NCBI GenBank assembly: GCA_965246965.1
Contig: CBDFGD010000002.1
Coordinates: 3,701,208-3,765,207 of the forward strand
DNA: 64,000 nt
Reading direction: 5' to 3'
From: Vicinamibacteria bacterium
GTDB taxonomy: Bacteria; Acidobacteriota; Vicinamibacteria; Fen-336; CBDFGD01
Numbering within the stretch: position 1 is the first letter of the stretch; the number at the start of each line of letters is the position of its first letter. The translations under genes and the position numbers were made by a program. A model generated the notes under the pieces. That model was not told the origin of the DNA and ran no database searches. It saw only the letters and a list, made by a program, of their open reading frames with translations. This document shows, piece by piece, positions 1 to 64,000 of the stretch.

Positions 1-1
1 C

Positions 2-2179
2 GAAGGCATCCTCTCGAAAGCCGCCACGGCTCCGGTCGCCCTGAATCCCGATCTACCTGGCGAGATCGAGCGCATCATCAACACCGCCCTCGAGAAAGAC
101 CGTCAGACCCGCTATCAGCACGCGGACGACCTGCTCGCCGACCTGAAACGGCTGCGCCGGGATACGAGCTCGGGCGAGTCCCGGGCTCACGTGGCGGCGG
201 TGCCGGTGGCGACAGGAGCGGACGACGAGCTCTCCATGAGCCGCAGCGCCGTGAGGGCTGCGCGGCGCCATTGGAAGCTCGCGCTCCCCCTGGCAGCAGT
301 CGTCGGCGCGGCGACGATCGCGCTCGTCCTTCAGTCGCGCGAAGGGCCGGCTCTCACCGATCGCGACACGATCCTGCTGACAGACTTCACGAACACGACC
401 GGAGAAGACGTCTTCGACGAGACGCTGAAGCAGGCGTTGCGCGTCCAGCTCGAGTAGTCGCCCTTCCTCAAGCTCGTTGGTAGTGGGCAGGTCCGCTCCA
501 CCCTCGAGCGCATGAAGCGCTCTCCGGACGAGCGTCTCACGGTGCGGGTCGCCCGTGAGGTGTGTCAGCGAATCGGTGCGAAGGCTCAGATCGCCGGGTC
601 GATCGCCAAACTCGGTTCGAGCTACGTAGTCGCTCTCGACGCTCAGGAATGTGCTGTTGGCGAGTCTCTCGCCCTCGAGCAGGAACAGGCGGCAGGCCAG
701 GAGGCCGTGCTCGGCGCCCTGGGCGACGCGGCGCGGCGCCTGCGCGGGCGGTTGGGAGAATCCCTCGCTTCGGTCGCGAAGCTCGACGTCCCGATCGAGC
801 AGGCGACGACGGGCTCCCTCGAAGCGCTGAAGGCGTACAGCCTCGCGAACCAGGAGCGCAGCCGCGGCAACACGGAGGCCGCGATCCGGAGCTTCCGCCG
901 CGCGATCGAGCTGGACCCCGACTTCGCCGTGGCTCACGGAGAACTCGGCACTACCCTGGGCAACAGGGGAGAGCTTCGCGCGCAGCACGAACACTACCGC
1001 CGGGCCTTCGAGCTTCGCGACCGCGTCAGCGAGCTGGAGCGCCTCTACATCTCCGCGCACTACTACAACTCCGTCACCGGAGAGGTCGACAAGGCCCAGG
1101 CGGTTTACGAGCGGTGGAAGAAGACCTACCCGCGCGACTGGACGCCCGTGAACAACCTCTCGGTCCAATACCTCCGCTCGGGGGATCTCAATGCGGCTCT
1201 GGACGAAGCCCTCGCCGCGCTCGCCCTGGAGCCGGATCACGTGCTGCCGTACGCCAACGTCGCGGCGAGCTACTTCTTCATGGGGCGATTCGACGAGATG
1301 CGGGCCATCGTCGCGCGTGCCCACGGGCGCGGGCTAGACAGCTCGACGCTTCGGCTGTTCCTGTTCTGGGCCGGCGTGTGCGATGGTGCCGGCGACGAGC
1401 GCGGGGCCCAGCTGGCGGCGGAGGGTCACTCCGCCGAGCACCGGCTGCTGGGCGCCGCGGCCGTCGAAGCCTGGTCGCACGGGCGGCTGGAGGACTCTCG
1501 CACCTTGGGGGAGCGAGCGAGTCGTCTGGCGAGGGAAGCGGGAAACCCGGAGACCGGCCATCGCTGGACCCTCGACCTGGCAGCGGGGCATGCGCTGGTC
1601 GGGCGGGCTCGTGAGGCGCGCACGTTGATCGCGTCGGTCGAGGCCGACGACGGCGGCGAGGAATCGCTTCGCCTCGCGCTCGCGCGGGCCCTGGTCGGCG
1701 ATAGGGACGGCGCGTCGCAGCTGGGCGACGAGCTCAGCCAGGCTGCTCCGCACGACTCCTACCTGTAGAAGACCGGCTTGCCGTCGCTGCGAGGCGCCGT
1801 GGCTCTTCACTCCGGTGACCCGCGCGCCGCGGCCGACCATCTCGAGGCACTGGGCCCGCTCGACCTCGGCCAGCCCGGGCTGACCATCTACCTGCGCGCC
1901 CGCGCTCACCTGGCGTCGGGTGACGCGGAGCGCGCCCTGGCCGAATACAACTGGATCCTCGACCATCGCGGGCGCTACTGGCACAACCTCGGCCCCAGCA
2001 TCACCCTGCCCTTCCAGCAACTCGCGCTACTCGGCTCGGCCCGTGCGCACGCAGCCCTCGGCGACACATCTGCGGCGCGCCGCGCCTACGAGGACGTCCT
2101 CGCACTCTGGCAGGAAGCCGATCCCGACTTCGAGCCGGCCCTCCAAGCGAAGCGCGAGCTGACCGCGCTTGGCTCCTAG
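2..2179 (+). pseudogene. Ser/Thr protein kinase, C-terminal part (kinase C-lobe, one TM helix, long TPR-like periplasmic domain); 5' partial; two internal in-frame TAG codons
   Basis: One continuous frame (frame 2) gives ...LADLKRLRR..., a TM helix (LALPLAAVVGAATIALVL) and TPR-like repeats. The TAG at 455-457 falls inside a segment that reads as a continuous conserved motif (QLE*SPFL). Second in-frame TAG at 1766-1768; terminal TAG at 2177-2179. Confidence 0.6.
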
Positions 2180-2777
2180 CCGTTACTTCCGGGGGGGGGG
2201 TGCGCTTGACCGCCTCCTCGCGGTTGCGGATGTCCTCGTCCCAGTACTCCTCGAGCGGGACGCCGAGGCCGTCGATCACACGGTTGCACCAGGCGAAGAA
2301 CCCGGCGATGAAGTTCGCGGCTGCGATCGCCTGGTCGCTGTAGCCGACATTGCGCATCCTTTCCAGGAGCTCCTCGGTCACGTCCCACGGCGTCTCGGTG
2401 AGACGGATGACGTAGTCGAGCAGCGCCCGCTGCCGTGGCGCCACCGCCGCGGTATGCGGATTGCGTTTCAGCCCGCTGACCAGCTCCTCGTCGCCGCTCT
2501 CCCGGAGCAGCCCCCGCGCGTGGTGCTCGATTCAATAGTGGCAGCCGTTGAGCACCGAGACGGTGACCGCCACCATCTCGCGTTCGACGTAGGGGAGGTC
2601 ATTGGTACCGTGCATGACCCGCTTGTAGAAGAGCATCAGCGAGTCGAGCGCGTCCGGGACAGGCGAGTGGGCGAGGATGATGTTGTCGGTCGCGTCCCCG
2701 AGCCCGTAGCGCTCGTAGACCCGCTGGAGCTTGCCGCGCGCGTGCGCCGGTAGGGTGTGTTCGATCCACCACTTCAT
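2001..2777 (-). CDS. AhpD-like / carboxymuconolactone decarboxylase family protein with in-frame TGA at the second Cys of the CxxC motif (selenocysteine candidate); 3' end probably shorter (G10 homopolymer at 2191-2200)
   Basis: ATG at 2777-2775 overlaps the upstream TGA (ATGA). Reads MKWWIEHTLPAHARGK...VLNGCHY[TGA]IEHHARGLL, the CMD/AhpD CxxC..H active-site pattern with TGA (2532-2534) where the second Cys is expected. The Arg-rich tail after the 10-G run looks out of frame. Confidence 0.6.
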
Positions 2778-3250
2778 GGAGAGTCTCCGCTCGTGTCTTG
2801 GGTCGCCGCGCGAGCGGTGGATTCCTCCCTTTCCTCCATCACGCGATCGAAGCTCTTGCGCAGGTCCGGCAGGTTGGCGGCCAGCGCGGTGAACTCCCCC
2901 TTGGGCAGGCTCAGGCAGTCCGTCGGCTCCATGCAACGGATCGTGGCGGTGCGCCGGGTCTCGTTGAGCAGCGCCATCTCGCCAAACGTCTCTCCTTGCG
3001 AAAGCGTGGCCAGGCGCTGCTCAACGCCGCCGTCCAGGTGTTTGATGACCTCGACCTTGCCGCGCATGAGGATGTAGACGCGGTCGCCGAGGTCGCCCTG
3101 GCGGAACACCTCCTGGCCGGGTTCGAAGTGCTCGCGGTGGATGCCGCGCGTCCCCTGCAGCTTCAGCTGCACCAGCTCGCGGGGTAGGAACAGATCGTAG
3201 GTCCAGGAGGTCGCGACCTTCATGCGGTGGCCCCAGCCAGGCAGCTTCAT
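2774..3250 (-). CDS. Orphaned 3' fragment of a disrupted gene: NDH-2 C-terminal membrane-anchor segment plus cyclic-nucleotide-binding (CNB) domain
   Basis: N-terminus MKLPGWGHRMKVATSWTYDLFLPRELVQLK matches the conserved NDH-2 C-terminal tail motif (from memory); it is followed by a Crp/CNB-like fold (FGEMALL..RRTATIRC). The ATG lies inside the transposon target-site duplication and is in frame with ndh across the insertion. Confidence 0.65.
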   Translation of the reverse strand: MKLPGWGHRMKVATSWTYDLFLPRELVQLKLQGTRGIHREHFEPGQEVFRQGDLGDRVYILMRGKVEVIKHLDGGVEQRLATLSQGETFGEMALLNETRRTATIRCMEPTDCLSLPKGEFTALAANLPDLRKSFDRVMEEREESTARAATQDTSGDSP

Positions 3251-3311
3251 CAGACGGAATTTCCTAGTTTAAGGTCTCGACAAGTAGCCCTCCCCGTGCG
3301 AGGATCGTCTT

Positions 3312-4220
3312 GTGAGAGAACGATTCAACACGATGAAAGGACTACCTGTCATGAACATTCTACAGATTTTCGAGCGGTTCCCCACACAGCGCGATTGCAT
3401 CGCCCATCTCGAGCGCGCCCGATGGGGTGAGATCCCGCGTTGCCCCTACTGCACCTCCAACCGCACGGCGCGGCTTCAGCATCGACACCGCTGTTACGCG
3501 TGCAAGACCTCCTTCAGCGTCACGGTAGGGACAATTTTCCACCATACCCACCTGCCACTTCAGAAGTGGTTCCTCGCCGTCATGCTCATATTGAACGCGA
3601 AGAAGGGACTCTCAGCGCTTCAGCTCTCGCGGGATCTGAAGGTGAACAAGAACACGGCGTGGCGGATCTCGATGCAGATTCGAAAGGCGATGACGCAAGC
3701 CAATCAACGCCCCCTGCTGACTGGCATCGTCGAGATGGACGAGACCTATGTCGGCGGAAAACCTCGCAAAGGTGGCCCTCCGTCGAAACCTGGGCGCGGA
3801 ACGAAGAAGACACCCGTGATTGGGGCTATTGAACGCGGCGGCTCGGTCACCGCGACGGCGACGAAGAAGACCAGACTGCAGGGGCGTCATCTCCGCGCCT
3901 TCGTGAAGGATCGTATCGACACCACCACGGCCAGCTTGATCACCGATGAATACAAGGGCTACCTCGGCATGGCGAAGGTGCTCCCGCACGCCGTCATCAA
4001 ACACGCGCAGTGGTACGTCGATGGTCAGATTCACACGAACACGATTGAAGGCTTCTGGGCGCTCCTGAAACGCGGCATGTTCGGTCAGTTCCACAGCGTC
4101 AGCCGGAAACACCTGCAACGCTACGTGGACGAGTTCTGCTATCGCTACAATCTGCGGGGCGTCGAGCCCGATCATCAGTTTGCTCTCACCATCGACAGGG
4201 GATTAGGGGTGATCGGATGA
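3312..4220 (+). CDS. IS1595-family transposase (N-terminal zinc ribbon + DDE domain)
   Basis: CPYCTSNRTARLQHRHRCYACKTSF zinc ribbon; MDETYVGG and ...NTIEGFWALLKR DDE region typical of ISXO2-like IS1595 transposases. Confidence 0.85.
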   Translation: MRERFNTMKGLPVMNILQIFERFPTQRDCIAHLERARWGEIPRCPYCTSNRTARLQHRHRCYACKTSFSVTVGTIFHHTHLPLQKWFLAVMLILNAKKGLSALQLSRDLKVNKNTAWRISMQIRKAMTQANQRPLLTGIVEMDETYVGGKPRKGGPPSKPGRGTKKTPVIGAIERGGSVTATATKKTRLQGRHLRAFVKDRIDTTTASLITDEYKGYLGMAKVLPHAVIKHAQWYVDGQIHTNTIEGFWALLKRGMFGQFHSVSRKHLQRYVDEFCYRYNLRGVEPDHQFALTIDRGLGVIG

Positions 4221-5095
4221 GCATTCCGAAGGCCACGCACACCGGTGAACTCCAAATCGGACCCGTCACCATCGACTGCGCGGTGCTAGATAACGGGCTG
4301 AGAGTCCTGACTCAATCCGGCGTACTTCGTGCCTTAGATCGGTCGAGTCGTCCACAAGGAAAGGGAGCCCGTTTCGAACAGATTGCCCCTTTCCTCGCCT
4401 CTGACAACCTTAAACCCTACATAACAAAGGAACTAGCCGCTTCGAGCAGGCGCATCCGTTTCGCTGTACCAGGACGAGGACACGTTTACGGCTATGAAGC
4501 AGAACTGCTTCCGAAAGCCTGCAACGTATACCTCCAGGCGCGTGATGCCAGAGTGCTTCTTCCCTCGCAACAGCGTACAGCGGCCGCAAGTGATGTGCTG
4601 ATGCGCGGTCTAGCGATGGTAGGCATTGTCGCGCTCGTCGATGAGGCCACGAGTTACCAGGAAATCAGGGATAGGAAGGCCCTGAACAAGATCCTCGACA
4701 AGTACTTGCTGGCGGAACAAGCGAAATGGGCGAAGAGATTTCCTGATGAGTTCTACAAGCAAATCTTCCGGCTTCGAGGGTGGCAATGGCAGGGCATGAA
4801 GGTGAATAGACCGCAAGTTATTGGACGGTACACGAACGATTGCGTGTGGGATCGGCTCGCCCCTGGCGTCAGGAACGAACTTGAGAAACTGAACCCAAAG
4901 ACCGAAACAGGACGCAGGCGAGCCATGCATCACCAATGGCTGACGCACGATGCGGGCCATCCGGCGCTTCAGAAGCATATCAGCGGCGTGATGGCGCTCA
5001 TGCGGGCCTCGACCAAATGGGACAACTTCACGAGGCTGTTGCAACGTGCCTATCCGAAGATCAACACAAATCTAGAGCTACCCATCGACGAATGA
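4217..5095 (+). CDS. Hypothetical protein, passenger gene of the transposon (possibly phage-type P63C-like domain)
   Basis: ATGA overlap with transposase stop; 292-aa ORF in the low-GC island; DEATSYQEIRDRKAL motif. Assignment to a named domain is from memory only. Confidence 0.45.
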   Translation: MSIPKATHTGELQIGPVTIDCAVLDNGLRVLTQSGVLRALDRSSRPQGKGARFEQIAPFLASDNLKPYITKELAASSRRIRFAVPGRGHVYGYEAELLPKACNVYLQARDARVLLPSQQRTAAASDVLMRGLAMVGIVALVDEATSYQEIRDRKALNKILDKYLLAEQAKWAKRFPDEFYKQIFRLRGWQWQGMKVNRPQVIGRYTNDCVWDRLAPGVRNELEKLNPKTETGRRRAMHHQWLTHDAGHPALQKHISGVMALMRASTKWDNFTRLLQRAYPKINTNLELPIDE

Positions 5096-6342
5096 GTAGT
5101 CCGAACTGGGCGCACCAAACCATCTGGACGGGGGATTGCCTCGACATCCTACGCGGCATGAACTCGGCATCGGTCGATCTCGTCTACCTCGATCCGCCCT
5201 TCAACTCGAAAGCGAACTACGCCGCGCCCATCGGGAGCAAGGCGGCCGGTGCAGAGTTCAAGGACATCTGGACGCTCTCGGACGTGGACGTGGAATGGAT
5301 CAACCTCATCGAGGCGAAGCATCCAGCGCTGTACCGCGTTCTGCTCGCTGCAATGACCAACAGCGATAAGTCGTATCTCGCCTACATGGCCGCGCGGCTA
5401 CTCGAACTTCGCCGCGTACTGAAGCCTACCGGATCGCTCTTCCTCCACTGCGACCACACGATGAGCCACTACCTCAAGGTGGTCATGGACTCGATCTTTG
5501 GGCGACACCAGTTCAGGAATGAAATCGTTTGGGCATACTCTGGCTGGAACAAGCAATTACGGGCTCATATAGAGCGTCGGCATGACGTTGTGTTGTTCTA
5601 TGCGGCGTCGAAAGTATCGAAGTTTAACTACCCGACTCGCCCTTGGGATGGCAAGGCCGAATACGTCAAGACTCGGAAGCAGAAGGTCCGGGTTGAAGAC
5701 GATAGGCGAGAGTACGTGTTGTCCGATGCGGGGGGTGGAAAGCGCGTCAAGCGCTACCTCGACGAAGCCATGCAATACGGCGTCCCTTTGGACGACGTGT
5801 GGCGCATCGACAAGCTAAACAACTCGGACAGGGTGGAACGCACCGGCTACCCGACGCAAAAGCCGGTGGCTCTATTGGACCGGATCGTTAAGGCCAGCAC
5901 CAACGCCGGAGACATGGTATTGGACCCGTTCTGCGGGTGCGCGACGGCGTGTATCGCCGCCGAACAACTCCACCGGAATTGGGTAGGTATCGACGTCTCA
6001 CCGAAGGCGGCAGAGTTGGTCCGACAGCGTATGCGCGACGAGCTTGGCCTCTTCTACGATGGTGCTCACCGCACGGACATTCCATTTCGAACGGACCTTG
6101 GCAAGCTGCCACGCTACAACAGCCCAGAGAACCGCCGATGGCTGTACGGCGACCAGGGCGGTCACTGCGCGGGGTGTAACGCCCATTTCGAACCACGTCA
6201 TCTGGAAGTCGATCACATCATTGCCAGGCAGCGGGGAGGCACACACGCGCTGGACAATCTGCAACTGCTCTGCGGCAATTGCAACCGGATAAAAGGAAAC
6301 CGTGGCATGGACTACCTGAGAACCAAGTTACAGCTCAGGTAG
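5092..6342 (+). CDS. Beta-class amino-DNA methyltransferase (N6A/N4C, DPPF motif) fused to a C-terminal HNH nuclease domain
   Basis: Motif IV VDLVYLDPPFNS precedes motif I DPFCGCATA (beta order). C-terminus HCAGCN...EVDHIIARQRGGTHALDNLQLLCGNCN is an HNH motif. ATGA overlap with the upstream gene. Confidence 0.8.
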   Translation: MSSPNWAHQTIWTGDCLDILRGMNSASVDLVYLDPPFNSKANYAAPIGSKAAGAEFKDIWTLSDVDVEWINLIEAKHPALYRVLLAAMTNSDKSYLAYMAARLLELRRVLKPTGSLFLHCDHTMSHYLKVVMDSIFGRHQFRNEIVWAYSGWNKQLRAHIERRHDVVLFYAASKVSKFNYPTRPWDGKAEYVKTRKQKVRVEDDRREYVLSDAGGGKRVKRYLDEAMQYGVPLDDVWRIDKLNNSDRVERTGYPTQKPVALLDRIVKASTNAGDMVLDPFCGCATACIAAEQLHRNWVGIDVSPKAAELVRQRMRDELGLFYDGAHRTDIPFRTDLGKLPRYNSPENRRWLYGDQGGHCAGCNAHFEPRHLEVDHIIARQRGGTHALDNLQLLCGNCNRIKGNRGMDYLRTKLQLR

Positions 6343-6350
6343 CTTAACAA

Positions 6351-7604
6351 TCAAGACCGTAATCTAGGAAATTCCGTCATCAGATAGACCGTGCGCCACA
6401 ACCACCACGCCAGGAAGCCGGAGACCTGGAAGCCGAACACTTCGGCCACGGCGCTTCTGTGGCCGAGCGAGCCCATCTGACCGAGGCCCTTGAAGTCGTA
6501 GCGTTTCTTCGAGCCGCCGCGGACCGTGGCGACGACGTTGTGAGCGGCGATGGCCGCCTGGCGCGTCGCGTGCTGTGCGGTTGGGGGCGCGATACCGCCG
6601 CCTGGCGCCGGTACCCTCGCCGTGTCGCCGAGCGCCCAGACGCTGTGGCCGCTATCGACGTGCAGCTCTTGGTTGACGAGGAGCCTGCCGTTCTCGCTGC
6701 AGGGCAGCCCCAGCGCAGAGACCAGCGGATGAGGGAACGACGGCACCGTCGACACGAGCGTTCGCGTCGGGATGCGCTCCCCGCCCTCGAGGACTGCTTC
6801 GGTTCCGGTCGCGGCGTGGAGCCGCGTGAGCAGCCTCAGGTCGACACCGCGCTTCTTGAGCAGCCGTTGCGCGAACAGGGCCAGCTGCTCCGAGACCTCG
6901 GGAAGCACCCGGTCGCGCGAGTGCAGCAGGACGACGCGAAGCTCCGAAGCATCGATGCCGCGGTAGCTCTTGGCAACGCCGCGCACGAAGTCGTTCAGCT
7001 CGGCGACGACCTCGACGCCGGAGAAGCCGCCGCCCGCGACTACGAACGTCAGCAGCTGTCGACGCAGCTCCGGGTCCGACTCGATCGAGGCCTCCTCGAG
7101 GGCGTGGATGACGTGATTGCGGAGGGCGAGCGCGTCGCCCATGTTCTTGAACGGCATCGCGTGCTCGGGCAGGCCGCGCATGCCGCGAAAGTCCGTGACG
7201 GTGCCGAGGGCGACGACCAGGTGGTCGAAGGGGATCACGTGAGGCTGGGGCCGGAAACCCGGCGCCGTGATGATCTGCTTGTGCTAGACGTCGACGCGCT
7301 CGATCTCGCGCACGTGAATGTCGGTGCGCGGCAGCATGCGGCGCAGCGGGCTGACGATGTCCAGGATGCCGACGCCACCCGAGATCACCTCGGGCAGCAT
7401 CGGCTGGAAGACGAAGTAGTTCTCCTTGTTGACGAGGGCGATCTCGAAATCGTCCCCGCGTCCGAGCCGCTTCTCCAGCTCGAGGGCCGTGTAGACGCCG
7501 GCAAAGCCGCCGCCGAGGACCACGACTCGCGGCTTGCGTGGAGCCGTCAGTGGGCGACTCCGATCAACGGCGGCCACGGAGACACAGAGACGCAGAGAAC
7601 GCAC
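6351..7604 (-). pseudogene. ndh: Type II NADH dehydrogenase (NDH-2, ndh) with in-frame TAG and transposon-truncated C-terminus
   Basis: VVVLGGGFAGVYTA dinucleotide fold and second GGGFSGVE motif. In-frame TAG at 7284-7286 (VDV*HKQII) with the same frame continuing. Last 9 codons (MTEFPRLRS*) are encoded by the transposon IR-R. Confidence 0.7.
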
Positions 7605-7820
7605 GGAGGAACGGCAGGCTTCGATCGGTCGTCATCCCGATCGAGGGCATGTGGATCCCGATCGGTCCGCGGCGATCGACTCGCACCACGAGGTGCGACC
7701 GTGTTGCACTCCAAGGCGCGGCCGCCTGGCTTCTTCGAGACGCGGTCAAAGCTGGCTCGTTCTCCGTGTCTCTGTGCCTCTGTGGCTCACCAGATCGTCA
7801 GCTGCTCACCCGGGGTTGGG

Positions 7821-8987
7821 CTACGCCGGCAGTCCGCGCTGGATGACGTGCTCCATCTCCTCGGCGAAGACATCGACCTCGTCCAGTGTGGTGTAGATGT
7901 TGGGCGTGACGCGAATTCCCTGGAATTCATCATGGACGATCGGCACGACGAAGACGCGTCGCTGCTTCCACAGATGCTCCTTGAGCGCCCGCGGGTCCAC
8001 TCCCTCGATGTTCACTGTGGCGATCGCGCCCGCCATCTCCGGATCGAGGCTGGGGAGGAGCCGGACCCTGGGGTGCTCCTTGAGCCGCAGCGCCCAACGG
8101 TCGCGCAGGTAGCGCAGCCGCGCCGCCTTGCGCTCGACGCCGATGCCGTTGTGGAAGGTCAGCGCCTCGGCGACGGCGTTGTGGTTGGCAGCGGGATGGG
8201 TGCCGATCTCCTCGTACTTGCGGACGTCGTCATCCATCTTCCCCGGAGCGGCCATCAGCGGCCACAGCTTCGGGACCTTCTCCTTGCGGACGTAGAGGAA
8301 GCCGCTGCCGATCGGCGCCAGCAGCCACTTGTGCAGGCTCGTGCCGTAGTAGTCGCAATCGAGATCGTCGCGCGTGAACGGGAAGTGGGCGAAGGCGTGG
8401 GCGCCGTCGACGATGACTTCGATGCCGTGCTCGCGCCCCAGTCGGGCGATCTGCTTGATCGGGAAGATCTGGCCCGTGAGGTTGGTGATGTGGCAAACGA
8501 GGATGACCCTGGTCTTCGGCGTGATCGCCCGTTCGAAGCGCTGCGCGAGGTCGTCCATGCTCGGCGGCGGAGTGGGGAACGAGATCGTCTTGAGGACCAG
8601 GCCCTCGCGACGCTCGCGCTGGCGCCAGGTCGTCAGCATGCGCCCGTAGTCCTGATTGGTCGTCAGGATCTCGTCGCCCGGCTCGAGGATTTCCCACATC
8701 GTGTACACGGGACACTCGTTGGAGCGATCCAGATAGCGCTTGAGCGCCTCGTGAACGTCGGCTGGCGACGGAGAGACGCCCCCGTTGTTGAGGTTGATGA
8801 TCGTGCGATCGACCGTGAAGGCCTGTTGGATCTCTCGCCAGTAGTCCTCGTCGGCCGCGACCGCTTCGGGGCCGCGTCCGGACGTGGCGCGGCTCGCCGC
8901 CTGGACCCGCGCGAGCCCGCCTTCGCGAAGCACCGAAACCGCTGCGGCACTGGCGGCCGCCCCCATGAAACTGCGCCTCGTCGTCAT
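7821..8987 (-). CDS. Class V aminotransferase / cysteine-desulfurase-like PLP enzyme with twin-arginine (Tat) signal peptide
   Basis: MTTRRSFMGAAASAAAVSV Tat motif; SLHKWLLAPIGSGFLYV PLP-lysine region; full-length 388 aa; TAG stop. Confidence 0.8.
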   Translation of the reverse strand: MTTRRSFMGAAASAAAVSVLREGGLARVQAASRATSGRGPEAVAADEDYWREIQQAFTVDRTIINLNNGGVSPSPADVHEALKRYLDRSNECPVYTMWEILEPGDEILTTNQDYGRMLTTWRQRERREGLVLKTISFPTPPPSMDDLAQRFERAITPKTRVILVCHITNLTGQIFPIKQIARLGREHGIEVIVDGAHAFAHFPFTRDDLDCDYYGTSLHKWLLAPIGSGFLYVRKEKVPKLWPLMAAPGKMDDDVRKYEEIGTHPAANHNAVAEALTFHNGIGVERKAARLRYLRDRWALRLKEHPRVRLLPSLDPEMAGAIATVNIEGVDPRALKEHLWKQRRVFVVPIVHDEFQGIRVTPNIYTTLDEVDVFAEEMEHVIQRGLPA

Positions 8988-9111
8988 GGTCCCTCCTCGA
9001 TACGATTCGGATGCCGGATCATAGCGCTTGCCCGAGCTCGATCCCGCGCCGCGGTCATTGGCTCGCCAGGCCGGGAGAGCGTCGCATTCACGTCAGCCAC
9101 GCGCCGGGTCT

Positions 9112-10950
9112 TCAGCCACGCGCGAAGAAGGCGAGGATCGCGAAGTAGGCGACGATCCAGAACAGCGTCGCTCCGACGGGAAGCCGATCGTTGTCGGGGC
9201 TGTAGAGACCGTCCGGCGCGGCCGCGCGTAGCCAGGCCAGCGGATCTCGTAGTCGTCGCTCGACGGTCGCGGCCCACGACGAGGATGCGCGTTCGAGGGC
9301 GGCGCCGCCTCGCGCCGCGAGCTGGGTCAGTGCCACACCGAGCCGCCCACCGGGGCGCCTGTAGAACCAGTCGGTATCGAGGCTGATCGTCTTGGGACCG
9401 CCGAGGCTGTCCCGCAGCCACCAGAAGGCGAGTCCCGTTCCGGCCAGCAGGTGCAGCGATGCGAGGACGTGGCCAGACGTGTAGGGGTGATACCCGGCGC
9501 GGAACGGGAGCCACGCATACAGCAGGCCGGGCTGCACGCCGATCGCGAAGCAGAGCGTGGCGGCGATCGCCATCGCGGCCAGCATGTTGCGCGGAACCGG
9601 CTTGACCTCGGCGTCGCAGCGCTCGCCGAAGAAGACGAAGTAGGGCAGCTTGAGGCCGGTATGAAGGAATGTGCCTACACTGGCCACGAGCAGCAGCAGC
9701 TCGACTCCTTCGCGACCGGCGGCGGCGGCGGCCGACACGATCATCGACTTGCTGACGAAGCCGTTGAACAGGGGAAAGCCCGAGATAGACACGGCCCCGA
9801 CGCAATACAGCAGCAGCACCGCCCGCATTCGCGGGGCGAGCCCTCCCAGCTCCGTGAGGCGGTGGCGTCCGGTAGCGTGGATCACCGCTCCGGCGCCCAT
9901 GAAGAGCAGCCCCTTGTAGAGGATGTGGCAGAAGGCGTGCGCCGCGGCGCCATCGAGGCTCAGCGCCGTGCCGAGGCCCACGCCGGTGACCATGTAGCCG
10001 ACCTGGCTGACGATGTGGTACGCGAGCAGCCGGCGGATGTCGTTCTCGAGCACCGCGTAGACGACGCCGTACAAGGCCATCGCCACTCCGAGCCCAACGA
10101 GGACATCGGCGCCGGGGAAGACCCGGATCAGGACGTAGACAGACGTCTTCGTCGCGAACGCGCTCAAGAAGACGGACGCCGTCACCGAAGCGCGCGGGTA
10201 CGCGTCCGTCAGCCAGGCGTGGAGCGGCGGGATCGCCGCGTTGATCGCGACGCCGCCGAGGATCAGCCAGAACGCGACCGGATCCTGCTCGCGGCTGAGG
10301 GGCGAGACCTGCATGCCGGCTCCTTGCCCGACCGTTCGCATGATGCCGGCGAGCAGCAGCGCTCCGCCGCTCGCGTGCAGCATCAGATAGCGCAACCCCG
10401 CACCGCGCGCGTCGTCTTCCTGGCCGAGCCAGATGAGGACCGCCGAGGCGACGGTGATCAGCTCCCATCCTGCGAACAAGGTGATCCAGTCGCCCGCGAA
10501 AACGACCAGCAGCGACCCGGTCGCGGCGACCAACACGGCCACGTGCTCGCGGCGCCTTTCGACGTGCATCGCGTAGAGGGAGCCGATCACGGTGATCAGC
10601 GTGAAGACCAGACCGAAGAGCCAGCTCAGCCGATCGACGTAAAGAGGCGCCAGATCCCACGCGCCCAGGTGAAGCAAGGACGACTGACCCGGGGCGAGAT
10701 TCAGGACCATGGCGGCGCTCGTGAGCGCGCCTGTGAGCATGAGCGCGCCGCCGCCACGACCGCGGAGCGCGACGAGCAGGGCGCCCGTCGAGACGAGCGC
10801 GACAGCGGGATGGAGGCTCACGGTGACTCGTCGTCGTAGTAGCTCTCGGGCCGCTGCAGCCAGCGGCGTCCGAGCCACTTGGAGATCCAGACGATCGCCG
10901 CGCAGCCGACGAGGCCGAGGACCAGGTCGAAGCCCGGCAGACTGCGCCAA
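9112..10950 (-). CDS. Mrp-type antiporter subunit A/D-like (NuoL/M/N family proton-pumping subunit); true start uncertain
   Basis: Multi-TM ORF with the NuoL/MrpD pattern (WLTDAYPRASVTASVFLSAFATKTSVY..., HAFCHILYKGLLFMGAGAV); last gene of the Mrp-like cluster. Confidence 0.7.
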   Translation of the reverse strand: MAQSAGLRPGPRPRRLRGDRLDLQVARTPLAAAARELLRRRVTVSLHPAVALVSTGALLVALRGRGGGALMLTGALTSAAMVLNLAPGQSSLLHLGAWDLAPLYVDRLSWLFGLVFTLITVIGSLYAMHVERRREHVAVLVAATGSLLVVFAGDWITLFAGWELITVASAVLIWLGQEDDARGAGLRYLMLHASGGALLLAGIMRTVGQGAGMQVSPLSREQDPVAFWLILGGVAINAAIPPLHAWLTDAYPRASVTASVFLSAFATKTSVYVLIRVFPGADVLVGLGVAMALYGVVYAVLENDIRRLLAYHIVSQVGYMVTGVGLGTALSLDGAAAHAFCHILYKGLLFMGAGAVIHATGRHRLTELGGLAPRMRAVLLLYCVGAVSISGFPLFNGFVSKSMIVSAAAAAGREGVELLLLVASVGTFLHTGLKLPYFVFFGERCDAEVKPVPRNMLAAMAIAATLCFAIGVQPGLLYAWLPFRAGYHPYTSGHVLASLHLLAGTGLAFWWLRDSLGGPKTISLDTDWFYRRPGGRLGVALTQLAARGGAALERASSSWAATVERRLRDPLAWLRAAAPDGLYSPDNDRLPVGATLFWIVAYFAILAFFARG

Positions 10951-11023
10951 CCTCCGGTCTCGGCGGCCGAAGCGGCGCGCGCGAGGAGTGCGGCGGGGAG
11001 GGTGATTGCCGCTACGGTCCTGC

Positions 11024-12529
11024 TCATGGTCCGACGGCCCAGCGAACCGGCGCGATCACGACGTCTTCGGCGGCGATCGTTGCGAGCTGGTACAGATCGA
11101 ACAGGGCGTCGGGGTAGATGCCCAGCACGACGCTCGCTCCCGCGGTCGCCGCGATCGGGAGCCAGAGTCGCTTATCCCGTGGCTCGAGGGGCTGGGTCGG
11201 CACGTACTCGTCGAAGAAGCCGGTCCGCACGATCGGGATGAGATAGGCCAGATTCAGCACGCCGCTCAGGACGAGCAGCGGGACGAACAGCGCCCGACCT
11301 GCTTCGACGGCGCCCAGGCCGAGGCTCCACTTACTGACGAAGCCGACAAAGAGCGGCACGCCGGCCAACCCCAGAGCAGCGACGCCGAAGGCCGCGAAGG
11401 TGATGGGCATGTGTCGCCCCAACCCCGCGAGGCCGCTGATGAAGCCGCGCCCCGATGTCCGCTGGATCGCCCCCGCGCAGAAGAACAGCGTGATCTTCAT
11501 GAAGGCGTGGGCGGCGATGTGGAAGAAGGCGCCGAGCAGCGCCAGAAACGAGCCCAGAGCAGCGCCGAGCAGGATGTACGAGAGCTGGCCGATGGTCGAG
11601 TAGGCGAGGCGTCGCTTGAGGTGGTCCTCGCCGAAGGCCCGCAGCGACGCCAACAGGATCGTCGTTCCGGCGAGCGCCGCCAGCGCCACGTCGAGACCCA
11701 ACCCACGCATCAGATCGACGCCGAATACGAAACCCACCACGCGCAGACAGCCGAACACGCCGGCCTTGACGACCGCCACCGCGTGCAGCAGCGCGCTCAC
11801 CGGCGTAGGCGCCACCATTGCGGCCGGCAGCCAGCCGTGGAGGGGCATCAGCGCTGCCTTGACCCCCAAGCCCCCGATGAAGAGCGCGAACAGCGCGACG
11901 CCAGTGAGGTCCGAAACGGCACCGTCGAGAAAGCCGCCTCCGCGAAAGCCCTCGCCGGGAAGGATCCAGGATGTCCAGACCACCGCCACCAGCAACAGCT
12001 GCCCGCCGGTCAACGTGTAGAGCAGATACTTTCTCCCGGCGGCCACCGCCTCCTCGGTCCGGTTGAAGACGACCAGCGGGTAGGTGGCGAGCGTCAACAG
12101 CTCGTAGAAGACGAAGAAAGTCGGCAGGTTCGCTGCGAACGCCACGCCGATCGTCGCGCCCAGGCAAAGAGCGAAGCTGGCGAAGTAGCGCGGCTTTCGC
12201 GCCTCGTCCTCGACCTGGATGTAGCCGAGCGAGTAGACGGAGGTCAAGAGCCAGAGCGTCGAGGCGACGAGGGCAAAGAGCAACCCGAGCGCGTCGACGC
12301 GCAGCTGCAGGTCGTGACCCGGAAAGAGCGGCCAGGCGGGAGACGCCACTGTCCCACCGGCCCGGACGACGGGGAGCAGCGAGACGACGACGCCCAGCTT
12401 GACCACGGCGGCGACCAGCGTCCACAGCATCGCGAGCCCCGCCAGGCGCCGCGTCGCGAGGATGAGCACGGCGGCGATCAGCGAAACGGTGACGGCGATC
12501 ACGGGTCGCCAGGAGACCAGCTCGATCAC
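11024..12529 (-). CDS. Mrp antiporter subunit D-like (NuoM/N family), second paralog
   Basis: WLPAAMVAPTPVSALLHAVAVVKAGVFG and HIAAHAFMKITLFFCAGAI motifs; 501 aa; overlaps neighbour by 4 bp. Confidence 0.8.
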   Translation of the reverse strand: MIELVSWRPVIAVTVSLIAAVLILATRRLAGLAMLWTLVAAVVKLGVVVSLLPVVRAGGTVASPAWPLFPGHDLQLRVDALGLLFALVASTLWLLTSVYSLGYIQVEDEARKPRYFASFALCLGATIGVAFAANLPTFFVFYELLTLATYPLVVFNRTEEAVAAGRKYLLYTLTGGQLLLVAVVWTSWILPGEGFRGGGFLDGAVSDLTGVALFALFIGGLGVKAALMPLHGWLPAAMVAPTPVSALLHAVAVVKAGVFGCLRVVGFVFGVDLMRGLGLDVALAALAGTTILLASLRAFGEDHLKRRLAYSTIGQLSYILLGAALGSFLALLGAFFHIAAHAFMKITLFFCAGAIQRTSGRGFISGLAGLGRHMPITFAAFGVAALGLAGVPLFVGFVSKWSLGLGAVEAGRALFVPLLVLSGVLNLAYLIPIVRTGFFDEYVPTQPLEPRDKRLWLPIAATAGASVVLGIYPDALFDLYQLATIAAEDVVIAPVRWAVGP

Positions 12530-13983
12530 TGCAGGCCCGCAGGCAGCGCCGCGCGGATCACGTGCGCCACGATCGGCTGATTGAACAGGCCGACGAGCGC
12601 GATGCCCGCGGCGAGCGTCGCGATCGGGGCGAGCATCGCGGCGGGCAGCTCCGCGGCGGACGCCCCCTCCGGCGCGGGACGCAGATAGACGCGCTCGAGC
12701 AGGCGGAAGCAGTAGCCTGCCGTGAGCAGCGAGCTCACCACGAGCGCGAAGACGGCGACGCCGTCACCCGCCTCGATCGCACCGATCAGGAGGTAGTACT
12801 TACTGAAGAAGCCCGCCGTCGGGGGCAGGCCGATCAGCGACAGCGTCGCGACGACGAAGGCCGCGCTGGTGGCGGGCATGCGACGGGACAGGCCGGAGAA
12901 ACGATCGAGTCGCACCTCGTGGCGCGAGCCGGCGACGCCGCCCGCGATCAGGAACAGACAGGATTTCATCAGCCCGTGGTGGAGGACGTGCAGCAGCGCG
13001 CCGGTCAGCCCGGCGGCGTTGCCGAGCGCCACGCCGAGCAGAATCGCGCCCATCTGCGCGACGCTCGAGTAGGCCAGCATGCGCCGCACCTCCCGTTGCG
13101 CGATCGCCAGGGCGGAACCCGCGAGGATGGCGACGCAGGCCGCCCAGCTCAGCAGAGGCAGCGCGTGGGCGGCGGGTCCGGCGGCGTCGAACACCCCGTA
13201 CAGGATGCGGATCAAGGCGAAGACGCTGACCTTGGCCATGACCCCCGACGTGAACGCCGCGACGGGCGTCGAGGCGTAGCTGTAGACGTCCGGCAGCCAG
13301 CCATGCAGCGGGAACAGCGCCGCCTTCACCGACAGGCCGACCGTGATGAGCCCCAGCGCCACGGCTAGCGCGGACGTCGCGCCGCTCGCGGGGAGGCGAG
13401 CGGCGACGTCGGCCATGTTCAGCGAGCCGGTCAGCGCGTACAGGTAGCCGACGCCGAGGAGATAGAGGCTGCCGGCCACGGTGCCGACGAGCAGGTAGCG
13501 GAAGCCGGCGACGGCGGCCCTGTCTCCGCCCGAAGCGGTGAGCGCGTACGCCGCCAGGCCGGAAATCTCGAGAAAGACGTAGAGGTTGAACAGGTCGCCG
13601 GTGAGGGTCATGCCGACGAGGCCGCCGACGAGCAGCAGGTAAAGCGAGGCGAACGCCCCTGCCGAGATCCCCGCTCGCGCCGCGTCGCGGCCGGAGTAGA
13701 TCCACACGAGCAGAGCGATCAGCTGTAAGAGCGCCGCGAGGGCGGCCGCCACCGGGCCGGCGATCAGCTCGATGCCCCAGGGCGGCGGCCAGCCTCCGAC
13801 GAAGTGGCGCACGCTGCCCAGCTTCAACGTCTCGCCCAGCAGGCCGCAGCACGTAACGAGGCCGGCGACCAGGCTCCAGAGCGTGACGAGACGTACCGCC
13901 CGCGCGGAGCGCAGTCCGACCAACGGAGCGGCGAGCGCGCCGATCAGCGGGACGACGATCGCGAGCGGGAGCGCGCTCGTCAA
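12526..13983 (-). CDS. Mrp antiporter subunit D-like (NuoM/N family), first paralog
   Basis: WLPDVYSYASTPVAAFTSGVMAKVSVF and HVLHHGLMKSCLFLIAGGV motifs; 485 aa. Confidence 0.8.
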   Translation of the reverse strand: MTSALPLAIVVPLIGALAAPLVGLRSARAVRLVTLWSLVAGLVTCCGLLGETLKLGSVRHFVGGWPPPWGIELIAGPVAAALAALLQLIALLVWIYSGRDAARAGISAGAFASLYLLLVGGLVGMTLTGDLFNLYVFLEISGLAAYALTASGGDRAAVAGFRYLLVGTVAGSLYLLGVGYLYALTGSLNMADVAARLPASGATSALAVALGLITVGLSVKAALFPLHGWLPDVYSYASTPVAAFTSGVMAKVSVFALIRILYGVFDAAGPAAHALPLLSWAACVAILAGSALAIAQREVRRMLAYSSVAQMGAILLGVALGNAAGLTGALLHVLHHGLMKSCLFLIAGGVAGSRHEVRLDRFSGLSRRMPATSAAFVVATLSLIGLPPTAGFFSKYYLLIGAIEAGDGVAVFALVVSSLLTAGYCFRLLERVYLRPAPEGASAAELPAAMLAPIATLAAGIALVGLFNQPIVAHVIRAALPAGLQ

Positions 13984-14345
13984 CGTTCGCGCATTCGTTG
14001 CAGAAGCTCGTGCTCATCGAGAGTGCCGTAGCGCCGCGAGATGCGGATCAGCAGTGCCAGAGCCACGCCCGTCGTGCTGACCGCGACGACGATCGCCGTC
14101 AGCATCAGCGTGTGAGGGAGCGGGTTCGCGTAGTCACTCGCGCGCAACAATGACTCGCCGTGCGCGGCCACGGGCGGCGCGGCCTGAGTTTTGTGGCCCA
14201 GGAGTATGAAGAAGACGATCACGCCGACCTGGAGGATGTTGAGCGCCATCAGCTTGCGGAGCAGGTTGGGCGTCTGCACCAACCCGAGCAGACCCAGCGC
14301 TACCAGCGTGACGGTAGCCAGGTAGGCGGCGTCCGAGGCGCTCAT
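13980..14345 (-). CDS. Mrp antiporter subunit C (NuoK-like)
   Basis: 121-aa 3-TM protein, LMALNILQVGVIVFFILLG pattern; operon position between B and D. Confidence 0.8.
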   Translation of the reverse strand: MSASDAAYLATVTLVALGLLGLVQTPNLLRKLMALNILQVGVIVFFILLGHKTQAAPPVAAHGESLLRASDYANPLPHTLMLTAIVVAVSTTGVALALLIRISRRYGTLDEHELLQRMRER

Positions 14346-15073
14346 GCGGCCGCGTCGTCGTCCGAAACGGGGGCGAGGCAGTAGAAGATCAGGGACAGCA
14401 CGCCGGTGACGGCAATGAACACGCTGGCCTCGATGACCAGGGTCGAGAGCGCTCGCTTGGCCGCTCCCGCGGCCGGCAGTGGCAACGCCGAGTAGTCGAG
14501 GTAGCTGCCGCCGAATGCGAGCGCGGCCGCGCCGATCCCGGCGTACAAGAGAGCGCCGCCGCAGGCGAGCGCGACGGCCGCCTCGGGCCTCAGTCCCCAG
14601 GCGACGTCCCGGCCGTGGACCAGACGGACGAGGATCAAGGCGCCAGCCAACACCGCGCCGCCCTGAAAGCCACCCCCGGGGCTGTCGTGTCCGTGGGCGA
14701 GGACGTAGGCGGCGAAGAGCATCAGAAACGGCGTGAGCAATCGCACGGCGGCGTCCAGCACCGGGCTGCCGAAGGCCGCCGGCGCCGGCCGTCGCTCCGC
14801 GGTCGCGTGGCCGCCGAGGAGCAGCAGCATGCAGGCGATTCCGGCGGCGAAGACGACGAGCGTCTCCCCGAGCGTGTCGAAGCCGCGATAGTCGGCGAGC
14901 ACGGCGGTCACCATGTTGTCGGCGCCGGTCTCCGCCCGAGCCCTCTCGATGTAGCGCGGGGAAACGTGGCGGGACGCGGGCGAGTCCGGATCACCGAGCG
15001 ACGGTAGGTCGCGGGCCGCCCAGAACAGCAGCGCCGCCGCCGGCAGCGCTGCCAGCCAGGCCGCCCGCCTCAC
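14342..15073 (-). CDS. Mrp antiporter subunit B (MnhB-like)
   Basis: Contains the MnhB signature ...ETGADNMVTAVLADYRGFDTLGE.... Candidate GTG start at 15073 overlaps the stop of the upstream DUF4040 ORF (GTGA). Confidence 0.65.
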   Translation of the reverse strand: MRRAAWLAALPAAALLFWAARDLPSLGDPDSPASRHVSPRYIERARAETGADNMVTAVLADYRGFDTLGETLVVFAAGIACMLLLLGGHATAERRPAPAAFGSPVLDAAVRLLTPFLMLFAAYVLAHGHDSPGGGFQGGAVLAGALILVRLVHGRDVAWGLRPEAAVALACGGALLYAGIGAAALAFGGSYLDYSALPLPAAGAAKRALSTLVIEASVFIAVTGVLSLIFYCLAPVSDDDAAA

Positions 15074-15333
15074 CGGCGAGCCCTCCGACCGGTGCGGTCG
15101 ATGGCGACGACGAAGAAGACCGTCGTGATGGCGCCACCGATGACGGCCTCCGTGAGGGCGACGTCTACGGCGCCGAGCACGGCAAAGAACAGCGCCGAGA
15201 AGAAGCTGAACGCGCTGAAGACGAGGACCGCCGCGAACAGGTCGCGGACGAGCAGCACGGCGACGGCGCATGCGAGCATGCACACGAGAAACAGCGCGGC
15301 GAGGGGCTCCGTCACTCGGGACTCCGACGCCAC
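15070..15333 (-). CDS. DUF4040-like small membrane protein (MnhB N-terminal / MbhD-like)
   Basis: 87-aa 3-TM ORF ...AVDVALTEAVIGGAITTVFF... typical of the MrpA-C-terminal/MrpB-N-terminal domain. May be fused to the downstream mrpB if a frameshift is present. Confidence 0.55.
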   Translation of the reverse strand: MASESRVTEPLAALFLVCMLACAVAVLLVRDLFAAVLVFSAFSFFSALFFAVLGAVDVALTEAVIGGAITTVFFVVAIDRTGRRARR

Positions 15334-15611
15334 GGCTTCAGGCCGGCTCGATACGCCGCGCGGCCCAGCGCGTGTGTCGCCGTGGGGTTGGCGAGCGCGA
15401 CGAAGAGCAGGATCAACAGGATCTTGCCGCTCTCGAGCACGAAGCCTTCGAGCGCGGCGATTCCGAGCGCGACGAGGGCCATGCCGAGGGTGTCGTTCTT
15501 GCCGAGCACGTGAAGGCGCGTGTAGAAATCGGGGAGGCGGATGACGCCGACGGCGCCCGTGAGGAGAATCAGGGTGCCGGCCGCCAGCAGCGGGAGGGCG
15601 ACCACGCTCAT
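15312..15611 (-). CDS. Mrp antiporter subunit G
   Basis: 99 aa, LLTGAVGVIRLPDFYTRLHVLGKNDTLG motif of MnhG. Confidence 0.75.
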   Translation of the reverse strand: MSVVALPLLAAGTLILLTGAVGVIRLPDFYTRLHVLGKNDTLGMALVALGIAALEGFVLESGKILLILLFVALANPTATHALGRAAYRAGLKPWRRSPE

Positions 15612-15877
15612 TCGGCCGCCTTGCGGATCTCGACGTAGCGCGCCAGCGCCAGCGTTCCGATGAAAGCGATCATCGCGTAGGCGAGCGCGATGTCGAGGTA
15701 GACGTCGAGGCGATCGCTCAACTCTCCGACCAGCAGCAGCAATACGATCGTCTTGGTGAGCATGACACCGAGGCCGCTGAGTCGATCCCAGATCGTTGGG
15801 CCACGCAGCACCCGGTACAGCGCCGCGAGCAGTCCGAGCAGGATCGCGCCGCCCGCGGCTTGAAGGGCGTACGTCAT
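15608..15877 (-). CDS. Mrp antiporter subunit F
   Basis: 89 aa, YRVLRGPTIWDRLSGLGVM pattern of MnhF. Confidence 0.75.
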   Translation of the reverse strand: MTYALQAAGGAILLGLLAALYRVLRGPTIWDRLSGLGVMLTKTIVLLLLVGELSDRLDVYLDIALAYAMIAFIGTLALARYVEIRKAAE

Positions 15878-16425
15878 TTCGTTTCGGGGGGCGCCTCGAA
15901 CAGCGCTGCGACTCTCGTGACCAGGGGGTCGGAGGCGTCGATCCGATCCCCTCGCGTCAGCGCGTGGACGACGTACTCGTCGCCCTCGACGTCGAGGGTC
16001 ACCGTGCCGGGAGTCAGCGTTATCGAGTTGGCCAGCGTGAGCCTGGCGAGATTGTGAGGCAGCGGGCGGGTGACGCGAACGACGTCAGGATCGATAGGCA
16101 GGGACGGGTGAATCACCACGTAAGCGACCTGCAGGCTCGCCTGGACGATGCGCACGATCAGCCACGGTATGTAGCCGAGCAGGCGCATCCAGGGGTGGCC
16201 CGCGAGCGGGTGCTCGCCGGGGTTTCCGATCGGGGGTGCGAGCAGCAGCAGCGGCTGCGTCGCCACCGCGATCCCGAGGGCGCTCAGGATGCCCAGGCCG
16301 AGATGGAATGGATCGGCCCGGCCCGAAAGGAGCAGCCAGAAGAAGAGCAGAACGCCCGCGAGCGGGAGTACGTGCCGACCGAAACGGCGTGGGATCCGGC
16401 TCGGGGCCGGCTGGCGCTGGCTCAC
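15874..16425 (-). CDS. Mrp antiporter subunit E
   Basis: 183 aa, two N-terminal TM helices and soluble C-domain resembling MnhE; first gene of the cluster. Confidence 0.65.
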   Translation of the reverse strand: MSQRQPAPSRIPRRFGRHVLPLAGVLLFFWLLLSGRADPFHLGLGILSALGIAVATQPLLLLAPPIGNPGEHPLAGHPWMRLLGYIPWLIVRIVQASLQVAYVVIHPSLPIDPDVVRVTRPLPHNLARLTLANSITLTPGTVTLDVEGDEYVVHALTRGDRIDASDPLVTRVAALFEAPPETK

Positions 16426-16462
16426 TCGCCCGAAAACTCTACCCGAAACGTCTGAGGTGCGC

Positions 16463-17200
16463 TCAGCCGACCCACAGCAGTACCGCGAACACGATCACGG
16501 CCAGGTTGACCACGACCCGCAGCCAGCGATGGCCTTTGAGGATCGTCATCCGGACGCCGAACTCGCTCCCGACCATGCTGCCCACGGCGAGGCAGAGTCC
16601 CGGTCCCCACTCGACCATTCCCTGCCAGACGAAGATCGCGAGGGAGAGCGGGGTGAAGACCAGGATGCAGGCGAACTTGAGGGCGTTGCCACGGACCAGG
16701 TCGACGCCCGCCAGCGTCGTGACGGAGAGGATCAGAAAGCCCACGCCCGCCTGCACGAAGCCACCGTAGATTCCGACGACGAAGAAGCCGCCCGAGACGA
16801 GCAGGGAGGTCGGCGGGGCAGGCGTCTCGCGCGGCTGCCAGGGAACGACCAGCGTGAGCAGCGTGAGCACGACCATGAGCATGGCGAGCAGCCGCCTGAA
16901 GTCGGGGTCTTCCACGAGCAGCGCCAGTCCCGTTCCGAGCACGGCTCCGAGGACGGCGGCGGGCGCCGTCGCACTGGCCCAGCGTCGGTCGAGGACGCCC
17001 CGCTGATCGAACGCGTGCGCTCCCCAGAGGCTCTGAGCGAGGATCCCGACCCGATTGGTGGCGTTCGCGACGGTGGGGGGAAGGCCCATCCAGATCAGGA
17101 CGGGGAGTGTCAGAAACGATCCGCCCCCCGCCACGACGTTGATCGCTGCGGCGACGGCCCCGGCGACCGCGAGCGCGACGTAGGAGAGGGCTTCGTCCAT
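16463..17200 (-). CDS. TauE/SafE family sulfite/anion exporter (DUF81)
   Basis: 245-aa, 7-8 TM; internally duplicated GxxxG-rich halves typical of DUF81. Confidence 0.75.
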   Translation of the reverse strand: MDEALSYVALAVAGAVAAAINVVAGGGSFLTLPVLIWMGLPPTVANATNRVGILAQSLWGAHAFDQRGVLDRRWASATAPAAVLGAVLGTGLALLVEDPDFRRLLAMLMVVLTLLTLVVPWQPRETPAPPTSLLVSGGFFVVGIYGGFVQAGVGFLILSVTTLAGVDLVRGNALKFACILVFTPLSLAIFVWQGMVEWGPGLCLAVGSMVGSEFGVRMTILKGHRWLRVVVNLAVIVFAVLLWVG

Positions 17201-17252
17201 GCGATAACCTACCTCGCTCTGACGTCACGGATCGGGCGATCTCGGAGGTGCG

Positions 17253-18365
17253 ATGGACTGGCTGAATCAATGGCTCCCGTTCGAGGGACAGGTCGTGTGG
17301 CTCGGGGACGTCGTGGTTCTCCTCGTTGCCGGGGTCGTCGTGGATTTTCTCCAGCGACGGCTGCTCTCGCGGCTCGCCGTCAAAGCGCAGCGCACGGTGA
17401 ACTTCTGGGATGATGCGCTGATTGGGGCGCTGCGCGCGCCCCTGAGCCTGCTCGTCTGGGTCGTCGTCACCACGCTGTCACTCCAGATTGCCAATCAGGG
17501 AGCCCCGGAGGGCTTCGCCCGCTTCGTTCCCGAGGTTCGTGAGATCGGGGTGCTCGTCGCGGTCACGTGGATCATGATCCGATGGATCAGCAACGTTCAC
17601 GCCTCGCTGCTGGATCGTCCGCGGCTCGCGGGCCGCGATCTTGACAAGACGACCATCGACGCGCTGAGTCGACTCGCCAACCTTGCGATCGCGGTGGTCG
17701 CGACGATCACCGTGTTGCAGACTATGGGCTTCGATCTGAGCGCGGTGCTCGCCGTCGGTGGCATCGGTGGTGTGGCCGTCGGCTTCGCGAGCCGAGACGT
17801 CGTGGCCAACTTCTTCGGTGGCCTGATGATCTTCGCGATGCAGCCCTTCAACGAGGGCGACTGGATCCGCTCGCCGGACCGAGAGATCGAGGGGACGGTC
17901 GAGCAGGTCGGCTGGTACTCGACGATCATTCGGACCTTTGACAGTCGTCCTCTCTACGTGCCGAACGCGATCTTCACGGGCATCTCTCTCGAGAACCCGT
18001 CGCGGATGAAGAACCGGCGCATCTACGAGACGTTCGGGCTCAGCTACGACGACTTCGCACAGGTCGAGCCGATCGTCGCCGCCGTCGAGAAGATGCTGCG
18101 AGAGCACCCGGAGATCGAGGCCGAACGGCAGACTCTGATGGTCAACCTCAACCAGTTCTCGCCGTCGACGCTCGATTTCTTCATCTACGTCTTCACGAAG
18201 ACCAGGAGCTGGACCGAGTTTCACGCGGTCAAGCAGGACGTGCTTCGCCGCATCGGCGAGATCGTGGCGGAACATGGCGCCGAGTTGGCGTTCCCGACGC
18301 AGACGATCCTGCTGCCGGAGTCCATGATCGAAGCTCGCGCGAGCCGCCGTACGGGCGAGTCCTAG
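17253..18365 (+). CDS. Mechanosensitive ion channel family protein (MscS-like)
   Basis: SD GGAGG before the ATG; conserved MscS core ...VGGIGGVAVGFASRDVVANFFGGLMIFAMQPFNEGDWI... Confidence 0.85.
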   Translation: MDWLNQWLPFEGQVVWLGDVVVLLVAGVVVDFLQRRLLSRLAVKAQRTVNFWDDALIGALRAPLSLLVWVVVTTLSLQIANQGAPEGFARFVPEVREIGVLVAVTWIMIRWISNVHASLLDRPRLAGRDLDKTTIDALSRLANLAIAVVATITVLQTMGFDLSAVLAVGGIGGVAVGFASRDVVANFFGGLMIFAMQPFNEGDWIRSPDREIEGTVEQVGWYSTIIRTFDSRPLYVPNAIFTGISLENPSRMKNRRIYETFGLSYDDFAQVEPIVAAVEKMLREHPEIEAERQTLMVNLNQFSPSTLDFFIYVFTKTRSWTEFHAVKQDVLRRIGEIVAEHGAELAFPTQTILLPESMIEARASRRTGES

Positions 18366-18414
18366 TCGCTCGCTGCGAAGACCGGCTGCACGCGGTCCGG
18401 CGTGCCGCGCTCCG

Positions 18415-19354
18415 TCAGCTGAGTGCGATGCCGAGGAGCGCCAGAAGCGCCACGACGGCCGCGGCTCCGCGCGAGAGGCACCCTCCAGCCGGCTTCTTCT
18501 CCTCCTCGACCTGCTTCCGCCGCGCCGCGATCAGCGCGGAGCGCAAGTCGGCCAGCAAATCCGCGCGGATCGGGTCATCCGGAGCGTCGGGCAGGAAAAT
18601 GCCAGCCTCGCGCATCGATTGGTAGCGCTGCTTGGGGTCGAGCTTCAGGCTTTGTCCGAGAATGCGCAGGAGGATCGCTGCAGTCTCCTGGCTGACGTTG
18701 AAGTCCGCGGCTGGGAATTCCGGTGCCGGCCCCTGGAGGATCGCGCTCATCACCGCCATGCCGTCCTTGCCAGTGAAGGGTGGCTTGCCGGTGAGCATTG
18801 CGTAGAACATCCCGCCGAAGCTGAAGATGTCGCTGCGGATGTCGACGGACGTGCCACCCACCTGCTCCGGAGCCAGAGCCTCTGACACCTTGACGGTATC
18901 CTGGAGCGCGTGGACGCCGAAGTCGATGACCTTCGTCAGGCGGCCCTTGCTGAGAATCACGTTGGCGGGTTTGAGATCGCGATGAATCAACCCCTTGTCG
19001 TGGCTGCGTGCGAGCGCCTCGGCGACGTCCCTGGCGATCTCGAGCGCACGCTCGGGAGGAATCGGGCCAGCGGCCATGAGATCGACGAGGCGCTCGCCCT
19101 CGACCAGCTCGATCGTGACGAACTCGCGATCGCCGTCGGCTTGTACCGCGCTGACGTGGGCGATGTTGCGGTGCTCGAGCGTGGAAGCGATGCGCGCCTC
19201 GGACACGAGGCGCCGGCAGCAAGGCGAGCACAATGTCGCGCCCCCCTCGCTTGTCGCGAGCCCGGGGAAAGCGACCCAGTCCGCCGTACCCGATCTCGCC
19301 GCCGACTTCGTAGTGTGAGAGTGTGTCGCCAGGCATCTGGTTGATCGGTCGCAT
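18415..19354 (-). pseudogene. Hanks-type Ser/Thr protein kinase with C-terminal TM anchor; frameshifted and locally degraded
   Basis: N-terminus YEVGGEIGYGGLG in one frame; catalytic core HRDLKPANVIL, DFG and APEQ in another. The region between the VAxK and alphaC-Glu motifs is shortened, with a shift around 19180-19260. Confidence 0.55.
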
Positions 19355-19452
19355 TGTATTTGGTGGACGACGGGAGTCAAAGGTCGGCTTCTATAATCCC
19401 AGCGAGTGCGAGACCGGGTCGAGGGGGAAGCCGAGATGAAGTGCCAGAGCAC

Positions 19453-22258
19453 ATGGCGATGAGCGCGACCATCGTGCTGTCCCTCATGGAAGTCATCATC
19501 GCCTTGCGCGGTATCCCGCTTTTTGCCGCGGTCCACGGTGAGGCGTTGCGGCGTCTGGCAGACGCGGTCCACCAGCGTGTCCTGCGCGGCGGAGAATGGG
19601 TCTTCACCGAGGGCGAGGCCGGCGAGGAGCTCCGCCGCCGTGATGCTGAGCGGCGCCTTGCTTCTTCCATTGATCGATCGGCTGGACCGCGGACGCTTCC
19701 TCACATCGCTGCTCGCCGTCGCGGCTTTTTCGATACTGCTGTTCGCCTGGCTCGGACGCGCGGCTCCCGGTCTCGCGTTCCGCGCCCTGTATCTGCTCTG
19801 GTACCTGTTCGAGCAGATCCTCTTTCTGCAGTTCTGGGTGGTGGCGGCCCAGGTCTGCGACATCCGCCAGGCGAAGCGGCTCTTCCCACCACTCCTGGGC
19901 CTGAGCCTGCTGGGTGGCTTCGTTGCGGCGGCCCTGTCGTCCGCGCTGGCGCTGCGCGTCTCGATCTCCGTCCTGCTGGTCGTGGCGGCGCTGCTGCTCG
20001 CGCTCGGCCTGCTGCCCGCCCGCGAGCTGGCTCGAGACTATCGGGATCGACTCACGCCCCATCCGCTCGCGCGACCGGCTCGCCTCGAGGGCGGGCTGCG
20101 GCGCGTCCGCTCGGAGGCGCGGCAGGCGCTCGCGGAGCCGATGGTCGCCCGCCTGGCGGGGGCGTTTCTGCTGGCGGCGCTGCTGTCGCGTTTCATGGAC
20201 TACCTGATGGGCAGCGCGGCCACTCTGCGCTTCGCGGACTCGAGTGGTCACGCGGACGTGGCGCGGCTCACGACCTTCTACGGCCTGTTGAACGGCACCG
20301 TGATCGGAGCCGGGTCGATCATCCAGCTGTTCCTGGCGAATCGACTGATGGCTTCGCTCGGCGTCGCGCGGACGATGCTGGTGCTGCCGATCGTCCTCGG
20401 CATCGGCTTCGCGACCATCACGTTTGCCGCCGCTTCGGGACGTGGCGTCGGCATCGTCATCCTCGTCATCCTCGTCGTGCGCTGGCTACGGAAGCTGGGC
20501 TGGGTCTCCTTGTTCCGTTCCACCGCCGACCTCCTCATGAACCCGATCGCCGCCGAAAGTCGGGGCCGGGCTCGCACGTTGCGCGACACGCTCGTGCAAC
20601 CGGCCGGCGCCCTCGCGGGAGGTGCGCTGCTGGTGGCGTTCGGGCGCGGCGATCTCGCGCCCCTCGCGCTCGTGGGCCTGATGGTCAGCCTGGCCTTCGT
20701 CGCGGTCGCGATTCGGCTCGAGCGCGACTACCTGGAGAGCCTGATGGGCGGGTTGCTCGCGCGGTCGCGCTTCGCCCCGCCGGTCGGCTCCGAGCCGGCG
20801 AGTTCCTTCGCCGAGAGCGGACGCGCCGTCTCGAAGGTGCGGCGCGAGCTCGCGGCCGAGGACCCGGTCGTTCGTCTCATCGCGGTGAGGGTGATGGCCG
20901 AGATGCGCGCACCGGGGGTGACGAAGGCGCTGCTCGCGCGGCTGGACGCGGAGCCGGACGACCGCGTGCGGGCCACGATTCTCTCGGCCCTCGCATCGGT
21001 GGGCCGCGGCGACCGCGTGGTCGAGGCGGTGGTGGCCGGTCACCTCGAACACGCAGACAGCCGGGTCCGGGCCAACGCGCTCGAGTGTGCCCGGCGGCTC
21101 GGCGTCAGTGGGTCCGAGCGTCTCGGCGATCTGCTCGCGGACGATGCTCCTCGGGTTCGCGTCAATGCTGCGCTGTGGCACGATGCGGTCGAGCCCGGGA
21201 GCGGTCGCGCTCGGCTGCTGGAGCTCGCCCGCTCGCGCAAGCCCACCGAGCGCGTCGCGGCGATCTACGGGCTGGCCGTCCTCGGGACGCCGGAGGACGT
21301 CGACGTCATTGCGCGGGGAATCGATGACGAGGCGCAGGCCGTCAGGCGCCAGGCCGTTCTCAGCCTGGCCGAGACGGGGCAGCGCAAGGCCTTGCAGACA
21401 CTGATCGAGATCGTCGAGGAGCGGCGCGGGAGCATTCGACACCTCGCGGCCCGCACCCTCGCGCGCTTCGGCGACGATGCGGTCGACGATCTGGTGCTCT
21501 CGCTCTGGGGCGGCGACATAGACACACGACGCCATCTGATCTCGGCGCTCGCGGCGATCGGCAGTCCCCGCGCTATCCAGGCGCTCAAGCCGGTGCTCTC
21601 TCTCGAGTCCGTCGAGTGCTACTACGACTCGTTGCGGCTGGCTCGGCTCGGCGAGCTGCCCCGTACGGAGGGTCTGCGGCTGCTCGAGGACTCGCTGGAA
21701 ACGCGCGTGCGCGGCGGTCGCGACAACGCCGTGACGGTTCTGCGCACTGCATACGGCCAGGACGAGGCCTTCGAGGCGGCCCTCGGTCATCTCAACCACC
21801 CCGATCCCGCGAGCCGCGCGCGCGCCGTCGAGGCGCTCGAAGTCCGTCTCGGATCCAGTCTCATGGCGAGCGCCTCGCCGATGTTCGAGCACGGCGCCCA
21901 CGACCGTGCTGCCGAGCATGGTGGCACCTTCTTTCAGCTGCCCAGCAAGAGCCCGATGCAGACGCTGCGGGAGCTGACTCACAGCCGCTCGCGCTGGCTG
22001 CGAGCACTCGCGCTCTACGCGCTCGGTGAGGCACGCGGTGCGGTGCCGCTCGAGGACTTCGCGAGGGGAGCATCGGACGACTACGACCTCGCCCGCGCCA
22101 ATGCTGCGACAGGGATCGGCCGCCAAGGCGGGGCCGATGGGCGCGTCGTGCTCGAGCGGTTGCGGGTCGACGAATCGGCCATCGTGAGAGCCGCGGCCAG
22201 CTCTGCGCTTCACCACCTGGGGCAGGCTGCGGGCGACGTCGAGAAGCATGCTCCCTGA
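19453..22258 (+). CDS. Fusion protein: N-terminal cyclic-nucleotide-binding domain, TLC/MFS-like transporter, C-terminal HEAT/PBS-lyase-like repeats; apparent +1 frameshift near 19625-19650
   Basis: Frame 1 gives the start of a CNB fold (LRGIPLFAAV...VFTEGEAGEEL) and frame 2 continues (AVMLSGALLLPLIDRL); 11-12 TM segments follow, then repeated HEAT-like units (DRVRATILSAL, SRVRANALECARRLG, APRVRVNAALW...). Confidence 0.6.
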
Positions 22259-23344
22259 CCCGGCCTCCGGCGGCTCGCTGCTCTTGCTGCCGGGTGCGTT
22301 CCACGCGCTGGGTGGAATCGAACGTTTCAACCGGAACTTGGTGCAGGCCTTCTCGTCTGGAGTACCGGGCGCCACCCGCGCTCTGGTGTTGCGCGATCGG
22401 CCCGATCAGGTGAATGTCGATGAGTGGGCGGGCGTCGAGCACGCGATCTTCTCAGGCCGTCGCCCCGCGTTCGCGGCGGCGAGCCTGCGCGCCTCTCGGC
22501 TCGCCCCTCCCGCATCGTGATCGGTCACCGCAACTTTCTGGTCCTGGCGCCTTTTCTGCGAGCGTTGTCGCCGCGCAGCTCACGCTGGCTCATCCTGCAC
22601 GGGGTGGAGGCGTGGCATCGGCTCGGCTTCCTCGAGCGGCTCGCCTGCGCCTCGATCGACTGCGCGTTCGCGGTCAGCCCGCAAACCGCCGCAGCGTTTC
22701 GCGGCTCAGGATACCCGGGGCGTATCGAGATCTGGCCGAACTGCCTGCCATTCGACCTTCCCGTTCCTAGCGCCGCTCCGCCAACCTTCGCAACCCGCAG
22801 CCGCCTGCTGGCGGTGACGCGGCTGGCGGCCGCCGATCGCTACAAGGGGATCGACGACATCCTCGAGGCGATGGCGCACCTCTCGGGGCGCTTCGAGCGG
22901 ATCGAGCTCGACGTCGTGGGCGACGGCGACGACCGAACCAGGCTGGCCGATCGCGCGAGTGAGCTGGGGCTGGACGGAGCCGTGCGTTTCCACGGCGCCG
23001 TCAGCGATGCCGAGCGCGATCGGCTCTACGCGGCGTGCGACCTCTTCGTGCTGCCCTCGACCGGGGAAGGGTTCGGGATCGTCTACCTCGAGGCTCTCGC
23101 GCACGCCAAGCCGGTCATCGCTGCCGATGCCGGGGGAGCGCCGTTCGTCGTGCGGCCTGGCGTGAGCGGCTACCTCGTGCCGCCGCGGCAGCCGAAGGCG
23201 CTCGCGTCGTGCATCGCCGATCGGGTCCGCGCGGCCCGGGAGTCGCGGCGGATCGGGGCCAGCGGGCGTGAGATGGTGTTGCGGGAATTCTCCTTCGAAG
23301 CGTTCCTCGCGAGGACGCGCGAGATCGTCGGGGCCGAGGCGTGA
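22248..23344 (+). CDS. Glycosyltransferase family 4 (GT4); single-base frameshift near 22495-22520
   Basis: N-terminal part (LLLPGAFHALGGIERFNRNLV) in frame 0 and the rest (...EGFGIVYLEALAHAKPVIAAD...) in frame 2. Confidence 0.6.
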
Positions 23345-24480
23345 GAGTTCTCTTCGTGGCCTCGGAGCTGGGGCCCGCGTCGGGCGGCGTCGGCTCGATG
23401 ACCGTCGACCTGGCCCAGGCGCTCGGAGAGATCGATGTCGAGGTCACGCTTCACTGCGTTGGGGCCGCGCCGCAGCGCACCGAGCGTCTCGACATCCACG
23501 CCCATGCTGCGGTCTGGCCACGTCGCCTGGCGCGGAGCCCGTCGCTGGCCCGCGTCCTCGAGAAACGCGGCTCGGACGTCATCCACGCCCATGGCATGTG
23601 GCAGCTTCCATTGCGGTACGCGGCAGCGGTTGCGGCGCGCCGGCACACACCGCTCGTAGTCAGCCCGCACGGGATGCTCGCGCCGTGGGCGCTGGCGCGG
23701 CGCCGAGCTCTCAAGCTGATGGCCCGCGCCATCCTCCACCCGAGGGCTTTGCGGCAAGCGGGGTACCACGCGGCGTCGGGAAGCGAGGCCCGCGACATCC
23801 GCGCCTTTGACGCGAGCGCGCCGATCTGTGAGGCGCCGTTCGGAGTGCGGGGGCTGAGCGAGGCCGAGCGCGAAGCGGGCCTCGCCGTGCTCCGCGACCA
23901 GCTTCCGGAACTCGAGGGGCGTCGCATCCTGCTGTTCTATTCGCGGTTCCACCCAGTCAAGGGAATCGTCGAGCTGCTCGACTCCTTCGTCGACCTGTCG
24001 TCCACCCATCCGAACTGGCACCTGCTTGCGGTCGGCCAGCCCGAGGAGTACTCGGTGGAGTGGCTCGAGCGCAGGGTGGCTCGACTCGGCCTGAACGGTC
24101 GGGTGACGGTTCTCGACGGCAAGGGCCTGCCGGCTCCGTATCCCGTTGCCGATCTCTTCGTCCTACCATCGCGACACGAGAGCTACGGGGCAGTGGTGGC
24201 GGAGGCGCTCGTTTCGGGGGTACCCGTCGTCACCACCACGGGTACGCCCTGGACGTCTCTGGAAGAGGCCGGCGTCGGCCGTTGTGTCGACCCGGCCGAG
24301 CTGCCTGTGGCTCTCGGCGCCTGGATGGAACGGTCGCCCGACGCGCTCGCGGAGCTCGGAGCCCGCGGCCGTGATTGGGTCCTGGGAGCGTGTGATTGGC
24401 CGAAGACCGCCGAAACGGTCGCCAGCTTCTACCGAGCCGTCCTGAAGAGTAGACGCCGCCCTCGACAGCTCTCCTCGTAG
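23341..24480 (+). CDS. Glycosyltransferase family 4 (GT4)
   Basis: Intact 379-aa ORF; MRVLFVASELGPASGGVGS N-terminus; HESYGAVVAEALVSGVPVV E-x7-E region. Confidence 0.85.
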   Translation: MRVLFVASELGPASGGVGSMTVDLAQALGEIDVEVTLHCVGAAPQRTERLDIHAHAAVWPRRLARSPSLARVLEKRGSDVIHAHGMWQLPLRYAAAVAARRHTPLVVSPHGMLAPWALARRRALKLMARAILHPRALRQAGYHAASGSEARDIRAFDASAPICEAPFGVRGLSEAEREAGLAVLRDQLPELEGRRILLFYSRFHPVKGIVELLDSFVDLSSTHPNWHLLAVGQPEEYSVEWLERRVARLGLNGRVTVLDGKGLPAPYPVADLFVLPSRHESYGAVVAEALVSGVPVVTTTGTPWTSLEEAGVGRCVDPAELPVALGAWMERSPDALAELGARGRDWVLGACDWPKTAETVASFYRAVLKSRRRPRQLSS

Positions 24481-24507
24481 CTCGCCGGCGTTCGAGGTTG
24501 ATGTATC

Positions 24508-25990
24508 GTGGCTAACGTGGCCGTGCCCCGCAACGTCATGGCGTATCACCCTTGGCGCGTGTGGGGCGCCACCGTAGTCGTGGTGGCGGCGGTTCACGCC
24601 GCGACCCTGACCATCTCGCCGACGGTCGGGCAGGACGAGGTACAGGTCCTGGACTACGGCCGCGCCATTCTCGAGCCCGAGAGCGATTGGGCGCTGGCCT
24701 GGGATGCTAACGCCGGCCGACCTCAGCAGGCGATCACCTATCTGGGCCCCTTGATTCAACGAGTGGGGCTACCGGCTGACAGGCGGGTCCATGGTTGGTT
24801 CTCGGCTGGGCGGTTTGCTCGGTGCCCTCGTGGCGGCGAGCTTCTGCTTCGCCTGGCTGCGCAGTCGCGGTCTGGACACGTCGCTCTGCTGGACGCTGGC
24901 CTTGCTGTGGCTTCTGGATCCGTTGAATGTGCAGAACTACCGCCACGCCCGCGTGGACGTGTGGGCGCAGGCCTGCTGTTTCGCAAGCGCCCTATTCCTT
25001 TCTCGTTACCCGAAGTCCGGAAGCCGGGCCAGCCTCGTTGCGGCTGGCGGGCTCGCGCTGGCAATGGTATTCACCTGGCCAGCCGTGGTGCTCCTGTCGC
25101 CGCTACTGATCTGGGCGCTCGCCGAGGGGTTGGGCGTCATGCGCTCCAGAGGTCTCGGTAGGGGAGAGCTCACGAGGGCGCTCGGAGCGTTCGGGATCGG
25201 TGCAGTGGTGTGCGGGGCGCTGATACTCCTTCCCATTGCTCCACTGCTGCCCCGGATGTGGAACTGGCTGATTGAATGGCTCCCGCTCTATTCCAACCTG
25301 TCGGGTTGGAGTTGGTCGATGCGGACGGCGAGCGTGCTGAGCCTTTTCGGTCGATCTCCGCTCTGGCCGCTTGCGGCCGCGCTGGCCTTGGCAATCGTCC
25401 CCGACCGCAGGGTCAGGCTCACGGTTCTCGTGGCGGCGGCAAGCGTGTTCCTCACGAAGCCGTACCTCCACCGCGTCGTATACCTGGGGCCGTTCATGGT
25501 TCTCTGCGTTGCGACAGCGCTATCGCGGCCCGGCGGAGTGCCCGAGCAGTGGGTGATGCGACTGAAGCTGTTGACCTCGGCGGCGTTGGCCTGGGCCGTT
25601 CTCGTGTCGCTCGTCGCGCGACCCGCACTCGCTCTGATCGAGAAGGACGGTCGCGATCCATGGCGCGCTGTGGTCGCGGCGCGGTCCGGGCCCATTCAGA
25701 GGGGAGATACGGTTTGGATGGGCACCTGGCAGATCTACTTCGCGGGGAGAGCACAGGGCTGGAAGATGCTCGGACCCGCAGTCTTTGGTACAGGTCGGGC
25801 GCGCCAGGCGGCCTGCCTCAGGGCCGATTACGCAGTAGTACGTAGGCGTTTCGCCTCTCCCTCACTCGAGGGCTGTGGGCTCGAGTGGCTCGGCTTCCTG
25901 GATGTCGGGCGAGAGGCGTCGCCGCCCAGTTTGGCGCAGGGGTACGGGCCCTACGCGCTTTGGGGCAGGATCACTCCCGCGTCCCGCTAG
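24508..25990 (+). CDS. Polytopic membrane protein of the polysaccharide locus (polymerase/GT-C-like); frameshift near 24775-24795
   Basis: Two overlapping frames (24508.. and 24791..) together give a ~490-aa, >10-TM protein. Confidence 0.45.
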
Positions 25991-27536
25991 GTTGCGCGCT
26001 TCGGAGATCCTCGACGCGCGCCGTCCCGCCCGCGAGCCGCACGAAGCGAAGCCCATCGCGTGTCAGCGATTCGCCAGCCGGCAAGTCTCGAATCCGAGCC
26101 AGGGACCACATGCCCCGATCTCGATTGAAGTTCGGGTAGCTGAGCAGGTGGGTCACGTGCCGGTCCCGTAGATAGCCGACGTGATCGTAGTTTCCGCCGT
26201 GGAAAAAATCCGCGAGGCGGCGATCGACGATTCCGTCGAGAGAGCGCACCGTGATGCGGTCGTCCCAGAAGTAGCGAAGCTGGACCTCGACGCTCGCCAC
26301 CACGACCGCCTCGGCAGGGCGAGCCGCGAGTCTCCTGAGCAGGTGATCCGTCCGTTCGCGGCGCTGCTCGGGGGCCCGGGCGACTTCCATTACCCGGTGT
26401 CCTCGGGGCCGCGTGAGTCGAACGGAGGTTTCGACGGCGAAGATGAGACTCTGGCAGACGAGCAACGTCGCGACCCAGGCGCGCCACCTGGTCGCGATGC
26501 CCTCTCGCCAGCGGTCTGCGCCTCTGCTGATGCCGAGGGCCGCGACCAGCGAGAAGAGCGGCCAGACGAAGATCGTATAGCGCGCCAGATGCGTGCTGCT
26601 GAGGATCGTGCTGTAGAGGACGAAGAAGGCTGCCACCTGAACCGCGCAGTCCACCAGAAGACCGCGCCGCTCCGGATCCGTCTCGCTCCGCAGCGCCCTC
26701 GCTCCAGTCACGAAAAGCACGGAAAGGGGAAGGTACGCGATGAGCCGGAGCGCAACGTTGCCATGGATGACCAGCGGACCCAGGGACAGACCTCCGGCAG
26801 CCGAGAGGTTGGCCCGAGCTACGCCGGCACTCCAGGGCCAGTGCCCCGCAAACGCGAGATGAAGCAAGATGAGGGCGATTGTGGGTGCGGCGAATCCCAG
26901 CGCGAATGCGGCCACGTCCCGGCGGGCCAGATGGGACCGGGCCAGGCGAAGCGAGCCAGCGATCACGAAGAACGGAATCGACTCGGGTCGGATCCACGTC
27001 GTCGCACCGGCGCCGAGACCCAGAAGGACGGACGGCGCCAGGCCGAGCGACCGCTCCCCAAACCACCCGATCGCAAGAGCGACCAGGAGCCAGAGCAGAA
27101 TCGCGGTGGCGAAGTGCACGTTCTCCATTCCCAACAGCGCGTTCTGGCCCGAGCCGGGGAAGGACGCTGCGATCGCGGTGGCCAGTAGAGCGGTACCGGC
27201 GTCAAAGAGGCGACGCGCCAGCAGCCACACGAGCGCGAGACTCGCGAACCAGGATGCGATCGCCAGCAGCTTCACACTGATGGCCGCCCCGGCGGCGCCG
27301 AGCGAGAGCAGCAGTGCCGCGATCAGCAGCATGTAGCCGGGCGACGTTTCTCCGCCAGACGCCTCACCTCGATTGAATTGGAACAGGTCTCCAGAGGCGG
27401 CGTTTTCCGCGAAGATGAAGTGAATCACCGTATCCCCGGCGAAGTAGGGAAGGTGCAACAACGTGGGCAGCAGGGAAAGAGCGAGAACGGCGGCGCACGG
27501 CCAACGCGAGCCGGCCGTCGTACGCGCTGTCGCCAC
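25971..27536 (-). CDS. GT-C-type membrane glycosyltransferase (ArnT/PMT-like, GT39/GT83-like)
   Basis: 521 aa, ~12 TM helices in the N-terminal two thirds and a soluble C-terminal domain. Confidence 0.55.
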   Translation of the reverse strand: MATARTTAGSRWPCAAVLALSLLPTLLHLPYFAGDTVIHFIFAENAASGDLFQFNRGEASGGETSPGYMLLIAALLLSLGAAGAAISVKLLAIASWFASLALVWLLARRLFDAGTALLATAIAASFPGSGQNALLGMENVHFATAILLWLLVALAIGWFGERSLGLAPSVLLGLGAGATTWIRPESIPFFVIAGSLRLARSHLARRDVAAFALGFAAPTIALILLHLAFAGHWPWSAGVARANLSAAGGLSLGPLVIHGNVALRLIAYLPLSVLFVTGARALRSETDPERRGLLVDCAVQVAAFFVLYSTILSSTHLARYTIFVWPLFSLVAALGISRGADRWREGIATRWRAWVATLLVCQSLIFAVETSVRLTRPRGHRVMEVARAPEQRRERTDHLLRRLAARPAEAVVVASVEVQLRYFWDDRITVRSLDGIVDRRLADFFHGGNYDHVGYLRDRHVTHLLSYPNFNRDRGMWSLARIRDLPAGESLTRDGLRFVRLAGGTARVEDLRSAQPSGTRE

Positions 27537-27541
27537 TCTCG

Positions 27542-28384
27542 CTAGCCTCGGGTGGCGGAGCGGCGCGCCGCCCGGAGCTCTTCAACCTTGAGCACACTCA
27601 ATAGCTCGTAGGTCGCGAGTAGCCGACACAGAACGTACCCGGGGCGCCCGTCAAGGAAGCCGCCCATGACGACGTAGCTGTAGAGGAACCGAAGCGACGG
27701 CCGAAACGGAAGGCGACGGGACATGCCCCGGAGCCAACGGCGTATCGACCGATGGTTGTCCGGGCCCAGAGAGGCGAGCCTGCCGAGCTCGACGCGAGCC
27801 TCCCAATTCGAGTAGCGGTTGTGCTTCTCGACCCAGCCGGAGATGTCCGGGTATGCGTAGTGGAGGAGGTCGTGCTCGAGGCGGCCCGGGTCGTCTTTGA
27901 GCACCACGTGTTCGTGGACCTCATTGTCCCCCGAAGCCGTATCTCCTTCGACGAGCTTCTCGTAGCGGCCTTGCGAGCGACGGAAGAGCCGCAGGCTCCA
28001 GCCTGGGTAGAAGCCGCAATGGCGGATCCAGCGGTCCATGAAGAAGAGTCGACGTTTGATCAGGTAGCCGTCGATGTCGCCATCCTCGGATGCCTTCCCG
28101 AGCTCCAAGGCAAGCTCCCGCGAGACGCGCTCGTCGGCGTCCAGGATCAGGATCCAGTCGTGCCGCCAGTCGATGTTCGAGAGGGCCCAGCTCTTCTTCT
28201 TCGGAAGCTTCCCGTTCCAGCGAAACGGCACGACCCTGGCGTCCTTCTGGCGAGCCAACTCCGCGGTACCGTCGCTCGATTCCGAGTCCACGACGACGAC
28301 GTCGTCGCTCCACGAGACGCTGTCCAGGCAGTCGCCCAGGTTCGAACGCTCGTTGAGAGTGGGGATGAGAACCGAGACCCTCAC
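27542..28384 (-). CDS. Glycosyltransferase family 2
   Basis: GTG start overlapping the upstream stop (GTGA); VSVLIPTLNE...DSESSDGT...ILILDADE DxD region. Confidence 0.8.
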   Translation of the reverse strand: MRVSVLIPTLNERSNLGDCLDSVSWSDDVVVVDSESSDGTAELARQKDARVVPFRWNGKLPKKKSWALSNIDWRHDWILILDADERVSRELALELGKASEDGDIDGYLIKRRLFFMDRWIRHCGFYPGWSLRLFRRSQGRYEKLVEGDTASGDNEVHEHVVLKDDPGRLEHDLLHYAYPDISGWVEKHNRYSNWEARVELGRLASLGPDNHRSIRRWLRGMSRRLPFRPSLRFLYSYVVMGGFLDGRPGYVLCRLLATYELLSVLKVEELRAARRSATRG

Positions 28385-28920
28385 TTCTCGAACGAGCGGC
28401 GCCCCACCACCCGGGCCGGGTTCCCGGCGACGACGGTCCACGGTTCGACGTTTCGCACGACGACGGCGCGCGCTCCGACGACAGCTCCCTCGCCGACGCT
28501 CACGCCCGGTCCGATGAATGCATCCGCGCAGATCCAAGCCGCGTCGCCGACCGAGATGGGACGTCTTTCGAGCGGCATGCTCGCCCGCCGATGGTCGTGA
28601 GTGCCCGCACAGAGGTGAGCCCTTTGTGAAATTGTGACGCGGGAGCCGATTCGGACGCTTCCGAGGTTGTAGACGAGGACGCTCTCACCCAACGCCGACC
28701 ACTCACCGACTTCGAGCAACCAGGGGAGAGTGATGATGGCGGACGGGTAGACGTGAACGTCCGCTCCTACAGTCGCCCCGAAGGCGCGCAGCAATGATCG
28801 TCTCCAAGAGAAGAACGGGCGCGGGCTCCATGCGAAGAGCGGCTGCGCCGTAGCCCAGGCCAGGCGTCCGGCCTGCTCGCGAGGAGAGTAGACGCGCGAC
28901 CGGCGGTTCCGCGCAACGTC
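28381..28920 (-). CDS. WcaF-like hexapeptide-repeat O-acetyltransferase; start codon uncertain
   Basis: ...LAWATAQPLFAWSPRPFFSWRRSLLRAFGATVG... matches the WcaF N-terminal pattern; left-handed beta-helix repeats follow. No canonical start upstream of the conserved N-terminus before the stop at 29023. Confidence 0.65.
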   Translation of the reverse strand, partial: DVARNRRSRVYSPREQAGRLAWATAQPLFAWSPRPFFSWRRSLLRAFGATVGADVHVYPSAIITLPWLLEVGEWSALGESVLVYNLGSVRIGSRVTISQRAHLCAGTHDHRRASMPLERRPISVGDAAWICADAFIGPGVSVGEGAVVGARAVVVRNVEPWTVVAGNPARVVGRRSFEK

Positions 28921-28924
28921 GGGC

Positions 28925-30200
28925 TCAGTTGGGTTCAGCTCGAGCTCCGTCGTCTCCGGGTTTGCCCGCGTAGCTCGCGTGACGCCGCCTCCAATGGGGC
29001 GCGGAAAGTGCGATACCCGCGATCAATCCGGTGAGGCACATGATGTTGACGTCGCCATAGGCGTGGTGGGAGACGGTGTACGAGATCGCATATCCAAACA
29101 GGCAGCCCGTGAGCCCGGCCTGGATACCCGCCGTCGGCGTGGTCGACGACTCTGGAAGCTGTCGAACCAGGCTTTGTGCCACGGCGAAGGCGAGCGCCAC
29201 CCCGGAAAGAAGGCCGACCACTCCGAGCTCGATCACGAGTCGTGACCATCCTCCCTCACCCCATCTGAGGCGCTCTCGATCGATGGGTGAGACCGTGTTC
29301 CTCTCGCGAATGTATCGCGTCCCCGTGGCGATCGCTCCGACCCCGTGGCCGACGACCCCTCCGGACGGAACGCTTCTGATCAGCTCATCCGCGATGGCGC
29401 CGAAGCGACCCGGCGCTTCGGCCGCGGAAGAGACAGCACGTTCATAGTAGCTGGCCTGCACCTGGATCATCCCGGCGGTCGTATAGAGGAGCACCCCCGC
29501 CAATCCCGAAGCGGCCACGAGGCCCACGGTGCGTCTTCCCATGTCGGCTCTTCTGGCCGCAACGATCTGCGTCCAGGCCCAGAGGATCGGCATTGCGATC
29601 ATCTTGCGGCGGCCTCCGAAGAGTAGACAGACTATCCCCAAAGCGGCGGCTGCCAGGGCGGGCACTCTTCCCCGACGCTTGGTCAAGACCAGCGTGAGAG
29701 CCAGCATGACCGTTGTCGCCGCGTGCCAACTCATGAGCTCCGGGCTGCGGAAGAAGCCAGCCGACATCCCAGCTGGCTCCGAGCGCGTCGACTCCCAAGG
29801 CGGCCCAGTGCGGAAACGCACCGGAAAAGTCCAGGACCGTGCCGATGAGGACGAGGCCCATGAAGCCGCAGTAGAGCGCCAGGAATTGATGGATGTCCCG
29901 CGACGTCCTCACATAGTAGAGACCAGCGAGGGCGGACAGCAGCGGGGCCACGTAGCTGAACAGGCCCAACAGCGCGACGCGCCAGTCACCCGCTTCGCTT
30001 CTGAAGGATACGAGCGTCGCGGGAATCAGGCTGATGCAAAAAAGGAGCGCGTACCGCCCGATCCGGGGATAGGCCTGCCATGCGCGCGCCAGCGCCGCGC
30101 GGTTCGCGATGAGGGCCGATGCGATAGACGCCGTCCAGATCGGCGCCGAGGCCACCGCAAACAGCGCCGGAGTGCCGGGCATGACCTTGCGGATGGGATC
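28925..30200 (-). CDS. O-antigen ligase/polymerase-like (Wzy_C-type) membrane protein; frameshift near 29700-29830; 5' end uncertain
   Basis: Two overlapping minus-strand frames give multi-TM segments. The called N-terminus (30341-30389) lies inside repeat-element copy A and is probably not coding. Confidence 0.45.
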
Positions 30201-30340
30201 CTGAATGACGCCTATGACGATGGCGCAGGCGATCCCGGCTCGCCATCGGATCAGGCCGATCAGGCTGCACGACAGGACCAGCGCGCCGAAGAGGCCCTGG
30301 AGGCTGAAGGGGTTGAGGAATCCGAAATCCAAAGACGCGC

Positions 30341-30383
30341 CTAGTGGCCCGTAACAGGGAGATCGGTGCCAGCGAGACCGCCA
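30341..30383. repeat. Partial copy (left arm only) of the CTAG-bounded hairpin element family
   Basis: CTAGTGGCCCGTAACAGGGAGATCGGTGCCAGCGAGACCGCC matches the left arm of copy C (62429-62470) with 2 mismatches, followed by a degenerate core start (gccgaggccctgg). Confidence 0.6.
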
Positions 30384-30544
30384 CCCCAACGAGATCGGTC
30401 ACCGGCTCGCCGCCGAGGCCCTGGCTCCGATCGTCGAAGCGCTGCTCGAGTAGAGCCCGGCCGCTTCGAAGCGCCAACCGGTCACCTCGCGCACCCAGCC
30501 ATGGTGGACCCCGGGCCGTCCGGGCACCGGGGGTCCGGGAATCC

Positions 30545-32048
30545 CTAGGAGTCTGCGCGGCAGTAGTTCAGCCCGGGTGTGTCATCGTGCCTTGTGACCC
30601 GAGAGATCATCTTGCCTGGGTTAAACGGCAGTAGTGGGCTCGCGGACGAGTGCTCGCGAGGGAGGACGGGCGGATCCAAGGCCGGGCGGTGGTCATACCC
30701 AGACCATCTTCTGATTGAGTCTCCTGAGGTTGAGCGCCAAGCAAACGAGATTCCACTCGGCGCTGGTTTTCTCAAGCCCTCGAAGGCTGAAGGATTGGAA
30801 ACCAAGCACAGCCTTGATCCATCCGAATGGCGGTTCGCCGAGTTTGCGCCGCTTGTACCACTTGCGACCACGTTTTCATGCGGAGCGTCGCTTCGAGCTT
30901 CGAATTCGACGTTGGTGGAGAGTCTTTCTTTTCTCTCCCCAGAGCCACGAAACCGTCGATTCCGGTACGTTCCAAGTGCAGTAGGTTCTTTTCGGAACGG
31001 TAGCCGGCATCGGCCAGGGCACGCTTGGGCTTCTCACCGGTGTTGGCTTGAGCCGTTTTCAGCATCGGCTCGAGCTGACCGACATCCGCAGCGTTGTTGA
31101 TCAACCCGGTCGCAACGATCAGCTGCGATTTCTCGTCGACGGCGGCTTGGGCATTGAAGCACTGCTGGTAGCCACTCGAATCCTTCATGATGCGGCTTTC
31201 GGGATCGGTGAAGTTGTCCTGCTTCTTGTCCGGAGGTACGCCAAATCTCCTTTTGAACTTTGACCCTCGCTTCGATTCCTTGTCATCCCCTGGCCGACGT
31301 CCGGCCTGCTGATCTTCTTCCTTCTGACGGGCCTCCAGACGTGCCTTCGCTGCTTGGATTTTCTTGAGCCGTGAATCTCGGCGCGCCAGCTCTTCTGGCA
31401 GTTCGTCGCCACGAAAATCAGGACCAAACTCGACGTCTTCCGCAGCATCTTCTTGTTTCGCAAGAGCGGTGATAGCCCGAATCTCTCGACGGAGCTGTTT
31501 CTCCGTTTTCTTCATACGCTCGTAGCTCATCGCCTTGTGCTTGCTGGCATTCGCCTTGACCTTCGTTCCATCCAGAATCAACGTCCCAAGCTTGACCAAA
31601 CCCACTTCTTGAGCCAGACGCACGACTTGGACGAATACAGATCGAAACTGGGACAAATGGTCACAACGGAAATCACTGATCGTCCGGTGTGCCGGGAAAT
31701 TGCCTCCGCTCAAATAACGGTATGCGACATCCTCTTCCAGCTTCTTCGCGATCCCACGAGACGAAAACGTCCCTGTCGCATAGCCGTAGATCAGAACCTT
31801 CAGCATCATTCGAGGATCGAATCGTCGGTTCCGACGTCCATCGCCCTCGTAGCGCTCGTAGAAAGCACGCACATCCATCGCCTCCACCGTATCCGAGATG
31901 AAAAACGAAAGATGACCCTCCGGAAGCCAGTCTCGTGGATTCGACGGAAACAAACTCGATCGGTCAGGACTGTACGGACGGAAACTCGTTCCCATAACTT
32001 CAAAAACGCTCATTCACCCGATTTCGTTCCTGCCGCGCAGACTCCTAG
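30545..32048 (-). mobile_element. IS1182-family insertion sequence, 1504 bp, 19-bp perfect terminal inverted repeats beginning with CTAG
   Basis: CTAGGAGTCTGCGCGGCAG at 30545-30563 and its exact reverse complement at 32030-32048. Lower GC than the flanks; contains a single transposase gene. Confidence 0.8.
30772..32013 (-). CDS. IS1182-family transposase
   Basis: 413 aa; [34 protein letters not shown]...[12 protein letters not shown]... and [13 protein letters not shown] motifs typical of IS1182/ISH3-like transposases. C-terminus may be truncated. Confidence 0.75.
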
Positions 32049-32085
32049 CCGGCCCTTCGCCCCCCTTCCGAGGGCGTCTGGGGGG

Positions 32086-32829
32086 ATGCGGTATGATCGC
32101 GATTCCGGCCTCCTCAAGCGGAAGCCATCATCGCGAGCGTACCTCTTGGGCCTTCTCGACATCTTCCGGGGCAAACTCACAGACCCCACCTCCTTTTCGG
32201 GCGTCCAGGGCGGCGGAGACGTCATCACCACCCGCGTCGACGCTCTCGTCAAGTGGGGACGCAAGTCCTCAATCTGGCCGATGCCTTTCGGCACCGCTTG
32301 CTGTGCGATCGAGTTCATGGCGCTTTCCGCCTCGCACTACGATCTGGCCCGGTTCGGCGCCGAGGTGTTGCGTTTTTCGCCCCGGCAGGCCGACCTGATG
32401 TTCGTGGCGGGCACCATCGTCGATAAGGAAGCCCCGATCCTCAAGCGCATCTACGATCAGATGCCCGACCCGAAATGGGTCATCTCGATGGGCGTCTGCG
32501 CCTCCTCAGGAGGGTTCTACCGTTCGTATCACACCATGCAGGGCATCGACGAGATCATTCCGGTCGACGTGTACGTGCCCGGCTGCCCCCCCTCGCCCGA
32601 GGCGCTGATCGCCGCGGTGATGAAGGTGCAGGAGAGAATCCAGCTGGGCGAGCAGCAGAAGACGCCGCAGGGCGCCGCTCGACTCGGTGCCTCCGGCGAG
32701 GCCGCCAAAGACCGTCGCGAGCGCCGCGCCGCCTGGGCCAGGGATGATGCGCAGCGGCGCGAGCAGGATCTCGAGCCGCGCGGGGAGATCGCCTTTGGTG
32801 AATCTCCGGGCGGCGCCGCCCGCGAATGA
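32086..32829 (+). CDS. nuoB: NADH-quinone oxidoreductase subunit B (NuoB, 4Fe-4S N2)
   Basis: ...[24 protein letters not shown]...DVYVPGCPP; stop overlaps nuoCD start (ATGA). Confidence 0.85.
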
Positions 32830-34526
32830 GTAGCCCGAGCGCGGTGGTCGCGAGCGCTTCGCCGCCCGCCGCCCGCGCGCTCGGCCAGCGCCTCGGAGCC
32901 GCCGTCGAGGAGTCTTCTGAATTCCGCGGCGAGCAGTCCCTCACGGTGAATCGGCGGGCCTGGGTCGAGGCCGCGACGCTGCTTCGGGACGATCCCGACC
33001 TCGACTTCAAGCTGTTCCTCGATCTGTGCGGGGTCGACTACCTCGACGAGGACAGCCGCGACCGCTACGAGGTCGTCCTGCACCTCTACTCGCTGTCGAG
33101 TGGAGATCGGGTCCGGTTGAAGACGCGGTTGCCCGAGGAAGACCCCGCCCTCGACACGCTGTGCGGCGTCTTCAAAGGCGCGAACTGGTTCGAGCGCGAG
33201 GCGTGGGACCTCTACGGCATCGTTTTCGAAGGCCACCCGAAGCTGACGCGTATCCTCACCCACGACTCCTTCGTCGGGCACCCGATGCGGAAGGACTACC
33301 CGACCGGGCACCGCCACGTTCTGAAGGAGGCCAAGTCCCACCTGCTCGAAGTGCCCGAGAACACGGAGCACATGCTCGTCAACATCGGTCCCTCCCATCC
33401 CGCGATGCACGGCACCTTCCGGGTCCAGGCGTTACTCGATGGGGAGACGATAGAGGACTGCGAAGCCGAGATCGGCTACATGCACCGCAACTTCGAGAAG
33501 ATGGCCGAAGAGCGGACCTACTGGCAGATCATCCCGTACACGGATCGGCTGAACTACTGCTCCTCGTTCATGAACGGCCACGGCTGGGCCCTCGCCACGG
33601 AGAAGTTGCTCGGCATCGAGGCGCCCCCGCGAGCCGAGGCGGTGCGCGTGATCCTCTCCGAGCTGTCCCGCATCATGGACCACTTCATCTGCGTCGGCAC
33701 GAACGTCGTCGACCTCGGGGGCATGACGCCGTTCTTCATCCTGTTCCGTGCCCGCGAGGCGATCTACGACGTCCTCGATGCCGTCTGCGGGGCGCGGCTC
33801 ACGGTCTCCTACGTGCGGATCGGAGGCCTCGCCCAGGACGTGCCCGACGATTTCGACGCGCGCTGCCGGGCCGCGATGGCCAGTGTGCTTGAGGTGACCG
33901 AGCAGGCCAAAAAATTGCTGACGCGGAACATCATCTTCACGAAACGCTTCAAGGATGTCGGCGTGATGTCCAGGGAAGACGCCCTGTCCTACGGCTGGGT
34001 GGGTCCGTGCCTGCGCGGCTCCGGTGTCGACTTCGATCTGCGCAAGGACCAGCCGTACTCCGGTTACGAGCAGTACGACTTCGACGTGCCCGTCGGCAGC
34101 GTGGGCGATTGCTACGACCGCTACCTCGTCCGGATGGAGGAGATCCGTCAGAGCGTGCGGATCGTCGATCAGGCGCTGAAGACGCTGCCCGAGGGGCCCG
34201 TGATCGTCGATGACAAGGCGGTCGCGCTACCGCCCAAGTCCGAGGTCTACTCGAACATCGAAGCGCTGATGAATCATTTCAAGCTCGTCTACGACGGCAT
34301 CCTGCCGCCCCCGGGCGAGGTGTACGGCGCGACCGAAGCTGCGAACGGAGAACTCGGCTACTACATCGTGTCCGACGGCCGCAAGCACCCGCGGCGCGTG
34401 AAGGTGCGGCCGCCCTGCTACAACATCTACCAGGCCTTCCCCGAAATGATCCGCGGTTGCACGATCGCCGACGCGGTCGCCATCATCGGAGGTCTCAACG
34501 TGATCGCGGGAGAGCTCGACAGGTAA
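32826..34526 (+). CDS. nuoCD: NADH-quinone oxidoreductase fused subunits C/D (NuoCD)
   Basis: 566 aa; NuoC 30-kDa region followed by NuoD 49-kDa region (...[14 protein letters not shown]..., C-terminal ...[14 protein letters not shown]...). Confidence 0.9.
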
Positions 34527-34528
34527 CC

Positions 34529-36119
34529 ATGCCGAAATGCACCATCGACGGGCGCGAGATCGAGGTCGAGCCCGGCACGACCGTGATCCGCGCCGCTCTC
34601 GAGCTGGGGATAGAGATCCCGCATTTCTGCTGGCACCCCGACCTGCCCGTGGACGGCAACTGCCGCATGTGCCTCGTCGAAGTCGAGAAGATGCCAAAGC
34701 TCCAGATCGCGTGCAACAGCCAGGTCAACGACGGCATGGTGGTTCGCACGGACAGTGAAGCCGCGAAGCAGGCGCACCGCACGACCCTCGAGTTCCTGCT
34801 CGTCAACCACCCCATCGATTGCCCCGTGTGTGATCACGCCGGCGAGTGCTACCTGCAGGACCACTACATGGATCACGGTGGCCACGACTCCAAGATCGAG
34901 CTCGAAGAGAAGGTCCGGAAGCGCAAGGTCGTCGACCTCGGGCCGATCATGCTCGACGCCGAGCGCTGCGTGCTCTGCTCACGCTGCATCCGCTTCGAGA
35001 GCGAGGTTACCGGCACGAACAGCTTCGAGTTCGTGAACCGCGGCGACCAAACGCAGATCTCGACGTATCAGAATCGACCGATCACGCACGGCTACGCCGG
35101 CAACCTCGCCGACGTGTGCCCCGTCGGCGCACTGCTCTCCCACGACTTCCGCTTCCGGATGCGGGTGTGGTTTCTCGAGTCGACGGACTCGATCTGTCCC
35201 GGATGCTCGACGGGCTGCAACATCCATCTCGATCACCGCGACGGCGAAGCGCAGCGCTTCCGGCCGCGCCGCAACGTGCAGGTCAACAAGTCCTGGATGT
35301 GCGATGAGGGGCGGGCCCTCTACGCGGGGCTCGGTTCACCAGACCGCCTGAGCCAGGCGCGACTGAACGGAGCGGCCTCGAGCCTCGACGACGCGCTGGA
35401 CGCCGTGGCCGACGCCCTTCGCGACGCAGGATCGTGCGGCGATGCTGGCGAGCCCGCAGGCCAGCAACGAGGACCTTTTCGCACTGCGGCGGCTCGCGGA
35501 CGTGACCGGCGCGCGGCTCGACTTTCGCGTAGGCGATCCCCAGGACAAGCTGCAGGTCCGAGAGGACGAGATCCTGCTCCGCGCCGACCGCAATCCCAAC
35601 ACCAGGGGTTGCCTCGATCGGCAGATGGGGCGCAGCGGCGTGGCGCCGATCCTGGACGCGTGTCGAGCTGGCGAGGTCGAGCTGCTCTTCCTTCAGGATG
35701 CCGGCCTGCTCGACAACGAGCCGCTGGCCGCGGTCGCGAAAGCGGCAAAGAGAGTGGTCGTCATGGCGACCCATGAATCGGCTTCTGCGGACGCGCCGTT
35801 CGCCGTCCTTCCGGCGGCGACCTGGGCGGAGAGCGACGGTACCTTCACCAACTACGCGAGGCGCGTGCAGCGTTTCAAGCGCGCCTTCACCGCGCCCGGC
35901 GCCGCACGGCCCCGCTGGGAGCTGGCCGCCCTGTTGCTGCGACGCCTCGGCGAGCCATTCGAGGCTTCTTCGGCGCGCGACGTATTTCGGCTGCTGGCCC
36001 GGGAGGTCTCCATTTACGCGAGCCTGAGTCATCAGACGATCGGCACGGGAGGCCGCGCTGTCGGCGAGGAACCGGACGCCGCTGCGGCGGCCGAAAGCGG
36101 CGCCGAGGCGAGGGCGTAG
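34529..36119 (+). CDS. nuoG: NADH-quinone oxidoreductase subunit G (short NuoG); single-base frameshift near 35425-35445
   Basis: 2Fe-2S and 4Fe-4S cysteine motifs (CRMCLVEV, HPIDCPVCDHAGEC, CVLCSRCIRF). Frame 2 up to ...ALRDAG, then frame 0 ...AMLASPQASNEDLFALRRLADV... to the TAG at 36117. Confidence 0.8.
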
Positions 36120-36121
36120 CG

Positions 36122-36709
36122 GTGGCCGCCAAGACCGTCACCGTCAACCGGGACACGAGGCCTGGTGTCGTCCCGATTCTGTTCGGGATGTGGATCACGC
36201 TCCGGAACTTGATCCAGTCGTGGTTCATGGGAAAGGTGAGCACGATCCAGTTTCCTGAGCAGAAGCGCACGATCTCGAGTCGCTACCGGGGCATCCATCT
36301 GCTCACCGTGCGGGAGGACGAGTCTCCCAAGTGCGTCGCCTGCTACATGTGCGCGACGGTCTGCCCGGCGGAGTGCATCCACATCGAATCCGCCGAGCGT
36401 CCCGAGGAGACGATCGAGAAGTATCCGACGCGCTTCGAGATCGATCTGCTGCGGTGCGTGTACTGCGGCTTCTGCGTGGACGCCTGCCCGGAGGAGGCGA
36501 TCATGATGAGCCGCGAGAACGACCTCGTCGGCACTTCACGAAAGGAGCTGATCATCGACCGCGATCGGCTGATCGATCGCGGCAAGCTCGCCGAGGCCGG
36601 AGCGGGCTACCGGCCGTCCGACCACGATGTGCGTCGTCCCGTCCGCATCGCGGCGCTCGAGCGGCTCGAGAAGGAGCACGGGATCGTTCCGGGGATGCCG
36701 AAGCGGTAA
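36122..36709 (+). CDS. nuoI: NADH-quinone oxidoreductase subunit I (NuoI, 2x 4Fe-4S ferredoxin)
   Basis: GTG start; CVACYMCATVCP and CVYCGFCVDACP motifs. Confidence 0.85.
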   Translation: MAAKTVTVNRDTRPGVVPILFGMWITLRNLIQSWFMGKVSTIQFPEQKRTISSRYRGIHLLTVREDESPKCVACYMCATVCPAECIHIESAERPEETIEKYPTRFEIDLLRCVYCGFCVDACPEEAIMMSRENDLVGTSRKELIIDRDRLIDRGKLAEAGAGYRPSDHDVRRPVRIAALERLEKEHGIVPGMPKR

Positions 36710-37085
36710 GTGGGCGTAGAGCGCACACCCCAGTAGAGGCGTCCGTCTCCGCCCCGACGGACACGTCGAAGATGGCCTTCCACGACGCTTCGGTCGGAGT
36801 GGGAAATAGGCTCATCCACGGCGTAGACGGCCCCAAACTCCTTCACGAGGGGGCCGTCCCGTCTCTCGGGCTCTTCGGCCGCGCGGCGCTCGAGCCCAGG
36901 CCGGCGAGCCATAGCCAGGTACCCGTCCGCTGCATCGTTACCTCCCTCTATCGATTTCGGCCAGTCGCGATCGGTGATCGGGGCTCCGACCAGCGCGCCG
37001 GGCTCAGCATTCTCGAAGGCTTCGAGCGCCGCACTGGGATCGAATCACATAGTAACAGACACGGCCCCACCCGACGGCCCCGCCG

Positions 37086-37220
37086 CTAGCGCCGCTTGAC
37101 GTGCTCGAGAGGGACGAACTGGGATTTTGCGGGGCGTGGGCCGGGGCCGAGTTTGCGCCAGAGGTAGGCGAGGGCGGCGGCGACGATCAGCCAGACGGTG
37201 ACGTCTTGCCAGCTATGCAC
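37086..37220 (-). CDS. Small single-TM protein immediately downstream of feoB (FeoB-associated small membrane protein-like)
   Basis: GTG overlapping the feoB TAG; 44 aa, VHSWQDVTVWLIVAAALAYLWRKLGPGP...; no Cys-rich tail. Confidence 0.3.
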   Translation of the reverse strand: MHSWQDVTVWLIVAAALAYLWRKLGPGPRPAKSQFVPLEHVKRR

Positions 37221-39387
37221 CGAGGCCGACTCCCAGCAGGCGCCCGCCCTGGTAGACGACGAGCGAAGCGAAGTAGGCGAGCAGAGACATCGCTGCGAAC
37301 ATCATCGCGGGCCAACGCCATGAGCCGGACTCCTTGCGGATCACAGCGATCGTGCTCATGCACTGACACGCGAACACGAAGAAGACCATCAGCGAGACGC
37401 CGGCCAGCGGCGTCATCAGCGGCGCTCCGTCGGGCCAGGTGGCGCCGTGCAGTGCGAGGCGCAGCGGTTGACTCGCCTCGTCGGCCTCCCCGATGTCGAA
37501 GACTATGGCGAGCGTCGAGATGAAGACCTCGCGGGCCGCGAAGGCGCCCAGGATTCCGACGCCGATGCGCCAGTCGAAGCCGAGCGGCTCGATGATCGGC
37601 TCGATCGCGCGGCCCAGGTGACCCATGAAGCTGGCCCGCAGGGCTGCGCCCGAAGCGGCGGCTTCGCTCGACGCGACCTCCGCTATCGCGACGGGAGTGT
37701 CGGCGTTGGGCATCGCCGGCGCATCGGGCAGACGCGGGTAGCTCAGCAGGGCCCAGAGGACGATCGTGAGTGCGAGGATGACGCTGCCGGCGTCGGTGAG
37801 GAATGTTCTCACCGGCCGCCAGGTCCCGGTGACCAGATTGCGCCAGGCCGGCATCCGGTAGGGCGGCATCTCGAGCACCAGCGTCGGGCGCGGTCCCCGC
37901 AGCACCGTCCGTCGCATCACGGCGGCCGCGCCAATGGCCGCGACGACCGAGAGCAGGTACATCGTGAGCAGCACGAGGGCGCCAATGCTGAGAAATCCGA
38001 ACACGCGTAGAGCGGGGTCGAAGACGGCGGCCGTCACCAGCACGTAGACCGGCAGGCGCGCGCTGCAGGACATCAGCGGAATCGCGAGCATCGTCAACAG
38101 CCGATCGCGTGGCTTCTCGATCGTGCGCGTAGCGATGACCGCTGGGATGGCGCAGGCGAAGCCGGACAGCATCGGCACGAAGGCCTTCCCGTGCAGGCCG
38201 ATGCCTCCCATCAGCCGGTCGATGACGAAGGCGACGCGGGCGAGGTAGCCCGAGTCTTCGAGCAGCGTGATGAGCAGGAAGAGCAATCCGATCTGCGGGA
38301 CGAACACGAGCACGTTGCCGACACCCGCCATCACGCCTTCCACGAGGAGGTCCCGAAGCGGCCCCCCGGGAAGGGCGCTCGTCGCGGCGCCCTGAGCCCG
38401 GGCAATGCCGATTTCGATGAGCCCCATCATGGGCTCGGCCCAGCTGAAGAGCGACTGGAAGACGATCAGCATCACCGCCGCGAACGACAGCGCGCCCCAG
38501 AGCCGGTGAGTGAGGATGCCGTCCAGGACATCGGTGAGCGAGCGACTCTCCGGGGGCGATTCGCTCACGCAGTCGGCCACGATGCCGTCGATCACGCCGT
38601 ATCGCGCGGCGATGATCTCCCCATCCAGGTCACGCCCGGCTCTTTCGGCGCGTGCCCGGACCGCTCGGACGACGTCTCGGAGATTTGCGGGGACGCCTTC
38701 GAGCTCGTCGTCGTCAGCGAGCGAGAGGAGCGCCCACAGCGCCCAGGGGCGGGTCGGGCCCGGGCCGACGGGGCTCACGCCGAGAGTGGCCTCGACCTCT
38801 TCGACGTCAGCGACGAGCGTCGTGGGAAGCTCGATCGCAGCCGGCGCGGGTCGCGGCGGATCGCGCAGCGCCTCGCGAAGCTGATCAATCCCCTCGCCGC
38901 GGCGCGCCACCATCGGAACGACCGGTACGCCGAGGCATTGGCTCAGCCTGGCGGTGTCGATCTCGAGCCCCTGGTCTCGCGCTTCGTCCATCAGGTTCAG
39001 CGCGACCACCAGCGGCACACCGGCCTCGGCCAGCTGGCTGATGAGGTACAGGCTCCGTCCGAGCGCCGTCGCGTCGGCCACGGCGATGACCGCACGAGGC
39101 GGCGCGAGGTCGCGACCGAGCAGGGCGTCGACCGCGATCTGCTCGTCGCGCGATCCGGCGCTGACACTGTACGTTCCTGGGAGGTCGAGGATCTCGACTC
39201 TCTGGCCGTCGCCCAGGGTCATCCACCCGGAGAGGCGTCCGACCGTGATGCCGGGGTAGTTACCGACCCTGGCGCGCGCGCCGGTGAGCAGATTGAACAG
39301 GGTGGTCTTGCCGCTGTTTGCGTTGCCCGCGATGAGCAGGTGTCCGGGCCGCTCGAACCTCGCTGCCGCCGCGGGCGCAGGAGTCAT
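37213..39387 (-). CDS. feoB: Ferrous iron transporter FeoB
   Basis: N-terminal G-domain LLIAGNANSGKTTLFN...DLPGTYS followed by a large polytopic membrane domain; 724 aa. Confidence 0.9.
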   Translation of the reverse strand: MTPAPAAAARFERPGHLLIAGNANSGKTTLFNLLTGARARVGNYPGITVGRLSGWMTLGDGQRVEILDLPGTYSVSAGSRDEQIAVDALLGRDLAPPRAVIAVADATALGRSLYLISQLAEAGVPLVVALNLMDEARDQGLEIDTARLSQCLGVPVVPMVARRGEGIDQLREALRDPPRPAPAAIELPTTLVADVEEVEATLGVSPVGPGPTRPWALWALLSLADDDELEGVPANLRDVVRAVRARAERAGRDLDGEIIAARYGVIDGIVADCVSESPPESRSLTDVLDGILTHRLWGALSFAAVMLIVFQSLFSWAEPMMGLIEIGIARAQGAATSALPGGPLRDLLVEGVMAGVGNVLVFVPQIGLLFLLITLLEDSGYLARVAFVIDRLMGGIGLHGKAFVPMLSGFACAIPAVIATRTIEKPRDRLLTMLAIPLMSCSARLPVYVLVTAAVFDPALRVFGFLSIGALVLLTMYLLSVVAAIGAAAVMRRTVLRGPRPTLVLEMPPYRMPAWRNLVTGTWRPVRTFLTDAGSVILALTIVLWALLSYPRLPDAPAMPNADTPVAIAEVASSEAAASGAALRASFMGHLGRAIEPIIEPLGFDWRIGVGILGAFAAREVFISTLAIVFDIGEADEASQPLRLALHGATWPDGAPLMTPLAGVSLMVFFVFACQCMSTIAVIRKESGSWRWPAMMFAAMSLLAYFASLVVYQGGRLLGVGLGA

Positions 39388-39668
39388 CGCTCGGCGCGCA
39401 GCGCGGTCCGCTGCTGTGGCTCGACCTCGATGCGCTCGGCTTCCGAGCGGCGAATCGACAGCGAGAAGCCCCGCAGCCGCAGCTCGATCGGATCACCGAG
39501 TGGGGCGATTCGGCGCACCTGGACGGTCGTCCCCGGGAGCAATCCCATCTCCAGCAGCCGCCGTGCGACGTTTCGCTCGCAGCGAAGCTTTGCGACGGTG
39601 GCGCAGGCTCCGATACTCAGCTCGGCGAGCTGGCGCGCCACCCCAGGCGGCGCGGAACTGTCGGACAT
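39384..39668 (-). CDS. feoA: Ferrous iron transport protein FeoA
   Basis: 94-aa SH3-like protein; overlaps feoB start by 4 bp. Confidence 0.8.
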   Translation of the reverse strand: MSDSSAPPGVARQLAELSIGACATVAKLRCERNVARRLLEMGLLPGTTVQVRRIAPLGDPIELRLRGFSLSIRRSEAERIEVEPQQRTALRAER

Positions 39669-39717
39669 TTGTCCGTCCGGATATTTATGAAAGTGAAAGT
39701 CAATTTCATATTACGAA
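39669..39717 (-). promoter_or_regulatory. AT-rich putative promoter/operator upstream of feoAB (Fur-box-like hexamer repeats)
   Basis: 49-bp ~30% GC island in a ~68% GC context: TTCGTAATATGAAATTGACTTTCACTTTCATAAATATCC (feo sense), with AT-rich hexamer repeats and a TTGACT -35-like hexamer. Confidence 0.3.
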
Positions 39718-41169
39718 TTATCGGGCCTGGCCCATCCGGATGTCAAGAAAGCCGACAGACCACTTGACCGTGAATGTGGCCCGACGCACGTGCTCGCCGC
39801 CGCTCACTTTGTCCTCGAGGCTCAGCTCGACCGAATACTCACCGGGCTCGAAGCTGGCGAGCGGGATCGGGCCGACCGCCGGAACGGAGTCTGGGGTCGT
39901 GTACTCGGCCTCTTGGCTGCGGCTGATCGGACGTCCGTCCTTGAGGATCGTGAACGTGGCTCCCAGCGAGGGCTGGCCAGACACCTCGTCGGCCGCTGCG
40001 CCGTAGACCATCGAGATGATCTGGATCGCTTCATTCTGCTCGAACTCGTTCCCATAGCGCGGGATCACCTGGTTCGTGCCGAGCAGAAAGGCGGCCAGGG
40101 GGTCTTTCTGGTCCACCTCCTGCCGCTGCTCCATCTCGCTGAACACCAGGATGTCCGACACCATCAACTCGTGCCCGCCGAAGTCGCGCGATTCGATGGG
40201 CGTCTCGATCACGGACCCCGCTTCACTCTTTGCGTTCAGTGCGCCGACTTTCAAGGTGTATTCGCCGGGGCGCAAGGCGACACCGTACGAGGCGGTGAAC
40301 TTGCCGTCGTCCCCGACCGGGGTCTCCAGCTCTTTCGCCCCTCTCATCACTGACCGCCCTTCGGCGTCGATGACTTCGAGGGCGAGCGTCAGATCGGCGA
40401 CGCGTCGCCCGTCCCGCTCCGATGTCTCGAACCCGGCGGCGTCGCCGCGCACCAGACCGGCGAGGTAGGTCGCGCCGCCGTCCATCGAGCGCATGCTCAG
40501 TTTCGGTTCCGCCTCCAACGCGAAGTCCTGCCGGGGCGCTTCCAGCAGCGTCAGTGCCGGCGACGGCTTTGGAAGCTGGTCGGCCAGTTTGATGAGCTTC
40601 TCGTCCTTCCTGTGGTACCCGAGTTGCGGCAACGTGATCTTCGTCTCGGTCAATCGCTTCAGCTGGGCCGACCACTGGACGCCGTCGGGCACGGAGCAGG
40701 TCTCGTCGAAGTCGATCACGATCTCGCCGTCCTTGAACATCTCGCCGCGATAGGTCCACGTCTCCGGCGGCCGGGCTCCGATGTCGGCGCCGAACGAGCC
40801 TTTCTGGACTTCGTCCGGCTCTCCCAGCAAGAGGAACGTGCGACCGCAATCCGTCACTCCACCTGCTTTCCCCAGAACCCGGTAGCTCGCGTCGGCGGCC
40901 TTCCGGGCCGCCAGGTAATCGTCCTTGAACGAGTTTTCCTCGCTCACCTTCTCGGGATCGGGATTGCGCCGGGCCCAGAAGATCTCCTCGAAGGTCTTGC
41001 GCTCTCCCTTTTTGAGATCCCGGTAGATTCGCTCCTCTTCCGGCAGAATGATGGGTGTGACGAGTTCGAGCCACTTCTTGTCGTCCTTCGTGAGCTTGTC
41101 TCCCGCGAGCACCGACGAGGCCACGAGAGTGGCGGCGAGAGCGATTGAGATCGAGCGATTCGGCATCAA
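39718..41169 (-). CDS. GWxTD-domain secreted protein
   Basis: Signal peptide MMPNRSISIALAATLVASSVLA; ...FWARRNPDP...GRTFLLLGEPDE... GWxTD-like motifs. Confidence 0.7.
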   Translation of the reverse strand: MMPNRSISIALAATLVASSVLAGDKLTKDDKKWLELVTPIILPEEERIYRDLKKGERKTFEEIFWARRNPDPEKVSEENSFKDDYLAARKAADASYRVLGKAGGVTDCGRTFLLLGEPDEVQKGSFGADIGARPPETWTYRGEMFKDGEIVIDFDETCSVPDGVQWSAQLKRLTETKITLPQLGYHRKDEKLIKLADQLPKPSPALTLLEAPRQDFALEAEPKLSMRSMDGGATYLAGLVRGDAAGFETSERDGRRVADLTLALEVIDAEGRSVMRGAKELETPVGDDGKFTASYGVALRPGEYTLKVGALNAKSEAGSVIETPIESRDFGGHELMVSDILVFSEMEQRQEVDQKDPLAAFLLGTNQVIPRYGNEFEQNEAIQIISMVYGAAADEVSGQPSLGATFTILKDGRPISRSQEAEYTTPDSVPAVGPIPLASFEPGEYSVELSLEDKVSGGEHVRRATFTVKWSVGFLDIRMGQAR

Positions 41170-41255
41170 GAGGTCCTCCTAATGGACCCGCGATTGTACG
41201 CTCTCAGCATCCGGAGCGGCGAGCACTCCGGGGCCTTGTGCTAGCTTCGGTGCGG

Positions 41256-42187
41256 ATGGGAACAGCCAAGGCCCTGACGCTCGCCTGCGTCGTCGCTTCC
41301 GCGGTCTCGCTGTCCGCGGCCCAGCAGCTTCCCGACATGGTCGTAGCGCCGGGGGCCAGCGCCCCCTCGGCAAGCGTCGGGGCGCCGTCGTGGCGATGGA
41401 CCCACGCACGGGGCGCGTGATCGCGATCGTCAAGCCTGTGTACGGACTGCTCCACGCCTATCAACCGTGCTCGGTATTCAAGATCGTCGTGGGCGTAGCG
41501 GGGCTCGCCGAAGGTGTGATTGCGCCGTCCTCCCGCTACCGTTGCCAGCGGGGTTGTTGGGCTTGGCCGGGCCACGATTCAATCGACCTGCGCCGTGCGC
41601 TCGCAGTGTCCTGCAATCCCTACTTCCAGTGGGTGGGCTCGCGCCTGGGGTGGCCCCGCATCCGCGAGTATGCGGATCGTTTCGGCCTGGGTCGGACGAC
41701 GGGCATCAATCTCACTGGCGAGATCAAGGGTCGGCTGCCCTGGTCCGTGACGAAGGCCCGGGTCGGCTACGTGTCGAGCCACGCCGCCGGAATCCGCACG
41801 ACGGCGCTCCAACTCGGTGTCCTGATCTCCGCCACCGTCAACGGCGGCCACGTCATGGAGCCGCGGTTGGCGCCCGAGTCGGGATTCGTCGCGAAGAAGG
41901 GTTGGCGCATCCCAGCCGGAGTGCCCCTCGACGTCCTGGCCGGTGGGTACTACTCGGCCGTCACCGAGGGGAGTGCATTCGGCGCCTTCGACGCGGGCTT
42001 CGTCGCGGGCGGCAAGACAGGCACCTGCTCCGGGGTGGGCTGGCTGGCCTCGTACGCTCCGGTCGACGACCCGGAGCTCGTGATCGTCGTCTTCATCCGA
42101 AACGGCAACGGTCGCGACGCTTCCGCCGTCGCCGGCGACATCTACCGGCGCATCTATGGAAGCGCGAGCCTCGCCGCCGCTCGCTAG
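41256..42187 (+). CDS. Secreted penicillin-binding-protein transpeptidase-domain-only protein (PBP2-like); single-G deletion-type frameshift in the GGGG run at 41379-41382
   Basis: Signal peptide MGTAKALTLACVVASAVSLSAA (frame 0); then frame 2 ...VVAMDPRTGRVIAIV...CSVFK (SxxK)...SCN (SxN)...GKTGT (KTG). Confidence 0.6.
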
Positions 42188-42347
42188 TACTCTGATTCGT
42201 AAATACGGTGTCGCACCGAGAACGCCGAGGCGCCCGGATGGCAAGGAGCCGAAGAGGGAAAATACCGGGAGTATTTGACCGATGAGCGACGCAGCCAGGC
42301 GGGATGCATCGGCGTTCGAATGCAACCGTAGTTGCGGATCCGAGTAC
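42181..42347. repeat. CTAG-bounded hairpin element, copy B (167 bp): 9-bp perfect terminal inverted repeat plus ~35-bp imperfect stem around an 89-bp conserved core
   Basis: CTAGTACTC...GAGTACTAG termini; arms pair (GATTCG/CGGATC, TACGGT/ACCGTA). Core 42225-42313 is identical to copy C except 1 nt. The PBP stop (TAG 42185-42187) and PEGA stop (CTA 42344-42346) lie in the element termini. Confidence 0.7.
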
Positions 42348-44023
42348 TAGTTGGGCCGCAGGTCGATGGCGAGCTCGCTCGTCTCGCCGCTCTTGACGTT
42401 TGCTGTCGCCTGGTAGGTCTTGTAGTCGGGCCGAACCACCTCGATCAGATGCGGGCCCGGCGGCAGCGGGAACGGCTCCCGTCGCAGAATCTGGCTCGTA
42501 CCGACGAAGTGCCCGTCGACGTAGACCGTCGCGTCCTCGGGCCTGACGTCGACCCGAAGACGTCCCGCGTCCGCGGGAAGCGTGGGGGCTCGGGCGTCCT
42601 CGGACCCGGCGCGAGGGGATTCGAGGCTTTGCTGTGACGGCGCCTCGACCCGTCGCTCGCTCGTCTGGACCGGCTCCGCATACGTCTCGCCGCCGGTCAG
42701 ATCCTCGACCGTGGGGGAGCCTTCGCCACGCTCGAGGTCAGCGCGGTACTTCAGCGTCTGTCCTTCCGAGATGAAGACGGCGACCTGGTGGGTCCGGTGG
42801 CCCTCGATCTCGATCGAAATCTCGTGGCGTCCTGTCGTGAGCACCAGCTTCTGGAACGCGCCGTCGAAGTCGTCGACGAGGCCGACGTAGCTCCCGTCCA
42901 AATAGACGAGGGCCTTGTTTGGTTTGACCTGGAGACGGATGGCTCCGGTCGGCTCGTAGTCAACGTGCTCCACCCGGTGTGTCACGGTGCCGCCGTAGTA
43001 GGGGTAGCTGGAGCCATAGCCGTAGTAGGGATAGCCGTACCCGGAGCCGAACGAGAGCCAGGGCCAGCCAAAACCGACATTGAAACCACCGCCCCAGAAT
43101 CCGCCGTAGCGGTAGTACGGCCGGTAGCGGTAGTAGGGGTACCGGTAGCCGTAGTAGCCGGGGCGATAGTAGCCGCCGTAGAGACCGTACGACGGCCCAC
43201 GACGGAAGCGGCCGCGCCCGCCGTAGCCGGTTCCCGTCCCGGGGCGTGGATGACGCGACTGCGCGCCCGTTCGCGGCTGCGCCGATCTGCCACTCGATCG
43301 CCCCTGGGTGACGATGGAGCTGCCGGTGTTCGAGCCGGACGAGCGGCTGGGACCGACGCCTACCTGAGTGTTCGACCCCCGCGGCCGAGCGTGGCGAGAT
43401 CCGGACCGGTCGCTCTCCTGACGAGCCTGGCCGGACGAATTGCGGCTGGCGTTACGACCCGCGGCGGCGCGCAGCGCGTCGACGGAGCTTCGCGAATTCG
43501 CCGCGCGGGAGCGCGTCGGCGACTGCTGCGAATCTCGCGACGACGATCTCGAGGGAGTCGAGCGTTGCGAGATCGACCCCGAGCGGTCCGACTGGCGCTG
43601 CTGCGAATCTCGCGACGACGATTTCGAGGCAGGCGAACGTTGCGACACCGACCTCGAGCGGTTCGCCTGGCGCTGCGAATCTCGGGACGACGACCTCGAG
43701 GCAGTCGAGCGCTGCGAGATCGACCCCGAGCGGTCCGACTGGCGCTGCTGCGAATCTCGGGACGACGACCTCGAGGCAGTCGAGTGTTGCGAGATCGACC
43801 TCGAGCGATCCGCCTGGCGCTGCGACGACCGGGAAGCAGCAGGCCTCGAAGAACGTGAAGAAGATGGTCGGGCCGAGGAGCGGGCCTGGCCTCCCCGGCT
43901 GGACGGCCGGCGAGACGCGGCGCGCGGTTTCTCGTCTTGCCCAAAGGCGGCTCCTGCCGTGAACCCCCCGGGCAGCAGTAGTGCGATTGCTGCTGTCAGG
44001 GTGGCAGCTCGCTTTGCTTGCAT
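42347..44023 (-). CDS. Secreted repeat protein: signal peptide, Ser/Arg-rich 27-aa tandem repeats, Gly/Tyr-rich low-complexity region, two C-terminal PEGA domains
   Basis: SD GAGGAGG 5 nt before the ATG (44023). MQAKRAATLTAAIALLLPGGFTAGAAFG signal. Repeats SRSISQxSTASRSSSRDSQQRQSDRSG x4. PEGA-like ...ALVYLDGSYVG... and ...ATVYVDGHFVG.... Confidence 0.7.
   Translation of the reverse strand: MQAKRAATLTAAIALLLPGGFTAGAAFGQDEKPRAASRRPSSRGGQARSSARPSSSRSSRPAASRSSQRQADRSRSISQHSTASRSSSRDSQQRQSDRSGSISQRSTASRSSSRDSQRQANRSRSVSQRSPASKSSSRDSQQRQSDRSGSISQRSTPSRSSSRDSQQSPTRSRAANSRSSVDALRAAAGRNASRNSSGQARQESDRSGSRHARPRGSNTQVGVGPSRSSGSNTGSSIVTQGRSSGRSAQPRTGAQSRHPRPGTGTGYGGRGRFRRGPSYGLYGGYYRPGYYGYRYPYYRYRPYYRYGGFWGGGFNVGFGWPWLSFGSGYGYPYYGYGSSYPYYGGTVTHRVEHVDYEPTGAIRLQVKPNKALVYLDGSYVGLVDDFDGAFQKLVLTTGRHEISIEIEGHRTHQVAVFISEGQTLKYRADLERGEGSPTVEDLTGGETYAEPVQTSERRVEAPSQQSLESPRAGSEDARAPTLPADAGRLRVDVRPEDATVYVDGHFVGTSQILRREPFPLPPGPHLIEVVRPDYKTYQATANVKSGETSELAIDLRPN
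43480..43830 (-). repeat. Coding tandem repeat, ~81-bp unit x ~4.3, within the PEGA protein gene
   Basis: Near-identical 81-bp units visible directly (e.g. CTGCGAATCTCG(C/G)GACGACGA(T/C)(C/T)TCGAGG...GAGATCGACC(C/T)CGAGCG(G/A)TCCG(A/C)CTGGCG). Confidence 0.8.
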
Positions 44024-44148
44024 CGACGCCTCCTCGGGAATGTGTCCCTGATCACCTTTGTGCAAACGCCATGCCGGCTCGGGTCGCCGAACCAGACGAG
44101 TAAGCAGTTGAGCAGGAACGACTTTCTTGTAGCAGCTCGACGGGGCGT

Positions 44149-44166
44149 TGTCCACGGCCGTGGACA
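44149..44166. promoter_or_regulatory. Perfect 18-bp palindrome TGTCCACGGCCGTGGACA in the divergent intergenic region between the PEGA gene and lpxB (candidate operator)
   Basis: The sequence equals its own reverse complement; it lies 36 bp upstream of the lpxB ATG and ~125 bp upstream of the divergently transcribed PEGA gene. Confidence 0.35.
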
Positions 44167-44201
44167 CTCGCGATCGGAATCAGCGATTAGGATGAAGCAC
44201 A

Positions 44202-45338
44202 GTGAGCGCTTCAAAACGTCTGCTCATCTCCTGCGGCGAGGCGTCGGGTGATACCTACGCCGGCGACCTGGTAGCAGAGCTTCGTCAACGCGTGCCGGTC
44301 TCAGGCTTCGGCCTGGGCGGCGATCGTCTCGAGATGCAGGGCTTTCAGCTCGTCGCCCACATCCGCGAGCTGGCCGTAGCCGGGATCCTGGAAGTCGTCG
44401 TGCACCTCAGACGATTGCGTCGCATTCTCGATGCGGTGATCCGGGAGATCGACCGCAACCCGCCGGACCTGGGCGTGATCGTTGACTACCCGGGCATCAA
44501 CCTTCGCATCGCCAAGGCGCTCAAACGGCGTGGGATCCCGGTCGTGTATTACGTGTCACCGCAGTTCTGGGCCTGGCGCAAGGGGCGCACCCGGGCGATT
44601 CGGAACAACGTGGAGAAAGTGCTCTGTATCTTTCCCTTCGAGCAGGCCTTCTTCGCGGAGTGGGGCGTCTCGGCGACCTACGTGGGACATCCGCTCGTCG
44701 ACCTCGTGAAGCAGCCCGAAGACCCCGCTGGATTCATCGAGGGAATCGGCCTTAGTCCACAGAAGCCGCTGGTCGCCATCCTGCCTGGCAGCCGACCCGG
44801 CGAGCTGCACTTCAATCTGCCCCCGCTGGCCGAGTCGGTGCGACGCTTGCGCGCTGCGCGGCCCGAGCTTCAGTTCGTCGCGGCCGCCGCACCGGCGCTG
44901 GATCCGAACGAGCTGCGCAAAGGGCTCGCCGACGCATCCGTGCCCGTCGTCTCGAATCGCACCCAGGCGGCCATCGCTGCGGCGGATCTCGCGCTCGTCG
45001 CCTCCGGGACCGCCACCGTCGAGGCGGCCCTGCTCGACACGCCGATGGTGGTCGTGTACCGCATCAATCGGCTCTCGTATCTGCTGGGTCGGCCGCTCGT
45101 CGAGGTGCCCCACTACGCGATGGTCAACCTGATCGCGGAGCGGCGCTTCGTGCCCGAGCTGATCCAGGGTGAGTTCACGCCCGACAACGTCGTGCGCCAC
45201 TCGCTCGCCCTGCTGGACGATCCGGCGCGCACCCGGGAGATGCGGGCGGGCCTCGCCGACGTCCGCAAGCGGCTCGGCGGCGGTGGCGCCTCGGCCCGCG
45301 CCGCCGACGAAATCGTGGCACTTCTGGCCGCAAGTTGA
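44202..45338 (+). CDS. lpxB: Lipid-A-disaccharide synthase
   Basis: 378 aa; N-terminal LLISCGEASGD...VVYYVSPQFWAWRKGR...HPLVD motifs of LpxB. Confidence 0.85.
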   Translation: MSASKRLLISCGEASGDTYAGDLVAELRQRVPVSGFGLGGDRLEMQGFQLVAHIRELAVAGILEVVVHLRRLRRILDAVIREIDRNPPDLGVIVDYPGINLRIAKALKRRGIPVVYYVSPQFWAWRKGRTRAIRNNVEKVLCIFPFEQAFFAEWGVSATYVGHPLVDLVKQPEDPAGFIEGIGLSPQKPLVAILPGSRPGELHFNLPPLAESVRRLRAARPELQFVAAAAPALDPNELRKGLADASVPVVSNRTQAAIAAADLALVASGTATVEAALLDTPMVVVYRINRLSYLLGRPLVEVPHYAMVNLIAERRFVPELIQGEFTPDNVVRHSLALLDDPARTREMRAGLADVRKRLGGGGASARAADEIVALLAAS

Positions 45339-45345
45339 GTCCGTG

Positions 45346-45768
45346 CACCAGCTGACGTCGACGCTTCGAGCGCTGACGCGGCCAGACCTCGAGCTCGCCG
45401 ACCTGCTCGAGCGTCGTCTGGTCGCTTTCGAGCGCGTGGCGCGAGGCGAGGTCGACGAAGAAGTCGTCGACCAGCTCGGCGGCTCGGAGAACTTCCGACG
45501 CTTCCTGGCGGCGCGCGAGGGGAGCTGGGACGACGGCGACGAGAACCTGGTTCGCGGCGATCTCGATCGATGGGGGAAGCAGGATGAAGATCCGCCGCGC
45601 GACATCGCCGCCCGCCTGGTCGACGCCGCCAACCACATCGGCTCGATCCGCGCGCGACCCGGGACGGTGTGGTTTCTGCTCTGGGAGATGGAGGGGATGG
45701 TCGCGGATCTGCGCGAGCTGTTGAGCCTCCGGAGCGCGGAACATCCGGGTCCCCGAAAGCGTACTTAA
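45346..45768 (+). CDS. Hypothetical protein (start uncertain)
   Basis: Open frame after lpxB with acidic/helical composition (...EVDEEVVDQLGGSENFRRFLAAREGSWDD...); no recognised domain. Confidence 0.3.
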   Translation, partial: HQLTSTLRALTRPDLELADLLERRLVAFERVARGEVDEEVVDQLGGSENFRRFLAAREGSWDDGDENLVRGDLDRWGKQDEDPPRDIAARLVDAANHIGSIRARPGTVWFLLWEMEGMVADLRELLSLRSAEHPGPRKRT

Positions 45769-45793
45769 GTTAGAGGCAACTCTTTGCTATACT
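45765..45793 (+). promoter_or_regulatory. Sigma70-like promoter upstream of the response-regulator gene
   Basis: TTAAGT (45765-45770) - 17 nt - TATACT (45788-45793) in an AT-rich intergenic stretch; GAGGGG SD-like 8 nt before the TTG start at 45833. Confidence 0.4.
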
Positions 45794-45832
45794 GAGACAT
45801 ACATCGTTTGCCGCCTTTCGCGAGGGGCGCTC

Positions 45833-46216
45833 TTGACGGACGCAATCCTGGTCGTCGACGACGACCAGAACATCCTGAAACTCGAGCAGGCGATCCTCTC
45901 GAGGCAGGGCTACGAAGTGACCCTGGCGCAAGGCGGGAAGGAGTGCCTGGCGCAGCTGGCCGAGCGGGAGTTCGATCTGGTCCTGCTCGACGTGATGATG
46001 CCGGATGTGGACGGCTACACCGTGTGTCGGAAGATCCGGGAAGACGCGCGCTTGAGCGACATGCCCGTGATCTTCCTGACCGCCAAGGGGGGTGGCGAGG
46101 CGATCGGCGAGGGCTTCGATGCCGGGGGCAGCATGTACATCAGCAAGCCGTTCACGGCCAGCAAGCTGTTGGAAATGGTCCGAACGGTGCTCGACGCACG
46201 GGGGGCGAAGGCCTAG
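45833..46216 (+). CDS. Single-domain response regulator (CheY-like receiver)
   Basis: ILVVDDDQN...DLVLLDVMMPDVDG...VIFLTAKGG receiver motifs; TTG start. Confidence 0.8.
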   Translation: MTDAILVVDDDQNILKLEQAILSRQGYEVTLAQGGKECLAQLAEREFDLVLLDVMMPDVDGYTVCRKIREDARLSDMPVIFLTAKGGGEAIGEGFDAGGSMYISKPFTASKLLEMVRTVLDARGAKA

Positions 46217-46378
46217 CAGCCCGTGGTGGAAGTGCTCCGCGTCGAGGGCGAAAAAGGACCGCTCTCGTCGTGGTATGACTTTCGCCAGGCGCTGCTAAGC
46301 TCGGGCCGACGGCGGGGTCGACGCCCGGGGCCGCAGCCGGGCGAGGCGCGAAACGAATCGAAACGAAGGGGGAGAGCA

Positions 46379-46885
46379 ATGGTCCTTGAAGAAGCGAGGG
46401 CAGGGCAGAACATTCTCGAGCGGCTGGCCAACATGGTGCCCGGTCTCAAGGGCTACCGGAAGAAGGAGCTGCGCCGCGATTCCGATCGCATCCTGCGCGA
46501 GCACCTCGCCAAGCAGCTCGAGGAGTGCAAGAAGGGGCTCAACGACATTTCGAGCGCCGCCTTGCGCGCCAAGCAGCTCGACGTGATCAATGACGTCGAG
46601 ACCGCGCGCAAGCGCACCGACAAGCTGGCCAACCGGATCCGCTATGCAGATCGCGGCTACGCCGGCTTCTTCGACGCCGTCAAGGTGGACGATGCGAAGC
46701 TCGGAGCCGTCTACGAGTTCGACATGGGCATGGTGGCGGCGATCGACTCGATCCGGAGCGCCGAGCGCAACGCGTCCGTGGCGAGCGCCGACGTGGCGTC
46801 AGGCGTCCGGGCAATGATCGCGGAGATCGACGCCCTCGACACCAAGTTGAGCGAGCGCGAGCAGATTCTCCGCGGGATCAATTAA
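46379..46885 (+). CDS. Hypothetical coiled-coil protein upstream of the SPFH gene
   Basis: 168-aa ORF from the ATG at 46379, helical/coiled-coil composition; 9-bp gap to the next gene. Confidence 0.45.
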   Translation: MVLEEARAGQNILERLANMVPGLKGYRKKELRRDSDRILREHLAKQLEECKKGLNDISSAALRAKQLDVINDVETARKRTDKLANRIRYADRGYAGFFDAVKVDDAKLGAVYEFDMGMVAAIDSIRSAERNASVASADVASGVRAMIAEIDALDTKLSEREQILRGIN

Positions 46886-46894
46886 GGAGGAATC

Positions 46895-48076
46895 ATGGCC
46901 ATTCTCGAGCTGCTCCAGCATCAGACCGATGCCAAGAACGAGATCGCCTACCGAGAGCCCCAGAAGGGTTCGGCGGACATCAAGGTCGGCGCGCAGCTGA
47001 TCGTTCAAGAGAACCAGTGGGCGGTCTTCTACAGAGACGGCAAGGCGCTCGACACCTTCGCATCGGGTCGCCACACACTGACGACCTTGAACCTGCCGCT
47101 GATCTCGAAGGTGATCGGTAAGCCGTGGGGCGACTCGCCCTTCCAGGCCCATGTCTACTTCATCAGCCGAGCGCTGTACCGGGAGCTGAAGTGGGGGACC
47201 CCGGAGCCGATGATGTTCCCCGACAAGCAGTTCGGGGTCGTGCCGCTGCGCGCGTTCGGCGAATTCTCGATGCGCGTCTCGGACTCACAGCTGTTCCTGC
47301 AGCAGCTCGTCCACACCCAGGCGCGCTTCGCGACGAACGACATCGAGAACTACCTCAAGAAGTTCATCGTCACCCACTTGAACGACATCATGGGCGAGAC
47401 GCTCGAAACGTTCACCGATCTACCGAAGTACCAGCTCGAGATCTCGGGCGCCTTGAAGGCCAGCGTTGCGGACGACTTCGGCAAGGTCGGCATCGAGCTG
47501 GTCGATTTCACGATCGGCGCGATCTCGCCGCCGGAAGACCTCCAGGAGAAGATCAAGGAGGCCGCGGGCGTGCGCGCCTTCGGGGCATTGCTCGGCGGAG
47601 ACGCCGCGTCTCGCTTCCAGCAGGTGCAGGTGGGCAAGGCCGTCGTCGCGGCCGCGTCGAACGAAGGCGAAGGCGGCAATGCCGCGAGCCTGGGGCTCGG
47701 CGCGGGCATCGGCTTCATGATGCCCGGCATGATGGCCGGCGCCATGCAGCAGGGAGCTCAGGGCGCCGCGCCGCCGGGAGCGCCGGGAGCGCCAGGAGCA
47801 GCGGGAGCAGCGGGAGCCGCCGCCGCGGCTATGGTGGCCTGTCCAAAGTGCAACGGGCAGGTGGCAGTGGGCGCCAAGTTCTGTTCGAGCTGTGGCAACG
47901 CGATGCCCGCGCCGTCCGCCTGCTCGAAGTGCAACGCCGAGGTCGCTCCCCGGGCTAAGTTCTGCTCGAGCTGCGGCAATCCCATGGCAGCGGCGCCGGC
48001 GGCATGTCCCAGTTGCAAGGCCGATCTCGAGCCGGGCGCCAAGTTTTGTGGCAGCTGCGGCCACAAGATGGAGTAG
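46895..48076 (+). CDS. SPFH/band-7 domain protein with Ala/Gly-rich linker and three C-terminal zinc-ribbon repeats
   Basis: SD AGGAGG before the ATG; SPFH-like N-terminal ~250 aa; three repeats CP(K/S)C...AKFC(S/G)SCG. Confidence 0.8.
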   Translation: MAILELLQHQTDAKNEIAYREPQKGSADIKVGAQLIVQENQWAVFYRDGKALDTFASGRHTLTTLNLPLISKVIGKPWGDSPFQAHVYFISRALYRELKWGTPEPMMFPDKQFGVVPLRAFGEFSMRVSDSQLFLQQLVHTQARFATNDIENYLKKFIVTHLNDIMGETLETFTDLPKYQLEISGALKASVADDFGKVGIELVDFTIGAISPPEDLQEKIKEAAGVRAFGALLGGDAASRFQQVQVGKAVVAAASNEGEGGNAASLGLGAGIGFMMPGMMAGAMQQGAQGAAPPGAPGAPGAAGAAGAAAAAMVACPKCNGQVAVGAKFCSSCGNAMPAPSACSKCNAEVAPRAKFCSSCGNPMAAAPAACPSCKADLEPGAKFCGSCGHKME

Positions 48077-48081
48077 CGGAG

Positions 48082-48107
48082 GCCCGCCACCCCTGGCGGG
48101 CGTTTCG
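48082..48107. terminator. Putative bidirectional intrinsic terminator between convergent SPFH and osmC-like genes
   Basis: GCCCGCCA-cccc-TGGCGGGC hairpin (8-bp GC stem) followed by GTTTCG; T-tract is weak. Confidence 0.35.
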
Positions 48108-48117
48108 AGGGGGTCCG

Positions 48118-48585
48118 TTACGTCTCCTCGATGTCCGCCTTGATGTCGATCGGGATCGAGCCCCTGACGCTCGTCGCTGCCGGGCACTTCTGCTCGTGCG
48201 TCGCGATCGCGCGCTCGGCGGCGTCTCGTTTGCCCTTCGGGATCTGAAGTGAGTAGCGGACCCGGATGCTCGTGATCCGGAGCACCTTGTCCGCCTCGCC
48301 GACGTCGCCCTCGACGTTGGCGATGAGGCTCTCTCTCGTCACCGGAATTTCGCGCACCTCCAGTGCACGTGCAAGGGTGCCGAGCAGTCAGCCGCCGACC
48401 GCGGCCACGATATGATCGAGCGTCGCCGGCACCTCCTCTTCAGGCTCCACGCCGTAGAACCGCTTGATCTCGCTGTGGACGCCGAACCGGAGCGGCTCGT
48501 CGAACGGTGCCACCCACGCGTGCCGGATCGGGCCTTTGATACGCTCGACACGAACGCGGCTGGTGTAAATCTCCTGTATCGCCAT
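48118..48585 (-). CDS. OsmC/Ohr-family peroxiredoxin-like protein with in-frame TGA at the first conserved (peroxidatic) Cys position (selenocysteine candidate)
   Basis: SD GAGGAG 5 nt before the ATG (48585). Reads ...LDHIVAAVGG[TGA 48388-48390]LLGTLARALEVREIP...HEQKCPAATSVRG.... The TGA aligns with the Cys of the AAxxGC motif; the second Cys (KCP) is present; same frame continues to the TGA at 48118. Confidence 0.65.
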
Positions 48586-48673
48586 GTAGTCTCCTCGCTA
48601 TCGGTGCATCAGCATAGCGAGCGCGGCCGCGTCGGCGCCAACATCGGGCGAAATAAGAGAAGGCGTTCCGGAG

Positions 48674-49156
48674 GTGCGAATGAAAGAGCTGGCCGACGAG
48701 CTGAGGGCCGCGGTTCGCGAAGCCCGCGCGCGACTCGAGGCGATCGACGAGAAGGGGAGCCTCGCGATGGGGCCCGGGACGTGGTCGAAACGGCAGATTC
48801 TCGGTCACTTGATCGACTCGGCGCTGAACAACGACCAACGCTTCGTGAGAGCGCCGTCCAGCGAAACCCTGAATTTTCGCGACTACGAACAAGACGCCTG
48901 GGTGACGGCGCACGGCTACGCCGAGCGACCCTGGGCAGAGCTCGTCGCGCTCTGGGCGTTGCTGAACGAGCAGGTCGCTAGTGCCATCGAGCGGCTGCCG
49001 GCGGAACGGCTCGCGACGCCGTGCCGCATCGGTGGCGGCGACGCCCAGACCCTCGAGTTCGTAGCCACCGACTACCCCAAGCACATGCAGCATCACCTGC
49101 TGCAGATTCTCGACCCGGCCGCCGCCGCCGGTAGGCGGTACCCGCCGGTTGCGTAG
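48674..49156 (+). CDS. DinB/YfiT-like (DinB_2 superfamily) protein
   Basis: 160 aa, ...WSKRQILGHLIDSALNNDQRF... and ...DYPKHMQHHLLQI... four-helix-bundle His-rich pattern. Confidence 0.6.
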   Translation: MRMKELADELRAAVREARARLEAIDEKGSLAMGPGTWSKRQILGHLIDSALNNDQRFVRAPSSETLNFRDYEQDAWVTAHGYAERPWAELVALWALLNEQVASAIERLPAERLATPCRIGGGDAQTLEFVATDYPKHMQHHLLQILDPAAAAGRRYPPVA

Positions 49157-49174
49157 ACCGGGAGCGGGCGTCGC

Positions 49175-49588
49175 GTGAGCGGGGAGGATGTTCCGATCGG
49201 CGCCGCCGGCGAGGCGAGCATCGAGGTGGCCGAAGCCGATCTCGCCAGTGCCCTCAACTTCGCTGGCGGCGACGTCTATCCGCGGGTCTTCGCCACCTCT
49301 CGCATGATCGCGCTGATGGAGATCGCCGCCTCGCGGGCGATGAATCGCTACCTCGATCCTGGTCAGCTGTCGGTGGGCGTGACGGTCGACATCGAGCACA
49401 CGGCCCCGACGCCCCACGGCGCGCGCGTCGTGGCCCGCTCGCGATTGGTCGAGAGGCAGGGCAAGCTCCTCGTGTTCGAGGTGATCGCCGAAGACGAGAC
49501 CGGCGAGATCGGTCGGGGTCGCCACAAGCGAGCGGTGGTCGAGGACGCACGGCTCGTCGCGGGAGCAGAACGCCGCCGGCGCTCGTGA
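49175..49588 (+). CDS. Hotdog-fold thioesterase family protein
   Basis: 137 aa; ...FATSRMIALMEIAASRAM...GVTVDIEHTAPTPHGARV... typical of 4HBT/FlK-like thioesterases. Confidence 0.65.
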   Translation: MSGEDVPIGAAGEASIEVAEADLASALNFAGGDVYPRVFATSRMIALMEIAASRAMNRYLDPGQLSVGVTVDIEHTAPTPHGARVVARSRLVERQGKLLVFEVIAEDETGEIGRGRHKRAVVEDARLVAGAERRRRS

Positions 49589-49859
49589 AGCGGCGAGGGA
49601 GACACAACAGGGGGCGAGCGGGCGACGATCTTGCATGACATGGAGCAGACCGGGCTCTTCCTCCGCGATGCTGAGGGCACGGTCCGGCTCGGTGCGGCGC
49701 AGTTCGCGCACGGAGGCGGCGGCTGCGCGCTGCATGGAGAAGAATCCAAGGGGGCGGCGGTCCTCTACCAGAAGGGCGGGAAGGGGTCGCTCTCCTTCTA
49801 CGACGAAGCGGGAGGCGTGACCCATCGAGTGCCGAAGCGGGAGTGAAGACCGCGATGGT

Positions 49860-50997
49860 TTGGTATTGACAACCTCGCTGAGCGCTCCGCGCCGGCAGCT
49901 CGCCGCCATCCTGATGCTCTATCTGCTGTCGAACAGTGGATACCTCCAAACCAGCGACACGACGCCGTCCGTCGCGACCGCCGCGTCGATCCTGACCGAA
50001 GGATCACTTCTGATCGACGCGTCGCTGCAGTGGAACCCCGACATCCCTGCGGGCCCGGTGCCGGGCAAGCAATACTCCCGTACGGAATAATCGGCTTGGC
50101 CATCCTCTACCTGCCCGTCGTGGCCTGGCGAGTTGGACGGCCCACCTGGTGCCGTTGTCGGAGCAACGGCTCGTGGCTGTCTTCGTTTCTTTTCTCAACC
50201 CCTTCTTTGGCTTCTGGGCCTGCGTGCTCTTCTACCGCGTTGCGGTCCACTTCGAGTCGGACGAACGCGGCGCGGTGTTCGGGGCACTGGCCCTCGGCGC
50301 GACCACATCGCTCTGGCCCTACTCGGTGCACGACCACACCGAGAACCTCCAGATGCTCGTCTATCTCGCGGCGTATCTGTCCCTGGTGCGGGGCTCAGGT
50401 GCTCGGCCCCTCAAGACTGGACTGCTGGTTGCGGCGCTCGTCCTCATCAAGCCCGCAAATCTAGTGGCCACGCTTCCGTGTGCCGTGTATGTGCTCAAGT
50501 GCGCGCCATCTCCGCGCGTCGGCTGGTCCCGCTTGTCGTGGCTGGGGCTCCCCATTAGCATCGCGGTCGCCGTAGTGCTGGGGCTGAACGTGTATCGCTT
50601 CGGACAGCTGCTCGAGTTTGGATACGGCGGGGCGATGTCGTTCGATCTGTCGCAGGCCCCGTTTCGCCTGGCGCCCTTGCTGCTTTCGCTGGAGGAAGGG
50701 CTGCTCACGTTCAGTCCCGTTCTACTCCTTGCGCTGATCGCCTGGTCCGGGTTCATGGCTCGCTGGCCGCGAGAGGGGTGGTTTGCGCTGGGCCTTTTTG
50801 CTGTGCTGCTCGCCCTCACGGCCAGCTTCGTGCCCCGCGGAGGCTGGCAATGGGGACCCCGTTACCTCGTGCCGACGATTCCCTTCTTGCTGCTTCCGCT
50901 GTTCCAGCAGCGGGCGGTGGGAGCGGCGCACAGACTCCTCACCGCAGGGGTGCTGGTGTCCTCTCGTCGACCCCTGGGCGAGCGAGTCGAACGGTAG
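49860..50997 (+). CDS. Polytopic membrane protein (GT-C / DUF2029-like); two frameshifts within 50085-50150
   Basis: Three successive frames (49860, 50030, 50149) each give hydrophobic segments that join into one ~370-aa multi-TM protein. Confidence 0.4.
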
Positions 50998-51217
50998 GTT
51001 GAATATCTGGTTTCTTCACGCGGCTCGCCAGTTCGCTTTGCCCTGGCTGCGCTGCCTGTCGATTCCGCTGACGCTGTGCATCGCTGTCATTCTCTGGTGG
51101 CTCTTGTCGCTCGGCTGCTCGGGTCCGTCGCCGCCAGCAGATGGACCCGGAGCCACCGTGTCGCCTACGGAGCGAGCAGCGGCGAGCTGAGCGTCAACGA
51201 GACCGGCGATCGTCCCT

Positions 51218-52609
51218 TCAGGCGGCAGCCGCTTCATCGATCCCGACTGTCGGGGGCGAAGCCCCCGTCGCCGGGCCGCGCGCTTCCCACGCCGAATCGC
51301 TGTAGCGGACGTACAACGCCAGGGCCACCGTACCGAGGTGCAGGATCAAGCAACTCCATGCGCCGACGACGCCGAAGCGGGGCGCCGCGAGCAGCGTGGC
51401 CGGAACGAACAACAGCCAGACGCTGCCGATGTTGACGAGCATGCAGTAGGTCGTGTCGCCCGCGCCACGCAGAGCACCCCACAGGACCATCATGACGAGA
51501 TCGACGCCGAGGCATAGGGACACGATCACGAAAAGGGGTCGCGCCCAGATCGCGAGGGCGGGCAGGTCAGCCGGCTCGACGAACGCCGAGATGAGCTGCT
51601 CGGGGAACCCGAGGTAGCCGATCGCCAGGAAGCTCATCAAGACGAAGCCGATCTTCATGAGGCGCCGGACGGCGATTCGCCCGGTTCGCGGCTCTCCGGC
51701 TCCGACGCTCTGGCCGACGAGCGTCGTGGCGCCGACGCTGAGTGCGAACCCGATCGTGAACGCTACGCTCCACGCCTGGATCACCGCGTTCGTCGCAGCG
51801 AGCTGCGCCTCGCCGAGCCGACCGATGATGGCCGTGAAGACCGTGATGCCGCCCATCTCCATGAACGTCTGGACGCCGATCGGCCAGCTCAGGGCGAAGA
51901 GCGTGCCGAAGCTGTGCCGTTCGAAGCGCCACTCGGATCGGAGCTCGTAGGTATCCCGAAACTCGGCGCGCACGAACAGCAGTCCGACCATGAGAACGCC
52001 GATCGTCAGGTTGGCGACCACGGTCCCGATCGCAGCTCCCACCGGCCCGAACGCCGGGGCACCGAACGCCCCGAAGATCAGCACGTAGTTCAAGCCGCAG
52101 TTGATGCCGAGCTTCACGAAGCCCAGCCACATCGGGATGTCGGTACGCCCGACGCCGCGGTAGAAGTTGTCGGCCACCATCAGCGCGACGAGCCCGAGCC
52201 CGCCGAGCAGGCGTACGCGCATGTAGTCGACGGCGATCGTCTGCACGCGCTGCGACGCCCCGGTGAGGGCGAAGATCTTGGGTGCCAGGGGCCACAGGGC
52301 CAGCATCACGATGGCGCAGCCCAGCCCCAGATAGAGTCCCTGCCAGAGGGCGCGACCGACTCCGCGACGGTCTCCTCCGCCGACACCCTGGGCCACGAGG
52401 GTGTTGACGCCCGCGAGCATCCCCCAGAAGAGGCTCAGCACCCACCATGTGATCATGTTGCCGAGGCCGACGCCCGCCAGCGCGGTGACGCCGAGACGCC
52501 CGACCATGATCGTGTCGATGATGCCCATCGCCGTGTAACTGAGCTGGCTCAGCGCGACGGGTGCCGTGATTCTCCCTATGTTCCTGTAGCTGACGTCGAT
52601 CCTGCTCAT
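51218..52609 (-). CDS. MATE family efflux transporter
   Basis: 12-TM protein from MSRIDVSYRNIGRITAPVALSQLSYTAMGIIDTIMVGRLG... typical MATE N-terminus. Confidence 0.85.
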   Translation of the reverse strand: MSRIDVSYRNIGRITAPVALSQLSYTAMGIIDTIMVGRLGVTALAGVGLGNMITWWVLSLFWGMLAGVNTLVAQGVGGGDRRGVGRALWQGLYLGLGCAIVMLALWPLAPKIFALTGASQRVQTIAVDYMRVRLLGGLGLVALMVADNFYRGVGRTDIPMWLGFVKLGINCGLNYVLIFGAFGAPAFGPVGAAIGTVVANLTIGVLMVGLLFVRAEFRDTYELRSEWRFERHSFGTLFALSWPIGVQTFMEMGGITVFTAIIGRLGEAQLAATNAVIQAWSVAFTIGFALSVGATTLVGQSVGAGEPRTGRIAVRRLMKIGFVLMSFLAIGYLGFPEQLISAFVEPADLPALAIWARPLFVIVSLCLGVDLVMMVLWGALRGAGDTTYCMLVNIGSVWLLFVPATLLAAPRFGVVGAWSCLILHLGTVALALYVRYSDSAWEARGPATGASPPTVGIDEAAAA

Positions 52610-52848
52610 TTCCGCCTCGAACGGGGTCTCCCCCAAGAAGAAAAAAGCCCTGGCCGATGCTGCGGCCCAGGGCTTCGATCCGTTCGGCTAGTTTCTAGTG
52701 CTCTAGCTCGAGGGCCTCCGTCCGCAGCGCGTTCCCAGGGGAACGTTCGGCGAGATGACGACGCCGGTGACGGAGGCTTTCATGTCTCTTCTTCGAGGCG
52801 CTGATCTTCGCAAAGCGCTCGCCGAAGGTCAATAGAAAAACGACCGGG

Positions 52849-53757
52849 CTAGAGCGCCTCGAAATGAGTCAGTTCCTTGAACTGCTGAAAGCGCTCTTGA
52901 AGATCGTCGGGGCGCAGCTCGACGAGACGGTCGAGGCTGAAGGCTTCCACGCAGAACGACGCGAGGGCGGAGCCCATGACGACCGCCTGCCGGAGGCTTT
53001 CTTCGTCGTGTTTGGCCGCGCTCGCCAGGTAGCCGAGGAACCCGCCCCCGAAGGTGTCACCGGCGCCCGTGGGGTCGAACACCTTCTCGAGGGGGTAGGC
53101 GGGCGCGGCGAACGCTCCCTGCGGAGAGAACATCAAGACGCCGTGTTCGCCCTTCTTGATGATCAGGGTGTGCGGTCCCATCTCGCGGATCGCCCGAGCC
53201 GCCTTCACGATGTTCCACTCGCCAGAGAGCTGCCGCGCTTCCGCGTCGTTGATCAATAGGATGTCGACTCGCTCGAGCGTCTTCTTGAGGTTCTCGAGGT
53301 GGTCGCCGATCCAGTAGTTCATCGTGTCGCAGGCCACGATCTTCGGCTTCTCCACCTGCTCCAGGACGCGGGACTGGAGGACGGGGTCGATGTTGGCGAG
53401 GAAGACGTAATCGGACCCGCGGTACGACTCCGGAATCTTGGGGTCGAAGTTTTCGAAGACATTCAGCTCCGTCGTCAGCGTTTCCCGAGCGTTCAGATCG
53501 TAGGAGTACTTGCCCTCCCAGAAGAACGTCTTCCCGCTCGCCCGCTCGAGGCCAGTGAGGTCGATGTCGCGACTTGCGAAGGCGGACAGCTGTGCATCAC
53601 CAAAGTCGTCGCCGACGACGGCGACGAGTCGCACCGGAGTGAAGAACGAGGCGGCGACCGAGAAGAACGAAGCGGCGCCGCCGAGAACCCGATCGGCCCT
53701 GCCGAACGGCGTTTCGACGCTATCGTACGCGACGCTACCGACGACGAGAATGGACAC
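52849..53757 (-). CDS. PfkB-family carbohydrate/nucleoside kinase
   Basis: GTG start overlapping the mtnP TAG by 1 nt; ...ILVVGSVAYD... N-terminus and C-terminal ...DPTGAGDTFGGGFLGYL... anion-hole motif. Confidence 0.8.
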   Translation of the reverse strand: MSILVVGSVAYDSVETPFGRADRVLGGAASFFSVAASFFTPVRLVAVVGDDFGDAQLSAFASRDIDLTGLERASGKTFFWEGKYSYDLNARETLTTELNVFENFDPKIPESYRGSDYVFLANIDPVLQSRVLEQVEKPKIVACDTMNYWIGDHLENLKKTLERVDILLINDAEARQLSGEWNIVKAARAIREMGPHTLIIKKGEHGVLMFSPQGAFAAPAYPLEKVFDPTGAGDTFGGGFLGYLASAAKHDEESLRQAVVMGSALASFCVEAFSLDRLVELRPDDLQERFQQFKELTHFEAL

Positions 53758-54653
53758 TACGCGGCTCCTCTGGGCGGCATGTACTTCCCGATGATCGGTT
53801 CCAGCTCGCGCTTGATCTCCTCGGGGACGAGATCGGGCGCGGTCATCAGGGCGTGGGCGATTGCGCGGTGAGCCTCGCACGCCTCGCGCGACGAGTCGCC
53901 GGGAGGCGGCAGGCGGCGCACGGTGGCGCCGACGACCGCCTTCGCCGCCGCCGCGTTCTTCAGCAGCACCGAGATGACCTGATCGACCGTGACCGAGTCG
54001 TGTTCGGGATGCCAGCAATCGTAGTCCGTGACCATCGCCAGCGCGGCGTACGAGATCTCCGCCTCGCGCGCCAGCTTCGCCTCGGGAAGTGCCGTCATCC
54101 CGATGACGTCCATCCCCCAGGATCGGTAGAGTCCCGATTCGGCCTTCGACGAGAACTGGGGCCCCTCCATGCACACGTAGGTGCCGGAGTCGTGGTGAGT
54201 CACGCCGGCCTCTTCACACGCGGCGATGAGGTGCGCGCGGAGCGGCGTGCTGAAGGGATGGGCGAAAGCGACGTGGCCGACGAGGCCTCGGCCGAAGAAG
54301 GTGCTGCTGCGCTGGCGCGTCCGATCGACGACTTGATCGGGAATCAGCATGTGGAGCGGCTCGTACTGCTCCTTGAGGGAACCGACCGCCGAGATGGACA
54401 CCAGCCACTCCACGCCGAGCGTCTTCATCGCAAAGATGTTGGCGCGGGCGTTCAGCTCGTGAGGAAGAATCCTGTGGCCCCGGCCGTGGCGAGCGAGAAA
54501 CGCGACCCGCTTGCCCTCGAAGCTCCCGAGCGTGAGGGCGTCCGAGGGCTTGCCGAAGGGGGTGTCGATCTCGAGGTCCCGCTTGTCCTCGAATCCCTCG
54601 ATGTCGTACAGGCCGCTGCCTCCGATGATTCCGATCGACGCCGTCTCGTTCAT
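53757..54653 (-). CDS. mtnP: S-methyl-5'-thioadenosine phosphorylase
   Basis: MNETASIGIIGGSGLYDIEG...PFGKPSD... and ...GMDVIGMTALPEAKLAREAEISYA... typical MTAP/PNP-family motifs. Confidence 0.8.
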   Translation of the reverse strand: MNETASIGIIGGSGLYDIEGFEDKRDLEIDTPFGKPSDALTLGSFEGKRVAFLARHGRGHRILPHELNARANIFAMKTLGVEWLVSISAVGSLKEQYEPLHMLIPDQVVDRTRQRSSTFFGRGLVGHVAFAHPFSTPLRAHLIAACEEAGVTHHDSGTYVCMEGPQFSSKAESGLYRSWGMDVIGMTALPEAKLAREAEISYAALAMVTDYDCWHPEHDSVTVDQVISVLLKNAAAAKAVVGATVRRLPPPGDSSREACEAHRAIAHALMTAPDLVPEEIKRELEPIIGKYMPPRGAA

Positions 54654-55489
54654 GCAGGCACCTCGCGAAGAATGTGGCGATCGTTCTCGTACGCGACTCG
54701 TCCGAGTGGCGTGCGGCGGTCGTGGTAGAAAAGCACGAGCCAGCTCTCCTCCACAACTCGCGTCAGAAGCTCCCGCTTGGCCTCGAGCGTCGCGACGGGA
54801 AAAAGGTCGTATCCCATGATGAAGGGCAGCGGCAGATGGCTCGTCGTAGGCAGCAGATCGGTAGGCACCACGAGGCGCTCTCCGCCTGCTTCGACGGTGA
54901 CGACCTGATGGTGTCTGGTGTGGCCCCCGACGGGCTTGACGCGAACGCCGGGAACCAGCTCCTGCTCGCCGTCGATCAGGTCCAGCTGACCCGCGTCGGC
55001 GACGGGCACGTAGTTCGTCTCGATGTAGGACGCCCGGTTGCGCTCGTGTGGATGGGTGGCGTCGTCCCATTCGCCCGACTGCACGACATAGCGCGCGTTC
55101 GGGAATGTCGGTGTGATCCTGCCGTCGCGCGCCACGGTGTTGCCGCCGGCGTGGTCGAAATGAAGATGCGTGTTGATGACGACGTCGATGTCTCCGGGAC
55201 CGAGACCGAGGGCAGCCAGGTCATTCAGTAGGGTGCGCGACCTGTCGAGACTGTAGATGCTCGCTTCCTTTCGCGACCATTTGTCGCCCATCCCGGTGTC
55301 GACGAGCACGCGTTTGTCGGCGGCCTCGATCAGGCAGATATTCAGCGCCAGGGACACGCGATTCTTGTCGTCCGGCGGGTCGGTGCGCTGCCAGAGAACT
55401 CGCGGCACGACGCCGAACATGGCGCCGCCATCGAGGGCGAACGCGCCGTCCGAGAGAACGTGGACGCGGATGTCACCGAGCTCGATCAT
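54650..55489 (-). CDS. MBL-fold metallo-hydrolase (lactonase-like)
   Basis: INTHLHFDHAGGN HxHxDH motif; 279 aa. Confidence 0.8.
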   Translation of the reverse strand: MIELGDIRVHVLSDGAFALDGGAMFGVVPRVLWQRTDPPDDKNRVSLALNICLIEAADKRVLVDTGMGDKWSRKEASIYSLDRSRTLLNDLAALGLGPGDIDVVINTHLHFDHAGGNTVARDGRITPTFPNARYVVQSGEWDDATHPHERNRASYIETNYVPVADAGQLDLIDGEQELVPGVRVKPVGGHTRHHQVVTVEAGGERLVVPTDLLPTTSHLPLPFIMGYDLFPVATLEAKRELLTRVVEESWLVLFYHDRRTPLGRVAYENDRHILREVPA

Positions 55490-55899
55490 CGTCGCTCGGG
55501 AGCCGCTTCCTTCAGCTCGATCAACACGCCGGATGCCGCCTTCGGATGGATAAAGGCGACCCGACAGCCGCCGGCGCCGACGCGCGGCTCGCGATCCACG
55601 CGGCGAACGCCTCGCTCGTCCAATTCACGCAGCGCGGCCTCGAGGTCGTCTACCAGAACGCAGATGTGGTGGATCCCCGTCCGCTTTTCCAGGAACTTCG
55701 CGATCACGGAGTCGGGCCCGGTCGGCTCGAGCAGCTCGAGGGTCGAATCGCCGATCGGAAGAAACGCCGTCCGCACCTTCTCGCTCGGCACGTCGTGCCT
55801 GTCCGCGACCTCGAAGCCCAGCGCCTCGTAGGCCGCGATCGCCTCGTCGAGGTCGGGTACGGCGATCCCGACGTGGTCGATGCGCTTCAGATCGATCAC
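55486..55899 (-). CDS. Methylmalonyl-CoA epimerase (VOC/glyoxalase family)
   Basis: 137 aa, IDHVGIAV...ELLEP...IHHICV pattern of MCE. Confidence 0.7.
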   Translation of the reverse strand: MIDLKRIDHVGIAVPDLDEAIAAYEALGFEVADRHDVPSEKVRTAFLPIGDSTLELLEPTGPDSVIAKFLEKRTGIHHICVLVDDLEAALRELDERGVRRVDREPRVGAGGCRVAFIHPKAASGVLIELKEAAPERR

Positions 55900-56864
55900 T
55901 TGCTTCCTCCGAGCGGCAGGCCGATCTTCTGGAAGATGCGGTCCGATGCGGAGAACGGATCGATCTCCCTCGAGACGAGGCGATCGACGGTCCGACGCGT
56001 CTCTTTCTCGCCCAGCTCCTCGCCGACACGTCGCGCCAGCCGCTCGTGGATCGTGTCCTCGAGGAGCCGGCGCAAGTGGGCGCGCCGCTTCTTCTCCAGG
56101 AAGCCGCTCGCCGTTGCCGAGTCGCGGAAGCGGTCGATGGCCGCCATCAGCTCATCGATCCCTACCTCTTCGGTCGCGATCGTCCGGACGATCTCGGGTC
56201 GATGCGCGTCGCTCTCGGCCATCGACAGCATGGACTCGATTTCGGAGAAGACGCGATCGACACCGTCCCGGTCCGCCTTGTTGACGACGAAGACATCGGC
56301 GATCTCCATGATGCCGGCTTTGAGCGCCTGCACCTCGTCGCCGAGCCCGGGAACGAGGACGACGAGGGAGACGTCGGCGGTGCCGGCGACGTCGATCTCG
56401 CCCTGCCCGACGCCTACGGTCTCGACGATGACGACGTCTTTGCCCGACGCCGCGAGCACCGTGATGACGTGCCGCGTGGCCGCGGCGAGGCCCCCGAGGT
56501 GGCCCCGCGTCGCCATCGAGCGGATGAAGGTCCCGGGATCCGTGGCGTGGGACTGCATGCGGATGCGGTCGCCCAGAATGGCGCCACCGCTGAAGGGTGA
56601 AGTGGGATCGACGGCGATCACCCCGACCGTCTTCCGATTGCCGCGGAGATGGCGCGTGATCTGATCGACCAGCGTCGACTTGCCGCCCCCCGGCGGTCCC
56701 GTCACGCCGATCACCAGCGCCTCGCCGGCGTGCGGGAACAGCGCCTCGAGCAGCGGACGCGCTCCCAGCGGGTCGTCCTCGACGGCGCTGATGGCGCGCG
56801 CCACTGAGCGCACCTCTCCCTCGCGCACACCTGTGGCCAAGTCAGTCGCTTCGTTCGGGGTCAC
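55896..56864 (-). CDS. meaB: Methylmalonyl-CoA mutase-associated GTPase MeaB/ArgK
   Basis: GVTGPPGGGKSTL P-loop, ...VETVGVGQ..., ...VNKADR... G-motifs. Confidence 0.85.
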   Translation of the reverse strand: MTPNEATDLATGVREGEVRSVARAISAVEDDPLGARPLLEALFPHAGEALVIGVTGPPGGGKSTLVDQITRHLRGNRKTVGVIAVDPTSPFSGGAILGDRIRMQSHATDPGTFIRSMATRGHLGGLAAATRHVITVLAASGKDVVIVETVGVGQGEIDVAGTADVSLVVLVPGLGDEVQALKAGIMEIADVFVVNKADRDGVDRVFSEIESMLSMAESDAHRPEIVRTIATEEVGIDELMAAIDRFRDSATASGFLEKKRRAHLRRLLEDTIHERLARRVGEELGEKETRRTVDRLVSREIDPFSASDRIFQKIGLPLGGSK

Positions 56865-56901
56865 TTCGAAGAAAAAGGAGGTGCCTAAAGTAGGGAGTCT
56901 A

Positions 56902-58060
56902 CTATCGCACCATGCGCTCGAGACCGAGCAGCCCGCGCGCGATCACGAGACGCTGAATCTCGCTGGTCCCCTCGCCGATCGTACCGAGCTTCGAATCGCG
57001 GAGATAGCGCTCGACGGGGTAGTCCTTCGTGTAGCCGTAGCCGCCGTGGAGCTGAACCGCGTCGGGCGCCACCTCGACTGCGGCCTCGCTCGCATACAGC
57101 TTCGCCATCGAGGACTCGACGGTGTGCTGCTCGCCCGAGTCCCGCAATGACGCGGCCCGCCAGGCGAGCAGTCGCGCCGCTTCGACCTTCACCGCCATGT
57201 CGGCGACCTTCCACTGCACCGCCTGGAAGTCTGCAATGGCGTGGCCGAACTGAGTCCGTCCCTTCGCATACTGGAGCGAAGCCTCGAACGACGCCTGCGC
57301 GATGCCGATCGAGAAGGCGGCGATGCCAATGCGTCCGCGGTCGAGAATGCGCAGAGTGTCGATGAAACCCTGGCCCTGTTCGCCGAGCAGGTTCGCCGCC
57401 GGCACGCGGCAATCCTCGAACGCCAGCTCCGACGTGTCCGAGGAGCGGACGCCCAGCTTGTCCTCCTTCTTGCCCGTCTTGAAGCCGGCTGTGCCGCGCT
57501 CGACGATAAACGCCGAGATGCCCTTCTTGCCCTGGGACTTGTCCGTGACCGCCATGACCACCGCGGTGTCGGCGAAGCCGCCGTTCGTGATGAAGGTCTT
57601 GGAGCCGTTGAGAATCCAGCTCTCACCGTCGCGCACGGCCGTCGTCTTCGTTCCGCCCGCGTCCGACCCAGCGCTGTTCTCGGTCAGGCCCCAGCATCCG
57701 ATCTTCTCGCCCTTGGCGAGCGGCGTGAGGAACTCACGCTTCTGGGCGTCGCTGCCGGCCAGGAAGATGTGACCGGAGCAGAGGCTGCTGTGAGCGGCGA
57801 CGGAGAGCGCGACGCCGGCATCGACCCGCGCCAGCTCTTCCATCACGATCGCGTAGTCGAGGGTCGACATGTTCGAGTCGCCGTACTCCGCGGGCCACAC
57901 CACGCCCATGAGGCCCAGCTCTCCGAGCTTGGCGAACACGGAGCGGGGGAACTCCTGCTTGGCGTCCCATTCGCGGCTGTGGGGGGGCCAGCTCCTGCTC
58001 CGCGAAGTCGCGGACGGTTTTCTTGAGGAGCTGCTGCTCCTCGCTCAGCTTGAAATCCAA
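56902..58060 (-). CDS. Acyl-CoA dehydrogenase; single-base frameshift in a G7 homopolymer (57981-57987)
   Basis: N-terminus [24 protein letters not shown] in one frame; the rest (...[16 protein letters not shown]...[22 protein letters not shown]...) in the 56902..57939 frame. Confidence 0.75.
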
Positions 58061-58202
58061 CGGTCGTCTCCTCGCTCAACAGTGGTGACTCGGCGCGCCC
58101 GGCGAACACCCGACGCCCGGCATGTGGGGGGCCGCCTTCCGGGCATCGTAGAGGATGGCGGCGATGCTCGGCAAGAGCGCAGGGAGGGGTACGATAGACG
58201 CC

Positions 58203-58646
58203 ATGGAGCAGAGTGATCGGTCGGTCCGTAAGCGGGTCGTCTCCGACGTCATGACGAAGGAGCCGGTGACGCTGGGTCCCGAGGACAACCTGATGCACGC
58301 TCTCGAGATCATGCGCCGTCATCGGATCAGGCGGCTGCCGGTGGTGGTAGGCGACCGGTTGGTCGGTCTCGTAGCGGAAGGCGACATCAAGCGGGCACAG
58401 CCGTCGATTCTCTCGAGCAACCAGGACGAGTTCGACCGGGTCATGGAGGGCACCGAGGTCTCGAGAGTGATGATCCGCGAGCCGGTGACGGTGAACGCCA
58501 CGACCACCCTTCTCGAAGTGGCCCAGACGCTCCACAAGACCAAGTTCGGGACGCTGCCCGTCGTCGATGGCGAGAAGCTGATCGGGATCGTGACCGACGC
58601 CGATTGCCTCCGGGTGCTGATCGAGCTGCTCGACTCGGAGGAGTAG
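58203..58646 (+). CDS. CBS-pair domain protein
   Basis: Two CBS motifs (VMTKEPVTLGPEDNLMHALEIMRRHRIRRLPVV and VMIREPVTVNATTTLLEVAQTLHKTKFGTLPVV). Confidence 0.75.
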   Translation: MEQSDRSVRKRVVSDVMTKEPVTLGPEDNLMHALEIMRRHRIRRLPVVVGDRLVGLVAEGDIKRAQPSILSSNQDEFDRVMEGTEVSRVMIREPVTVNATTTLLEVAQTLHKTKFGTLPVVDGEKLIGIVTDADCLRVLIELLDSEE

Positions 58647-59356
58647 CCGTCCCCTTCGCTGACGTCGAGACCTCGTCGGACGCCTACGCCCTTCGCTTCT
58701 CCGGCCCGGTCGGTGAATGGTTTCTGGGGCTCCAGACCCGGCTCACTCTGGAGGCTCTCCGCGGTTTCGGCGGCGGGCGGGCTCTGGACGTCGGGGGAGG
58801 CCACGCTCAGCTCACTGGACCCCTGCTGGACGCGGGCTTCCATGTCACCGTGCTCGCCAGCGACGAGGTGTGTCGCAGCCGAGTCTCGCGTTGGGTGGAT
58901 GCCGGGCAGGCCGATTTCCGGGTCGGGGATCTTCTGCACATGCCGCTCGAGAACGGGAGCTTCGATCTCGTCCTGGCGTATCGGCTGCTGCCTCACGTGG
59001 ATGTCTGGCCCCGCCTGCTCGGCGAGATGAGCCGCGTCGCGAGTCGCGCCGTCATCTTCGACTATCCCACGCGGCGCAGCGTCAACGCCGTCTCGGACCT
59101 GCTCTTCGGAATCAAGCGGGGCGTCGAGGGTGACACCCGACCGTTCACCGTCTTCCGCGATGCCGAGGTGGCGCGCGTCCTGCGAGAGTTGGGCTTCGAG
59201 CCCGTCGCGCGACTCGGCGAGTTCGTGCTGCCGATGGCGCTGCATCGGGCCCTGGGCTGGGCGCCGCTTTCTCGCGCGAGCGAGGGCGTCGCGGCTGGGC
59301 TCGGTCTCCGAAGGCTGCTCGGCTCGCCGGTCATCCTTCGGGCCGACCGGAGATGA
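58604..59356 (+). CDS. Class I SAM-dependent methyltransferase
   Basis: ALDVGGGHAQLT motif I and LVLAYRLLPHV post-I region; start assignment (ATG 58604, overlapping the CBS gene 3' end) is uncertain. Confidence 0.65.
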   Translation: MPPGADRAARLGGVAVPFADVETSSDAYALRFSGPVGEWFLGLQTRLTLEALRGFGGGRALDVGGGHAQLTGPLLDAGFHVTVLASDEVCRSRVSRWVDAGQADFRVGDLLHMPLENGSFDLVLAYRLLPHVDVWPRLLGEMSRVASRAVIFDYPTRRSVNAVSDLLFGIKRGVEGDTRPFTVFRDAEVARVLRELGFEPVARLGEFVLPMALHRALGWAPLSRASEGVAAGLGLRRLLGSPVILRADRR

Positions 59357-60132
59357 GCGAGCCCTGGTCCCTCCGCCTGTATCGGCGTTCGGTGTTGAAG
59401 CGACGCAAGCTGCACGAGCTGACCCGGGCGCTCGGGGAGACCGAGGGGTTTCGCTGCCTGGACCTGGGCTCGGACAACGGCGTCGTGAGCCTGGTGCTTC
59501 GTCGCCGCGGCGGAAGCTGGGCCTCGGCGGATCTCACCGAAGAGGCGACTCAGGCGATCCGCGGACTGGTCGGCGACGACGTGCATCTGATCGACGCTGC
59601 TTCGCTGCCCTTTCGGGAGGGCGAGTTCGACCGCGTCGTCGTCGTCGACATGCTCGAGCATGTGAAGGACGAAGCCGCCTTCGTCTCCGAGCTGATCCGG
59701 ATCACACGCCCAGGCGGGCGGCTGATCGTCAACACGCCGCACCTCAAGCAGACGGCGCTGCGACGCTTCCGCCACGCGATCGGACAGACCGACGAGAAGC
59801 ACGGGCACCTGCGCGCGGGCTACACGGCCGTGCGTCTCGAGGAGCTGCTCGGCACTGACTTCGCGCTCGAGAGCCACCGGACCTACTCGCGCTTCTTCTC
59901 AGAGACCGTCGACGCGGCGATCAACTGGGGAGTGGGGCGCCTCGGAAAGCGAGGGTCGGCGAAGGGGATGGTCGTGACGGGTGGCGATGTGAGCAAGCAC
60001 CGGCGGCTGTTCGCCGCCTACTCTTTGATCTACCCGTTGTGCTGGGCGTGGTCGCAGCTCGACGCCCTGCTCCCCTGGACGTCCGGCTACATGCTCATCG
60101 CCACGGCGACGCGACGCTCTGATGCCAAATGA
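59353..60132 (+). CDS. Class I SAM-dependent methyltransferase
   Basis: CLDLGSDNG motif I, ...FDRVVVVDMLEHV..., ...PGGRLIVNTP.... Confidence 0.8.
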   Translation: MSEPWSLRLYRRSVLKRRKLHELTRALGETEGFRCLDLGSDNGVVSLVLRRRGGSWASADLTEEATQAIRGLVGDDVHLIDAASLPFREGEFDRVVVVDMLEHVKDEAAFVSELIRITRPGGRLIVNTPHLKQTALRRFRHAIGQTDEKHGHLRAGYTAVRLEELLGTDFALESHRTYSRFFSETVDAAINWGVGRLGKRGSAKGMVVTGGDVSKHRRLFAAYSLIYPLCWAWSQLDALLPWTSGYMLIATATRRSDAK

Positions 60133-60157
60133 CTTCAGCGAACCGGCCGCTCGACTC

Positions 60158-61612
60158 TCAAGGCTTCCGGCCCGCTTGCACCCGCTTGAGGAAGGTGCCG
60201 GCCTTCACGACTTCGCCTGAATCGAGGCCGTTGATGAGGGCCAGGGTCTCGATCGGCACGGCGGAGGGGTACGTGCGGTCGAACTCCGTGAGCGTCATGT
60301 CGCGGTCGATCCTCACGATGCGCACCTGGTCCGGCTGGACGTTCAGCTTGCGCCGATCGGTGAGCACCGCGAAGCTCATCACGGCGGCGCGAGCTGCCGC
60401 CTCGTTGCGGCTCCATCCGGCCTGGCTCCCGTACGCGAGCAGGCGGTACACGTTGCCCCCGAGACTGACGAACGTCGCCGCCCCGACCAGGGCGCCCGCC
60501 TGCGACGACGCGACGAAGCGGCGACTCACGACGGGGCCGGCAGTGACACGGGCGAGCCAGGGACGTCCTTCACTGACGCCGCTCTTCACGAAAAACACCC
60601 TCGCGGCGGCCTCCGGCGTGGCCTCGGACGCGAGGCTGAAGGTGACCGCGGCTTCGCGCCCCGCGCTCTGGGCCGCGACCTCCTGCTTGCCGTTGAAGGT
60701 CTTCCAGCCGGGCGGGAACTCGAGCTGGAAGGCCAGGTCGGGGTGGTAGAAATGCGAGCCCTGAAAAAACCCCTCGCGCGGGTTTTCACCAAAGACCATC
60801 CCCTCGAGTCTGGCGAGATAGCGATTGCGGCCGGCGTCCGCCGAGGTCGCCTCGCCGCCATCCGTCAGCGCCTCGATTCGTCGCTGTCGGTCCTGCGGAT
60901 CGGGATGAGTGGACAGCCAACCGGGCAGGCTGCCGCCGGAGCCTTGCGAGACCCCGGCCAGCATCGCCATGACGTTCTCGAGCGCCGCGGGAGGATAGTC
61001 GCCGTTCCGCATGTAGCGCACACCGAGCGCATCGGCCTCCCGTTCCTGATCGCGGCCGAACTTCAAGAACAGCAACCCGAGACCCGTTTCTCCGAGTCCG
61101 CTGAAGCGGCGAACGCCTTCCGAGAGGATGCTGCCGACACCCAGGCCGAGCTGCGCGAGCTGGGCCTTGCTCATCTGGTTCACCGAGTGCCGCCCGGTGA
61201 CGTGACCGATCTCGTGGCCCAGGACGCCGGCCAGCTCGGCTTCGGAGCTCAAGTGGGCGAGGATGCCGCGCGTCACGAAGATGTACCCGCCGGGCAGCGC
61301 GAATGCGTTGACGCTCGGATCGTCGACGACGCGGAAGCTCCAGGGGAGGCTCGGCCGCTCGGACTCACTCGCCAGGCTGTGACCCAGACCCGCCACGTAG
61401 TCTGCGACCGCGTCGTCCGGATAGTGGCCGAGCTGCTGAGTGAACTCGGCGTCCGCCTGACGGCCCATCTCGATCTCTTGCGCTTCTCCGATCAGACTGA
61501 ACTGACGCTTGCCCGTCGCGGGATTGACCGCACAACCCAGCGCCAGGCATGCGACCATCGAGCAGAGCAGGGCCGTTCGCGGCGGGAGGGAGCGGGGCGA
61601 CTTCAAGGTCAT
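60158..61612 (-). CDS. M48-family zinc metalloprotease lipoprotein
   Basis: Lipobox LALGC after the signal peptide; HEIGHV zinc motif; 484 aa. Confidence 0.8.
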   Translation of the reverse strand: MTLKSPRSLPPRTALLCSMVACLALGCAVNPATGKRQFSLIGEAQEIEMGRQADAEFTQQLGHYPDDAVADYVAGLGHSLASESERPSLPWSFRVVDDPSVNAFALPGGYIFVTRGILAHLSSEAELAGVLGHEIGHVTGRHSVNQMSKAQLAQLGLGVGSILSEGVRRFSGLGETGLGLLFLKFGRDQEREADALGVRYMRNGDYPPAALENVMAMLAGVSQGSGGSLPGWLSTHPDPQDRQRRIEALTDGGEATSADAGRNRYLARLEGMVFGENPREGFFQGSHFYHPDLAFQLEFPPGWKTFNGKQEVAAQSAGREAAVTFSLASEATPEAAARVFFVKSGVSEGRPWLARVTAGPVVSRRFVASSQAGALVGAATFVSLGGNVYRLLAYGSQAGWSRNEAAARAAVMSFAVLTDRRKLNVQPDQVRIVRIDRDMTLTEFDRTYPSAVPIETLALINGLDSGEVVKAGTFLKRVQAGRKP

Positions 61613-61670
61613 GACCATTATCTCTAGGATGACATATCGGAAGTCCGCGGGGGCGGAGCAGGGAGTCTCG

Positions 61671-62432
61671 ATGCGATCGCTTGTGTCTCTGATCACAATC
61701 GCCCTGCTCGGCCTCCAGAGCCAGGTCGCCGCCGCCGAGCGCGTCAAGATCGAAACCGATCGGGCGATCGTCTTCGATTCCGGTGCGCTGGCGCGGACGA
61801 AAATGGAGGAGTTCGCGGGACGGGTCGATCGCGGCGTGCGCGACATCGAGGCTTTCCTGCGCCGTGGTCCCGGCGGAACAGCCTTCGAAACGCGCCGCAT
61901 CACCTTCTATGTCAGCGACGAGGTGCGCATCTCGCGGGCGAAACGCCACTCGGTGATGCTGCCGCTCACCCGTGTGCGACGCGACGAGGCTCCCTACCTC
62001 CACGAGGCGACCCACGTGCTGGTGCCCGGACGCAGCGAAATGGTCTGGCTCAACGAGGGATTCGCCAGCTACGTGGAGAGCTGGGTGGCGGAGGACAAAG
62101 GGGGCTACGACGCCCACGTCTTCAGCCGGGCGGGAAACGCCGGCATCGATCGCGACGCCGTCCGTCACCTGCGCACGGGGCACGGGCAGTCCGCGCTCGA
62201 CTACGTCGGGACAGCAGGCGTGCCGCGGGGCTTCTATCGGCATCGACGCAGAGTCGCAGCCCCGTTCTACGTCTTGTCTCAATCCTTCGTGAAGTTCCTC
62301 GTCGAGCGGACCGGCCTGCACCTCGTGGTGGACCTCTTCGCCGAGCGCGACGTCGGCCAGGCCGTGCGGATTCGCACGGGCCGCTCGATCGGCGAGTGGA
62401 AAGCGGACTGGCTGGCCGAGCTGCAGCCCTAG
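61671..62432 (+). CDS. Secreted hypothetical protein with HExxH motif (putative zinc-peptidase-like)
   Basis: SD GGGAG; signal peptide MRSLVSLITIALLGLQSQVAAA; YLHEATHVL HExxH; the TAG stop lies in the first CTAG of repeat copy C. Confidence 0.5.
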   Translation: MRSLVSLITIALLGLQSQVAAAERVKIETDRAIVFDSGALARTKMEEFAGRVDRGVRDIEAFLRRGPGGTAFETRRITFYVSDEVRISRAKRHSVMLPLTRVRRDEAPYLHEATHVLVPGRSEMVWLNEGFASYVESWVAEDKGGYDAHVFSRAGNAGIDRDAVRHLRTGHGQSALDYVGTAGVPRGFYRHRRRVAAPFYVLSQSFVKFLVERTGLHLVVDLFAERDVGQAVRIRTGRSIGEWKADWLAELQP

Positions 62433-62596
62433 TGGCCCGTAACAGGGAGATCGATGCCAGCGAGACTGCCGAGGCGCCCGGATGGCAAGGAGCCGAAGAG
62501 GGAGAATACCGGGAGTATTTGACCGATGAGCGACGCAGCCAGGCGGGATGCATCGGCGGTCGCAGCGGTATCGAATCCCCTGTTACAGGCCACTAG
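62429..62596. repeat. CTAG-bounded hairpin element, copy C (168 bp): ~38-bp imperfect inverted-repeat stem around the conserved 89-bp core
   Basis: CTAGTGGCCCGTAACAGGGAGATCGATGCC... pairs with ...GGTATCGAATCCCCTGTTACAGGCCACTAG. Core 62472-62560 is identical to copy B except 1 nt and contains a 15-codon mini-ORF with a GAGG SD. Confidence 0.7.
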
Positions 62597-62649
62597 CAAG
62601 CGGACCCTGGCCGCTTCCGGCGGGGGCGGCCACGGTAGGATCGCGCGCC

Positions 62650-63939
62650 ATGTCCGAAGCGAGGGGTCCGGGCGGCGATGGCGGGTTCAGCCGCGCCGGA
62701 GGTGTCGAGACGTCATGGGGCTCGTCGCTCTCGGTCGTCTTCGTCACGGTGTTCCTCGACATGGTGGGCTTCGGGATCCTGATTCCGATCCAGCCGTTCT
62801 ACGCCGAGTCGTTCGGGGCCAGGCCCGCGGTCGTGACGCTGCTGGGTGCGTGCTTCTCCCTGATGCAGTTTCTTTTCGCACCCTGGCTGGGGCGGGTGTC
62901 GGATCGGATCGGACGTCGCCCGGTGATGCTGGCGACGATCGCGCTCAACGCCACCGGCTACCTTCTGTTCGCTTTCGCGCAGAGCCTGCCCGCACTCTTC
63001 TTCGCGCGCATGGTGTCGGGGCTCGGCAGCGCCAATCTGGGGACCGCTCAGGCGATCGTGGCCGACGTGACCGAGCCGTCGACCCGCGCGCGAGGTATGG
63101 GTGTGGTCGGCGCGGCGTTTGGCCTTGGTTTCGTTCTCGGCCCGGCGCTCGGCGGCTACTTCGGTCAGTTCGGCCTCGCAGTACCGGCGTTCGTAGCGGC
63201 GGCCTTCTCCGCCACCAACCTGCTGCTCGCCTTCGGGCGGCTGCCCGAGACCCGTCGCGCCGTGGACGTCGAGGCGCGCGAGCCGGGGCGTCTGCAGGCC
63301 TTGCGTTCGGCTCTCGGGCTCACGGGCGTGCCGCCACTGCTCTGGCTCTATCTCGTCGGGACCCTCGCGTTCTCTCAGCTCGAGCATTCGTTGGGTCTTT
63401 TCATCGAGCGCCACTTCGTGCCGTCCGACCTACTGGGAGCCGACGGCTACATGAGGGCGGCGCTCCTGACGGCGCAATACCTGGTTCTCGTCGGTCTGAC
63501 GGCCGTGATCGTTCAGGGCACTCTGATCGGTTTCTTGACGCGGCGTTTCGGGGAGCGGCGGCTCGTGCAGGTGGGGCAGGCTCTGACGACGCTCGGCCTC
63601 TTCGCACTCCCGGCGATGGCCAGCGGCGGAAGCTACGCGTTCTTCGTGCTGCTCGCGCCGGTGCTGGCGGTCGGGACCGGGCTCTCGCACTCCGTTCTTC
63701 CCAGCCTGCTCACACAAGCGGTGGGTCGCGGCGGGCATGGGGGTATCCTGGGTCTCGGGAACTCGTTCTCGGCGCTCGGCCGCGTACTCGGACCCAGCTT
63801 CGCCGGTGCGCTGTTCGAGCTCGATCCCCGATACCCTTTCTGGGTGGGCGGCGCGCTGATGACGACATGCTTGCTGACGGCATTGACGCTCGGGCGGCCT
63901 TCGGCCAGCGATGGCGCGGCGTCGGCGCGACAGCCATGA
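62650..63939 (+). CDS. MFS transporter (DHA1/TCR-like drug:H+ antiporter family)
   Basis: 12 TM; ...FLDMVGFGILIPIQPFY..., WLGRVSDRIGRRPVM motif A; the ORF-track start at 62548 lies inside repeat copy C, so the ATG at 62650 is preferred. Confidence 0.8.
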   Translation: MSEARGPGGDGGFSRAGGVETSWGSSLSVVFVTVFLDMVGFGILIPIQPFYAESFGARPAVVTLLGACFSLMQFLFAPWLGRVSDRIGRRPVMLATIALNATGYLLFAFAQSLPALFFARMVSGLGSANLGTAQAIVADVTEPSTRARGMGVVGAAFGLGFVLGPALGGYFGQFGLAVPAFVAAAFSATNLLLAFGRLPETRRAVDVEAREPGRLQALRSALGLTGVPPLLWLYLVGTLAFSQLEHSLGLFIERHFVPSDLLGADGYMRAALLTAQYLVLVGLTAVIVQGTLIGFLTRRFGERRLVQVGQALTTLGLFALPAMASGGSYAFFVLLAPVLAVGTGLSHSVLPSLLTQAVGRGGHGGILGLGNSFSALGRVLGPSFAGALFELDPRYPFWVGGALMTTCLLTALTLGRPSASDGAASARQP

Positions 63940-64000
63940 GCGGAGAGCGTGGTGCTCTCGGCGTCGGATGCATCCTTCTCCTGGGTGTCAGCGCGGCGGC

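Follow-up and report, generated by a model that had tools for sequence, protein, structure and literature searches.

An AhpD-like gene with a recurrent in-frame UGA, predicted to encode selenocysteine, in a high-GC bacterial genome

The window, i.e., the whole 64-kb stretch of DNA analysed, carries on its minus strand an AhpD-like open reading frame (ORF) that starts with ATG at 2777..2775 and reads ...VSVLNGCHY-TGA-IEHHARGLL..., with the TGA (2534..2532) as codon 82. As assembled, the frame past the TGA remains open mechanically to position 2001. The gene is preceded by the remnant of a flavoprotein gene, several overlapping hairpins can be drawn in the mRNA after the UGA, and a C-run lies towards the 3′ end. 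A second gene with an in-frame TGA, encoding an OsmC-like protein, is located in the same window. The coordinates are given in Table 1.

Table 1. Features of the AhpD-like locus and the second predicted selenoprotein gene (window positions).
Feature	Position	Strand	Description
Predicted AhpD-like selenoprotein gene (TIGR01926, 'peroxidase-related enzyme')	2176..2777	-	~200 codons; based on the domain match spanning the UGA, GC3 and syntenic orthologues
In-frame UGA, predicted selenocysteine	2532..2534	-	Motif C79-H-Y-U82; based on codon comparison across homologues
Hairpin A	2503..2516	-	CGGGG-GCUG-CUCCG; overlaps hairpin B; -5.9 kcal/mol
Hairpin B, best SECIS candidate	2493..2511	-	GCUGCUC-CGGGA-GAGCGGC; 7-bp stem, 5-nt loop, loop 27 nt after the UGA
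Hairpin C	2505..2528	-	GAGCACC...GG..UGCUC; begins 3 nt after the UGA; RNAalifold choice in the 5-sequence clade
C10 homopolymer (G10 on the + strand)	2191..2200	-	2 extra nt compared with relatives, by which the frame misses the conserved TAG
cNMP-binding ORF (PF00027)	2774..3254	-	3′ part of a disrupted NDH-2/cNMP-binding flavoprotein gene; its TGA stop overlaps the AhpD-like ATG (ATGA)
Predicted OsmC-like selenoprotein gene	TGA 48388-48390		Based on homologue P0022, which has Cys, and on orthologues with TGA

The coding signal of the AhpD-like frame does not change at the TGA. GC3 is 0.91 before it and 0.92 from there to the C-run. On either side dN/dS stays below 1 (0.18–0.75 downstream), and the 29 codons directly after the UGA have the lowest dS. 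Both halves of the ORF belong to one CMD/AhpD domain. With C put in place of U, model TIGR01926 matches residues 30–174, across the UGA, with 119.1 bits (cutoff 81.8), and the PF02627 match also spans the UGA (49.2 bits, cutoff 23). The UGA-containing frame exceeds chance, as seen from the GC3 continuity, the single domain and the recurrence of the TGA in homologues, and the same features bear out the initial annotation, which had read an uninterrupted minus-strand frame through NGCHY-TGA-IEHH.

The extension of the gene to position 2001, also proposed there, had to be corrected, and the drop in GC3 together with the TAG aligned from relatives places the real 3′ end near 2176–2190. The stretch 2001–2189 is noncoding in the AhpD-like frame (GC3 0.51, GC1/GC2 0.80), and GC3 of the convergent plus-strand gene (1769–2179) is 0.85. 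Syntenic orthologues end in ...KRNPPGSTD-TAG. The aligned TAG at 2178..2176 was probably the ancestral stop of the gene, but two extra nucleotides in the C-run region put it out of frame in the window. With C9 in place of C10, the product would end in ...TPPRK-TAA, and with C11 in ...TPPPGSNG-TAG, which can be compared with ...NPPGSTD-TAG in relatives.

Codons at the UGA column were compared across 163 related loci. The homologue alignment, a check that the initial annotation had proposed, gave either Cys (TGC at 95 loci and TGT at 48, in sum 143) or TGA (26 loci), and TAA or TAG at none. The 26 other loci with TGA at the identical column include the 13 nearest homologues, TGC/TGT being found in more distant ones, and the window protein falls within a pure-TGA clade of 14 sequences. 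The three closest database matches are C-terminal fragments, and in their contigs, too, this column reads TGA. Syntenic relatives L168, L169 and L170 keep the TGA with their neighbouring genes intact (mean column identity of the alignment 93%). In all Cys homologues and PDB relatives, the residue at this position is Cys and never Trp or Gly. Because the TGA occupies the same column in 26 loci, including syntenic relatives, is never replaced by TAA or TAG, is followed by a continuing coding signal and is a normal stop elsewhere in the window, it is ancestral and neither an error nor a decay mutation.

The closest matches in the PDB are 3c1l (E = 4e-20) and 2pfx (E = 1e-19), which cover residues 31–177 and have Cys at the U column. 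Together with the homologue codons, they uphold the assignment, made from the sequence at the outset, of an AhpD/CMD gene in which UGA stands at the second Cys position of CxxC. The best structural relatives, namely 3C1L (Mlr4105), 2PFX, 2PRR, 2OYO and 6K40 (E from 4e-20 to 8e-15, residues ~30–178), are of the same subfamily; all of them carry CxxC, none is a selenoprotein and their functions are uncharacterised or putative, whereas the window protein has CxxU. The sequence matches to PDB entries suggest a CMD/AhpD fold. Residues E67, C79, C/U82 and H86 are invariant across the alignment, and Y81 is nearly so. The Glu/Tyr(His)/His proton relay of the AhpD-type active site (PMC3141380) is represented with its spacing relative to the second Cys (Glu −15, Cys −3, Tyr/His −1 and His +4). 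Thus, E67/C79/Y81/U82/H86 are spaced as E36/C48/Y50/C51/H55 of Pseudomonas aeruginosa PA0269 (PDB 2O4D; PMC3141380), which the product matches at E = 2e-6, and the helix-turn-helix active site of Mycobacterium tuberculosis AhpD, with Cys130-x-x-Cys133 and the Glu118/His132/His137 relay, has the same spacing. In M. tuberculosis AhpD, the exposed second cysteine, C133, attacks Cys61 of AhpC, and C130 is its partly buried partner (PMC6626918). The UGA position had been labelled a resolving Cys, and this is probably wrong, as the predicted selenocysteine (Sec) aligns with the nucleophilic Cys133 (PMC6626918).

Compared with M. tuberculosis AhpD and PA0269, the window protein is not a canonical AhpD: it scores 17 bits with the canonical model TIGR00777 (cutoff 191.95), no ahpC adjoins its gene in the window, Sec stands in place of the nucleophilic Cys and overall identity is low. 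In relative L168, an AhpC-TSA/Redoxin gene is located about 8 kb from the AhpD-like gene. The scores with two other models of (seleno)proteins, NF041238 (AhpD_rel_CFYUT; 50.4, cutoff 175) and NF053654 (YciW-related; 23.4, cutoff 310), are also below the cutoffs. AhpD-like CxxU selenoproteins (COG2128/TIGR01926) were described in metagenomes (Sargasso Sea, GOS) and are now catalogued (PMC1088965, PMC2398784, PMC13188914), so the existence of such a bacterial family, named in the initial annotation, is documented; TIGR01926 is the model given to it in a 2026 review. The published representative of the family is MCB9421940.1. The window gene shares with this family a TIGR01926 score above the cutoff, a CxxU motif with Sec in the second position, widespread Cys homologues and a SECIS-like hairpin within the coding region 3′ of the UGA. 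It is an added member of a family known since 2005, and the type of system is not new. The family was described from marine plankton, whereas the genome of the window is GC-rich (66.5%) and probably belongs to Acidobacteriota.

Published criteria for a bacterial SECIS (bSECIS) include a loop of 3–9 nt with G in its first two positions, a stem of 4–16 bp, a distance of 16–37 nt from the UGA and an MFE of −7.5 kcal/mol or lower (PMC13188914). The SECIS check suggested by the initial annotation led to hairpin B downstream of the UGA, which, at −10.1 kcal/mol, fits all of these constraints. Its 5-bp core is kept within the clade and is identical in relatives L169 and L170; one compensatory pair only was found among the five sequences of the clade. 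The spacing and loop type are the same as in the putative SECIS of the OsmC-like gene of the window (spacing 26, loop GGA), where compensatory stem changes are seen in comparison with L164. These features make hairpin B the most likely candidate for the element recruiting SelB. The hairpin originally proposed, GGGG-GCUG-CUCC within hairpin A, fails the −7.5 threshold at −5.9 kcal/mol and is not conserved in L084 or L001–L003; hairpin A was rejected as too weak and unconserved, B being the better candidate. Hairpin C, which also overlaps B, has seven invariant pairs with no covariation according to RNAalifold on the five-sequence clade, and its energy is −8.2 kcal/mol (z = −0.4). From fdhF SECIS biology, its 5′ arm would sit inside the ribosome with the UGA in the A site. 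For this reason, hairpin C is unlikely to be a SelB site and was set aside.

The 86 nt after the UGA, taken as a whole, fold no more stably than shuffled sequences (z = +0.75), hence only local hairpins are informative. Covariation does not support the SECIS: RNAalifold found no common structure across 26 Sec loci, and an fdhF-like helix in fixed register had a lower score there than shuffled sequences. The register of the hairpin changes between lineages. Hairpins within the SECIS constraints were found at 15 of 27 Sec loci versus 20 of 137 Cys homologues (Fisher p = 1.6e-5, the sequences not being independent). The Escherichia coli fdhF SECIS and the window candidate are both hairpins within the coding region whose loop has G at its first two positions; the window candidate differs from fdhF in its CGGGA loop at 27 nt, the absence of a bulged U and the lack of sequence similarity. 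Sister loci L085–L094 have a GGUC/GGU loop at +18 nt from the UGA, the loop of the window subclade being farther, at +27 nt. The fdhF SECIS, too, has a GGUC loop at this distance. The locus adds one case to the record of Sec/Cys exchange and of the drift of the SECIS position inside one protein family.

The machinery of Sec insertion was also sought. Neither selA, selB, selD nor tRNA-Sec was found within the 64-kb window, where Rfam and ARAGORN gave no matches, and a motif scan for SelD, SelA and SelB was negative for the window and for all related loci. In clade member L091, a tRNA-Sec (Rfam RF01852, 65.6 bits) is located 1.2 kb from the AhpD-like gene. With the OsmC-like gene, two or more selenoproteins are predicted in this high-GC soil/sediment-type lineage, which makes it a likely user of selenium.

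Taken together, these data lead us to infer, with a probability of about 0.88, that the gene encodes an AhpD-like thiol/selenol oxidoreductase of about 200 codons in which UGA codon 82 is read as Sec. A coding-region SECIS just 3′ of the UGA would recruit SelB-GTP-Sec-tRNASec to the ribosome paused at this codon. Sec82, at the position of M. tuberculosis AhpD Cys133, would be the exposed nucleophile attacking an oxidised partner or substrate, and Cys79 (equivalent to Cys130) would then resolve the adduct as a selenenylsulfide. The proton relay would consist of Glu67, Tyr81 and His86, spaced exactly as in PA0269 and M. tuberculosis AhpD. In this lineage, the gene directly follows, and is translationally coupled to, that of an NDH-2-type flavoprotein with a cNMP-binding domain.

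Signs of decay around the locus raise the question of whether the TGA arose by nonsense mutation or sequencing error and the AhpD-like gene is a pseudogene. The neighbouring genes hold three in-frame TAGs (455–457, 1766–1768 and 7284–7286), an IS1595-family insertion lies upstream, the C-run shifts the frame of the AhpD-like gene itself and nuoG is broken into two frames. However, relatives have sense codons at two of the three TAGs (CAG/CAA and GAG/GCG) and Asn at the third (protein alignment), unlike the TGA, which recurs at the other loci, including syntenic relatives with intact neighbours; the coding signal and purifying selection also persist beyond it. The pseudogene explanation is largely refuted and very improbable, although, given the decay of the locus, expression or full function of the gene may have been lost here. 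Gene callers split every orthologous locus into ORFs of 81 aa and 88–119 aa, as would be expected of two small genes, one for an N-terminal protein ending at the TGA and the other for a separately initiated C-terminal protein. Yet the next in-frame start, GTG 2444, is 29 codons past the TGA, and the codons between, including relay His86 and the conserved IEHH, show protein-level conservation and a GC3 of 0.92; moreover, the single domain seen in Cys homologues and crystal structures needs both halves. We find two genes hardly credible. With Sec at the UGA, a complete redox enzyme is restored, and all recovered public calls of the gene and its orthologues would be wrong.

It is also conceivable that the UGA encodes a standard amino acid: Trp or Gly under a reassigned code, or else Cys supplied by a tRNASec-like tRNA(Cys) or by near-cognate readthrough. 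Public calls of OsmC-like orthologues P0021, P0023 and P0024 do print W at the UGA, the window yielded no sel genes and ARAGORN reported an odd 95-nt 'tRNA-Asp' in L015. The W calls can probably be explained by the switch of gene callers to code 4 on short contigs. Reassignment of the code was rejected, since TGA is the stop of 14 of the 29 well-supported ORFs in the window, and known UGA-reassigned lineages are unlike this GC-rich genome in composition. The invariable Cys in aligned homologues, the higher frequency of SECIS-type hairpins after UGA than at Cys loci and the true tRNA-Sec beside the gene of L091 also speak against a standard amino acid, which we regard as improbable compared with Sec.

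In relatives, the AhpD-like gene is directly preceded by a single 550-aa gene with Pyr_redox_2, NDH2_C and cNMP_binding domains. In the window, this NDH-2-type flavoprotein gene is split by the IS1595-family insertion and also carries a nonsense codon. The adjacency of the two genes was found in close relatives only, and a conserved functional link is therefore unsupported. More speculative, and in our opinion unlikely, is the proposal that the AhpD-like selenoprotein is a dedicated partner of the cNMP-regulated flavoprotein, the two forming a selenol redox pair driven by NAD(P)H and gated by cyclic nucleotides, and that the SECIS moved from an fdhF-like +18 position to a +27 NGGRN loop common to both selenoprotein genes, reflecting lineage-specific recognition by SelB. 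An exact look-up of the window proteins retrieved no identical record; the only named matches, at about 70% identity, were assigned to Blastocatellia, Pyrinomonadaceae, Acidobacteriota and Vicinamibacterales.

The AhpD-like ORF starts on the minus strand at an ATG (2777..2775), with GGAG 7 nt upstream and an ATGA overlap with the TGA that ends the preceding ORF. An in-frame TGA (2534..2532) occupies codon 82 (...YVEREMVAVTVSVLNGCHY-TGA-IEHHARGLLRES...), and the frame is open to 2001. Translated with Cys for codon 82, the product hits Pfam CMD PF02627 (49 bits) and exceeds the curated cutoff of 81.8 for NCBIfam TIGR01926 'peroxidase-related enzyme' (119.1 bits, residues 30-174), hence a single domain extends across the TGA. 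This, together with GC3 values of 0.91 5′ and 0.92 3′ of the TGA, confirms the interrupted frame described in the initial annotation. The protein scored below the NCBIfam cutoffs of canonical AhpD (TIGR00777) and of two other AhpD-related selenoprotein equivalogs.

The gene had been drawn to 2001, and this boundary was revised. Beyond a run of ten C (2191-2200), the coding signature of the frame disappears (GC3 0.51, GC1/GC2 0.80), and a convergent plus-strand gene (1769-2179) has a GC3 of 0.85 across the DNA shared with this tail. In three syntenic relatives, the AhpD-like gene terminates in ...KRNPPGSTD-TAG, the TAG aligning to 2178..2176 of the window; the real gene is therefore about 200 codons long. 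The C-run region contains two extra bases compared with the relatives, which puts the conserved TAG out of frame, and one further C would yield ...KRTPPPGSNG-TAG. The ORF reaches 2001 artefactually, through either an error in the homopolymer length or a recent frameshift. The coordinates of the features are collected in the table.

Features of the two selenoprotein loci and of the damaged AhpD-like neighbourhood
Feature	Position	Strand	Details
AhpD-like selenoprotein gene	~2176-2777	-	~200 codons; TIGR01926, PF02627, relatives' TAG
SECIS candidate (hairpin B) GCUGCUC-CGGGA-GAGCGGC	2493-2511	-	spacing 27; -10.1 kcal/mol
OsmC-like candidate selenoprotein gene	48118-48585	-	PF02566 49 bits across TGA 48388-48390
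OsmC-like SECIS-like hairpin CGUGCACU-GGA-GGUGCGCG	48351-48369	-	spacing 26; -10.2 kcal/mol
IS1595-family element	3255-6376		3.1 kb; GC 0.57 vs 0.68; splits NDH-2/cNMP-binding flavoprotein gene
In the IS1595-family element: transposase	3312-4220
In the IS1595-family element: P63C-domain protein	4217-5095
In the IS1595-family element: N6/N4 DNA methylase-HNH fusion	4936-6342
In-frame TAG, NDH-2 flavoprotein gene	7284-7286	-	VDV*HKQ; GAG/GCG in relatives
In-frame TAG, kinase-TPR gene	455-457	+	QLE*SPF; CAG/CAA in relatives
In-frame TAG, kinase-TPR gene	1766-1768	+	SYL*KTG; Asn in relative

The three nearest proteins in the databases share 64-67% identity and are C-terminal fragments; their contigs read N[RG]CHY-TGA-[IV]EHH with the TGA in the identical column. 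Scans of genome and metagenome collections provided 160 additional related loci. Over all 163, the codon at the Sec column was TGC (95), TGT (48) or TGA (26), and neither TAA nor TAG occurred. Among the TGA loci are MAGs labelled Acidimicrobiia, Gemmatimonadota, Longimicrobiales, Blastocatellia, Gaiellales, Dormibacter and Planctomycetota/Phycisphaerales. Neighbour joining places the window protein within a clade of 14 sequences that all carry TGA. One member of this clade, L091 (on a 154-kb marine contig, 47% protein identity), carries a tRNA-Sec gene (L091:4791-4882, minus strand; anticodon TCA by ARAGORN; Rfam RF01852, 65.6 bits) 1.2 kb downstream of its Sec-type AhpD-like gene (L091:3001-3546); a 386-aa ORF adjoining the tRNA gene is without a Pfam match. 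On another contig, ARAGORN called a 95-nt 'tRNA-Asp (GTC)' of tRNA-Sec-like length near a Sec-type AhpD-like gene (L015:10809-10903, plus strand). It had no Rfam match at the gathering threshold and may be either a miscall or an unusual tRNA with a long arm.

A sequencing error, a nonsense mutation, a pair of split genes or a reassigned code might each place a TGA within an apparent frame, and all are poor explanations here. The TGA is retained in three close relatives whose neighbouring genes are intact (L168, on a 6.5-Mb contig, L169 and L170; mean column identity of the alignment 93%), and its column never holds TAA or TAG. TGA is a usual stop in the window, ending 14 of 29 ORFs with a strong coding signal, and dN/dS is below 1 both 5′ and 3′ of the UGA. 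We put the probability that the UGA codes for Sec at about 0.88. The proposed selenoprotein status is upheld by the TGA conserved in orthologues, the Cys of other homologues and the TIGR01926 score.

The Sargasso Sea data yielded 27 sequences of AhpD-like CxxU proteins (COG2128), reported as a new selenoprotein family (PMC1088965). In the GOS data, 'AhpD-like 1' (CxxU, 299 sequences) was among the most abundant selenoproteins (PMC2398784), and AhpD-like selenoproteins are present in complete genomes, selenoproteins in Acidobacteria being already known (PMC1794560). A review from 2026 includes 'AhpD-like protein, TIGR01926, CxxU' (PMC13188914), and BSepDB holds a page for the family (PMC13326102). 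The literature bears out the initial annotation in that this is a described bacterial family (PMC1088965, PMC2398784, PMC13188914). The window gene has the sequence-level defining features of this family and is very probably a real selenoprotein gene, a fresh addition to it. Public calls split such genes at the UGA (L001, L168-L170) into an 81-aa CMD fragment and an 88-119-aa fragment. The value of the case lies in correcting a systematic mis-annotation and in a small observation of SECIS drift; the mechanism is not new.

A screen of the window for in-frame stops flanked on either side by coding signal revealed a TGA (48390..48388, minus strand) within an OsmC-like gene, whose top NCBIfam match, 'OsmC-related (seleno)protein' NF041052, scored under the cutoff. 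The frame reads ...AAVGG-TGA-LLGTL...HEQKCP..., with the TGA at what we take to be the first, peroxidatic Cys position of OsmC. The homologue P0022 has Cys there (ITS-C-LLGTL), and many others are fragments broken at the TGA or full-length calls with W. Trp is printed at the UGA in the public calls P0021, P0023 and P0024, presumably due to code-4 gene calling on short contigs. The orthologue L164 (a Vicinamibacterales MAG) has an in-frame TGA in its contig, and L165 an in-frame stop in the same column. The hairpin following the window TGA has an L164 counterpart, GGCGCGCU-GGA-AGCGCGUC, with two compensatory pairs. That one contig carries two genes from known selenoprotein families, with shared spacing and loop type, is the strongest available evidence for decoding of UGA as Sec in this genome.

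The bacterial SECIS model allows a loop of 3-9 nt with G in its first two positions, a stem of 4-16 bp, a UGA-to-loop distance of 16-37 nt and an MFE <= -7.5 kcal/mol (PMC13188914). Hairpin B falls within all of these published limits. The hairpin proposed initially, CGGGG-GCUG-CUCCG, reaches only -5.9 kcal/mol and is not conserved in relatives, and it was rejected. A third hairpin (GAGCACC/GG..UGCUC), chosen by RNAalifold for a five-sequence clade, begins 3 nt past the UGA and would already have been unwound there by the ribosome. Hairpin B is preferred since it and the OsmC-like hairpin share their UGA-to-loop spacing (26-27 nt) and an NGGRN-type loop. Under a strict perfect-stem version of the model, hairpins were found in 15 of 27 Sec loci and 20 of 137 Cys homologues (Fisher p = 1.6e-5, which overstates independence, as the loci are related). 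The mean best hairpin energy was -7.5 kcal/mol for Sec loci, -3.5 for Cys loci and -5.4 for GC-matched Cys loci. In most sister loci, an fdhF-like GGAGAA-GGUC-UUCUCC hairpin follows the UGA, its loop at a distance of 18 nt; this pairing is lost in the window's subclade, where hairpin B shows a single compensatory pair. Over all Sec loci, there was no common structure and no covariation in a fixed register. Some support for a SECIS comes from synonymous divergence, which in all four comparisons was lowest over the 29 codons that follow the UGA. We place moderate confidence in hairpin B as the specific SECIS and in the catalytic assignment of Sec82.

In the family alignment, E67, C79, C/U82 and H86 are invariant and Y81 nearly so (E67/C79/Y81/U82/H86 at -15, -3, -1, 0 and +4 around the Sec column). 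Selenoenzymes usually carry Sec as the attacking nucleophile. The spacing is exactly that of the proton relays of PA0269 (Glu36/Cys48/Tyr50/Cys51/His55) and M. tuberculosis AhpD (Glu118/Cys130/His132/Cys133/His137) (PMC3141380). In the latter, the second Cys, Cys133, is exposed at the cleft base and cross-links AhpC Cys61, and Cys130 is partly buried; in B. thailandensis AhpD, the first Cys was found to be the more important of the two (PMC6626918). Judging from the alignment with Cys133, Sec82 most likely stands in for the attacking nucleophile rather than for the resolving Cys, as the position had been labelled. In the literature searched, no member of the TIGR01926 branch was found characterised as a selenoenzyme. 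PDB sequence matches to 3C1L, 2PFX, 6K40, 2PRR and 2OYO (E 4e-20 to 8e-15) point to a CMD/AhpD fold.

In relatives, the gene order is MscS, TauE, Mrp antiporter genes, aminotransferase, flavoprotein (550 aa, NDH-2-type, with a C-terminal cNMP-binding domain), AhpD-like and a convergent 958-aa Ser/Thr kinase-TPR gene; the flavoprotein/AhpD-like adjacency was found in close relatives only. The window is colinear with this order, yet damaged. The IS1595-family element is flanked by an 8-bp target duplication TCATCAGA (3247-3254 and 6377-6384) and has terminal inverted repeats of 13 bp CGGAATTTCCTAG; the 3′ part of the split flavoprotein gene survives as the 'cNMP-binding ORF' 5′ of the AhpD-like gene. 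The frames bearing the three TAG codons look otherwise intact and are uninterrupted in close relatives; the TAGs may reflect pseudogenisation, substitution errors or amber suppression. Given the insertion and the TAGs, the AhpD-like gene may be poorly expressed or altered in this genome. Its UGA is older than the damage.

Elsewhere in the window, nuoG (Nqo3-like complex I subunit; 34457-36119, plus strand) appears divided between overlapping frames at 34457-35776 and 35442-36119; this points to a frameshift within an essential gene and hence to possible assembly indel errors. An intergenic repeat of ~165 nt (62431-62594 and 42214-42318; L168:16492-16655), with terminal inverted repeats GTGGCCTGTAACAGGG...CCCTGTTACGGGCCAC, has no Rfam match. 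Since identity is 92-96% between copies and to the relative and only ~80% in the relative's flanks, a MITE-like element or a small RNA is possible. A second transposase gene (DUF772 + DDE_Tnp_1; 30772-32013, minus strand) lies in a stretch of ~28.5-32.8 kb where few ORFs have the genome's usual GC3 signal.

Follow-up and report, generated by a model that had tools for sequence, protein, structure and literature searches.

Organization of the ndh-CNB Locus

On the minus strand of the window (the whole 64 kb stretch of DNA that was analysed) lies a gene for a putative NADH dehydrogenase of type II (NDH-2) with a C-terminal cyclic nucleotide-binding (CNB) domain, hereafter ndh-CNB, which is interrupted by an insertion sequence (IS) of the IS1595 family and by an in-frame TAG codon (Table 1). 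Regarding the 5′ end of the gene, the GTG at 7604 is simply the earliest possible start, and similarity with the orthologs begins at ~7541. Codons 108-409 cover the remaining Pyr_redox_2 core, the second GxGxxG motif (GGGFSG), the AQHATRQ region of the quinone site, and the NDH2_C membrane anchor in its first half; the rest of the anchor is in the detached 3′ part, along with a linker and an entire CNB domain whose phosphate-binding cassette is FGEMALLNETRRTAT. The insertion point is at codon 409, within the anchor, and the flavoprotein core is thereby cut from the second anchor half and the CNB domain.

Table 1. Features of the interrupted ndh-CNB gene and of the inserted element, by position in the window
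Feature	Position	Strand	Evidence or remark
Detached ndh-CNB 3′ part, 158 codons	2774..3250	-	ORF list; Pfam PF00027 on reconstruction
Target-site duplication, left copy TCATCAGA	3247..3254		Holds second Met-409 codon (3250-3248, minus strand)
IS1595-family transporter IS	3255..6376	+	3,122 bp; blastn alignment to L001 interrupted at either end
Transposase, Zn-ribbon + DDE_Tnp_IS1595	3312..4220	+	Pfam, NCBIfam, blastp to related copies
P63C-domain protein, 292 aa	4217..5095	+	PF10546 E 2e-34; phrog_2384 E 4e-103
N6/N4 DNA methyltransferase with fused C-terminal HNH nuclease, 416 aa	5092..6342	+	Pfam, PADLOC
Tail TEFPRLRS and stop, from right IS end, on truncated ndh frame	6351..6377	-	ORF 6351-7238 ends ...WRTVYLMTEFPRLRS
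Target-site duplication, right copy TCATCAGA	6377..6384		Holds Met-409 codon (6380-6378, minus strand)
ndh-CNB pseudogene, codons 108-409	6378..7283	-	Pfam on reconstruction; solved NDH-2 structure matches
In-frame TAG, codon 107 of ndh	7284..7286	-	Translation, protein alignment, DNA alignment, tblastn, coding-composition scan
ndh-CNB pseudogene, codons 1-106, with the first GxGxxG (GGGFAG), for FAD binding	7287..7604	-	ORF list, alignment to P0001-P0108, tblastn

The initial annotation had read the two gene parts as pieces of one ancestral fusion, and excision of 3254-6383 does give an in-frame ORF of 1,701 nt on the minus strand, from 7604 to 2774, with the junction that it had proposed, ...WLWRTVYLM followed by KLPGWGHRMKV.... 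One in-frame TAG is still present in this ORF. As for the consequences attributed to the insertion, the tail TEFPRLRS encoded by the IS is indeed in place, but a tailed ndh product from the normal start would be precluded by the upstream nonsense codon. Likewise, the detached CNB ORF opens with the ATG at 3250-3248 as described; this ATG, however, was copied and not created by the duplication, because the native Met-409 codon sits inside the duplicated 8 bp.

Borders of the Element and the Empty Site

The element has a GC content of 57%, against 68% in its flanks, and its ends read C-GGAATTTCCTAG at the left and CTAGGAAATTCC-G at the right; the terminal inverted repeats are identical over their first 14 positions and imperfect beyond. 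Within the window, the 22-bp end pattern is limited to two occurrences, inverted to one another, against 0 expected by chance. Concerning the target-site duplication, the motif TCATCAG had been located correctly at 3247-3253 and 6377-6383, but its length of 7 bp was one short, the full duplication being the 8 bp TCATCAGA. Perfect 8-bp repeats in the same register flank 13 of 20 complete related copies, and a duplication of 8 bp is the norm of the IS1595 family, together with Zn-finger and DDE domains (PMC8101967). The assignment to this family is thus borne out by the transposase domains, the inverted ends, and the 8-bp duplication.

Intact orthologs of ndh-CNB are abundant, and the closest, P0001, has 91% identity. 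Its locus (L001) is syntenic with the window, with Mrp antiporter, aminotransferase, ndh-CNB, CMD, and kinase/TPR genes; both L001 and the syntenic L002 carry the empty site, and in the blastn comparison of L001 with the window the two aligned segments stop precisely where the IS begins and ends, overlapping by 7 bp. An IS1595-family transporter IS has therefore transposed into the minus-strand coding sequence of a single-copy gene, and the insertion itself is an ordinary gene disruption.

The single-gene origin is further established by the homologs: all of the best 120 are single proteins of 530-570 aa with Pyr_redox_2, Pyr_redox, NDH2_C, and cNMP_binding domains, and none of them has ndh and CNB as separate genes. 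The reconstructed junction aligns to the orthologs without gaps and falls inside the Pfam NDH2_C match; together with the in-frame reconstruction and the empty site in L001 and L002, this confirms that the gene was originally an NDH-2-CNB fusion. The homologs with a name belong to the Acidobacteriota (Blastocatellia, Pyrinomonadaceae). A search of the representative library with the 158-aa fragment was dominated by proteins with multiple CNB repeats and is unusable for family size.

The NDH-2 Part

NDH-2 is a major site at which electrons enter the respiratory chains of bacteria and, in pathogens, a target for drugs. In the reconstructed protein, the Pyr_redox_2 fold was recognized by Pfam (PF07992, E 4e-33), and the two GxGxxG motifs, GGGFAG (31-36) and GGGFSG (191-196), are invariant among the orthologs. 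The best matches among solved structures are all NDH-2, namely 9mqy (2.5e-43), 9pxk, 4nwz, 5na1, and the yeast Ndi1 4g9k; the matches come from mycobacteria, Bacillus, Caldalkalibacillus, Staphylococcus, and yeast, with E values from 2.5e-43 to 1e-25, while sulfide:quinone reductases reach just ~1e-10 in the same comparison. As for the anchor, PF22366 (NDH2_C) scores 35.5 bits against a cut-off of 27.7 over residues 375-431, across the junction 409/410, and the region aligns to residues 385-429 of the mycobacterial NDH-2 9mqy; the canonical NDH-2 C-terminal anchor that the initial annotation had named at the junction is thus found both by the Pfam match and by the alignment to the C-terminal region of 9mqy. 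On this basis, the intact orthologs are predicted NDH-2-type NADH:quinone oxidoreductases.

Compared with the NDH-2 of Caldalkalibacillus thermarum (4NWZ) and the mycobacterial 9MQY, NDH-2-CNB has the same two Rossmann GxGxxG folds, similarity over the full length (E 1e-38 to 2.5e-43), and an amphipathic C-terminal anchor that aligns through the insertion point, with some differences: it carries ~130 extra C-terminal residues that form the CNB domain, and its quinone-site motif is AQHATRQ instead of the conserved AQxAxQ. This motif aligns to AQIAIQ of 4nwz, with the final Gln replaced by Arg and then followed by Gln, and the consensus among the orthologs is AQHAIRQ; because of this departure from AQxAxQ, the quinone chemistry may differ from that of other NDH-2. 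None of the structure matches includes both the NDH-2 and the CNB parts.

Nonsense Codon and Pseudogene Status

The TAG at codon 107 replaces an Ala in P0001 and a Glu in P0002; in the DNA alignment to L001 and L002 it stands opposite GCG, and the alignment is gap-free on both sides. The initial annotation does not mention this codon. The TAG could be a base-calling error; taken as it stands, it is a second, independent lesion, and since the IS insertion lies in the same gene, what remains is a pseudogene inactivated twice over and not two working genes.

Concerning the age of these events, dN/dS against the ortholog is 0.107 overall, 0.114 and 0.093 in the two halves, and 0.12-0.27 in the intact neighbours. 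Because both halves bear the mark of strong purifying selection and have no frameshifts against the ortholog, the comparison suggests that the inactivation is recent. Very probably, then, the IS1595-family insertion and the TAG have doubly and recently inactivated an NDH-2-CNB gene, whose intact orthologs would be tuned by cyclic nucleotides.

A possible alternative, which we find somewhat doubtful, is that the TAG had killed the gene beforehand, so that the IS was not the inactivating event but landed neutrally in a decaying region. The neighbouring kinase/TPR gene also has two in-frame TAG codons, at 455-457 and 1766-1768, which suggests that selection in this region was relaxed regardless of the IS. 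On the other side, the lack of frameshifts and a dN/dS as low as that of the intact neighbours imply that any decay before the insertion was brief. The recent loss of ndh-CNB and the nonsense codons in the kinase gene fit with ongoing gene decay in this genome.

Widespread in-frame stops, such as recoding or a poor assembly would produce, are not seen in the window: they are confined to ndh, the kinase/TPR gene, and a TGA in the CMD gene. Folding of the 81 nt past the CMD TGA was no better than that of shuffled sequences (z = 0.76), giving no support for a SECIS element. The other same-frame ORF runs, 45725-48076 and 48590-49846, are ordinary adjacent genes. The Rfam scan of the whole window had no matches.

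The CNB Domain and Proposed Cyclic Nucleotide Sensing

The complete CNB domain that had been noted downstream of the anchor is confirmed by PF00027 (E 1.7e-23; 82.8 bits, cut-off 27.5), which covers residues 448-533 of the reconstruction and positions 2-87 of the 89 of the profile, as the only cNMP_binding match. In the cassette FGEMALLNETRRTAT, the residues F, G, E, M, A ... R, A do not vary among 56 orthologs and T hardly does; of the CNB domains with a solved structure, the nearest belong to cGMP-dependent kinases. Regarding the gene context, a class III cyclase gene (PF00211) overlaps the 3′ end of ndh-CNB by 11 nt in L092 and lies 38 nt upstream of it in L094; in L098 and L100 a PF00211 cyclase gene is found four genes upstream on the same strand. 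Near ndh-CNB in the window, in L001, and in five other orthologous contexts there is no cyclase gene, and the operon link to the cyclase is lineage-specific. The adjacency in some orthologs supports a putative cyclic nucleotide control and, because the phosphate-binding cassette is also intact, we infer, in agreement with the initial annotation, that NDH-2-CNB may be regulated by cAMP or cGMP.

In the mechanism that we propose, cAMP or cGMP, supplied in some lineages by the class III cyclase encoded beside ndh-CNB, would bind the C-terminal CNB domain of the intact ancestor and of the living orthologs, and the occupied domain would allosterically tune electron transfer from NADH to quinone or the engagement with the membrane. 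The most plausible route would be a ligand-dependent repositioning of the anchor or of the quinone site, given the direct fusion between the CNB domain and the amphipathic anchor. The AlphaFold2 model of P0001 (56 sequences) has a mean pLDDT of 76 with values <50 at residues 356-425, that is, the anchor and linker, and therefore lends this route no structural support.

To our knowledge, little is known of fast post-translational control of NDH-2. External NDH-2 enzymes with a Ca2+-binding EF-hand exist in plant and fungal mitochondria, and they share with NDH-2-CNB an NDH-2 core with a built-in second-messenger sensor, a precedent for direct control by a signal; in those eukaryotic enzymes, however, the sensor is an EF-hand insertion, whereas NDH-2-CNB is bacterial and carries a CNB domain at its C-terminus. 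Among bacterial proteins, the "Bact_Pyrredox" class of CNB proteins similarly joins a domain of the pyridine nucleotide-disulphide oxidoreductase type to CNB domains, but these are in tandem, with the cassette GEMGLISGRRRGATVRA (Kannan et al. 2007, PMC2246266); NDH-2-CNB has a single CNB domain after the NDH-2 anchor, with the cassette GEMALLNETRRTATIRC, and its placement in that class was rejected for these differences. No experimental paper on the NDH-2-CNB architecture was found in the literature searched. Tentatively, and with nearly as much confidence as doubt, we propose that NDH-2-CNB may be an uncharacterised, widespread class of respiratory NADH dehydrogenases in which a cyclic nucleotide at the anchor-fused domain would directly gate the entry of electrons into the quinone pool, the cyclase being sometimes co-transcribed. 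The locus points to a large family that combines NDH-2 with a cyclic nucleotide sensor and whose genes in some cases seem to share an operon with a cyclase gene; if the proposal is true, it would amount to a direct second-messenger switch on respiration that bypasses transcription, and the family offers a directly testable case of such control.

That the CNB fold instead senses another nucleotide or a small ligand, or only dimerises, leaving the enzyme without cyclic nucleotide regulation, is unlikely. CNB-fold domains have diversified toward various ligands (Kannan et al. 2007, PMC2246266), most orthologous loci have no neighbouring cyclase, and the residue after the cassette Arg varies among the orthologs (T, S, N or A). 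These points are countered by the canonical G-E-x-A-L...R-x-A-T pattern, phosphate-binding Arg included, which is invariant across the 56 orthologs, by the best structural relatives by sequence, which are genuine cGMP and cAMP receptors, and by the cyclase genes that are adjacent or overlapping in two independent lineages.

Authenticity of the Insertion and Fate of the Two Halves

It is very improbable that the disruption is an assembly artefact or a minority variant, with the IS mis-joined into ndh or present in few cells and the gene effectively intact. Mis-joins by IS elements are common in metagenome-assembled genomes, and the CNB ORF and the P63C protein of the window have no exact match in the public gene-position index, therefore no independent assembly confirms the junctions; nevertheless, the perfect 8-bp duplication, in the register of 13 independent relatives, is the signature of true transposition, the element ends are present as a single copy in the 64 kb, and colinearity with L001 holds in the flank on either side of the element.

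Slightly less credible still is a functional split into a soluble truncated NDH-2 with the IS tail and a stand-alone anchor-CNB protein from the duplicated ATG: ORFs 6351-7238 and 2774-3250 are both open, the latter starts with ATG, and dN/dS is low in both halves, but at dS 0.5 this mostly records pre-insertion history, any product of the normal start loses its FAD-binding N-terminus to the TAG at codon 107, the flavoprotein part lacks half its membrane anchor, transcription of the CNB ORF would run antisense through the IS, and the sigma-70 promoter scan of 2700-7800 gave no sites, hence none facing from the IS toward the CNB ORF to drive it.

Genes and Distribution of the Element

The transposase has a DDE domain (PF12762, E 8.3e-32, covering positions 2-153 of the 153 of the profile) and an N-terminal zinc ribbon (PF12760, E 6.6e-8; 32.8 bits, cut-off 25.4), and it scores 202.6 bits with NCBIfam NF033547 (cut-off 75). 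Since the alignment with homologs starts at residue 14, its true start is likely the ATG at 3351. The CGGAATT at the ends of the element fits the ends of the ISNha5 group, which we take to be CGGnnTT. In the IS1595 family, the N-terminal zinc ribbon is missing only from the IS1016 group (PMC8101967).

As for the passenger genes, the start of the P63C gene overlaps the transposase stop (ATGA), and a P63C gene follows the transposase in ~30 related loci, as the conserved second gene of this IS group. The ATG of the methyltransferase-HNH gene overlaps in turn the P63C stop; its product matches PF01555 (E 3e-44) and PF01844 (E 3e-13) in Pfam and MTase_II in PADLOC (E 1e-66), and it is an optional cargo, since only ~13 related loci have one. 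This organization resembles that of the transporter IS (tIS) of the IS1595 family, a concept exemplified by ISNha5 (Siguier et al. 2009, as cited in PMC11891212); such tIS share with this element the Zn-ribbon and DDE_Tnp_IS1595 transposase, the 8-bp duplication, the inverted ends, and the passenger genes. Unlike them, the present element has P63C as a constant partner and the methyltransferase-HNH as optional cargo, and its transposase is at most ~40% identical to any plasmid-borne IS1595 transposase, the search of these having returned remote relatives only. The 22-bp end sequence is found in genomes of many phyla, and the element may represent a tIS lineage with a two-gene core (transposase and P63C) spread over at least 8 habitat-sharing bacterial phyla, with the methyltransferase-HNH as variable cargo; this cross-phylum range and variable cargo make it a tractable example of a shared mobilome.

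Interruption and reconstruction of the gene

Regarding the gene itself, the initial annotation held that an IS1595-family insertion sequence (IS) had split a pre-existing fusion of an NADH dehydrogenase of type II (NDH-2) with a cyclic-nucleotide-binding (CNB) domain; this central interpretation is supported by in-frame reconstruction, by fused homologs, and by an empty site in a related genome. In silico excision of positions 3254-6383 gave an in-frame minus-strand ORF of 1,701 nt, joining FLAWWLWRTVYLM to KLPGWGHRMKVATSW, as had been proposed. In the reconstructed protein, Pfam located Pyr_redox_2 at residues 26-350, NDH2_C at 375-431 and cNMP_binding at 448-533; the NDH2_C match crossed the junction (residues 409/410) and the region aligned gap-free to the orthologs, which bears out its reading as the NDH-2 C-terminal anchor.

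The fused form expected in related genomes was indeed found: a search of 5.8 billion proteins gave thousands of relatives, and the best 120 were all single proteins of 530-570 aa with the same domains and a top identity of 91%. The locus of this closest ortholog (L001, on a 6.5-Mb contig) has the same neighbourhood as the window, with Mrp-type antiporter genes, an aminotransferase, ndh-CNB, a CMD-family gene and a kinase/TPR gene. In the blastn comparison of the two, one block stopped at window position 6377 and the next began at 3253; the 7-bp overlap of these blocks in L001 is the unoccupied target of the IS.

As for the target duplication, TCATCAG was present at 3247-3253 and 6377-6383 as claimed, but the true repeat is one base longer; for the IS1595 family, 8 bp is the published rule (PMC8101967). 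Perfect 8-bp duplications in identical register occurred in 13 of 20 complete relatives of the element from public genomes. The original observation thus holds once the duplication is corrected to 8 bp, and the event is an ordinary one. The left end reads C-GGAATTTCCTAGTTTAAGGTCT and the inverted right end AGACCGTAATCTAGGAAATTCC-G, with the first 14 positions all matching and an imperfect match past those; the 22-bp end pattern occurred twice in the 64-kb window, inverted, against a chance expectation of 0. Presumably, the end CGGAATT fits those of the ISNha5 subgroup.

Coordinates of the gene, the element, its relatives and the surrounding features
Feature	Location	Strand	Remarks
ndh-CNB pseudogene	window 7604-2774	-	
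In-frame TAG of ndh-CNB	window 7284-7286		codon 107
Target duplication TCATCAGA	window 3247-3254, 6377-6384		8 bp
IS	window 3255-6376		3,122 bp
Transposase	window 3312-4220	+	probable start 3351; IS1595 zinc ribbon + DDE_Tnp_IS1595
P63C-domain protein	window 4217-5095	+	292 aa; Pfam E 2e-34
N6/N4 DNA methyltransferase with C-terminal HNH nuclease	window 5092-6342	+	416 aa
IS copy	L023 2670-5794		
IS copy	L082 3840-6196		
IS copy	L069 4627-		
IS copy	L060 2216-7836		5.6 kb
Class III cyclase gene	L092 7613-8992		same strand as ndh-CNB
Class III cyclase gene	L094 4874-5962		same strand as ndh-CNB
Class III cyclase gene	L098 719-1948		same strand as ndh-CNB
Class III cyclase gene	L100 737-1972		same strand as ndh-CNB
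Mrp/Mnh antiporter cluster	window 9112-16425	-	
Mrp/Mnh antiporter cluster	L001 1033-8346		
Mrp/Mnh antiporter cluster	L097 1-2682		locus of a 73%-identical ortholog
Kinase/TPR gene	window 2-2179	+	cut by window start
In-frame TAGs of kinase/TPR gene	window 455-457, 1766-1768		Gln and Asn in L001
CMD/AhpD-like gene	window 2180-2777	-	
In-frame TGA of CMD gene	window 2532-2534		
Ten-G run	window 2190-2199		ten C on the gene strand
164-bp repeat	window 62431-62594		
164-bp repeat, partial	window 42214-42318, 30340-30382		
164-bp repeat	L001 16492-16655		96% identical

Second lesion and timing

The reconstructed ORF retains an in-frame TAG that was absent from the initial annotation; the surrounding stretch, IERVDV*HKQIITAPGF, aligned gap-free to the ortholog sequence IERVDVARKEIVTAPGF. 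Because this codon remains after excision of the IS, the gene carries two independent lesions. No frameshift was found in the reconstruction, and dN/dS against L001 (Nei-Gojobori) was 0.107 for the whole gene and 0.114 and 0.093 for its halves, as low as or lower than the values of the intact neighbour genes (0.12-0.27), with dS around 0.5. These substitution patterns suggest that ndh-CNB was under purifying selection for nearly all of the divergence between the window and L001, and therefore that it was inactivated recently; the window copy is a doubly hit pseudogene.

The start codon of the detached CNB ORF had been considered a creation of the duplication; instead, it is the native Met-409 codon, copied because the 8 duplicated bp include it. 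No sigma-70-like promoter facing this ORF was found, and the ORF is antisense to the transposase gene, so that its expression is unlikely.

The kinase/TPR gene beside this region, whose alignment to the L001 protein (958 aa) covers residues 233-958 of the latter, has two in-frame TAGs of its own. Two IS-flanking genes (ndh and kinase/TPR) thus hold three amber codons; those for Mrp and the aminotransferase are uninterrupted.

The NDH-2-CNB protein

The N-terminal 420 residues of the intact protein, C-terminal anchor included, had the mycobacterial NDH-2 9mqy as their best match among solved structures (E 2.5e-43), followed in order by B. subtilis YjlD, C. thermarum 4nwz, S. aureus 5na1 and yeast Ndi1. 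The two GxGxxG motifs do not vary among the orthologs, and the quinone-site motif AQxAxQ appears as AQHATRQ in the window protein, a variant conserved across the family. The C-terminal domain matched the CNB domains of cGMP- and cAMP-dependent kinases, Epac, CRP and SthK; it retains the phosphate-binding cassette FGEMALLNETRRTAT, whose Gly-Glu and Arg-x-Ala-Thr are conserved in 56 orthologs. No solved structure with both parts was found, and the AlphaFold2 model had low confidence precisely at the anchor and linker, so that it gives no basis for an allosteric geometry.

A precedent for an NDH-2 fused to a sensor is given by the external NDH-2s of plants and fungi, which bear EF-hands. The "Bact_Pyrredox" class of Kannan et al. 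(2007), which combines tandem CNBs with a pyridine-nucleotide-disulphide oxidoreductase domain, differs in its cassette and is a separate architecture (PMC2246266). The NDH-2-CNB family is plentiful in databases under generic names; a full-text literature search found neither a publication that brings NDH-2 and a CNB domain together nor an experimental description of the family, which merits biochemical test.

The anchor-plus-CNB module also occurred in the longer proteins P0133 (806 aa), P0139 (794 aa) and P0160 (755 aa), each with one match starting from residue 1 of the window fragment, at 56-61% identity. It is C-terminal in P0133 (661-801) and P0139 (647-791), and internal in P0160 (415-552); all three may represent NDH-2-CNB forms that have gained further domains.

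Cyclase neighbours

Ten orthologous ndh-CNB loci were compared, and three independent arrangements include a class III cyclase gene: in L092, an adenylate/guanylate cyclase gene (PF00211) and the 3' end of ndh-CNB overlap by 11 nt; in L094, the distance is 38 nt, with the cyclase upstream; L098 and L100 have a common gene arrangement, with the cyclase four genes upstream. None was found within the fetched flanks of the other six loci, the closest relative of the window included. This context is suggestive of cyclic-nucleotide control, as a lineage-specific link.

Just upstream of ndh-CNB, with one gene between, is a multi-subunit cluster for a cation:proton antiporter of Mrp/Mnh type, in L001 and L097 as in the window.

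The element and its relatives

The element is an IS1595-family "transporter IS", following the concept of PMC11891212. Its three genes are closely packed, with ATGA stop/start overlaps, and its GC content is 57% versus 68% in the flanks. The transposase scored 202.6 bits against the NCBIfam cut-off of 75, and the P63C protein matched phrog_2384, of unknown function, over its full length (E 4e-103).

The 22-bp end motif recurs, conserved, in 89 stretches of representative genomes that span many phyla, whereas the sequences between the ends have diverged; the taxon labels include Acidobacteriota, Alpha- and Gammaproteobacteria, Dehalococcoidia, Binatia, Nitrospinales, Thermodesulfobacteriota, Saprospiraceae and others, and the names of several (Poriferihabitaceae, Spongiihabitans) point to sponge symbionts. 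The relatives measure 1,968-5,623 bp, with internal DNA 68-84% and transposase proteins 74-84% identical, and their target 8-mers are mostly AT-rich; the nearest plasmid-borne IS1595 transposases reached at most about 40% identity. The transposase is followed by the P63C gene in about 30 loci, and only about 13 contain the methyltransferase-HNH gene: the first two are the constant core, the third is optional.

In the L060 copy, the methyltransferase-HNH gene is in two pieces, N-terminal (1882-2994 of the element) and HNH (5056-5613), with about 2 kb of other ORFs between them, which suggests nested insertion or cargo gain.

Other features of the window

The CMD/AhpD-like gene has its in-frame TGA in the motif C-H-Y-TGA-I-E-H-H, where it occupies position two of the CxxC redox motif. 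This codon and the next 27 nt are identical in L001 and the related locus L002, where gene callers divide the gene into ORFs of 81 and 88 aa; with the TGA translated, the protein matched TIGR01926 ("peroxidase-related enzyme") across the TGA with 120 bits versus 81.8. The product is probably a selenoprotein; folding of the 81 nt downstream gave no convincing SECIS structure. Near the 3' end of this gene, the ten-G run shifts the TAG used in L001 out of frame, so that the ORF continues as far as 2001, in overlap with the convergent kinase gene. Either an error in homopolymer length or a genuine frameshift may account for the run.

Finally, the window has one full and two partial copies of a MITE-like repeat, about 164 bp long and bounded by terminal inverted repeats (CTAGTGGCCCGTAACAGGG ... 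CCCTGTTACAGGCCACTAG); another copy is at a non-syntenic place in the L001/L002 genome.

What the first reader, a model, noticed from the sequence alone, without database searches (positions are those of the whole stretch)
9112..16425. Mrp-type cluster in E-F-G-B-C-D-D-D(A-like) order with three antiporter-like paralogs, 16 kb from the partial nuo module
Gene order mrpE-F-G-(DUF4040)-B-C followed by three NuoL/M/N-like subunits mirrors the membrane-arm organisation of Mbh/Mbx-type energy-converting complexes rather than the standard mrpABCDEFG. Together with the nuoB/CD/G/I module in the same window, this could be either a split modular respiratory complex or a stand-alone multi-pump Mrp antiporter.
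Basis: partly seen in the sequence, partly recalled or inferred. Interest (0 to 1): 0.5.

Follow-up and report, generated by a model that had tools for sequence, protein, structure and literature searches.

The report
Ten-gene, three-pump Mrp cation/proton antiporter operon
This is an intact operon for a multi-subunit Mrp-type cation/proton antiporter with three pump subunits, a widespread and already annotated kind that stands on its own and shows no link to the nearby partial complex I genes.

Summary
Window 9112-16425 (minus strand) is one tightly packed operon of Mrp genes.

- **D1** is an MrpD orthologue.
- **D2** has the MrpA/NuoL-type TM8 His+Lys signature but no lateral helix.
- **D3** carries the TM15, lateral helix and TM16 extension. 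Its TM7 lysine is replaced by an asparagine that is invariant in 82 homologues.

For the nine subunits searched (mrpG and X excepted), the closest solved homologue of eight is a chain of the Pyrococcus MBS (Mbx) membrane arm; D2's best is MbhH of MBH. The "Mbh/Mbx-like organisation" therefore holds.

The same gene order occurs in 40 of 42 Mrp-context loci from many phyla, with no adjacent NuoB/CD/I genes. This is the "group 3" Mrp type, noted in genome papers as MrpEFGBCD1D2D3.

The nuoB-CD-G-I module 15.7 kb away is a separate four-gene operon conserved in Vicinamibacteria relatives. It is of true complex I type. No NuoH-like anchor is encoded anywhere in the window.

Verdict: a stand-alone three-pump Mrp antiporter, a new member of a known but biochemically uncharacterised subtype. 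Modest interest.

The parts
15874..16425 (-). mrpE (183 aa), first gene of the operon
   Evidence: Pfam MNHE 114.8 bits. Best solved homologue is MbsA, 6u8y_A, 90.6 bits. 84% identical to the L082 orthologue, dN/dS 0.17.
15608..15877 (-). mrpF (89 aa)
   Evidence: Pfam MrpF_PhaF 54.1 bits. Best solved homologue is MbsB, 49.7 bits. Gly replaces the Asp equivalent to B. pseudofirmus MrpF Asp38, and none of the 40 homologues of this subtype has Asp there.
15312..15611 (-). mrpG (99 aa)
   Evidence: Pfam PhaG_MnhG_YufB 87.7 bits. NCBIfam TIGR01300 82.8 bits, above the cutoff of 63.1.
15070..15315 (-). mbhD-like gene (81 aa; DUF4040), equivalent to MrpA TMH17-19
   Evidence: Pfam MbhD PF13244 68.7 bits. 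The GTG start overlaps the mrpG stop by 4 nt. Best solved homologues are MbsD and MbhD, and the DVALTE glutamate is conserved. An 81-aa orthologue is called in L082.
14342..15073 (-). mbhE + mrpB fusion (about 243 aa), equivalent to MrpA TMH20-21 plus MrpB, as in MbsE
   Evidence: Pfam MbhE plus MnhB. Best solved homologue is MbsE, 6u8y_E, 93.1 bits. The GTG start overlaps the mbhD stop. The DTLGE glutamate and the H..PGGGF motif are present.
13980..14345 (-). mrpC (121 aa; NuoK-like)
   Evidence: Pfam Oxidored_q2 75.5 bits. Best solved homologue is MbsG, 63.9 bits.
12526..13983 (-). D1: MrpD-type antiporter-like subunit (485 aa)
   Evidence: Proton_antipo_M 220.9 bits. Best solved homologues are MbsH 223, MbhH 210 and MrpD 192 bits. 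TM5 Glu139, TM7 Lys220, TM8 Lys251 and TM12 Lys395 are present.
11024..12529 (-). D2: MrpA(N)/NuoL-class antiporter-like subunit without a lateral helix (501 aa)
   Evidence: Proton_antipo_M 187.8 bits plus a weak Proton_antipo_N hit. TM8 has His249 and Lys255, as in MrpA. Glu143, Lys224 and Lys400 are conserved in all 75 homologues. No clear orthologue among solved chains.
10818..11027 (-). X: conserved 69-aa membrane protein (two predicted TM segments) with no family assignment
   Evidence: ATG ORF overlapping the D2 stop and the D3 start by 4 nt. A 69-aa gene is called at the same place in L082 and L083. Homologues lie directly upstream of D3 in nearly all of the 82 loci holding a D3 homologue, in both Mrp and complex I contexts, and always as a separate ORF. 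173 clusters in the 1.84-billion-protein library, all 40-137 aa among the 150 listed. No Pfam, NCBIfam or PDB match. dN/dS 0.48.
9112..10821 (-). D3: distal antiporter-like subunit with TM15, lateral helix and TM16 extension (569 aa)
   Evidence: NCBIfam PRK12668 641.9 bits, above the cutoff of 564. 100% identical to P0001. Best sequence match among solved chains is MbsH' at 122.8 bits. The AF2 model (pLDDT 77) shows a 14-TM core, a helix at 449-474, a helix at 491-524 and a TM at 549-568. Best fold matches are MrpA 7qru_A (TM-score 0.77 on the query) and NuoL chains. The TM7 Lys is replaced by Asn194 in 82 of 82 homologues.

Best explanation
The region is a single ten-gene operon: mrpE-F-G-mbhD-(mbhE/mrpB)-mrpC-D1-D2-X-D3. 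It encodes a stand-alone 'group 3' Mrp (CPA3) complex, a secondary cation/proton antiporter driven by the proton motive force. Inferred architecture, by homology to the Mrp, MBH and MBS structures: the small subunits E, F, G, B, MbhD/E and C form the cation (probably Na+) path. D1, D2 and D3 follow as a row of three proton-conducting antiporter-like subunits. D3 sits at the distal end, and its lateral helix and last TM run back along the row. The job of canonical MrpA is divided among D2 (MrpA-type TM8 His/Lys), D3 (lateral helix) and MbhD/MbhE (the MrpA C-terminal domain). A third pump would be expected to raise the H+ per cation ratio above the 2H+/Na+ proposed for two-pump Mrp, which would favour cation extrusion or pH homeostasis at a low driving force. 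Shown here: gene content, order, integrity, conserved residues, and conservation of the operon across phyla. Inferred: subunit arrangement, ion specificity, stoichiometry and direction of transport.
For: All Mrp modules are present and intact. Nine 4-nt start/stop overlaps indicate translational coupling. dN/dS is 0.08-0.48 for all ten genes against L082. The identical order is found in 40 of 42 Mrp-context loci from Acidobacteriota, Verrucomicrobiota, Bacillota, Dehalococcoidia, Ignavibacteria, Gemmatimonadota, Planctomycetota, Syntrophales, Methanomicrobiales and others. In 792 kb of these loci there are only two weak Nuo-like hits. The charged-axis residues are conserved in D1 and D2, and all but the TM7 Lys in D3. 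The equivalents of the Na+-loading glutamates are conserved (residues as defined in PMC9568556). D3 passes the NCBIfam equivalog 'Na(+)/H(+) antiporter subunit D'. The D3 model has an MrpA/NuoL-like C-terminal extension. In the literature, group 3 Mrp is defined by having no mrpA and sometimes several mrpD, and P. furiosus has a stand-alone mrpEFGBB'CD that uses Na+ (PMC8415708). 'MrpEFGBCD1D2D3' is annotated as a Na+/H+ antiporter in Verruconatronum (PMC13274419). The flanking genes tauE and mscS are ion or osmotic homeostasis genes and are conserved in the close relative.
Against: I found no biochemical or structural study of this three-pump subtype. Ion specificity is therefore assumed, and Thermomicrobium Mrp is a Ca2+/H+ antiporter (PMC5703873). 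MrpF lacks the Asp conserved in all five solved homologues. D3 lacks the TM7 Lys. The lateral helix is modelled with low confidence, pLDDT below 50. The role of X is unknown. The closest solved relatives are the membrane arm of a redox-driven complex (MBS), not a stand-alone antiporter.
Confidence: 0.8

Rival explanations
1. Split respiratory complex: the Mrp cluster is the membrane arm, and the nuoB-CD-G-I module 15.7 kb away is the redox arm, of one Mbx/MBS-like energy-converting complex encoded at two loci.
For: For eight of the nine Mrp subunits searched, the best solved homologue is an MBS (6u8y) chain. The nuo module has no membrane subunits of its own in the window or in three relatives. 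Both loci lie in the same 64-kb window.
Against: No NuoH/MbhM-like anchor is present in the window, yet it is required in every known complex of this superfamily. NuoB, NuoD and NuoI pass the complex I models, which are not hydrogenase or Mbx-type models. The two loci are on opposite strands, separated by more than ten unrelated genes and an IS. Relatives L081, L084 and L085 carry the nuo operon with no Mrp genes within 10 kb, and L082 carries the Mrp operon with no nuo genes within 10 kb. 42 Mrp-context loci from many phyla lack Nuo neighbours.
Confidence: 0.04
2. Same architecture but different chemistry. The subtype-specific changes (no Asp at the MrpF Asp38 position, Asn for the TM7 Lys in D3, extra subunit X) mean that the complex moves another cation (K+, Ca2+) or works with a different coupling or direction than Na+/H+ antiport.
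For: Among the 40 homologous MrpF ORFs of this subtype that position is G, N, S or A and never Asp, whereas all five solved homologues have Asp. Asn194 is invariant in 82 D3 homologues. There are precedents: a Ca2+/H+ Mrp in Thermomicrobium and a K+/H+ Pha system (PMC5703873). MbsH has Glu rather than Lys at the TM7 position (PMC8165549).
Against: The two glutamates proposed as Na+-loading sites, and the MrpB His/Phe gate, are conserved. NCBI and JGI name the family a Na+/H+ antiporter, though by homology only. The soda-lake organism Verruconatronum carries this type as its only multisubunit Na+/H+ antiporter (PMC13274419).
Confidence: 0.13
3. [quoted passage not shown] The operon would then serve two complexes.
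For: Homologues of D2-X-D3 (46-56% identity for D3) sit inside complex I operons at the NuoL position in 24 loci. Published work says two MrpD-like subunits replace NuoL in green complex I (PMC9040806). A relative (L085) has a nuo cluster that ends with a single antiporter-like gene.
Against: In the window and in 40 other loci the cassette is translationally coupled to the Mrp genes. No membrane nuo genes are present in the window to receive it. I know of no precedent for a subunit shared between Mrp and complex I.
Confidence: 0.03

Closest known systems
Group 3 Mrp antiporters, e.g. the Pyrococcus furiosus stand-alone Mrp (mrpEFGBB'CD, PF1147-53)
   Same: The gene order E-F-G-B-B'-C-D is the same. 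There is no single mrpA gene. The MrpA C-terminal domain is supplied by MbhD/MbhE-like genes. The operon is stand-alone, without redox genes (PMC8415708).
   Different: The window has three antiporter-like subunits instead of one. One of them carries a lateral helix. It also has the small subunit X. MbhE is fused to MrpB here, whereas P. furiosus Mrp fuses MbhD to MbhE.
Membrane arm of the P. furiosus MBS (Mbx) sulfane-sulfur reductase, PDB 6u8y
   Same: It is the best solved homologue of eight of the nine subunits searched: MbsA, B, D, E, G, H and H'. It has the same MbhE+MbhF fusion (MbsE). Its distal subunit, MbsH', also has TM15, a lateral helix and TM16 (PMC8165549).
   Different: MBS has two antiporter-like subunits, and the redox module MbsJKLMN is encoded in the same operon. 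The window has three such subunits plus X and no NuoH-like or redox genes in the operon. D3 has Asn where MbsH' has Lys217.
Canonical group 1 and 2 Mrp (Bacillus pseudofirmus 7qru, Anoxybacillus 6z16, Dietzia 7d3u)
   Same: All functional modules are present. The Glu/Lys charged axis in the pump subunits, the Glu780-equivalent and the MrpB His/Phe motif are conserved. The D3 fold matches MrpA best.
   Different: The gene order differs. MrpA is split into D2, D3 and MbhD/E. There is a third pump subunit and the subunit X. The MrpF Asp38 is absent. The TMH19 acidic residue lies one helical turn earlier, as in MBH and MBS.
'Green' complex I of rhizobia and Complex_I_3 of Ca. Manganitrophaceae (two MrpD-like subunits replace NuoL)
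   Same: The D2-X-D3 cassette is homologous (D3 46-56% identical). It has the same Asn at TM7 and the same lateral helix on the second subunit (PMC9040806).
   Different: There the cassette is embedded in a nuo operon between nuoK and nuoM. Here it is the 3' end of an Mrp operon.
Genome annotations 'MrpEFGBCD1D2D3' (Verruconatronum alginivorum) and 'MrpEFGBBCDD' (Solemya velum symbiont)
   Same: The operon type is the same, and it is reported as a multisubunit Na+/H+ antiporter (PMC13274419, PMC4287430).
   Different: These are annotation-level mentions only. The passages I read mention neither the small X gene nor any residue-level analysis.

Membership tests
Mrp / CPA3 multisubunit cation:proton antiporter | All Mrp modules (A-N, A-C, B, C, D, E, F, G equivalents) are encoded in one operon | tested here: met
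   Pfam and NCBIfam hits for MNHE, MrpF, MrpG, MbhD, MbhE, MnhB, Oxidored_q2 and three Proton_antipo_M proteins.
Mrp / CPA3 multisubunit cation:proton antiporter | Conserved charged axis (TM5 Glu, TM7 Lys, TM8 Lys/His, TM12 Lys) in the antiporter-like subunits | tested here: met
   D1 and D2 have the complete set. D3 has Glu120, Lys225 and Lys358, but Asn194 at TM7.
Mrp / CPA3 multisubunit cation:proton antiporter | Acidic residues of the proposed Na+ path (MrpA Glu687 and Glu780 equivalents, MrpF Asp38) | tested here: inconclusive
   The TMH19-equivalent Glu (DVALTE) and the DTLGE Glu are present. The MrpF Asp38 equivalent is Gly here and is never Asp in the subtype.
Mrp / CPA3 multisubunit cation:proton antiporter | Measured cation/H+ antiport activity | not testable with these tools
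   This needs expression in E. coli KNabc or reconstitution.
Group 3 Mrp (Swartz 2005; Ito 2017; as summarised in PMC8415708) | No mrpA gene, one or more mrpD-like genes, irregular order (EFGBB'CD...) | tested here: met
   There is no fused MrpA. There are three D-like genes, in the order E-F-G-MbhD-MbhE/B-C-D1-D2-X-D3.
NCBIfam PRK12668 'Na(+)/H(+) antiporter subunit D' (equivalog), for D3 | Whole-protein score at or above the curated cutoff | tested here: met
   641.9 bits against a cutoff of 564. D1 and D2 fall below the cutoffs of their best equivalog models: 351.7 against 700 and 523.1 against 718.
MBH/MBS (Mbx)-type energy-converting respiratory complex | A NuoH/MbhM-like membrane anchor and NuoB/C/D/I-like redox subunits encoded with the Mrp module | tested here: not met
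   No NuoH homologue is found in the window at E below 0.01. There are no redox genes in the operon, nor in 40 of 42 homologous loci.
MBH/MBS (Mbx)-type energy-converting respiratory complex | Catalytic subunit of the hydrogenase or MbxL type rather than NuoD | tested here: not met
   The nearby NuoCD passes TIGR01962 NuoD (484.5 against 459.35) and PRK06075 (482.2 against 360). Its hydrogenase large-subunit hit is only 19.7 bits.
'Green' complex I (MrpD pair replacing NuoL) | The D2-X-D3 cassette lies inside a nuo operon, next to nuoJ/K and nuoM/N | tested here: not met
   In the window the cassette follows mrpC and D1. The nuo module lacks J, K, M and N.

The most novel reading that the evidence does not exclude
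The ten-subunit 'EFG-MbhD-MbhE/B-C-D1-D2-X-D3' complex may be a mechanistically distinct CPA3 subclass. It would be a three-pump Mrp whose distal D2-X-D3 cassette is a portable 'pump extension' module, the same module that was grafted onto complex I in the green and Manganitrophus-type enzymes. Its signature would be Asn for the TM7 Lys in D3, an undescribed small subunit X, and loss of the MrpF Asp. Together these would give a different H+/cation stoichiometry or ion specificity from the Mrp complexes studied so far.
Probability: 0.3. Interest if true: 0.55.

Novelty: new member of a known kind. Interest (0 to 1): 0.3.

Why it matters
For annotation, the region should be called a stand-alone group 3 Mrp antiporter with ten genes. 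It should not be merged with the nuo genes into a hypothetical respiratory complex.

More broadly, this operon type is very widespread. It occurs in dozens of phyla, and its D3 subunit has thousands of database relatives. Yet I found no structure and no transport assay for it.

It is the natural "missing link" between two-pump Mrp and the three-pump membrane arm of complex I. It also shares its D2-X-D3 cassette with complex I variants that have extra pumps. A structure or a stoichiometry measurement would test current models of how pump number sets the H+/ion ratio. It would also show what the conserved, unannotated small subunit X does.

Tried and rejected
- **Exact-sequence look-ups** of MrpC and P0001, meant to recover the source contig, found nothing. 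Cluster look-up gave no names. The source organism is therefore inferred only as Vicinamibacteria-like, from the named best hits.
- **Rfam and tRNA scans** of the window found nothing.
- **The promoter and terminator scan** of 8800-17600 gave only intragenic consensus matches and is uninformative.
- **P0040** (657 aa) was considered as a natural X-D3 fusion for structure modelling. Its sequence diverges from X halfway through, which looks like a frameshift artefact, so I dropped it.
- **X fused to D2 or D3** elsewhere: never, in 75 of 75 cases.
- **X against Pfam, NCBIfam and a PDB profile search**: no family and no structure.
- **Length of the D3 C-terminal tail** as a way to decide whether the lateral helix spans two or three pumps: rejected. 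My estimate of the MrpA tail (about 207 aa, partly from memory), NuoL (about 214, position from memory) and D3 (212) are too similar to discriminate.
- **Literature searches** for a characterised three-D Mrp found only annotation-level mentions.
- **The rest of complex I** in this genome or in close relatives could not be examined.

Full report
**What is there**

The window is high-GC DNA (about 66-70% G+C). On the minus strand, from 16425 down to 9112, lies an uninterrupted row of genes with strong third-position GC bias.

Pfam and NCBIfam identify them in order:
- MrpE (MNHE, 114.8 bits)
- MrpF (54.1 bits)
- MrpG (87.7 bits)
- an MbhE+MnhB protein
- MrpC (NuoK-like, 75.5 bits)
- three Proton_antipo_M proteins

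The first 70 residues of the listed 313-aa "B" ORF read like non-coding sequence. An 87-aa ORF in another frame covers that stretch and scores 68.7 bits to Pfam MbhD (formerly DUF4040).

The DNA shows that the mbhD gene starts at a GTG overlapping the mrpG stop (15315). The next gene starts at a GTG overlapping the mbhD stop (15073).

D3 starts at 10821 rather than at the first in-frame start. A 100%-identical database protein is 569 aa long, and homologues begin at the same Met.

**A tenth gene**

A close relative (L082; 65-92% amino-acid identity per gene) has the identical operon. There the gene caller also places a 69-aa gene between D2 and D3.

The window has the same ORF, which I call X (10818-11027). 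It starts with ATG and overlaps the D2 stop and the D3 start by 4 nt each.

So the operon has ten genes. Nine of its junctions are 4-nt overlaps. All ten genes are under purifying selection against L082, with dN/dS of 0.08-0.48. The details above are refinements.

**The three large subunits**

D1 is a plain MrpD orthologue. Its best solved homologues are MbsH (223 bits), MbhH (210) and MrpD of Anoxybacillus (192). It has the full Glu/Lys/Lys/Lys charged axis.

D2 has no clear orthologue among solved chains: MbhH 134, MbsH 129, NdhF 124 and MrpA 113 bits. It does carry the MrpA/NuoL-type TM8 signature, His249 plus Lys255, which matches "ylHsatmvKag" of B. pseudofirmus MrpA. It also gives a weak NuoL-type N-terminal domain hit. 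At 501 aa it has no room for a lateral helix.

D3 passes the NCBIfam equivalog PRK12668 (641.9 against 564). Its best sequence match among solved chains is MbsH' (122.8 bits).

The AlphaFold model of D3 (pLDDT 77, pTM 0.82) has four parts:
- a 14-TM core
- a further helix at 449-474
- a 34-residue helix at 491-524, modelled with low confidence
- a terminal TM at 549-568

Its best fold matches are MrpA of B. pseudofirmus (TM-score 0.77 on the query, 611 aligned columns) and NuoL chains. D3 therefore has the NuoL/MrpA(N) topology with a lateral helix.

One residue stands out. The TM7 lysine (Lys217 in MbsH', as listed in PMC8165549) is Asn194 in D3. It is Asn in all 82 homologues collected, while Glu120, Lys225, His295, His299, Lys303 and Lys358 are invariant.

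The three paralogues are 30-35% identical to one another.

**The small subunits**

For the nine subunits searched, the best solved homologue of all but D2 is a chain of the P. furiosus MBS complex (6u8y):

| Window subunit | Best solved homologue | Bits |
|---|---|---|
| MrpE | MbsA | 90.6 |
| MrpF | MbsB | 49.7 |
| MbhD | MbsD | 38.3 |
| MbhE/B | MbsE | 93.1 |
| MrpC | MbsG | 63.9 |

The MbhE+MrpB fusion is the same fusion as MbsE, as described in PMC8415708.

The residues proposed as Na+-loading sites in B. pseudofirmus Mrp (PMC9568556) are mostly present:
- The acidic residue on the TMH19 equivalent is there (DVALTE), one helical turn earlier than in Bacillus, as in MBH and MBS.
- The Glu780 equivalent (DTLGE) is there, in 33 of 33 loci where the motif was found.
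- The MrpB His and Phe are there.

The exception is MrpF Asp38. All five solved homologues have Asp at this position. The window has Gly, and in the 40 homologous MrpF ORFs of this subtype the residue is G, N, S or A and never Asp.

**Subunit X**

X has a variable N-terminal hydrophobic segment. A conserved second segment and tail follow: W..PGF...G.VGC..IV..SKWLG...LQRPEDYYD.

Homologues lie immediately upstream of D3 in nearly all of the 82 loci that hold a D3 homologue, whether the context is Mrp or complex I. X is always a separate ORF.

An exhaustive search of 1.84 billion representative proteins finds 173 clusters; the 150 listed are all 40-137 aa long. X has no Pfam, NCBIfam or PDB match. 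I found no mention of it in the papers read. Its role is unknown.

**Comparative genomics**

A scan of one genome per species, using a D3 alignment, returned 80 loci. I classified their ORFs against the window proteins:
- 42 loci have the Mrp context, and 40 of these contain all eight families in the same order.
- These come from Acidobacteriota, Verrucomicrobiota, Bacillota, Dehalococcoidia, Ignavibacteria, Gemmatimonadota, Planctomycetota, Syntrophales, Gammaproteobacteria and Methanomicrobiales.
- In the 792 kb of sequence these loci cover, there are only two weak Nuo-like hits (44-46 bits).
- 24 loci show D2-X-D3 inside complex I operons, at the NuoL position. Examples are Rhizobium, Mesorhizobium, Ensifer, Leisingera, Moritella and Desulfobacteraceae. 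These are the published "green complex I", in which two MrpD-like subunits replace NuoL and the second one carries the amphipathic helix (PMC9040806).
- 14 loci were too short to classify.

**The literature**

Group 3 Mrp operons are defined by the lack of mrpA and sometimes by several mrpD copies. P. furiosus has a stand-alone mrpEFGBB'CD that uses Na+ (PMC8415708, PMC5703873).

The exact operon type has been listed as "Mnh/MrpEFGBCD1D2D3" in Verruconatronum (PMC13274419) and as "MrpEFGBBCDD" in the Solemya symbiont (PMC4287430).

I found no structure or transport assay for it.

**The nuo module**

On the plus strand lie four genes:
- nuoB, 32146-32829
- a fused nuoCD, 32826-34526
- a short nuoG, 34529 to about 36119
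- nuoI, 36122-36709

Searches with complex I proteins from eleven loci find no NuoA, E, F, H, J or K anywhere in the window. NuoB, NuoD and NuoI pass complex I models and not hydrogenase models.

The module is not an artefact of the IS upstream. Three relatives with 77-79% identical NuoCD (L081, L084, L085) have the same four-gene operon, with an intact 528-529-aa NuoG. Their flanks are unrelated, and none has Mrp genes within 10 kb. L082 likewise has no nuo genes within 10 kb of its Mrp operon.

In the window the two loci are on opposite strands. Between them lie tauE, mscS, a Ser/Thr kinase, a HEAT-repeat protein, glycosyltransferases and an IS.

**Interpretation**

The best-supported reading is a stand-alone group 3 Mrp antiporter with three pump subunits (confidence about 0.8).

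Its mechanism is inferred by homology. The small subunits provide the cation path. D1, D2 and D3 provide proton paths linked by the central charged axis and clamped by the D3 lateral helix. Steiner and Sazanov note that the two-pump unit can be extended to three or four with the same mechanism (PMC7419157). A third pump would therefore be expected to raise the H+/cation ratio above the 2:1 proposed for Bacillus Mrp (PMC9568556).

The split-respiratory-complex reading fails on the absence of a NuoH-like anchor and on the lack of conserved linkage (confidence about 0.04).

An open question is whether the subtype-specific substitutions (MrpF without the Asp, D3 with Asn at TM7) and subunit X change ion specificity or coupling (confidence about 0.13).

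**Novelty and interest**

The operon is a new member of a known, widely annotated but experimentally uncharacterised subtype. The more exciting alternative was not.

These details are, as far as I could find, undescribed: the tenth gene, the invariant Asn in D3, the missing Asp in MrpF, and the sharing of the D2-X-D3 cassette with green complex I. They apply to the whole subtype and not to this window in particular.

Noticed in passing
window 10818-11027 (-): Small gene X (69 aa) between D2 and D3. It is a conserved membrane-protein family with no Pfam, NCBIfam or PDB match. It lies directly upstream of D3 homologues in both Mrp operons and 'green' complex I operons.
   Followed up: yes
window 32146-36709 (+): The nuoB-nuoCD-nuoG(short)-nuoI operon has no membrane or NuoE/F genes. 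The same four-gene operon stands alone in three Vicinamibacteria-like relatives (L081, L084, L085). Where its NuoH and membrane partners are encoded is unknown.
   Followed up: partly
window 35374-35436 (+): Frameshift inside nuoG. Residues 1-282 of the relative's NuoG align in one frame and residues 308-516 in the next. Relatives have an intact 528-529-aa NuoG. This is either a pseudogene or a sequencing error.
   Followed up: yes
window 30545-32048: A 1.5-kb IS with perfect 19-nt terminal inverted repeats and a DUF772/DDE_Tnp_1 transposase (30772-32013, minus strand). It is inserted 98 nt upstream of the nuoB start.
   Followed up: partly
window 2792-7604 (-): The gene for an NDH-2 fused to a cNMP-binding domain (intact and 550 aa in relative L082) is broken twice. 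A 3.1-kb mobile element (3253-6378, 28-nt terminal inverted repeats, three ORFs, low GC) splits it. There is also an in-frame TAG at 7284-7286. Both NADH dehydrogenase loci in the window therefore carry lesions.
   Followed up: partly
window 16463-18365: tauE (minus strand, 38 nt upstream of mrpE, possibly co-transcribed) and a divergent mscS channel gene flank the operon. Both are conserved at this position in the close relative L082, but not in the other 80 loci.
   Followed up: partly
L085 1-4488: A relative carries a second complex I-like cluster, NuoD-NuoH-NuoI-NuoJ-NuoK followed by a single 501-aa antiporter-like gene. It lies 8 kb upstream of its nuoB-CD-G-I operon. It is either an unusually short membrane arm or an operon whose other pump genes are encoded elsewhere.
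   Followed up: no
window 15608-15877 (-) and 40 homologous MrpF ORFs: In this Mrp subtype, MrpF never has the Asp that corresponds to B. pseudofirmus MrpF Asp38 (it is G, N, S or A). A Lys a few residues downstream (the G-T-K motif) is common instead.
   Followed up: partly
window 37213-39668 (-): A feoA-feoB ferrous iron transporter pair lies immediately downstream of the nuo module, on the opposite strand.
   Followed up: no

Follow-up and report, generated by a model that had tools for sequence, protein, structure and literature searches.

A defective ISKpn6-like insertion sequence at a CTAG site upstream of a nuoB-first gene cluster, beside the lone end of an IS630-type miniature transposon

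The window, by which we mean the whole 64-kb stretch of DNA that was analysed, contains an insertion sequence lodged between two divergently oriented genes, a membrane-protein gene on one side and, on the other, nuoB, the first gene of a short cluster in which it is followed by a fused nuoC-nuoD, a short-form nuoG and nuoI. A 42-nt repeat, which belongs to a different kind of mobile element, lies 8 nt upstream of the TTG codon (30332) that homologues indicate as the start of the membrane-protein gene. The features of this region are the following.

30341-30382, plus strand: lone terminal inverted repeat of an IS630-type miniature transposon ("left arm only")
30383-30544, no strand: spacer between the lone repeat and the insertion sequence
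30545-32048, minus strand: ISKpn6-like IS1182-family insertion sequence, 1504 bp with the CTAGs counted
30545-30548, no strand: left CTAG target copy
30549-32044: transposon proper, if CTAG is a 4-bp target duplication
30549-30563, plus strand: left terminal inverted repeat core
30693-30875, minus strand: out-of-frame C-terminal 60 codons and stop of the transposase
30772-32013, minus strand: transposase reading frame, 413 aa
30872-30876, minus strand: junction of a 17-nt deletion
32030-32044, minus strand: right terminal inverted repeat core, at the transposase 5' end, facing nuoB
32045-32048, no strand: right CTAG target copy
32091-32097, plus strand: -10-like box GTATGAT
32146-32829, plus strand: nuoB
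32826-34526, plus strand: fused nuoC-nuoD
34529-36119, plus strand: short-form nuoG, with a frameshift between 35377 and 35436
36122-36709, plus strand: nuoI

Counted with its terminal CTAGs, the element is delimited by inverted repeats CTAGGAGTCTGCGCGGCAG of 19 nt (30545-30563 and 32030-32048), which are 100% complementary and separated by 1466 nt. This 19-mer has no third site in the 64-kb window even when up to three mismatches are allowed, shuffled sequences yielding a mean of 0.05 matches. The GC content of the element is 55.7%, compared with 66.5% for the window and 66.1% for the 5 kb on each side. An earlier note on this DNA had described a 1504-bp element of low GC content with perfect inverted repeats, and its coordinates and counts were correct. 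It had also assigned the element to the IS1182 family, an identification borne out by the transposase frame, which carries the DUF772 and DDE_Tnp_1 domains and, broken though it is, scores 298.9 bits against the IS1182-family profile NF033551 of NCBIfam, for which the cut-off is 270; models of the IS5 family give only weak matches (40.7 against a cut-off of 140). The IS1182 family of ISfinder is characterised by terminal inverted repeats, a single transposase gene and a length of about 1.3-1.95 kb, and the element, with its 1504 bp, its repeats of 15 or 19 nt and its one transposase gene, conforms in each respect.

The length of the repeats is 15 nt without the CTAG tetranucleotides and 19 nt with them, and related insertions bear on which is to be preferred. 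Scanning one genome per species yielded 80 loci with transposases 58-63% identical, mostly from Terriglobia with a few from Gemmatimonadota, Hyphomicrobiales and Bradyrhizobium metagenome-assembled genomes, and 75 unique insertions were compared. Their ends are almost invariant, and the core GAGTCTGCGCGGCAG that closes the window element is conserved in elements whose transposases are only 54-63% identical. In 72 of the 75 insertions CTAG stands directly outside both ends and no other direct repeat is present, such that the arrangement (CTAG)GAGYCTGCGCGGCAG with CTAG on both flanks is common to the window, to ISKpn6 and to these 72. Of the three exceptions, one is flanked by CTAG at one end and by TTAG at the opposite end, and a second has a truncated end. 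In the third (L048) the same GAGTC...GACTC core lies between two direct copies of a 7-bp sequence, CTGTTAG, evidence only that target bases at the flanks were duplicated. Where related insertions abut hairpin repeats of the kind described below, the hairpin repeat extends undamaged to the CTAG at its own end and, taken together with the flanks of the related insertions, this indicates that CTAG is the duplicated target and not part of the transposon. The 15-nt repeats accordingly look like 19 nt because CTAG was duplicated at insertion. The duplication may comprise four base pairs (CTAG) or only two (TA, the terminal G and C then being the element's own), the junctions being the same either way. 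A wider palindrome around CTAG was considered as the true target and rejected, because the next base outward is complementary at 25 of 72 sites where 18 would be expected, too small an excess to support it. An allele without the element would read ...GGGAATCC-CTAG-CCGGCCC..., with one CTAG; the predicted empty site TCCGGGAATCCCTAGCCGGCCCTT found no match in metagenome contigs, and a search for near-identical DNA of the element in plasmids found none.

The transposase is transcribed away from nuoB and its start, going by homology, is probably the ATG at 31995 (MGTSF...). The match of the frame to NF033551 covers profile positions 1-346 of 488 and ends there; likewise, residues 70-380 are identical to the homologue P0122 before the frame is lost. 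The missing C-terminus (...MVWV) is found in another frame at 30875-30696. The comparison with P0122 thus consists of a run of 311 identical amino acids, then the segment AKLKT, which is absent from the window, and then the last 60 amino acids (residues 317-376 of P0122), which are again identical. Where P0122 reads RMK-AKLKT-KRGRKW the window DNA reads ATGAAA-A-CGTGG and, since an intact gene must have 18 nt between ATGAAA and CGTGG, the window copy has lost 17 nt, a deletion that removes AKLKT and shifts the frame. When the deletion is restored, the protein has 439 aa and scores 357.6 bits against NF033551. The displaced segment contains the catalytic glutamate motif GEPPFGWIK, and the intact catalytic triad of an autonomous element is accordingly not found in frame; with the family profile matched above its cut-off, broken or repaired, the window copy is a defective member of the IS1182 family and not a non-member. 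In the protein search, P0122 was one of a cluster of 49 near-identical transposases, nearly all of them on one 5.1-Mb and one 628-kb contig, which are presumably the source genome. The window copy is a recent but dead derivative. Because its product has no catalytic glutamate, it would be mobile only if intact sister copies supplied transposase in trans.

The genes to the right of the element are identified by matches to Oxidored_q6 and the NuoB family together with alignment to relatives (nuoB), by homologues 77-89% identical, one of them labelled Vicinamibacteria (nuoC-nuoD), by domain matches (nuoG) and by TIGR01971 at 123.2 bits, the cut-off being 113 (nuoI); within nuoG, tblastn with three related NuoG proteins passes from frame +2 to frame +3. 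According to the earlier note the insertion sits where nuoA is expected. That no nuoA precedes nuoB was confirmed: tblastn with NuoA of E. coli and Nqo7 of T. thermophilus as queries gave nothing convincing across the whole 64-kb window, a motif scan found none, and the antiporter-like genes at 9112-16425 form an Mrp cluster and not nuoLMN. The expectation itself, however, did not survive comparison with relatives lacking the insertion sequence, the kind of evidence that the note itself had said would count against it. We read the genomic context of six NuoCD relatives (NuoCD 77-80% identical), and in all six nuoB comes first, nuoCD second and nuoG (about 528 aa) third, two of the contigs ending inside nuoG; nuoI follows nuoG in the four contexts that are long enough, with one case unconfirmed where the gene after nuoG is cut by the contig end. 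Upstream of nuoB none of the six contigs has nuoA or an insertion sequence. The neighbours on that side differ (flavodoxin-like, DUF6285, alcohol dehydrogenase and sugar-nucleotide genes, a CBS protein, a PilZ/PAS protein) and the gaps measure about 40-230 bp, which leaves no room for nuoA. The cluster of the window consists of nuoB-nuoCD-nuoG-nuoI only and, like those of the six relatives, is not the canonical nuoA-N operon of 14 genes with nuoA first.

One could nevertheless suppose that the insertion, or a deletion caused by it, removed a nuoA formerly ahead of nuoB, given that the gene is found neither upstream of nuoB nor anywhere in the window and that transposition into another CTAG of the same molecule could, in principle, delete neighbouring DNA while the element kept a CTAG at either end. 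Such a loss is extremely unlikely in view of six relatives with nuoB in first place, dissimilar neighbours and short gaps free of nuoA and insertion sequences, and in view of the intergenic region of the window itself, which without the element measures about 310 bp and still has the conserved -10-like box of nuoB. Since related bacteria are nuoB-first without any insertion, the element did not replace nuoA; judged by these gene orders, nuoA would never have stood at this position and the nuoB-first cluster would be ancestral in the lineage.

A further question is how the insertion affects the expression of nuoB. The distance of 37 bp given by the earlier note between the element and nuoB is right for the first ATG of the frame, at 32086, but not for the start that homology supports. 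NuoB of the relatives starts MGLLD..., the matching codon in the window is TTG at 32146, and initiation at the ATG would add 20 residues found in no relative. The gene therefore probably starts at this TTG, 97 bp from the element, and not at the ATG. The -10-like box lies 43 bp downstream of the element in native DNA, and TATGAT, TATCAT or TATAAG is found upstream of nuoB in each of the five relatives with DNA for this region, one of which (L082) shares with the window the longer string GGGGGGATGCGnTATnAT. Since this conserved box lies downstream of the element, the native core promoter of nuoB has probably been kept, and a promoter from the element would not be needed.

Outward promoters are known for many insertion sequences, and the end that faces nuoB is the 5' end of the transposase gene, less than 100 bp from the nuoB start, such that the element might itself be thought to provide an outward or hybrid promoter. 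A simple sigma-70 scan of 30200-32300, however, detected no sigma-70-like promoter on either strand, neither at the end of the element facing nuoB nor in the region of the -10-like box. The transposase points away from nuoB and the box is conserved in relatives that do not have the element, and we regard a promoter of this origin as distinctly unlikely. A contrary effect could also be envisaged. The element stands between the nuoB core promoter and everything upstream, and it could have cut the gene off from upstream control, with the result that the cluster was silenced and began to decay, the frameshift in nuoG being a consequence. Yet NuoB, NuoCD and NuoI are intact, at 76-89% identity to their relatives, and the unrelated membrane-protein gene upstream is frameshifted too, so that assembly errors or general decay are a better explanation than an effect specific to the cluster. 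Silencing is thus an unlikely outcome. With the native core promoter retained, the insertion would probably be near-neutral.

The 42-nt repeat to the left of the insertion sequence is to be understood in the context of two complete hairpin elements elsewhere in the window.

42184-42350, no strand: hairpin element B, complete, 167 bp, between the stop codons of two convergent genes
62429-62596, no strand: hairpin element A, complete, 168 bp, CTAG-bounded, its left CTAG containing the TAG stop of the upstream gene

These copies have the same 91-nt core (99%) within different arms, fold as long hairpins (z = -6.6 for A and -4.7 for B) and are each placed exactly on TAG stop codons of the flanking genes. 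No known RNA family reaches its gathering threshold anywhere in the window; at a relaxed threshold hairpin A gives sub-threshold matches only, five to plant microRNA-precursor models and one to a frameshift element, which we read as generic long-hairpin hits. The window contains no tRNA genes as possible targets. The lone repeat is 95-97% identical to the left end of copy A, at 62429; in one alignment 30340-30382 matches 62428-62470 at 95%, and the likeness stops at 30382. Folding of the block 30341-30548 gives no hairpin (z = -1.2). What the earlier note took for a decayed hairpin copy with its right arm interrupted by the insertion is therefore real only in part. The left arm is present 162 bp to the left of the element, but no matching right arm occurs either before the element or past it, and the supposed right-arm remnant, GAATCCC, is a 7-nt coincidence. 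In related genomes ISKpn6-like elements insert beside intact hairpin ends and remove nothing. The spacer between the lone repeat and the element has no match elsewhere in the window or in 200 retrieved loci and is probably native intergenic DNA. A 64% DNA match to one locus (L108) had suggested a fragment of an IS110 gene, but protein-level similarity is absent in every frame and this candidate was discarded.

The hairpin ends, TA followed by GTGGCCYGTAACRG, match those of a full-length IS630-family element (L097:1033-2148), whose two ends, TA followed by GTGGCCTGTAACAG..., stand 1116 bp apart and enclose the gene for an IS630-family transposase (250.4 bits against NF033545, cut-off 100). The end motif TAGTGGCCYGTAACRG is present in at least 120 soil and sediment metagenome stretches, and 117 of 135 ends (87%) are preceded by C, giving CTAG, the rest by other bases. 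IS630 is cited as duplicating TA, preferably within 5'-CTAG-3' (Tenzen and Ohtsubo 1991, as cited in PMC2170065), and TA flanks with a strong preference for CTAG are common to IS630/Tc1-mariner elements and the hairpin elements. Unlike full IS630 elements, those of the window are only non-coding copies of 167-168 bp and the lone 42-nt end, and no remnants of an IS630 transposase were found in the window. The ends of the autonomous element are shared by copy A and the lone repeat, the arms of copy B being different. The elements also have the TA flanks, small size (copies of 167-275 bp), lack of a reading frame and high copy number of miniature transposons, and are accordingly IS630-family miniature transposons (MITEs).

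As the earlier note observed, CTAG stands at both ends of the insertion sequence and of hairpins A and B, from which the note proposed either a common target preference or a mobilisation relationship. The first proposal is supported, with CTAG on both flanks of 72 of the 75 related insertions and at 117 of the 135 hairpin-type ends; the second fails, as the hairpin ends match the IS630 element and not the ends GAGTCTGCGCGGCAG. One might still imagine that the hairpins are cut-down derivatives of the insertion sequence, moved by its transposase, both kinds being bounded by CTAG and the insertion sequence in related genomes often lying directly against hairpin ends. Past the CTAG, however, the ends are alike in nothing (GTGGCCYGTAAC against GAGTCTGCGCGG), and the 1116-bp element with hairpin-type ends encodes a transposase of the IS630 family, such that a derivation of this kind is scarcely conceivable. 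The shared CTAG instead reflects a convergent target preference of two families with no mobilisation link between them.

This convergence may in turn account for the proximity of the two kinds of element. CTAG is rare in the window, occurring 31 times where a second-order model predicts 89 and base composition 198, and 7 of these 31 sites are at the ends of the insertion sequence and the hairpin elements. When we tallied the flanks ourselves, about one third of the 75 related insertions proved to lie directly against the end of some other repeat bounded by CTAG. Since each insertion of either type makes two CTAGs of one and CTAG is scarce, closeness of the element and the miniature-transposon relic is to be expected and requires no functional link. 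More generally, these genomes retain few CTAG sites, and elements of two families specific for CTAG accumulate at them. We suggest, as a tentative extension that may well fall short, that two unrelated families, each turning one CTAG into two, seed targets for one another in CTAG-depleted Acidobacteriota genomes and so build nested clusters at gene ends, often on TAG stops.

The history of the locus would then be as follows. An ISKpn6-like IS1182 element inserted by ordinary DDE transposition into a CTAG tetranucleotide in the region of about 310 bp between the divergent membrane-protein gene and the nuoB-nuoCD-nuoG-nuoI cluster. Duplication of this CTAG left a copy on each side of the element, and 17 nt were later lost within the transposase gene. 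With the insertion point about 43 bp upstream of the nuoB -10-like box, the core promoter would have been spared. The 42-nt neighbour is the lone end of an unrelated miniature transposon of the IS630 family, which likewise prefers TA in CTAG, and both types, by regenerating CTAG at their ends in a CTAG-poor genome, would come to sit together. We consider this account as a whole, namely an ordinary ISKpn6-like insertion at CTAG that later became defective, displaced no nuoA and is unrelated to the hairpins, highly probable. Because nuoA was not displaced and the nuoB promoter has probably been kept, the insertion has little bearing on respiratory biology. For annotation, it implies that CTAG be treated as target and not as repeat, that the transposase be entered as a pseudogene and that nuoB most likely be started from TTG 32146.

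ISKpn6-like IS1182 elements are a well-known kind of insertion sequence, of which the window element is a new, defective member. Its closest named relative is ISKpn6 itself, which lies next to blaKPC in Tn4401 and whose transposase shows 53.7% amino acid identity over 98% of the length. Both have a single DDE transposase of about 440 aa and a similar size, about 1.54 kb for ISKpn6 (reportedly 1,540 bp) against 1.52 kb for the element with its deletion restored. In the sequence of a KPC plasmid the ends of ISKpn6 are CTAGGAGCCTGCGCGGCAG...CTGCCGCGCAGACTCCTAG; CTAG flanks each of them, and they are almost the same as those of the element, one repeat position differing (T in place of C). The two differ in their hosts, a GC-rich Vicinamibacteria-like bacterium and an enterobacterial plasmid, in the 46% divergence of their transposases and in the 17-nt deletion that has inactivated the window copy.

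Other IS1182 members are reported to target palindromic sequences (PMC5678879, where Siguier et al. are cited to this effect), for example the 4-bp palindrome GGCC in the case of ISPsy36 (PMC8027508), and in this respect the palindromic CTAG target of the element is similar. IS1272, by contrast, has been proposed to replace its target stem-loop and to leave no duplication (PMC5678879). The ISKpn6-like subgroup leaves adjacent hairpin ends intact with CTAG on both sides and, since the neighbouring hairpin ends are complete up to CTAG, stem-loop replacement in the manner of IS1272 can be ruled out here. MITEPsy1 is reported to duplicate 4 bp, either CTAG or YTAA (PMC3189936), and is similar to the element in this respect. 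The transposase of the element is matched weakly by models of the IS5 family, with scores far below their cut-offs. The ends of the ISKpn6 type are old and widespread. Known from carbapenem-resistance plasmids, they have been kept almost to the base among environmental Acidobacteriota, Gemmatimonadota and Alphaproteobacteria, although the transposases share no more than 54-63% identity.

Insertions of the ISKpn6-like type, to which the defective IS1182-family element lying between the membrane-protein gene and nuoB belongs (30545-32048), are not invariably flanked by a contiguous CTAG. In one locus fetched from another source the insertion (L048:4751-6301) is bounded instead by a 7-bp direct repeat, CTGTTAG, located inside an interrupted palindrome, GGGCT-GTT-AGCCC. 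This arrangement suggests that the ISKpn6-like transposase recognises the CT and AG half-sites and is able to accommodate a spacer between them. Furthermore, among the flanks of the related insertions (L003-L080), about a third adjoin the ends of other CTAG-bounded repeats, the recurrent sequences being AATGCGGG, ACAGGCTG, AATCCGGG and GGCCA, each running directly into CTAG. Judged from these flanks, nested or adjacent insertion looks like the rule at CTAG.

The CTAG-bounded hairpins of the window, which are IS630-type miniature transposons, agree in their core but not in their arms. Copies A (62429-62596) and B (42184-42350) have in common a 91-nt core of 99% identity (62467-62558 and 42223-42314, respectively), whereas their outer arms are unrelated between the copies and self-complementary within each. 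The common core could reflect recombination between two miniature-transposon families, or could itself be separately mobile. One metagenome contig carries a B-like hairpin as well (L122:896-1054, 74% identity), and another fetched locus contains a longer element:

L097:1033-2148, full-length IS630-family element of 1116 bp encoding a 355-aa transposase

The ends of this element are the same as those of hairpin A, and it is probably the autonomous partner of that miniature-transposon family.

Two further groupings of CTAG were observed. The intergenic stretch 52688-52706 holds three within 19 bp (CTAGTTTCTAGTGCTCTAG), the tetranucleotide being otherwise rare in the window; these may mark past excision events or be the remains of a small element. 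Likewise, 6 of the 31 CTAGs fall within 3264-6364, several in AT-rich surroundings, and this segment may be a lower-GC stretch or of foreign origin.

Upstream of the insertion sequence lies the following gene:

28925-30332, minus strand, membrane-protein gene with a break near 29740-29820

The gene probably starts at the TTG at 30332, just 8 nt away from the lone hairpin end (30341-30382). Homologues comprise 450-480 aa; of the first reading frame only residues ~30-207 align with them, and a second, overlapping frame runs on. By its reading frames this gene, like nuoG, looks frameshifted. Alignment of three related NuoG proteins follows frame +2 up to 35377 and frame +3 from 35436, placing between these positions a frameshift that splits nuoG; no obvious homopolymer is present at the site, so that nuoG may be a genuine pseudogene here, or the break an indel introduced during assembly.

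Upstream of nuoB, an 18-nt string (GGGGGGATGCGnTATnAT) is common to the window (32080-32097) and to a relative with a nuoB-first cluster (L082:6161-6178). The proteins of that relative are only ~77% identical to those of the window. The -10-like box (GTATGAT, 32091-32097) may thus be part of a longer regulatory or promoter element.

A further group of genes resembles components of the nuo system:

9112-16425, minus strand, Mrp/Mnh-type cation-proton antiporter cluster

It encodes three antiporter-like subunits together with an MnhB-like protein and a number of small subunits, and on a hasty reading could pass for nuoL, nuoM and nuoN.
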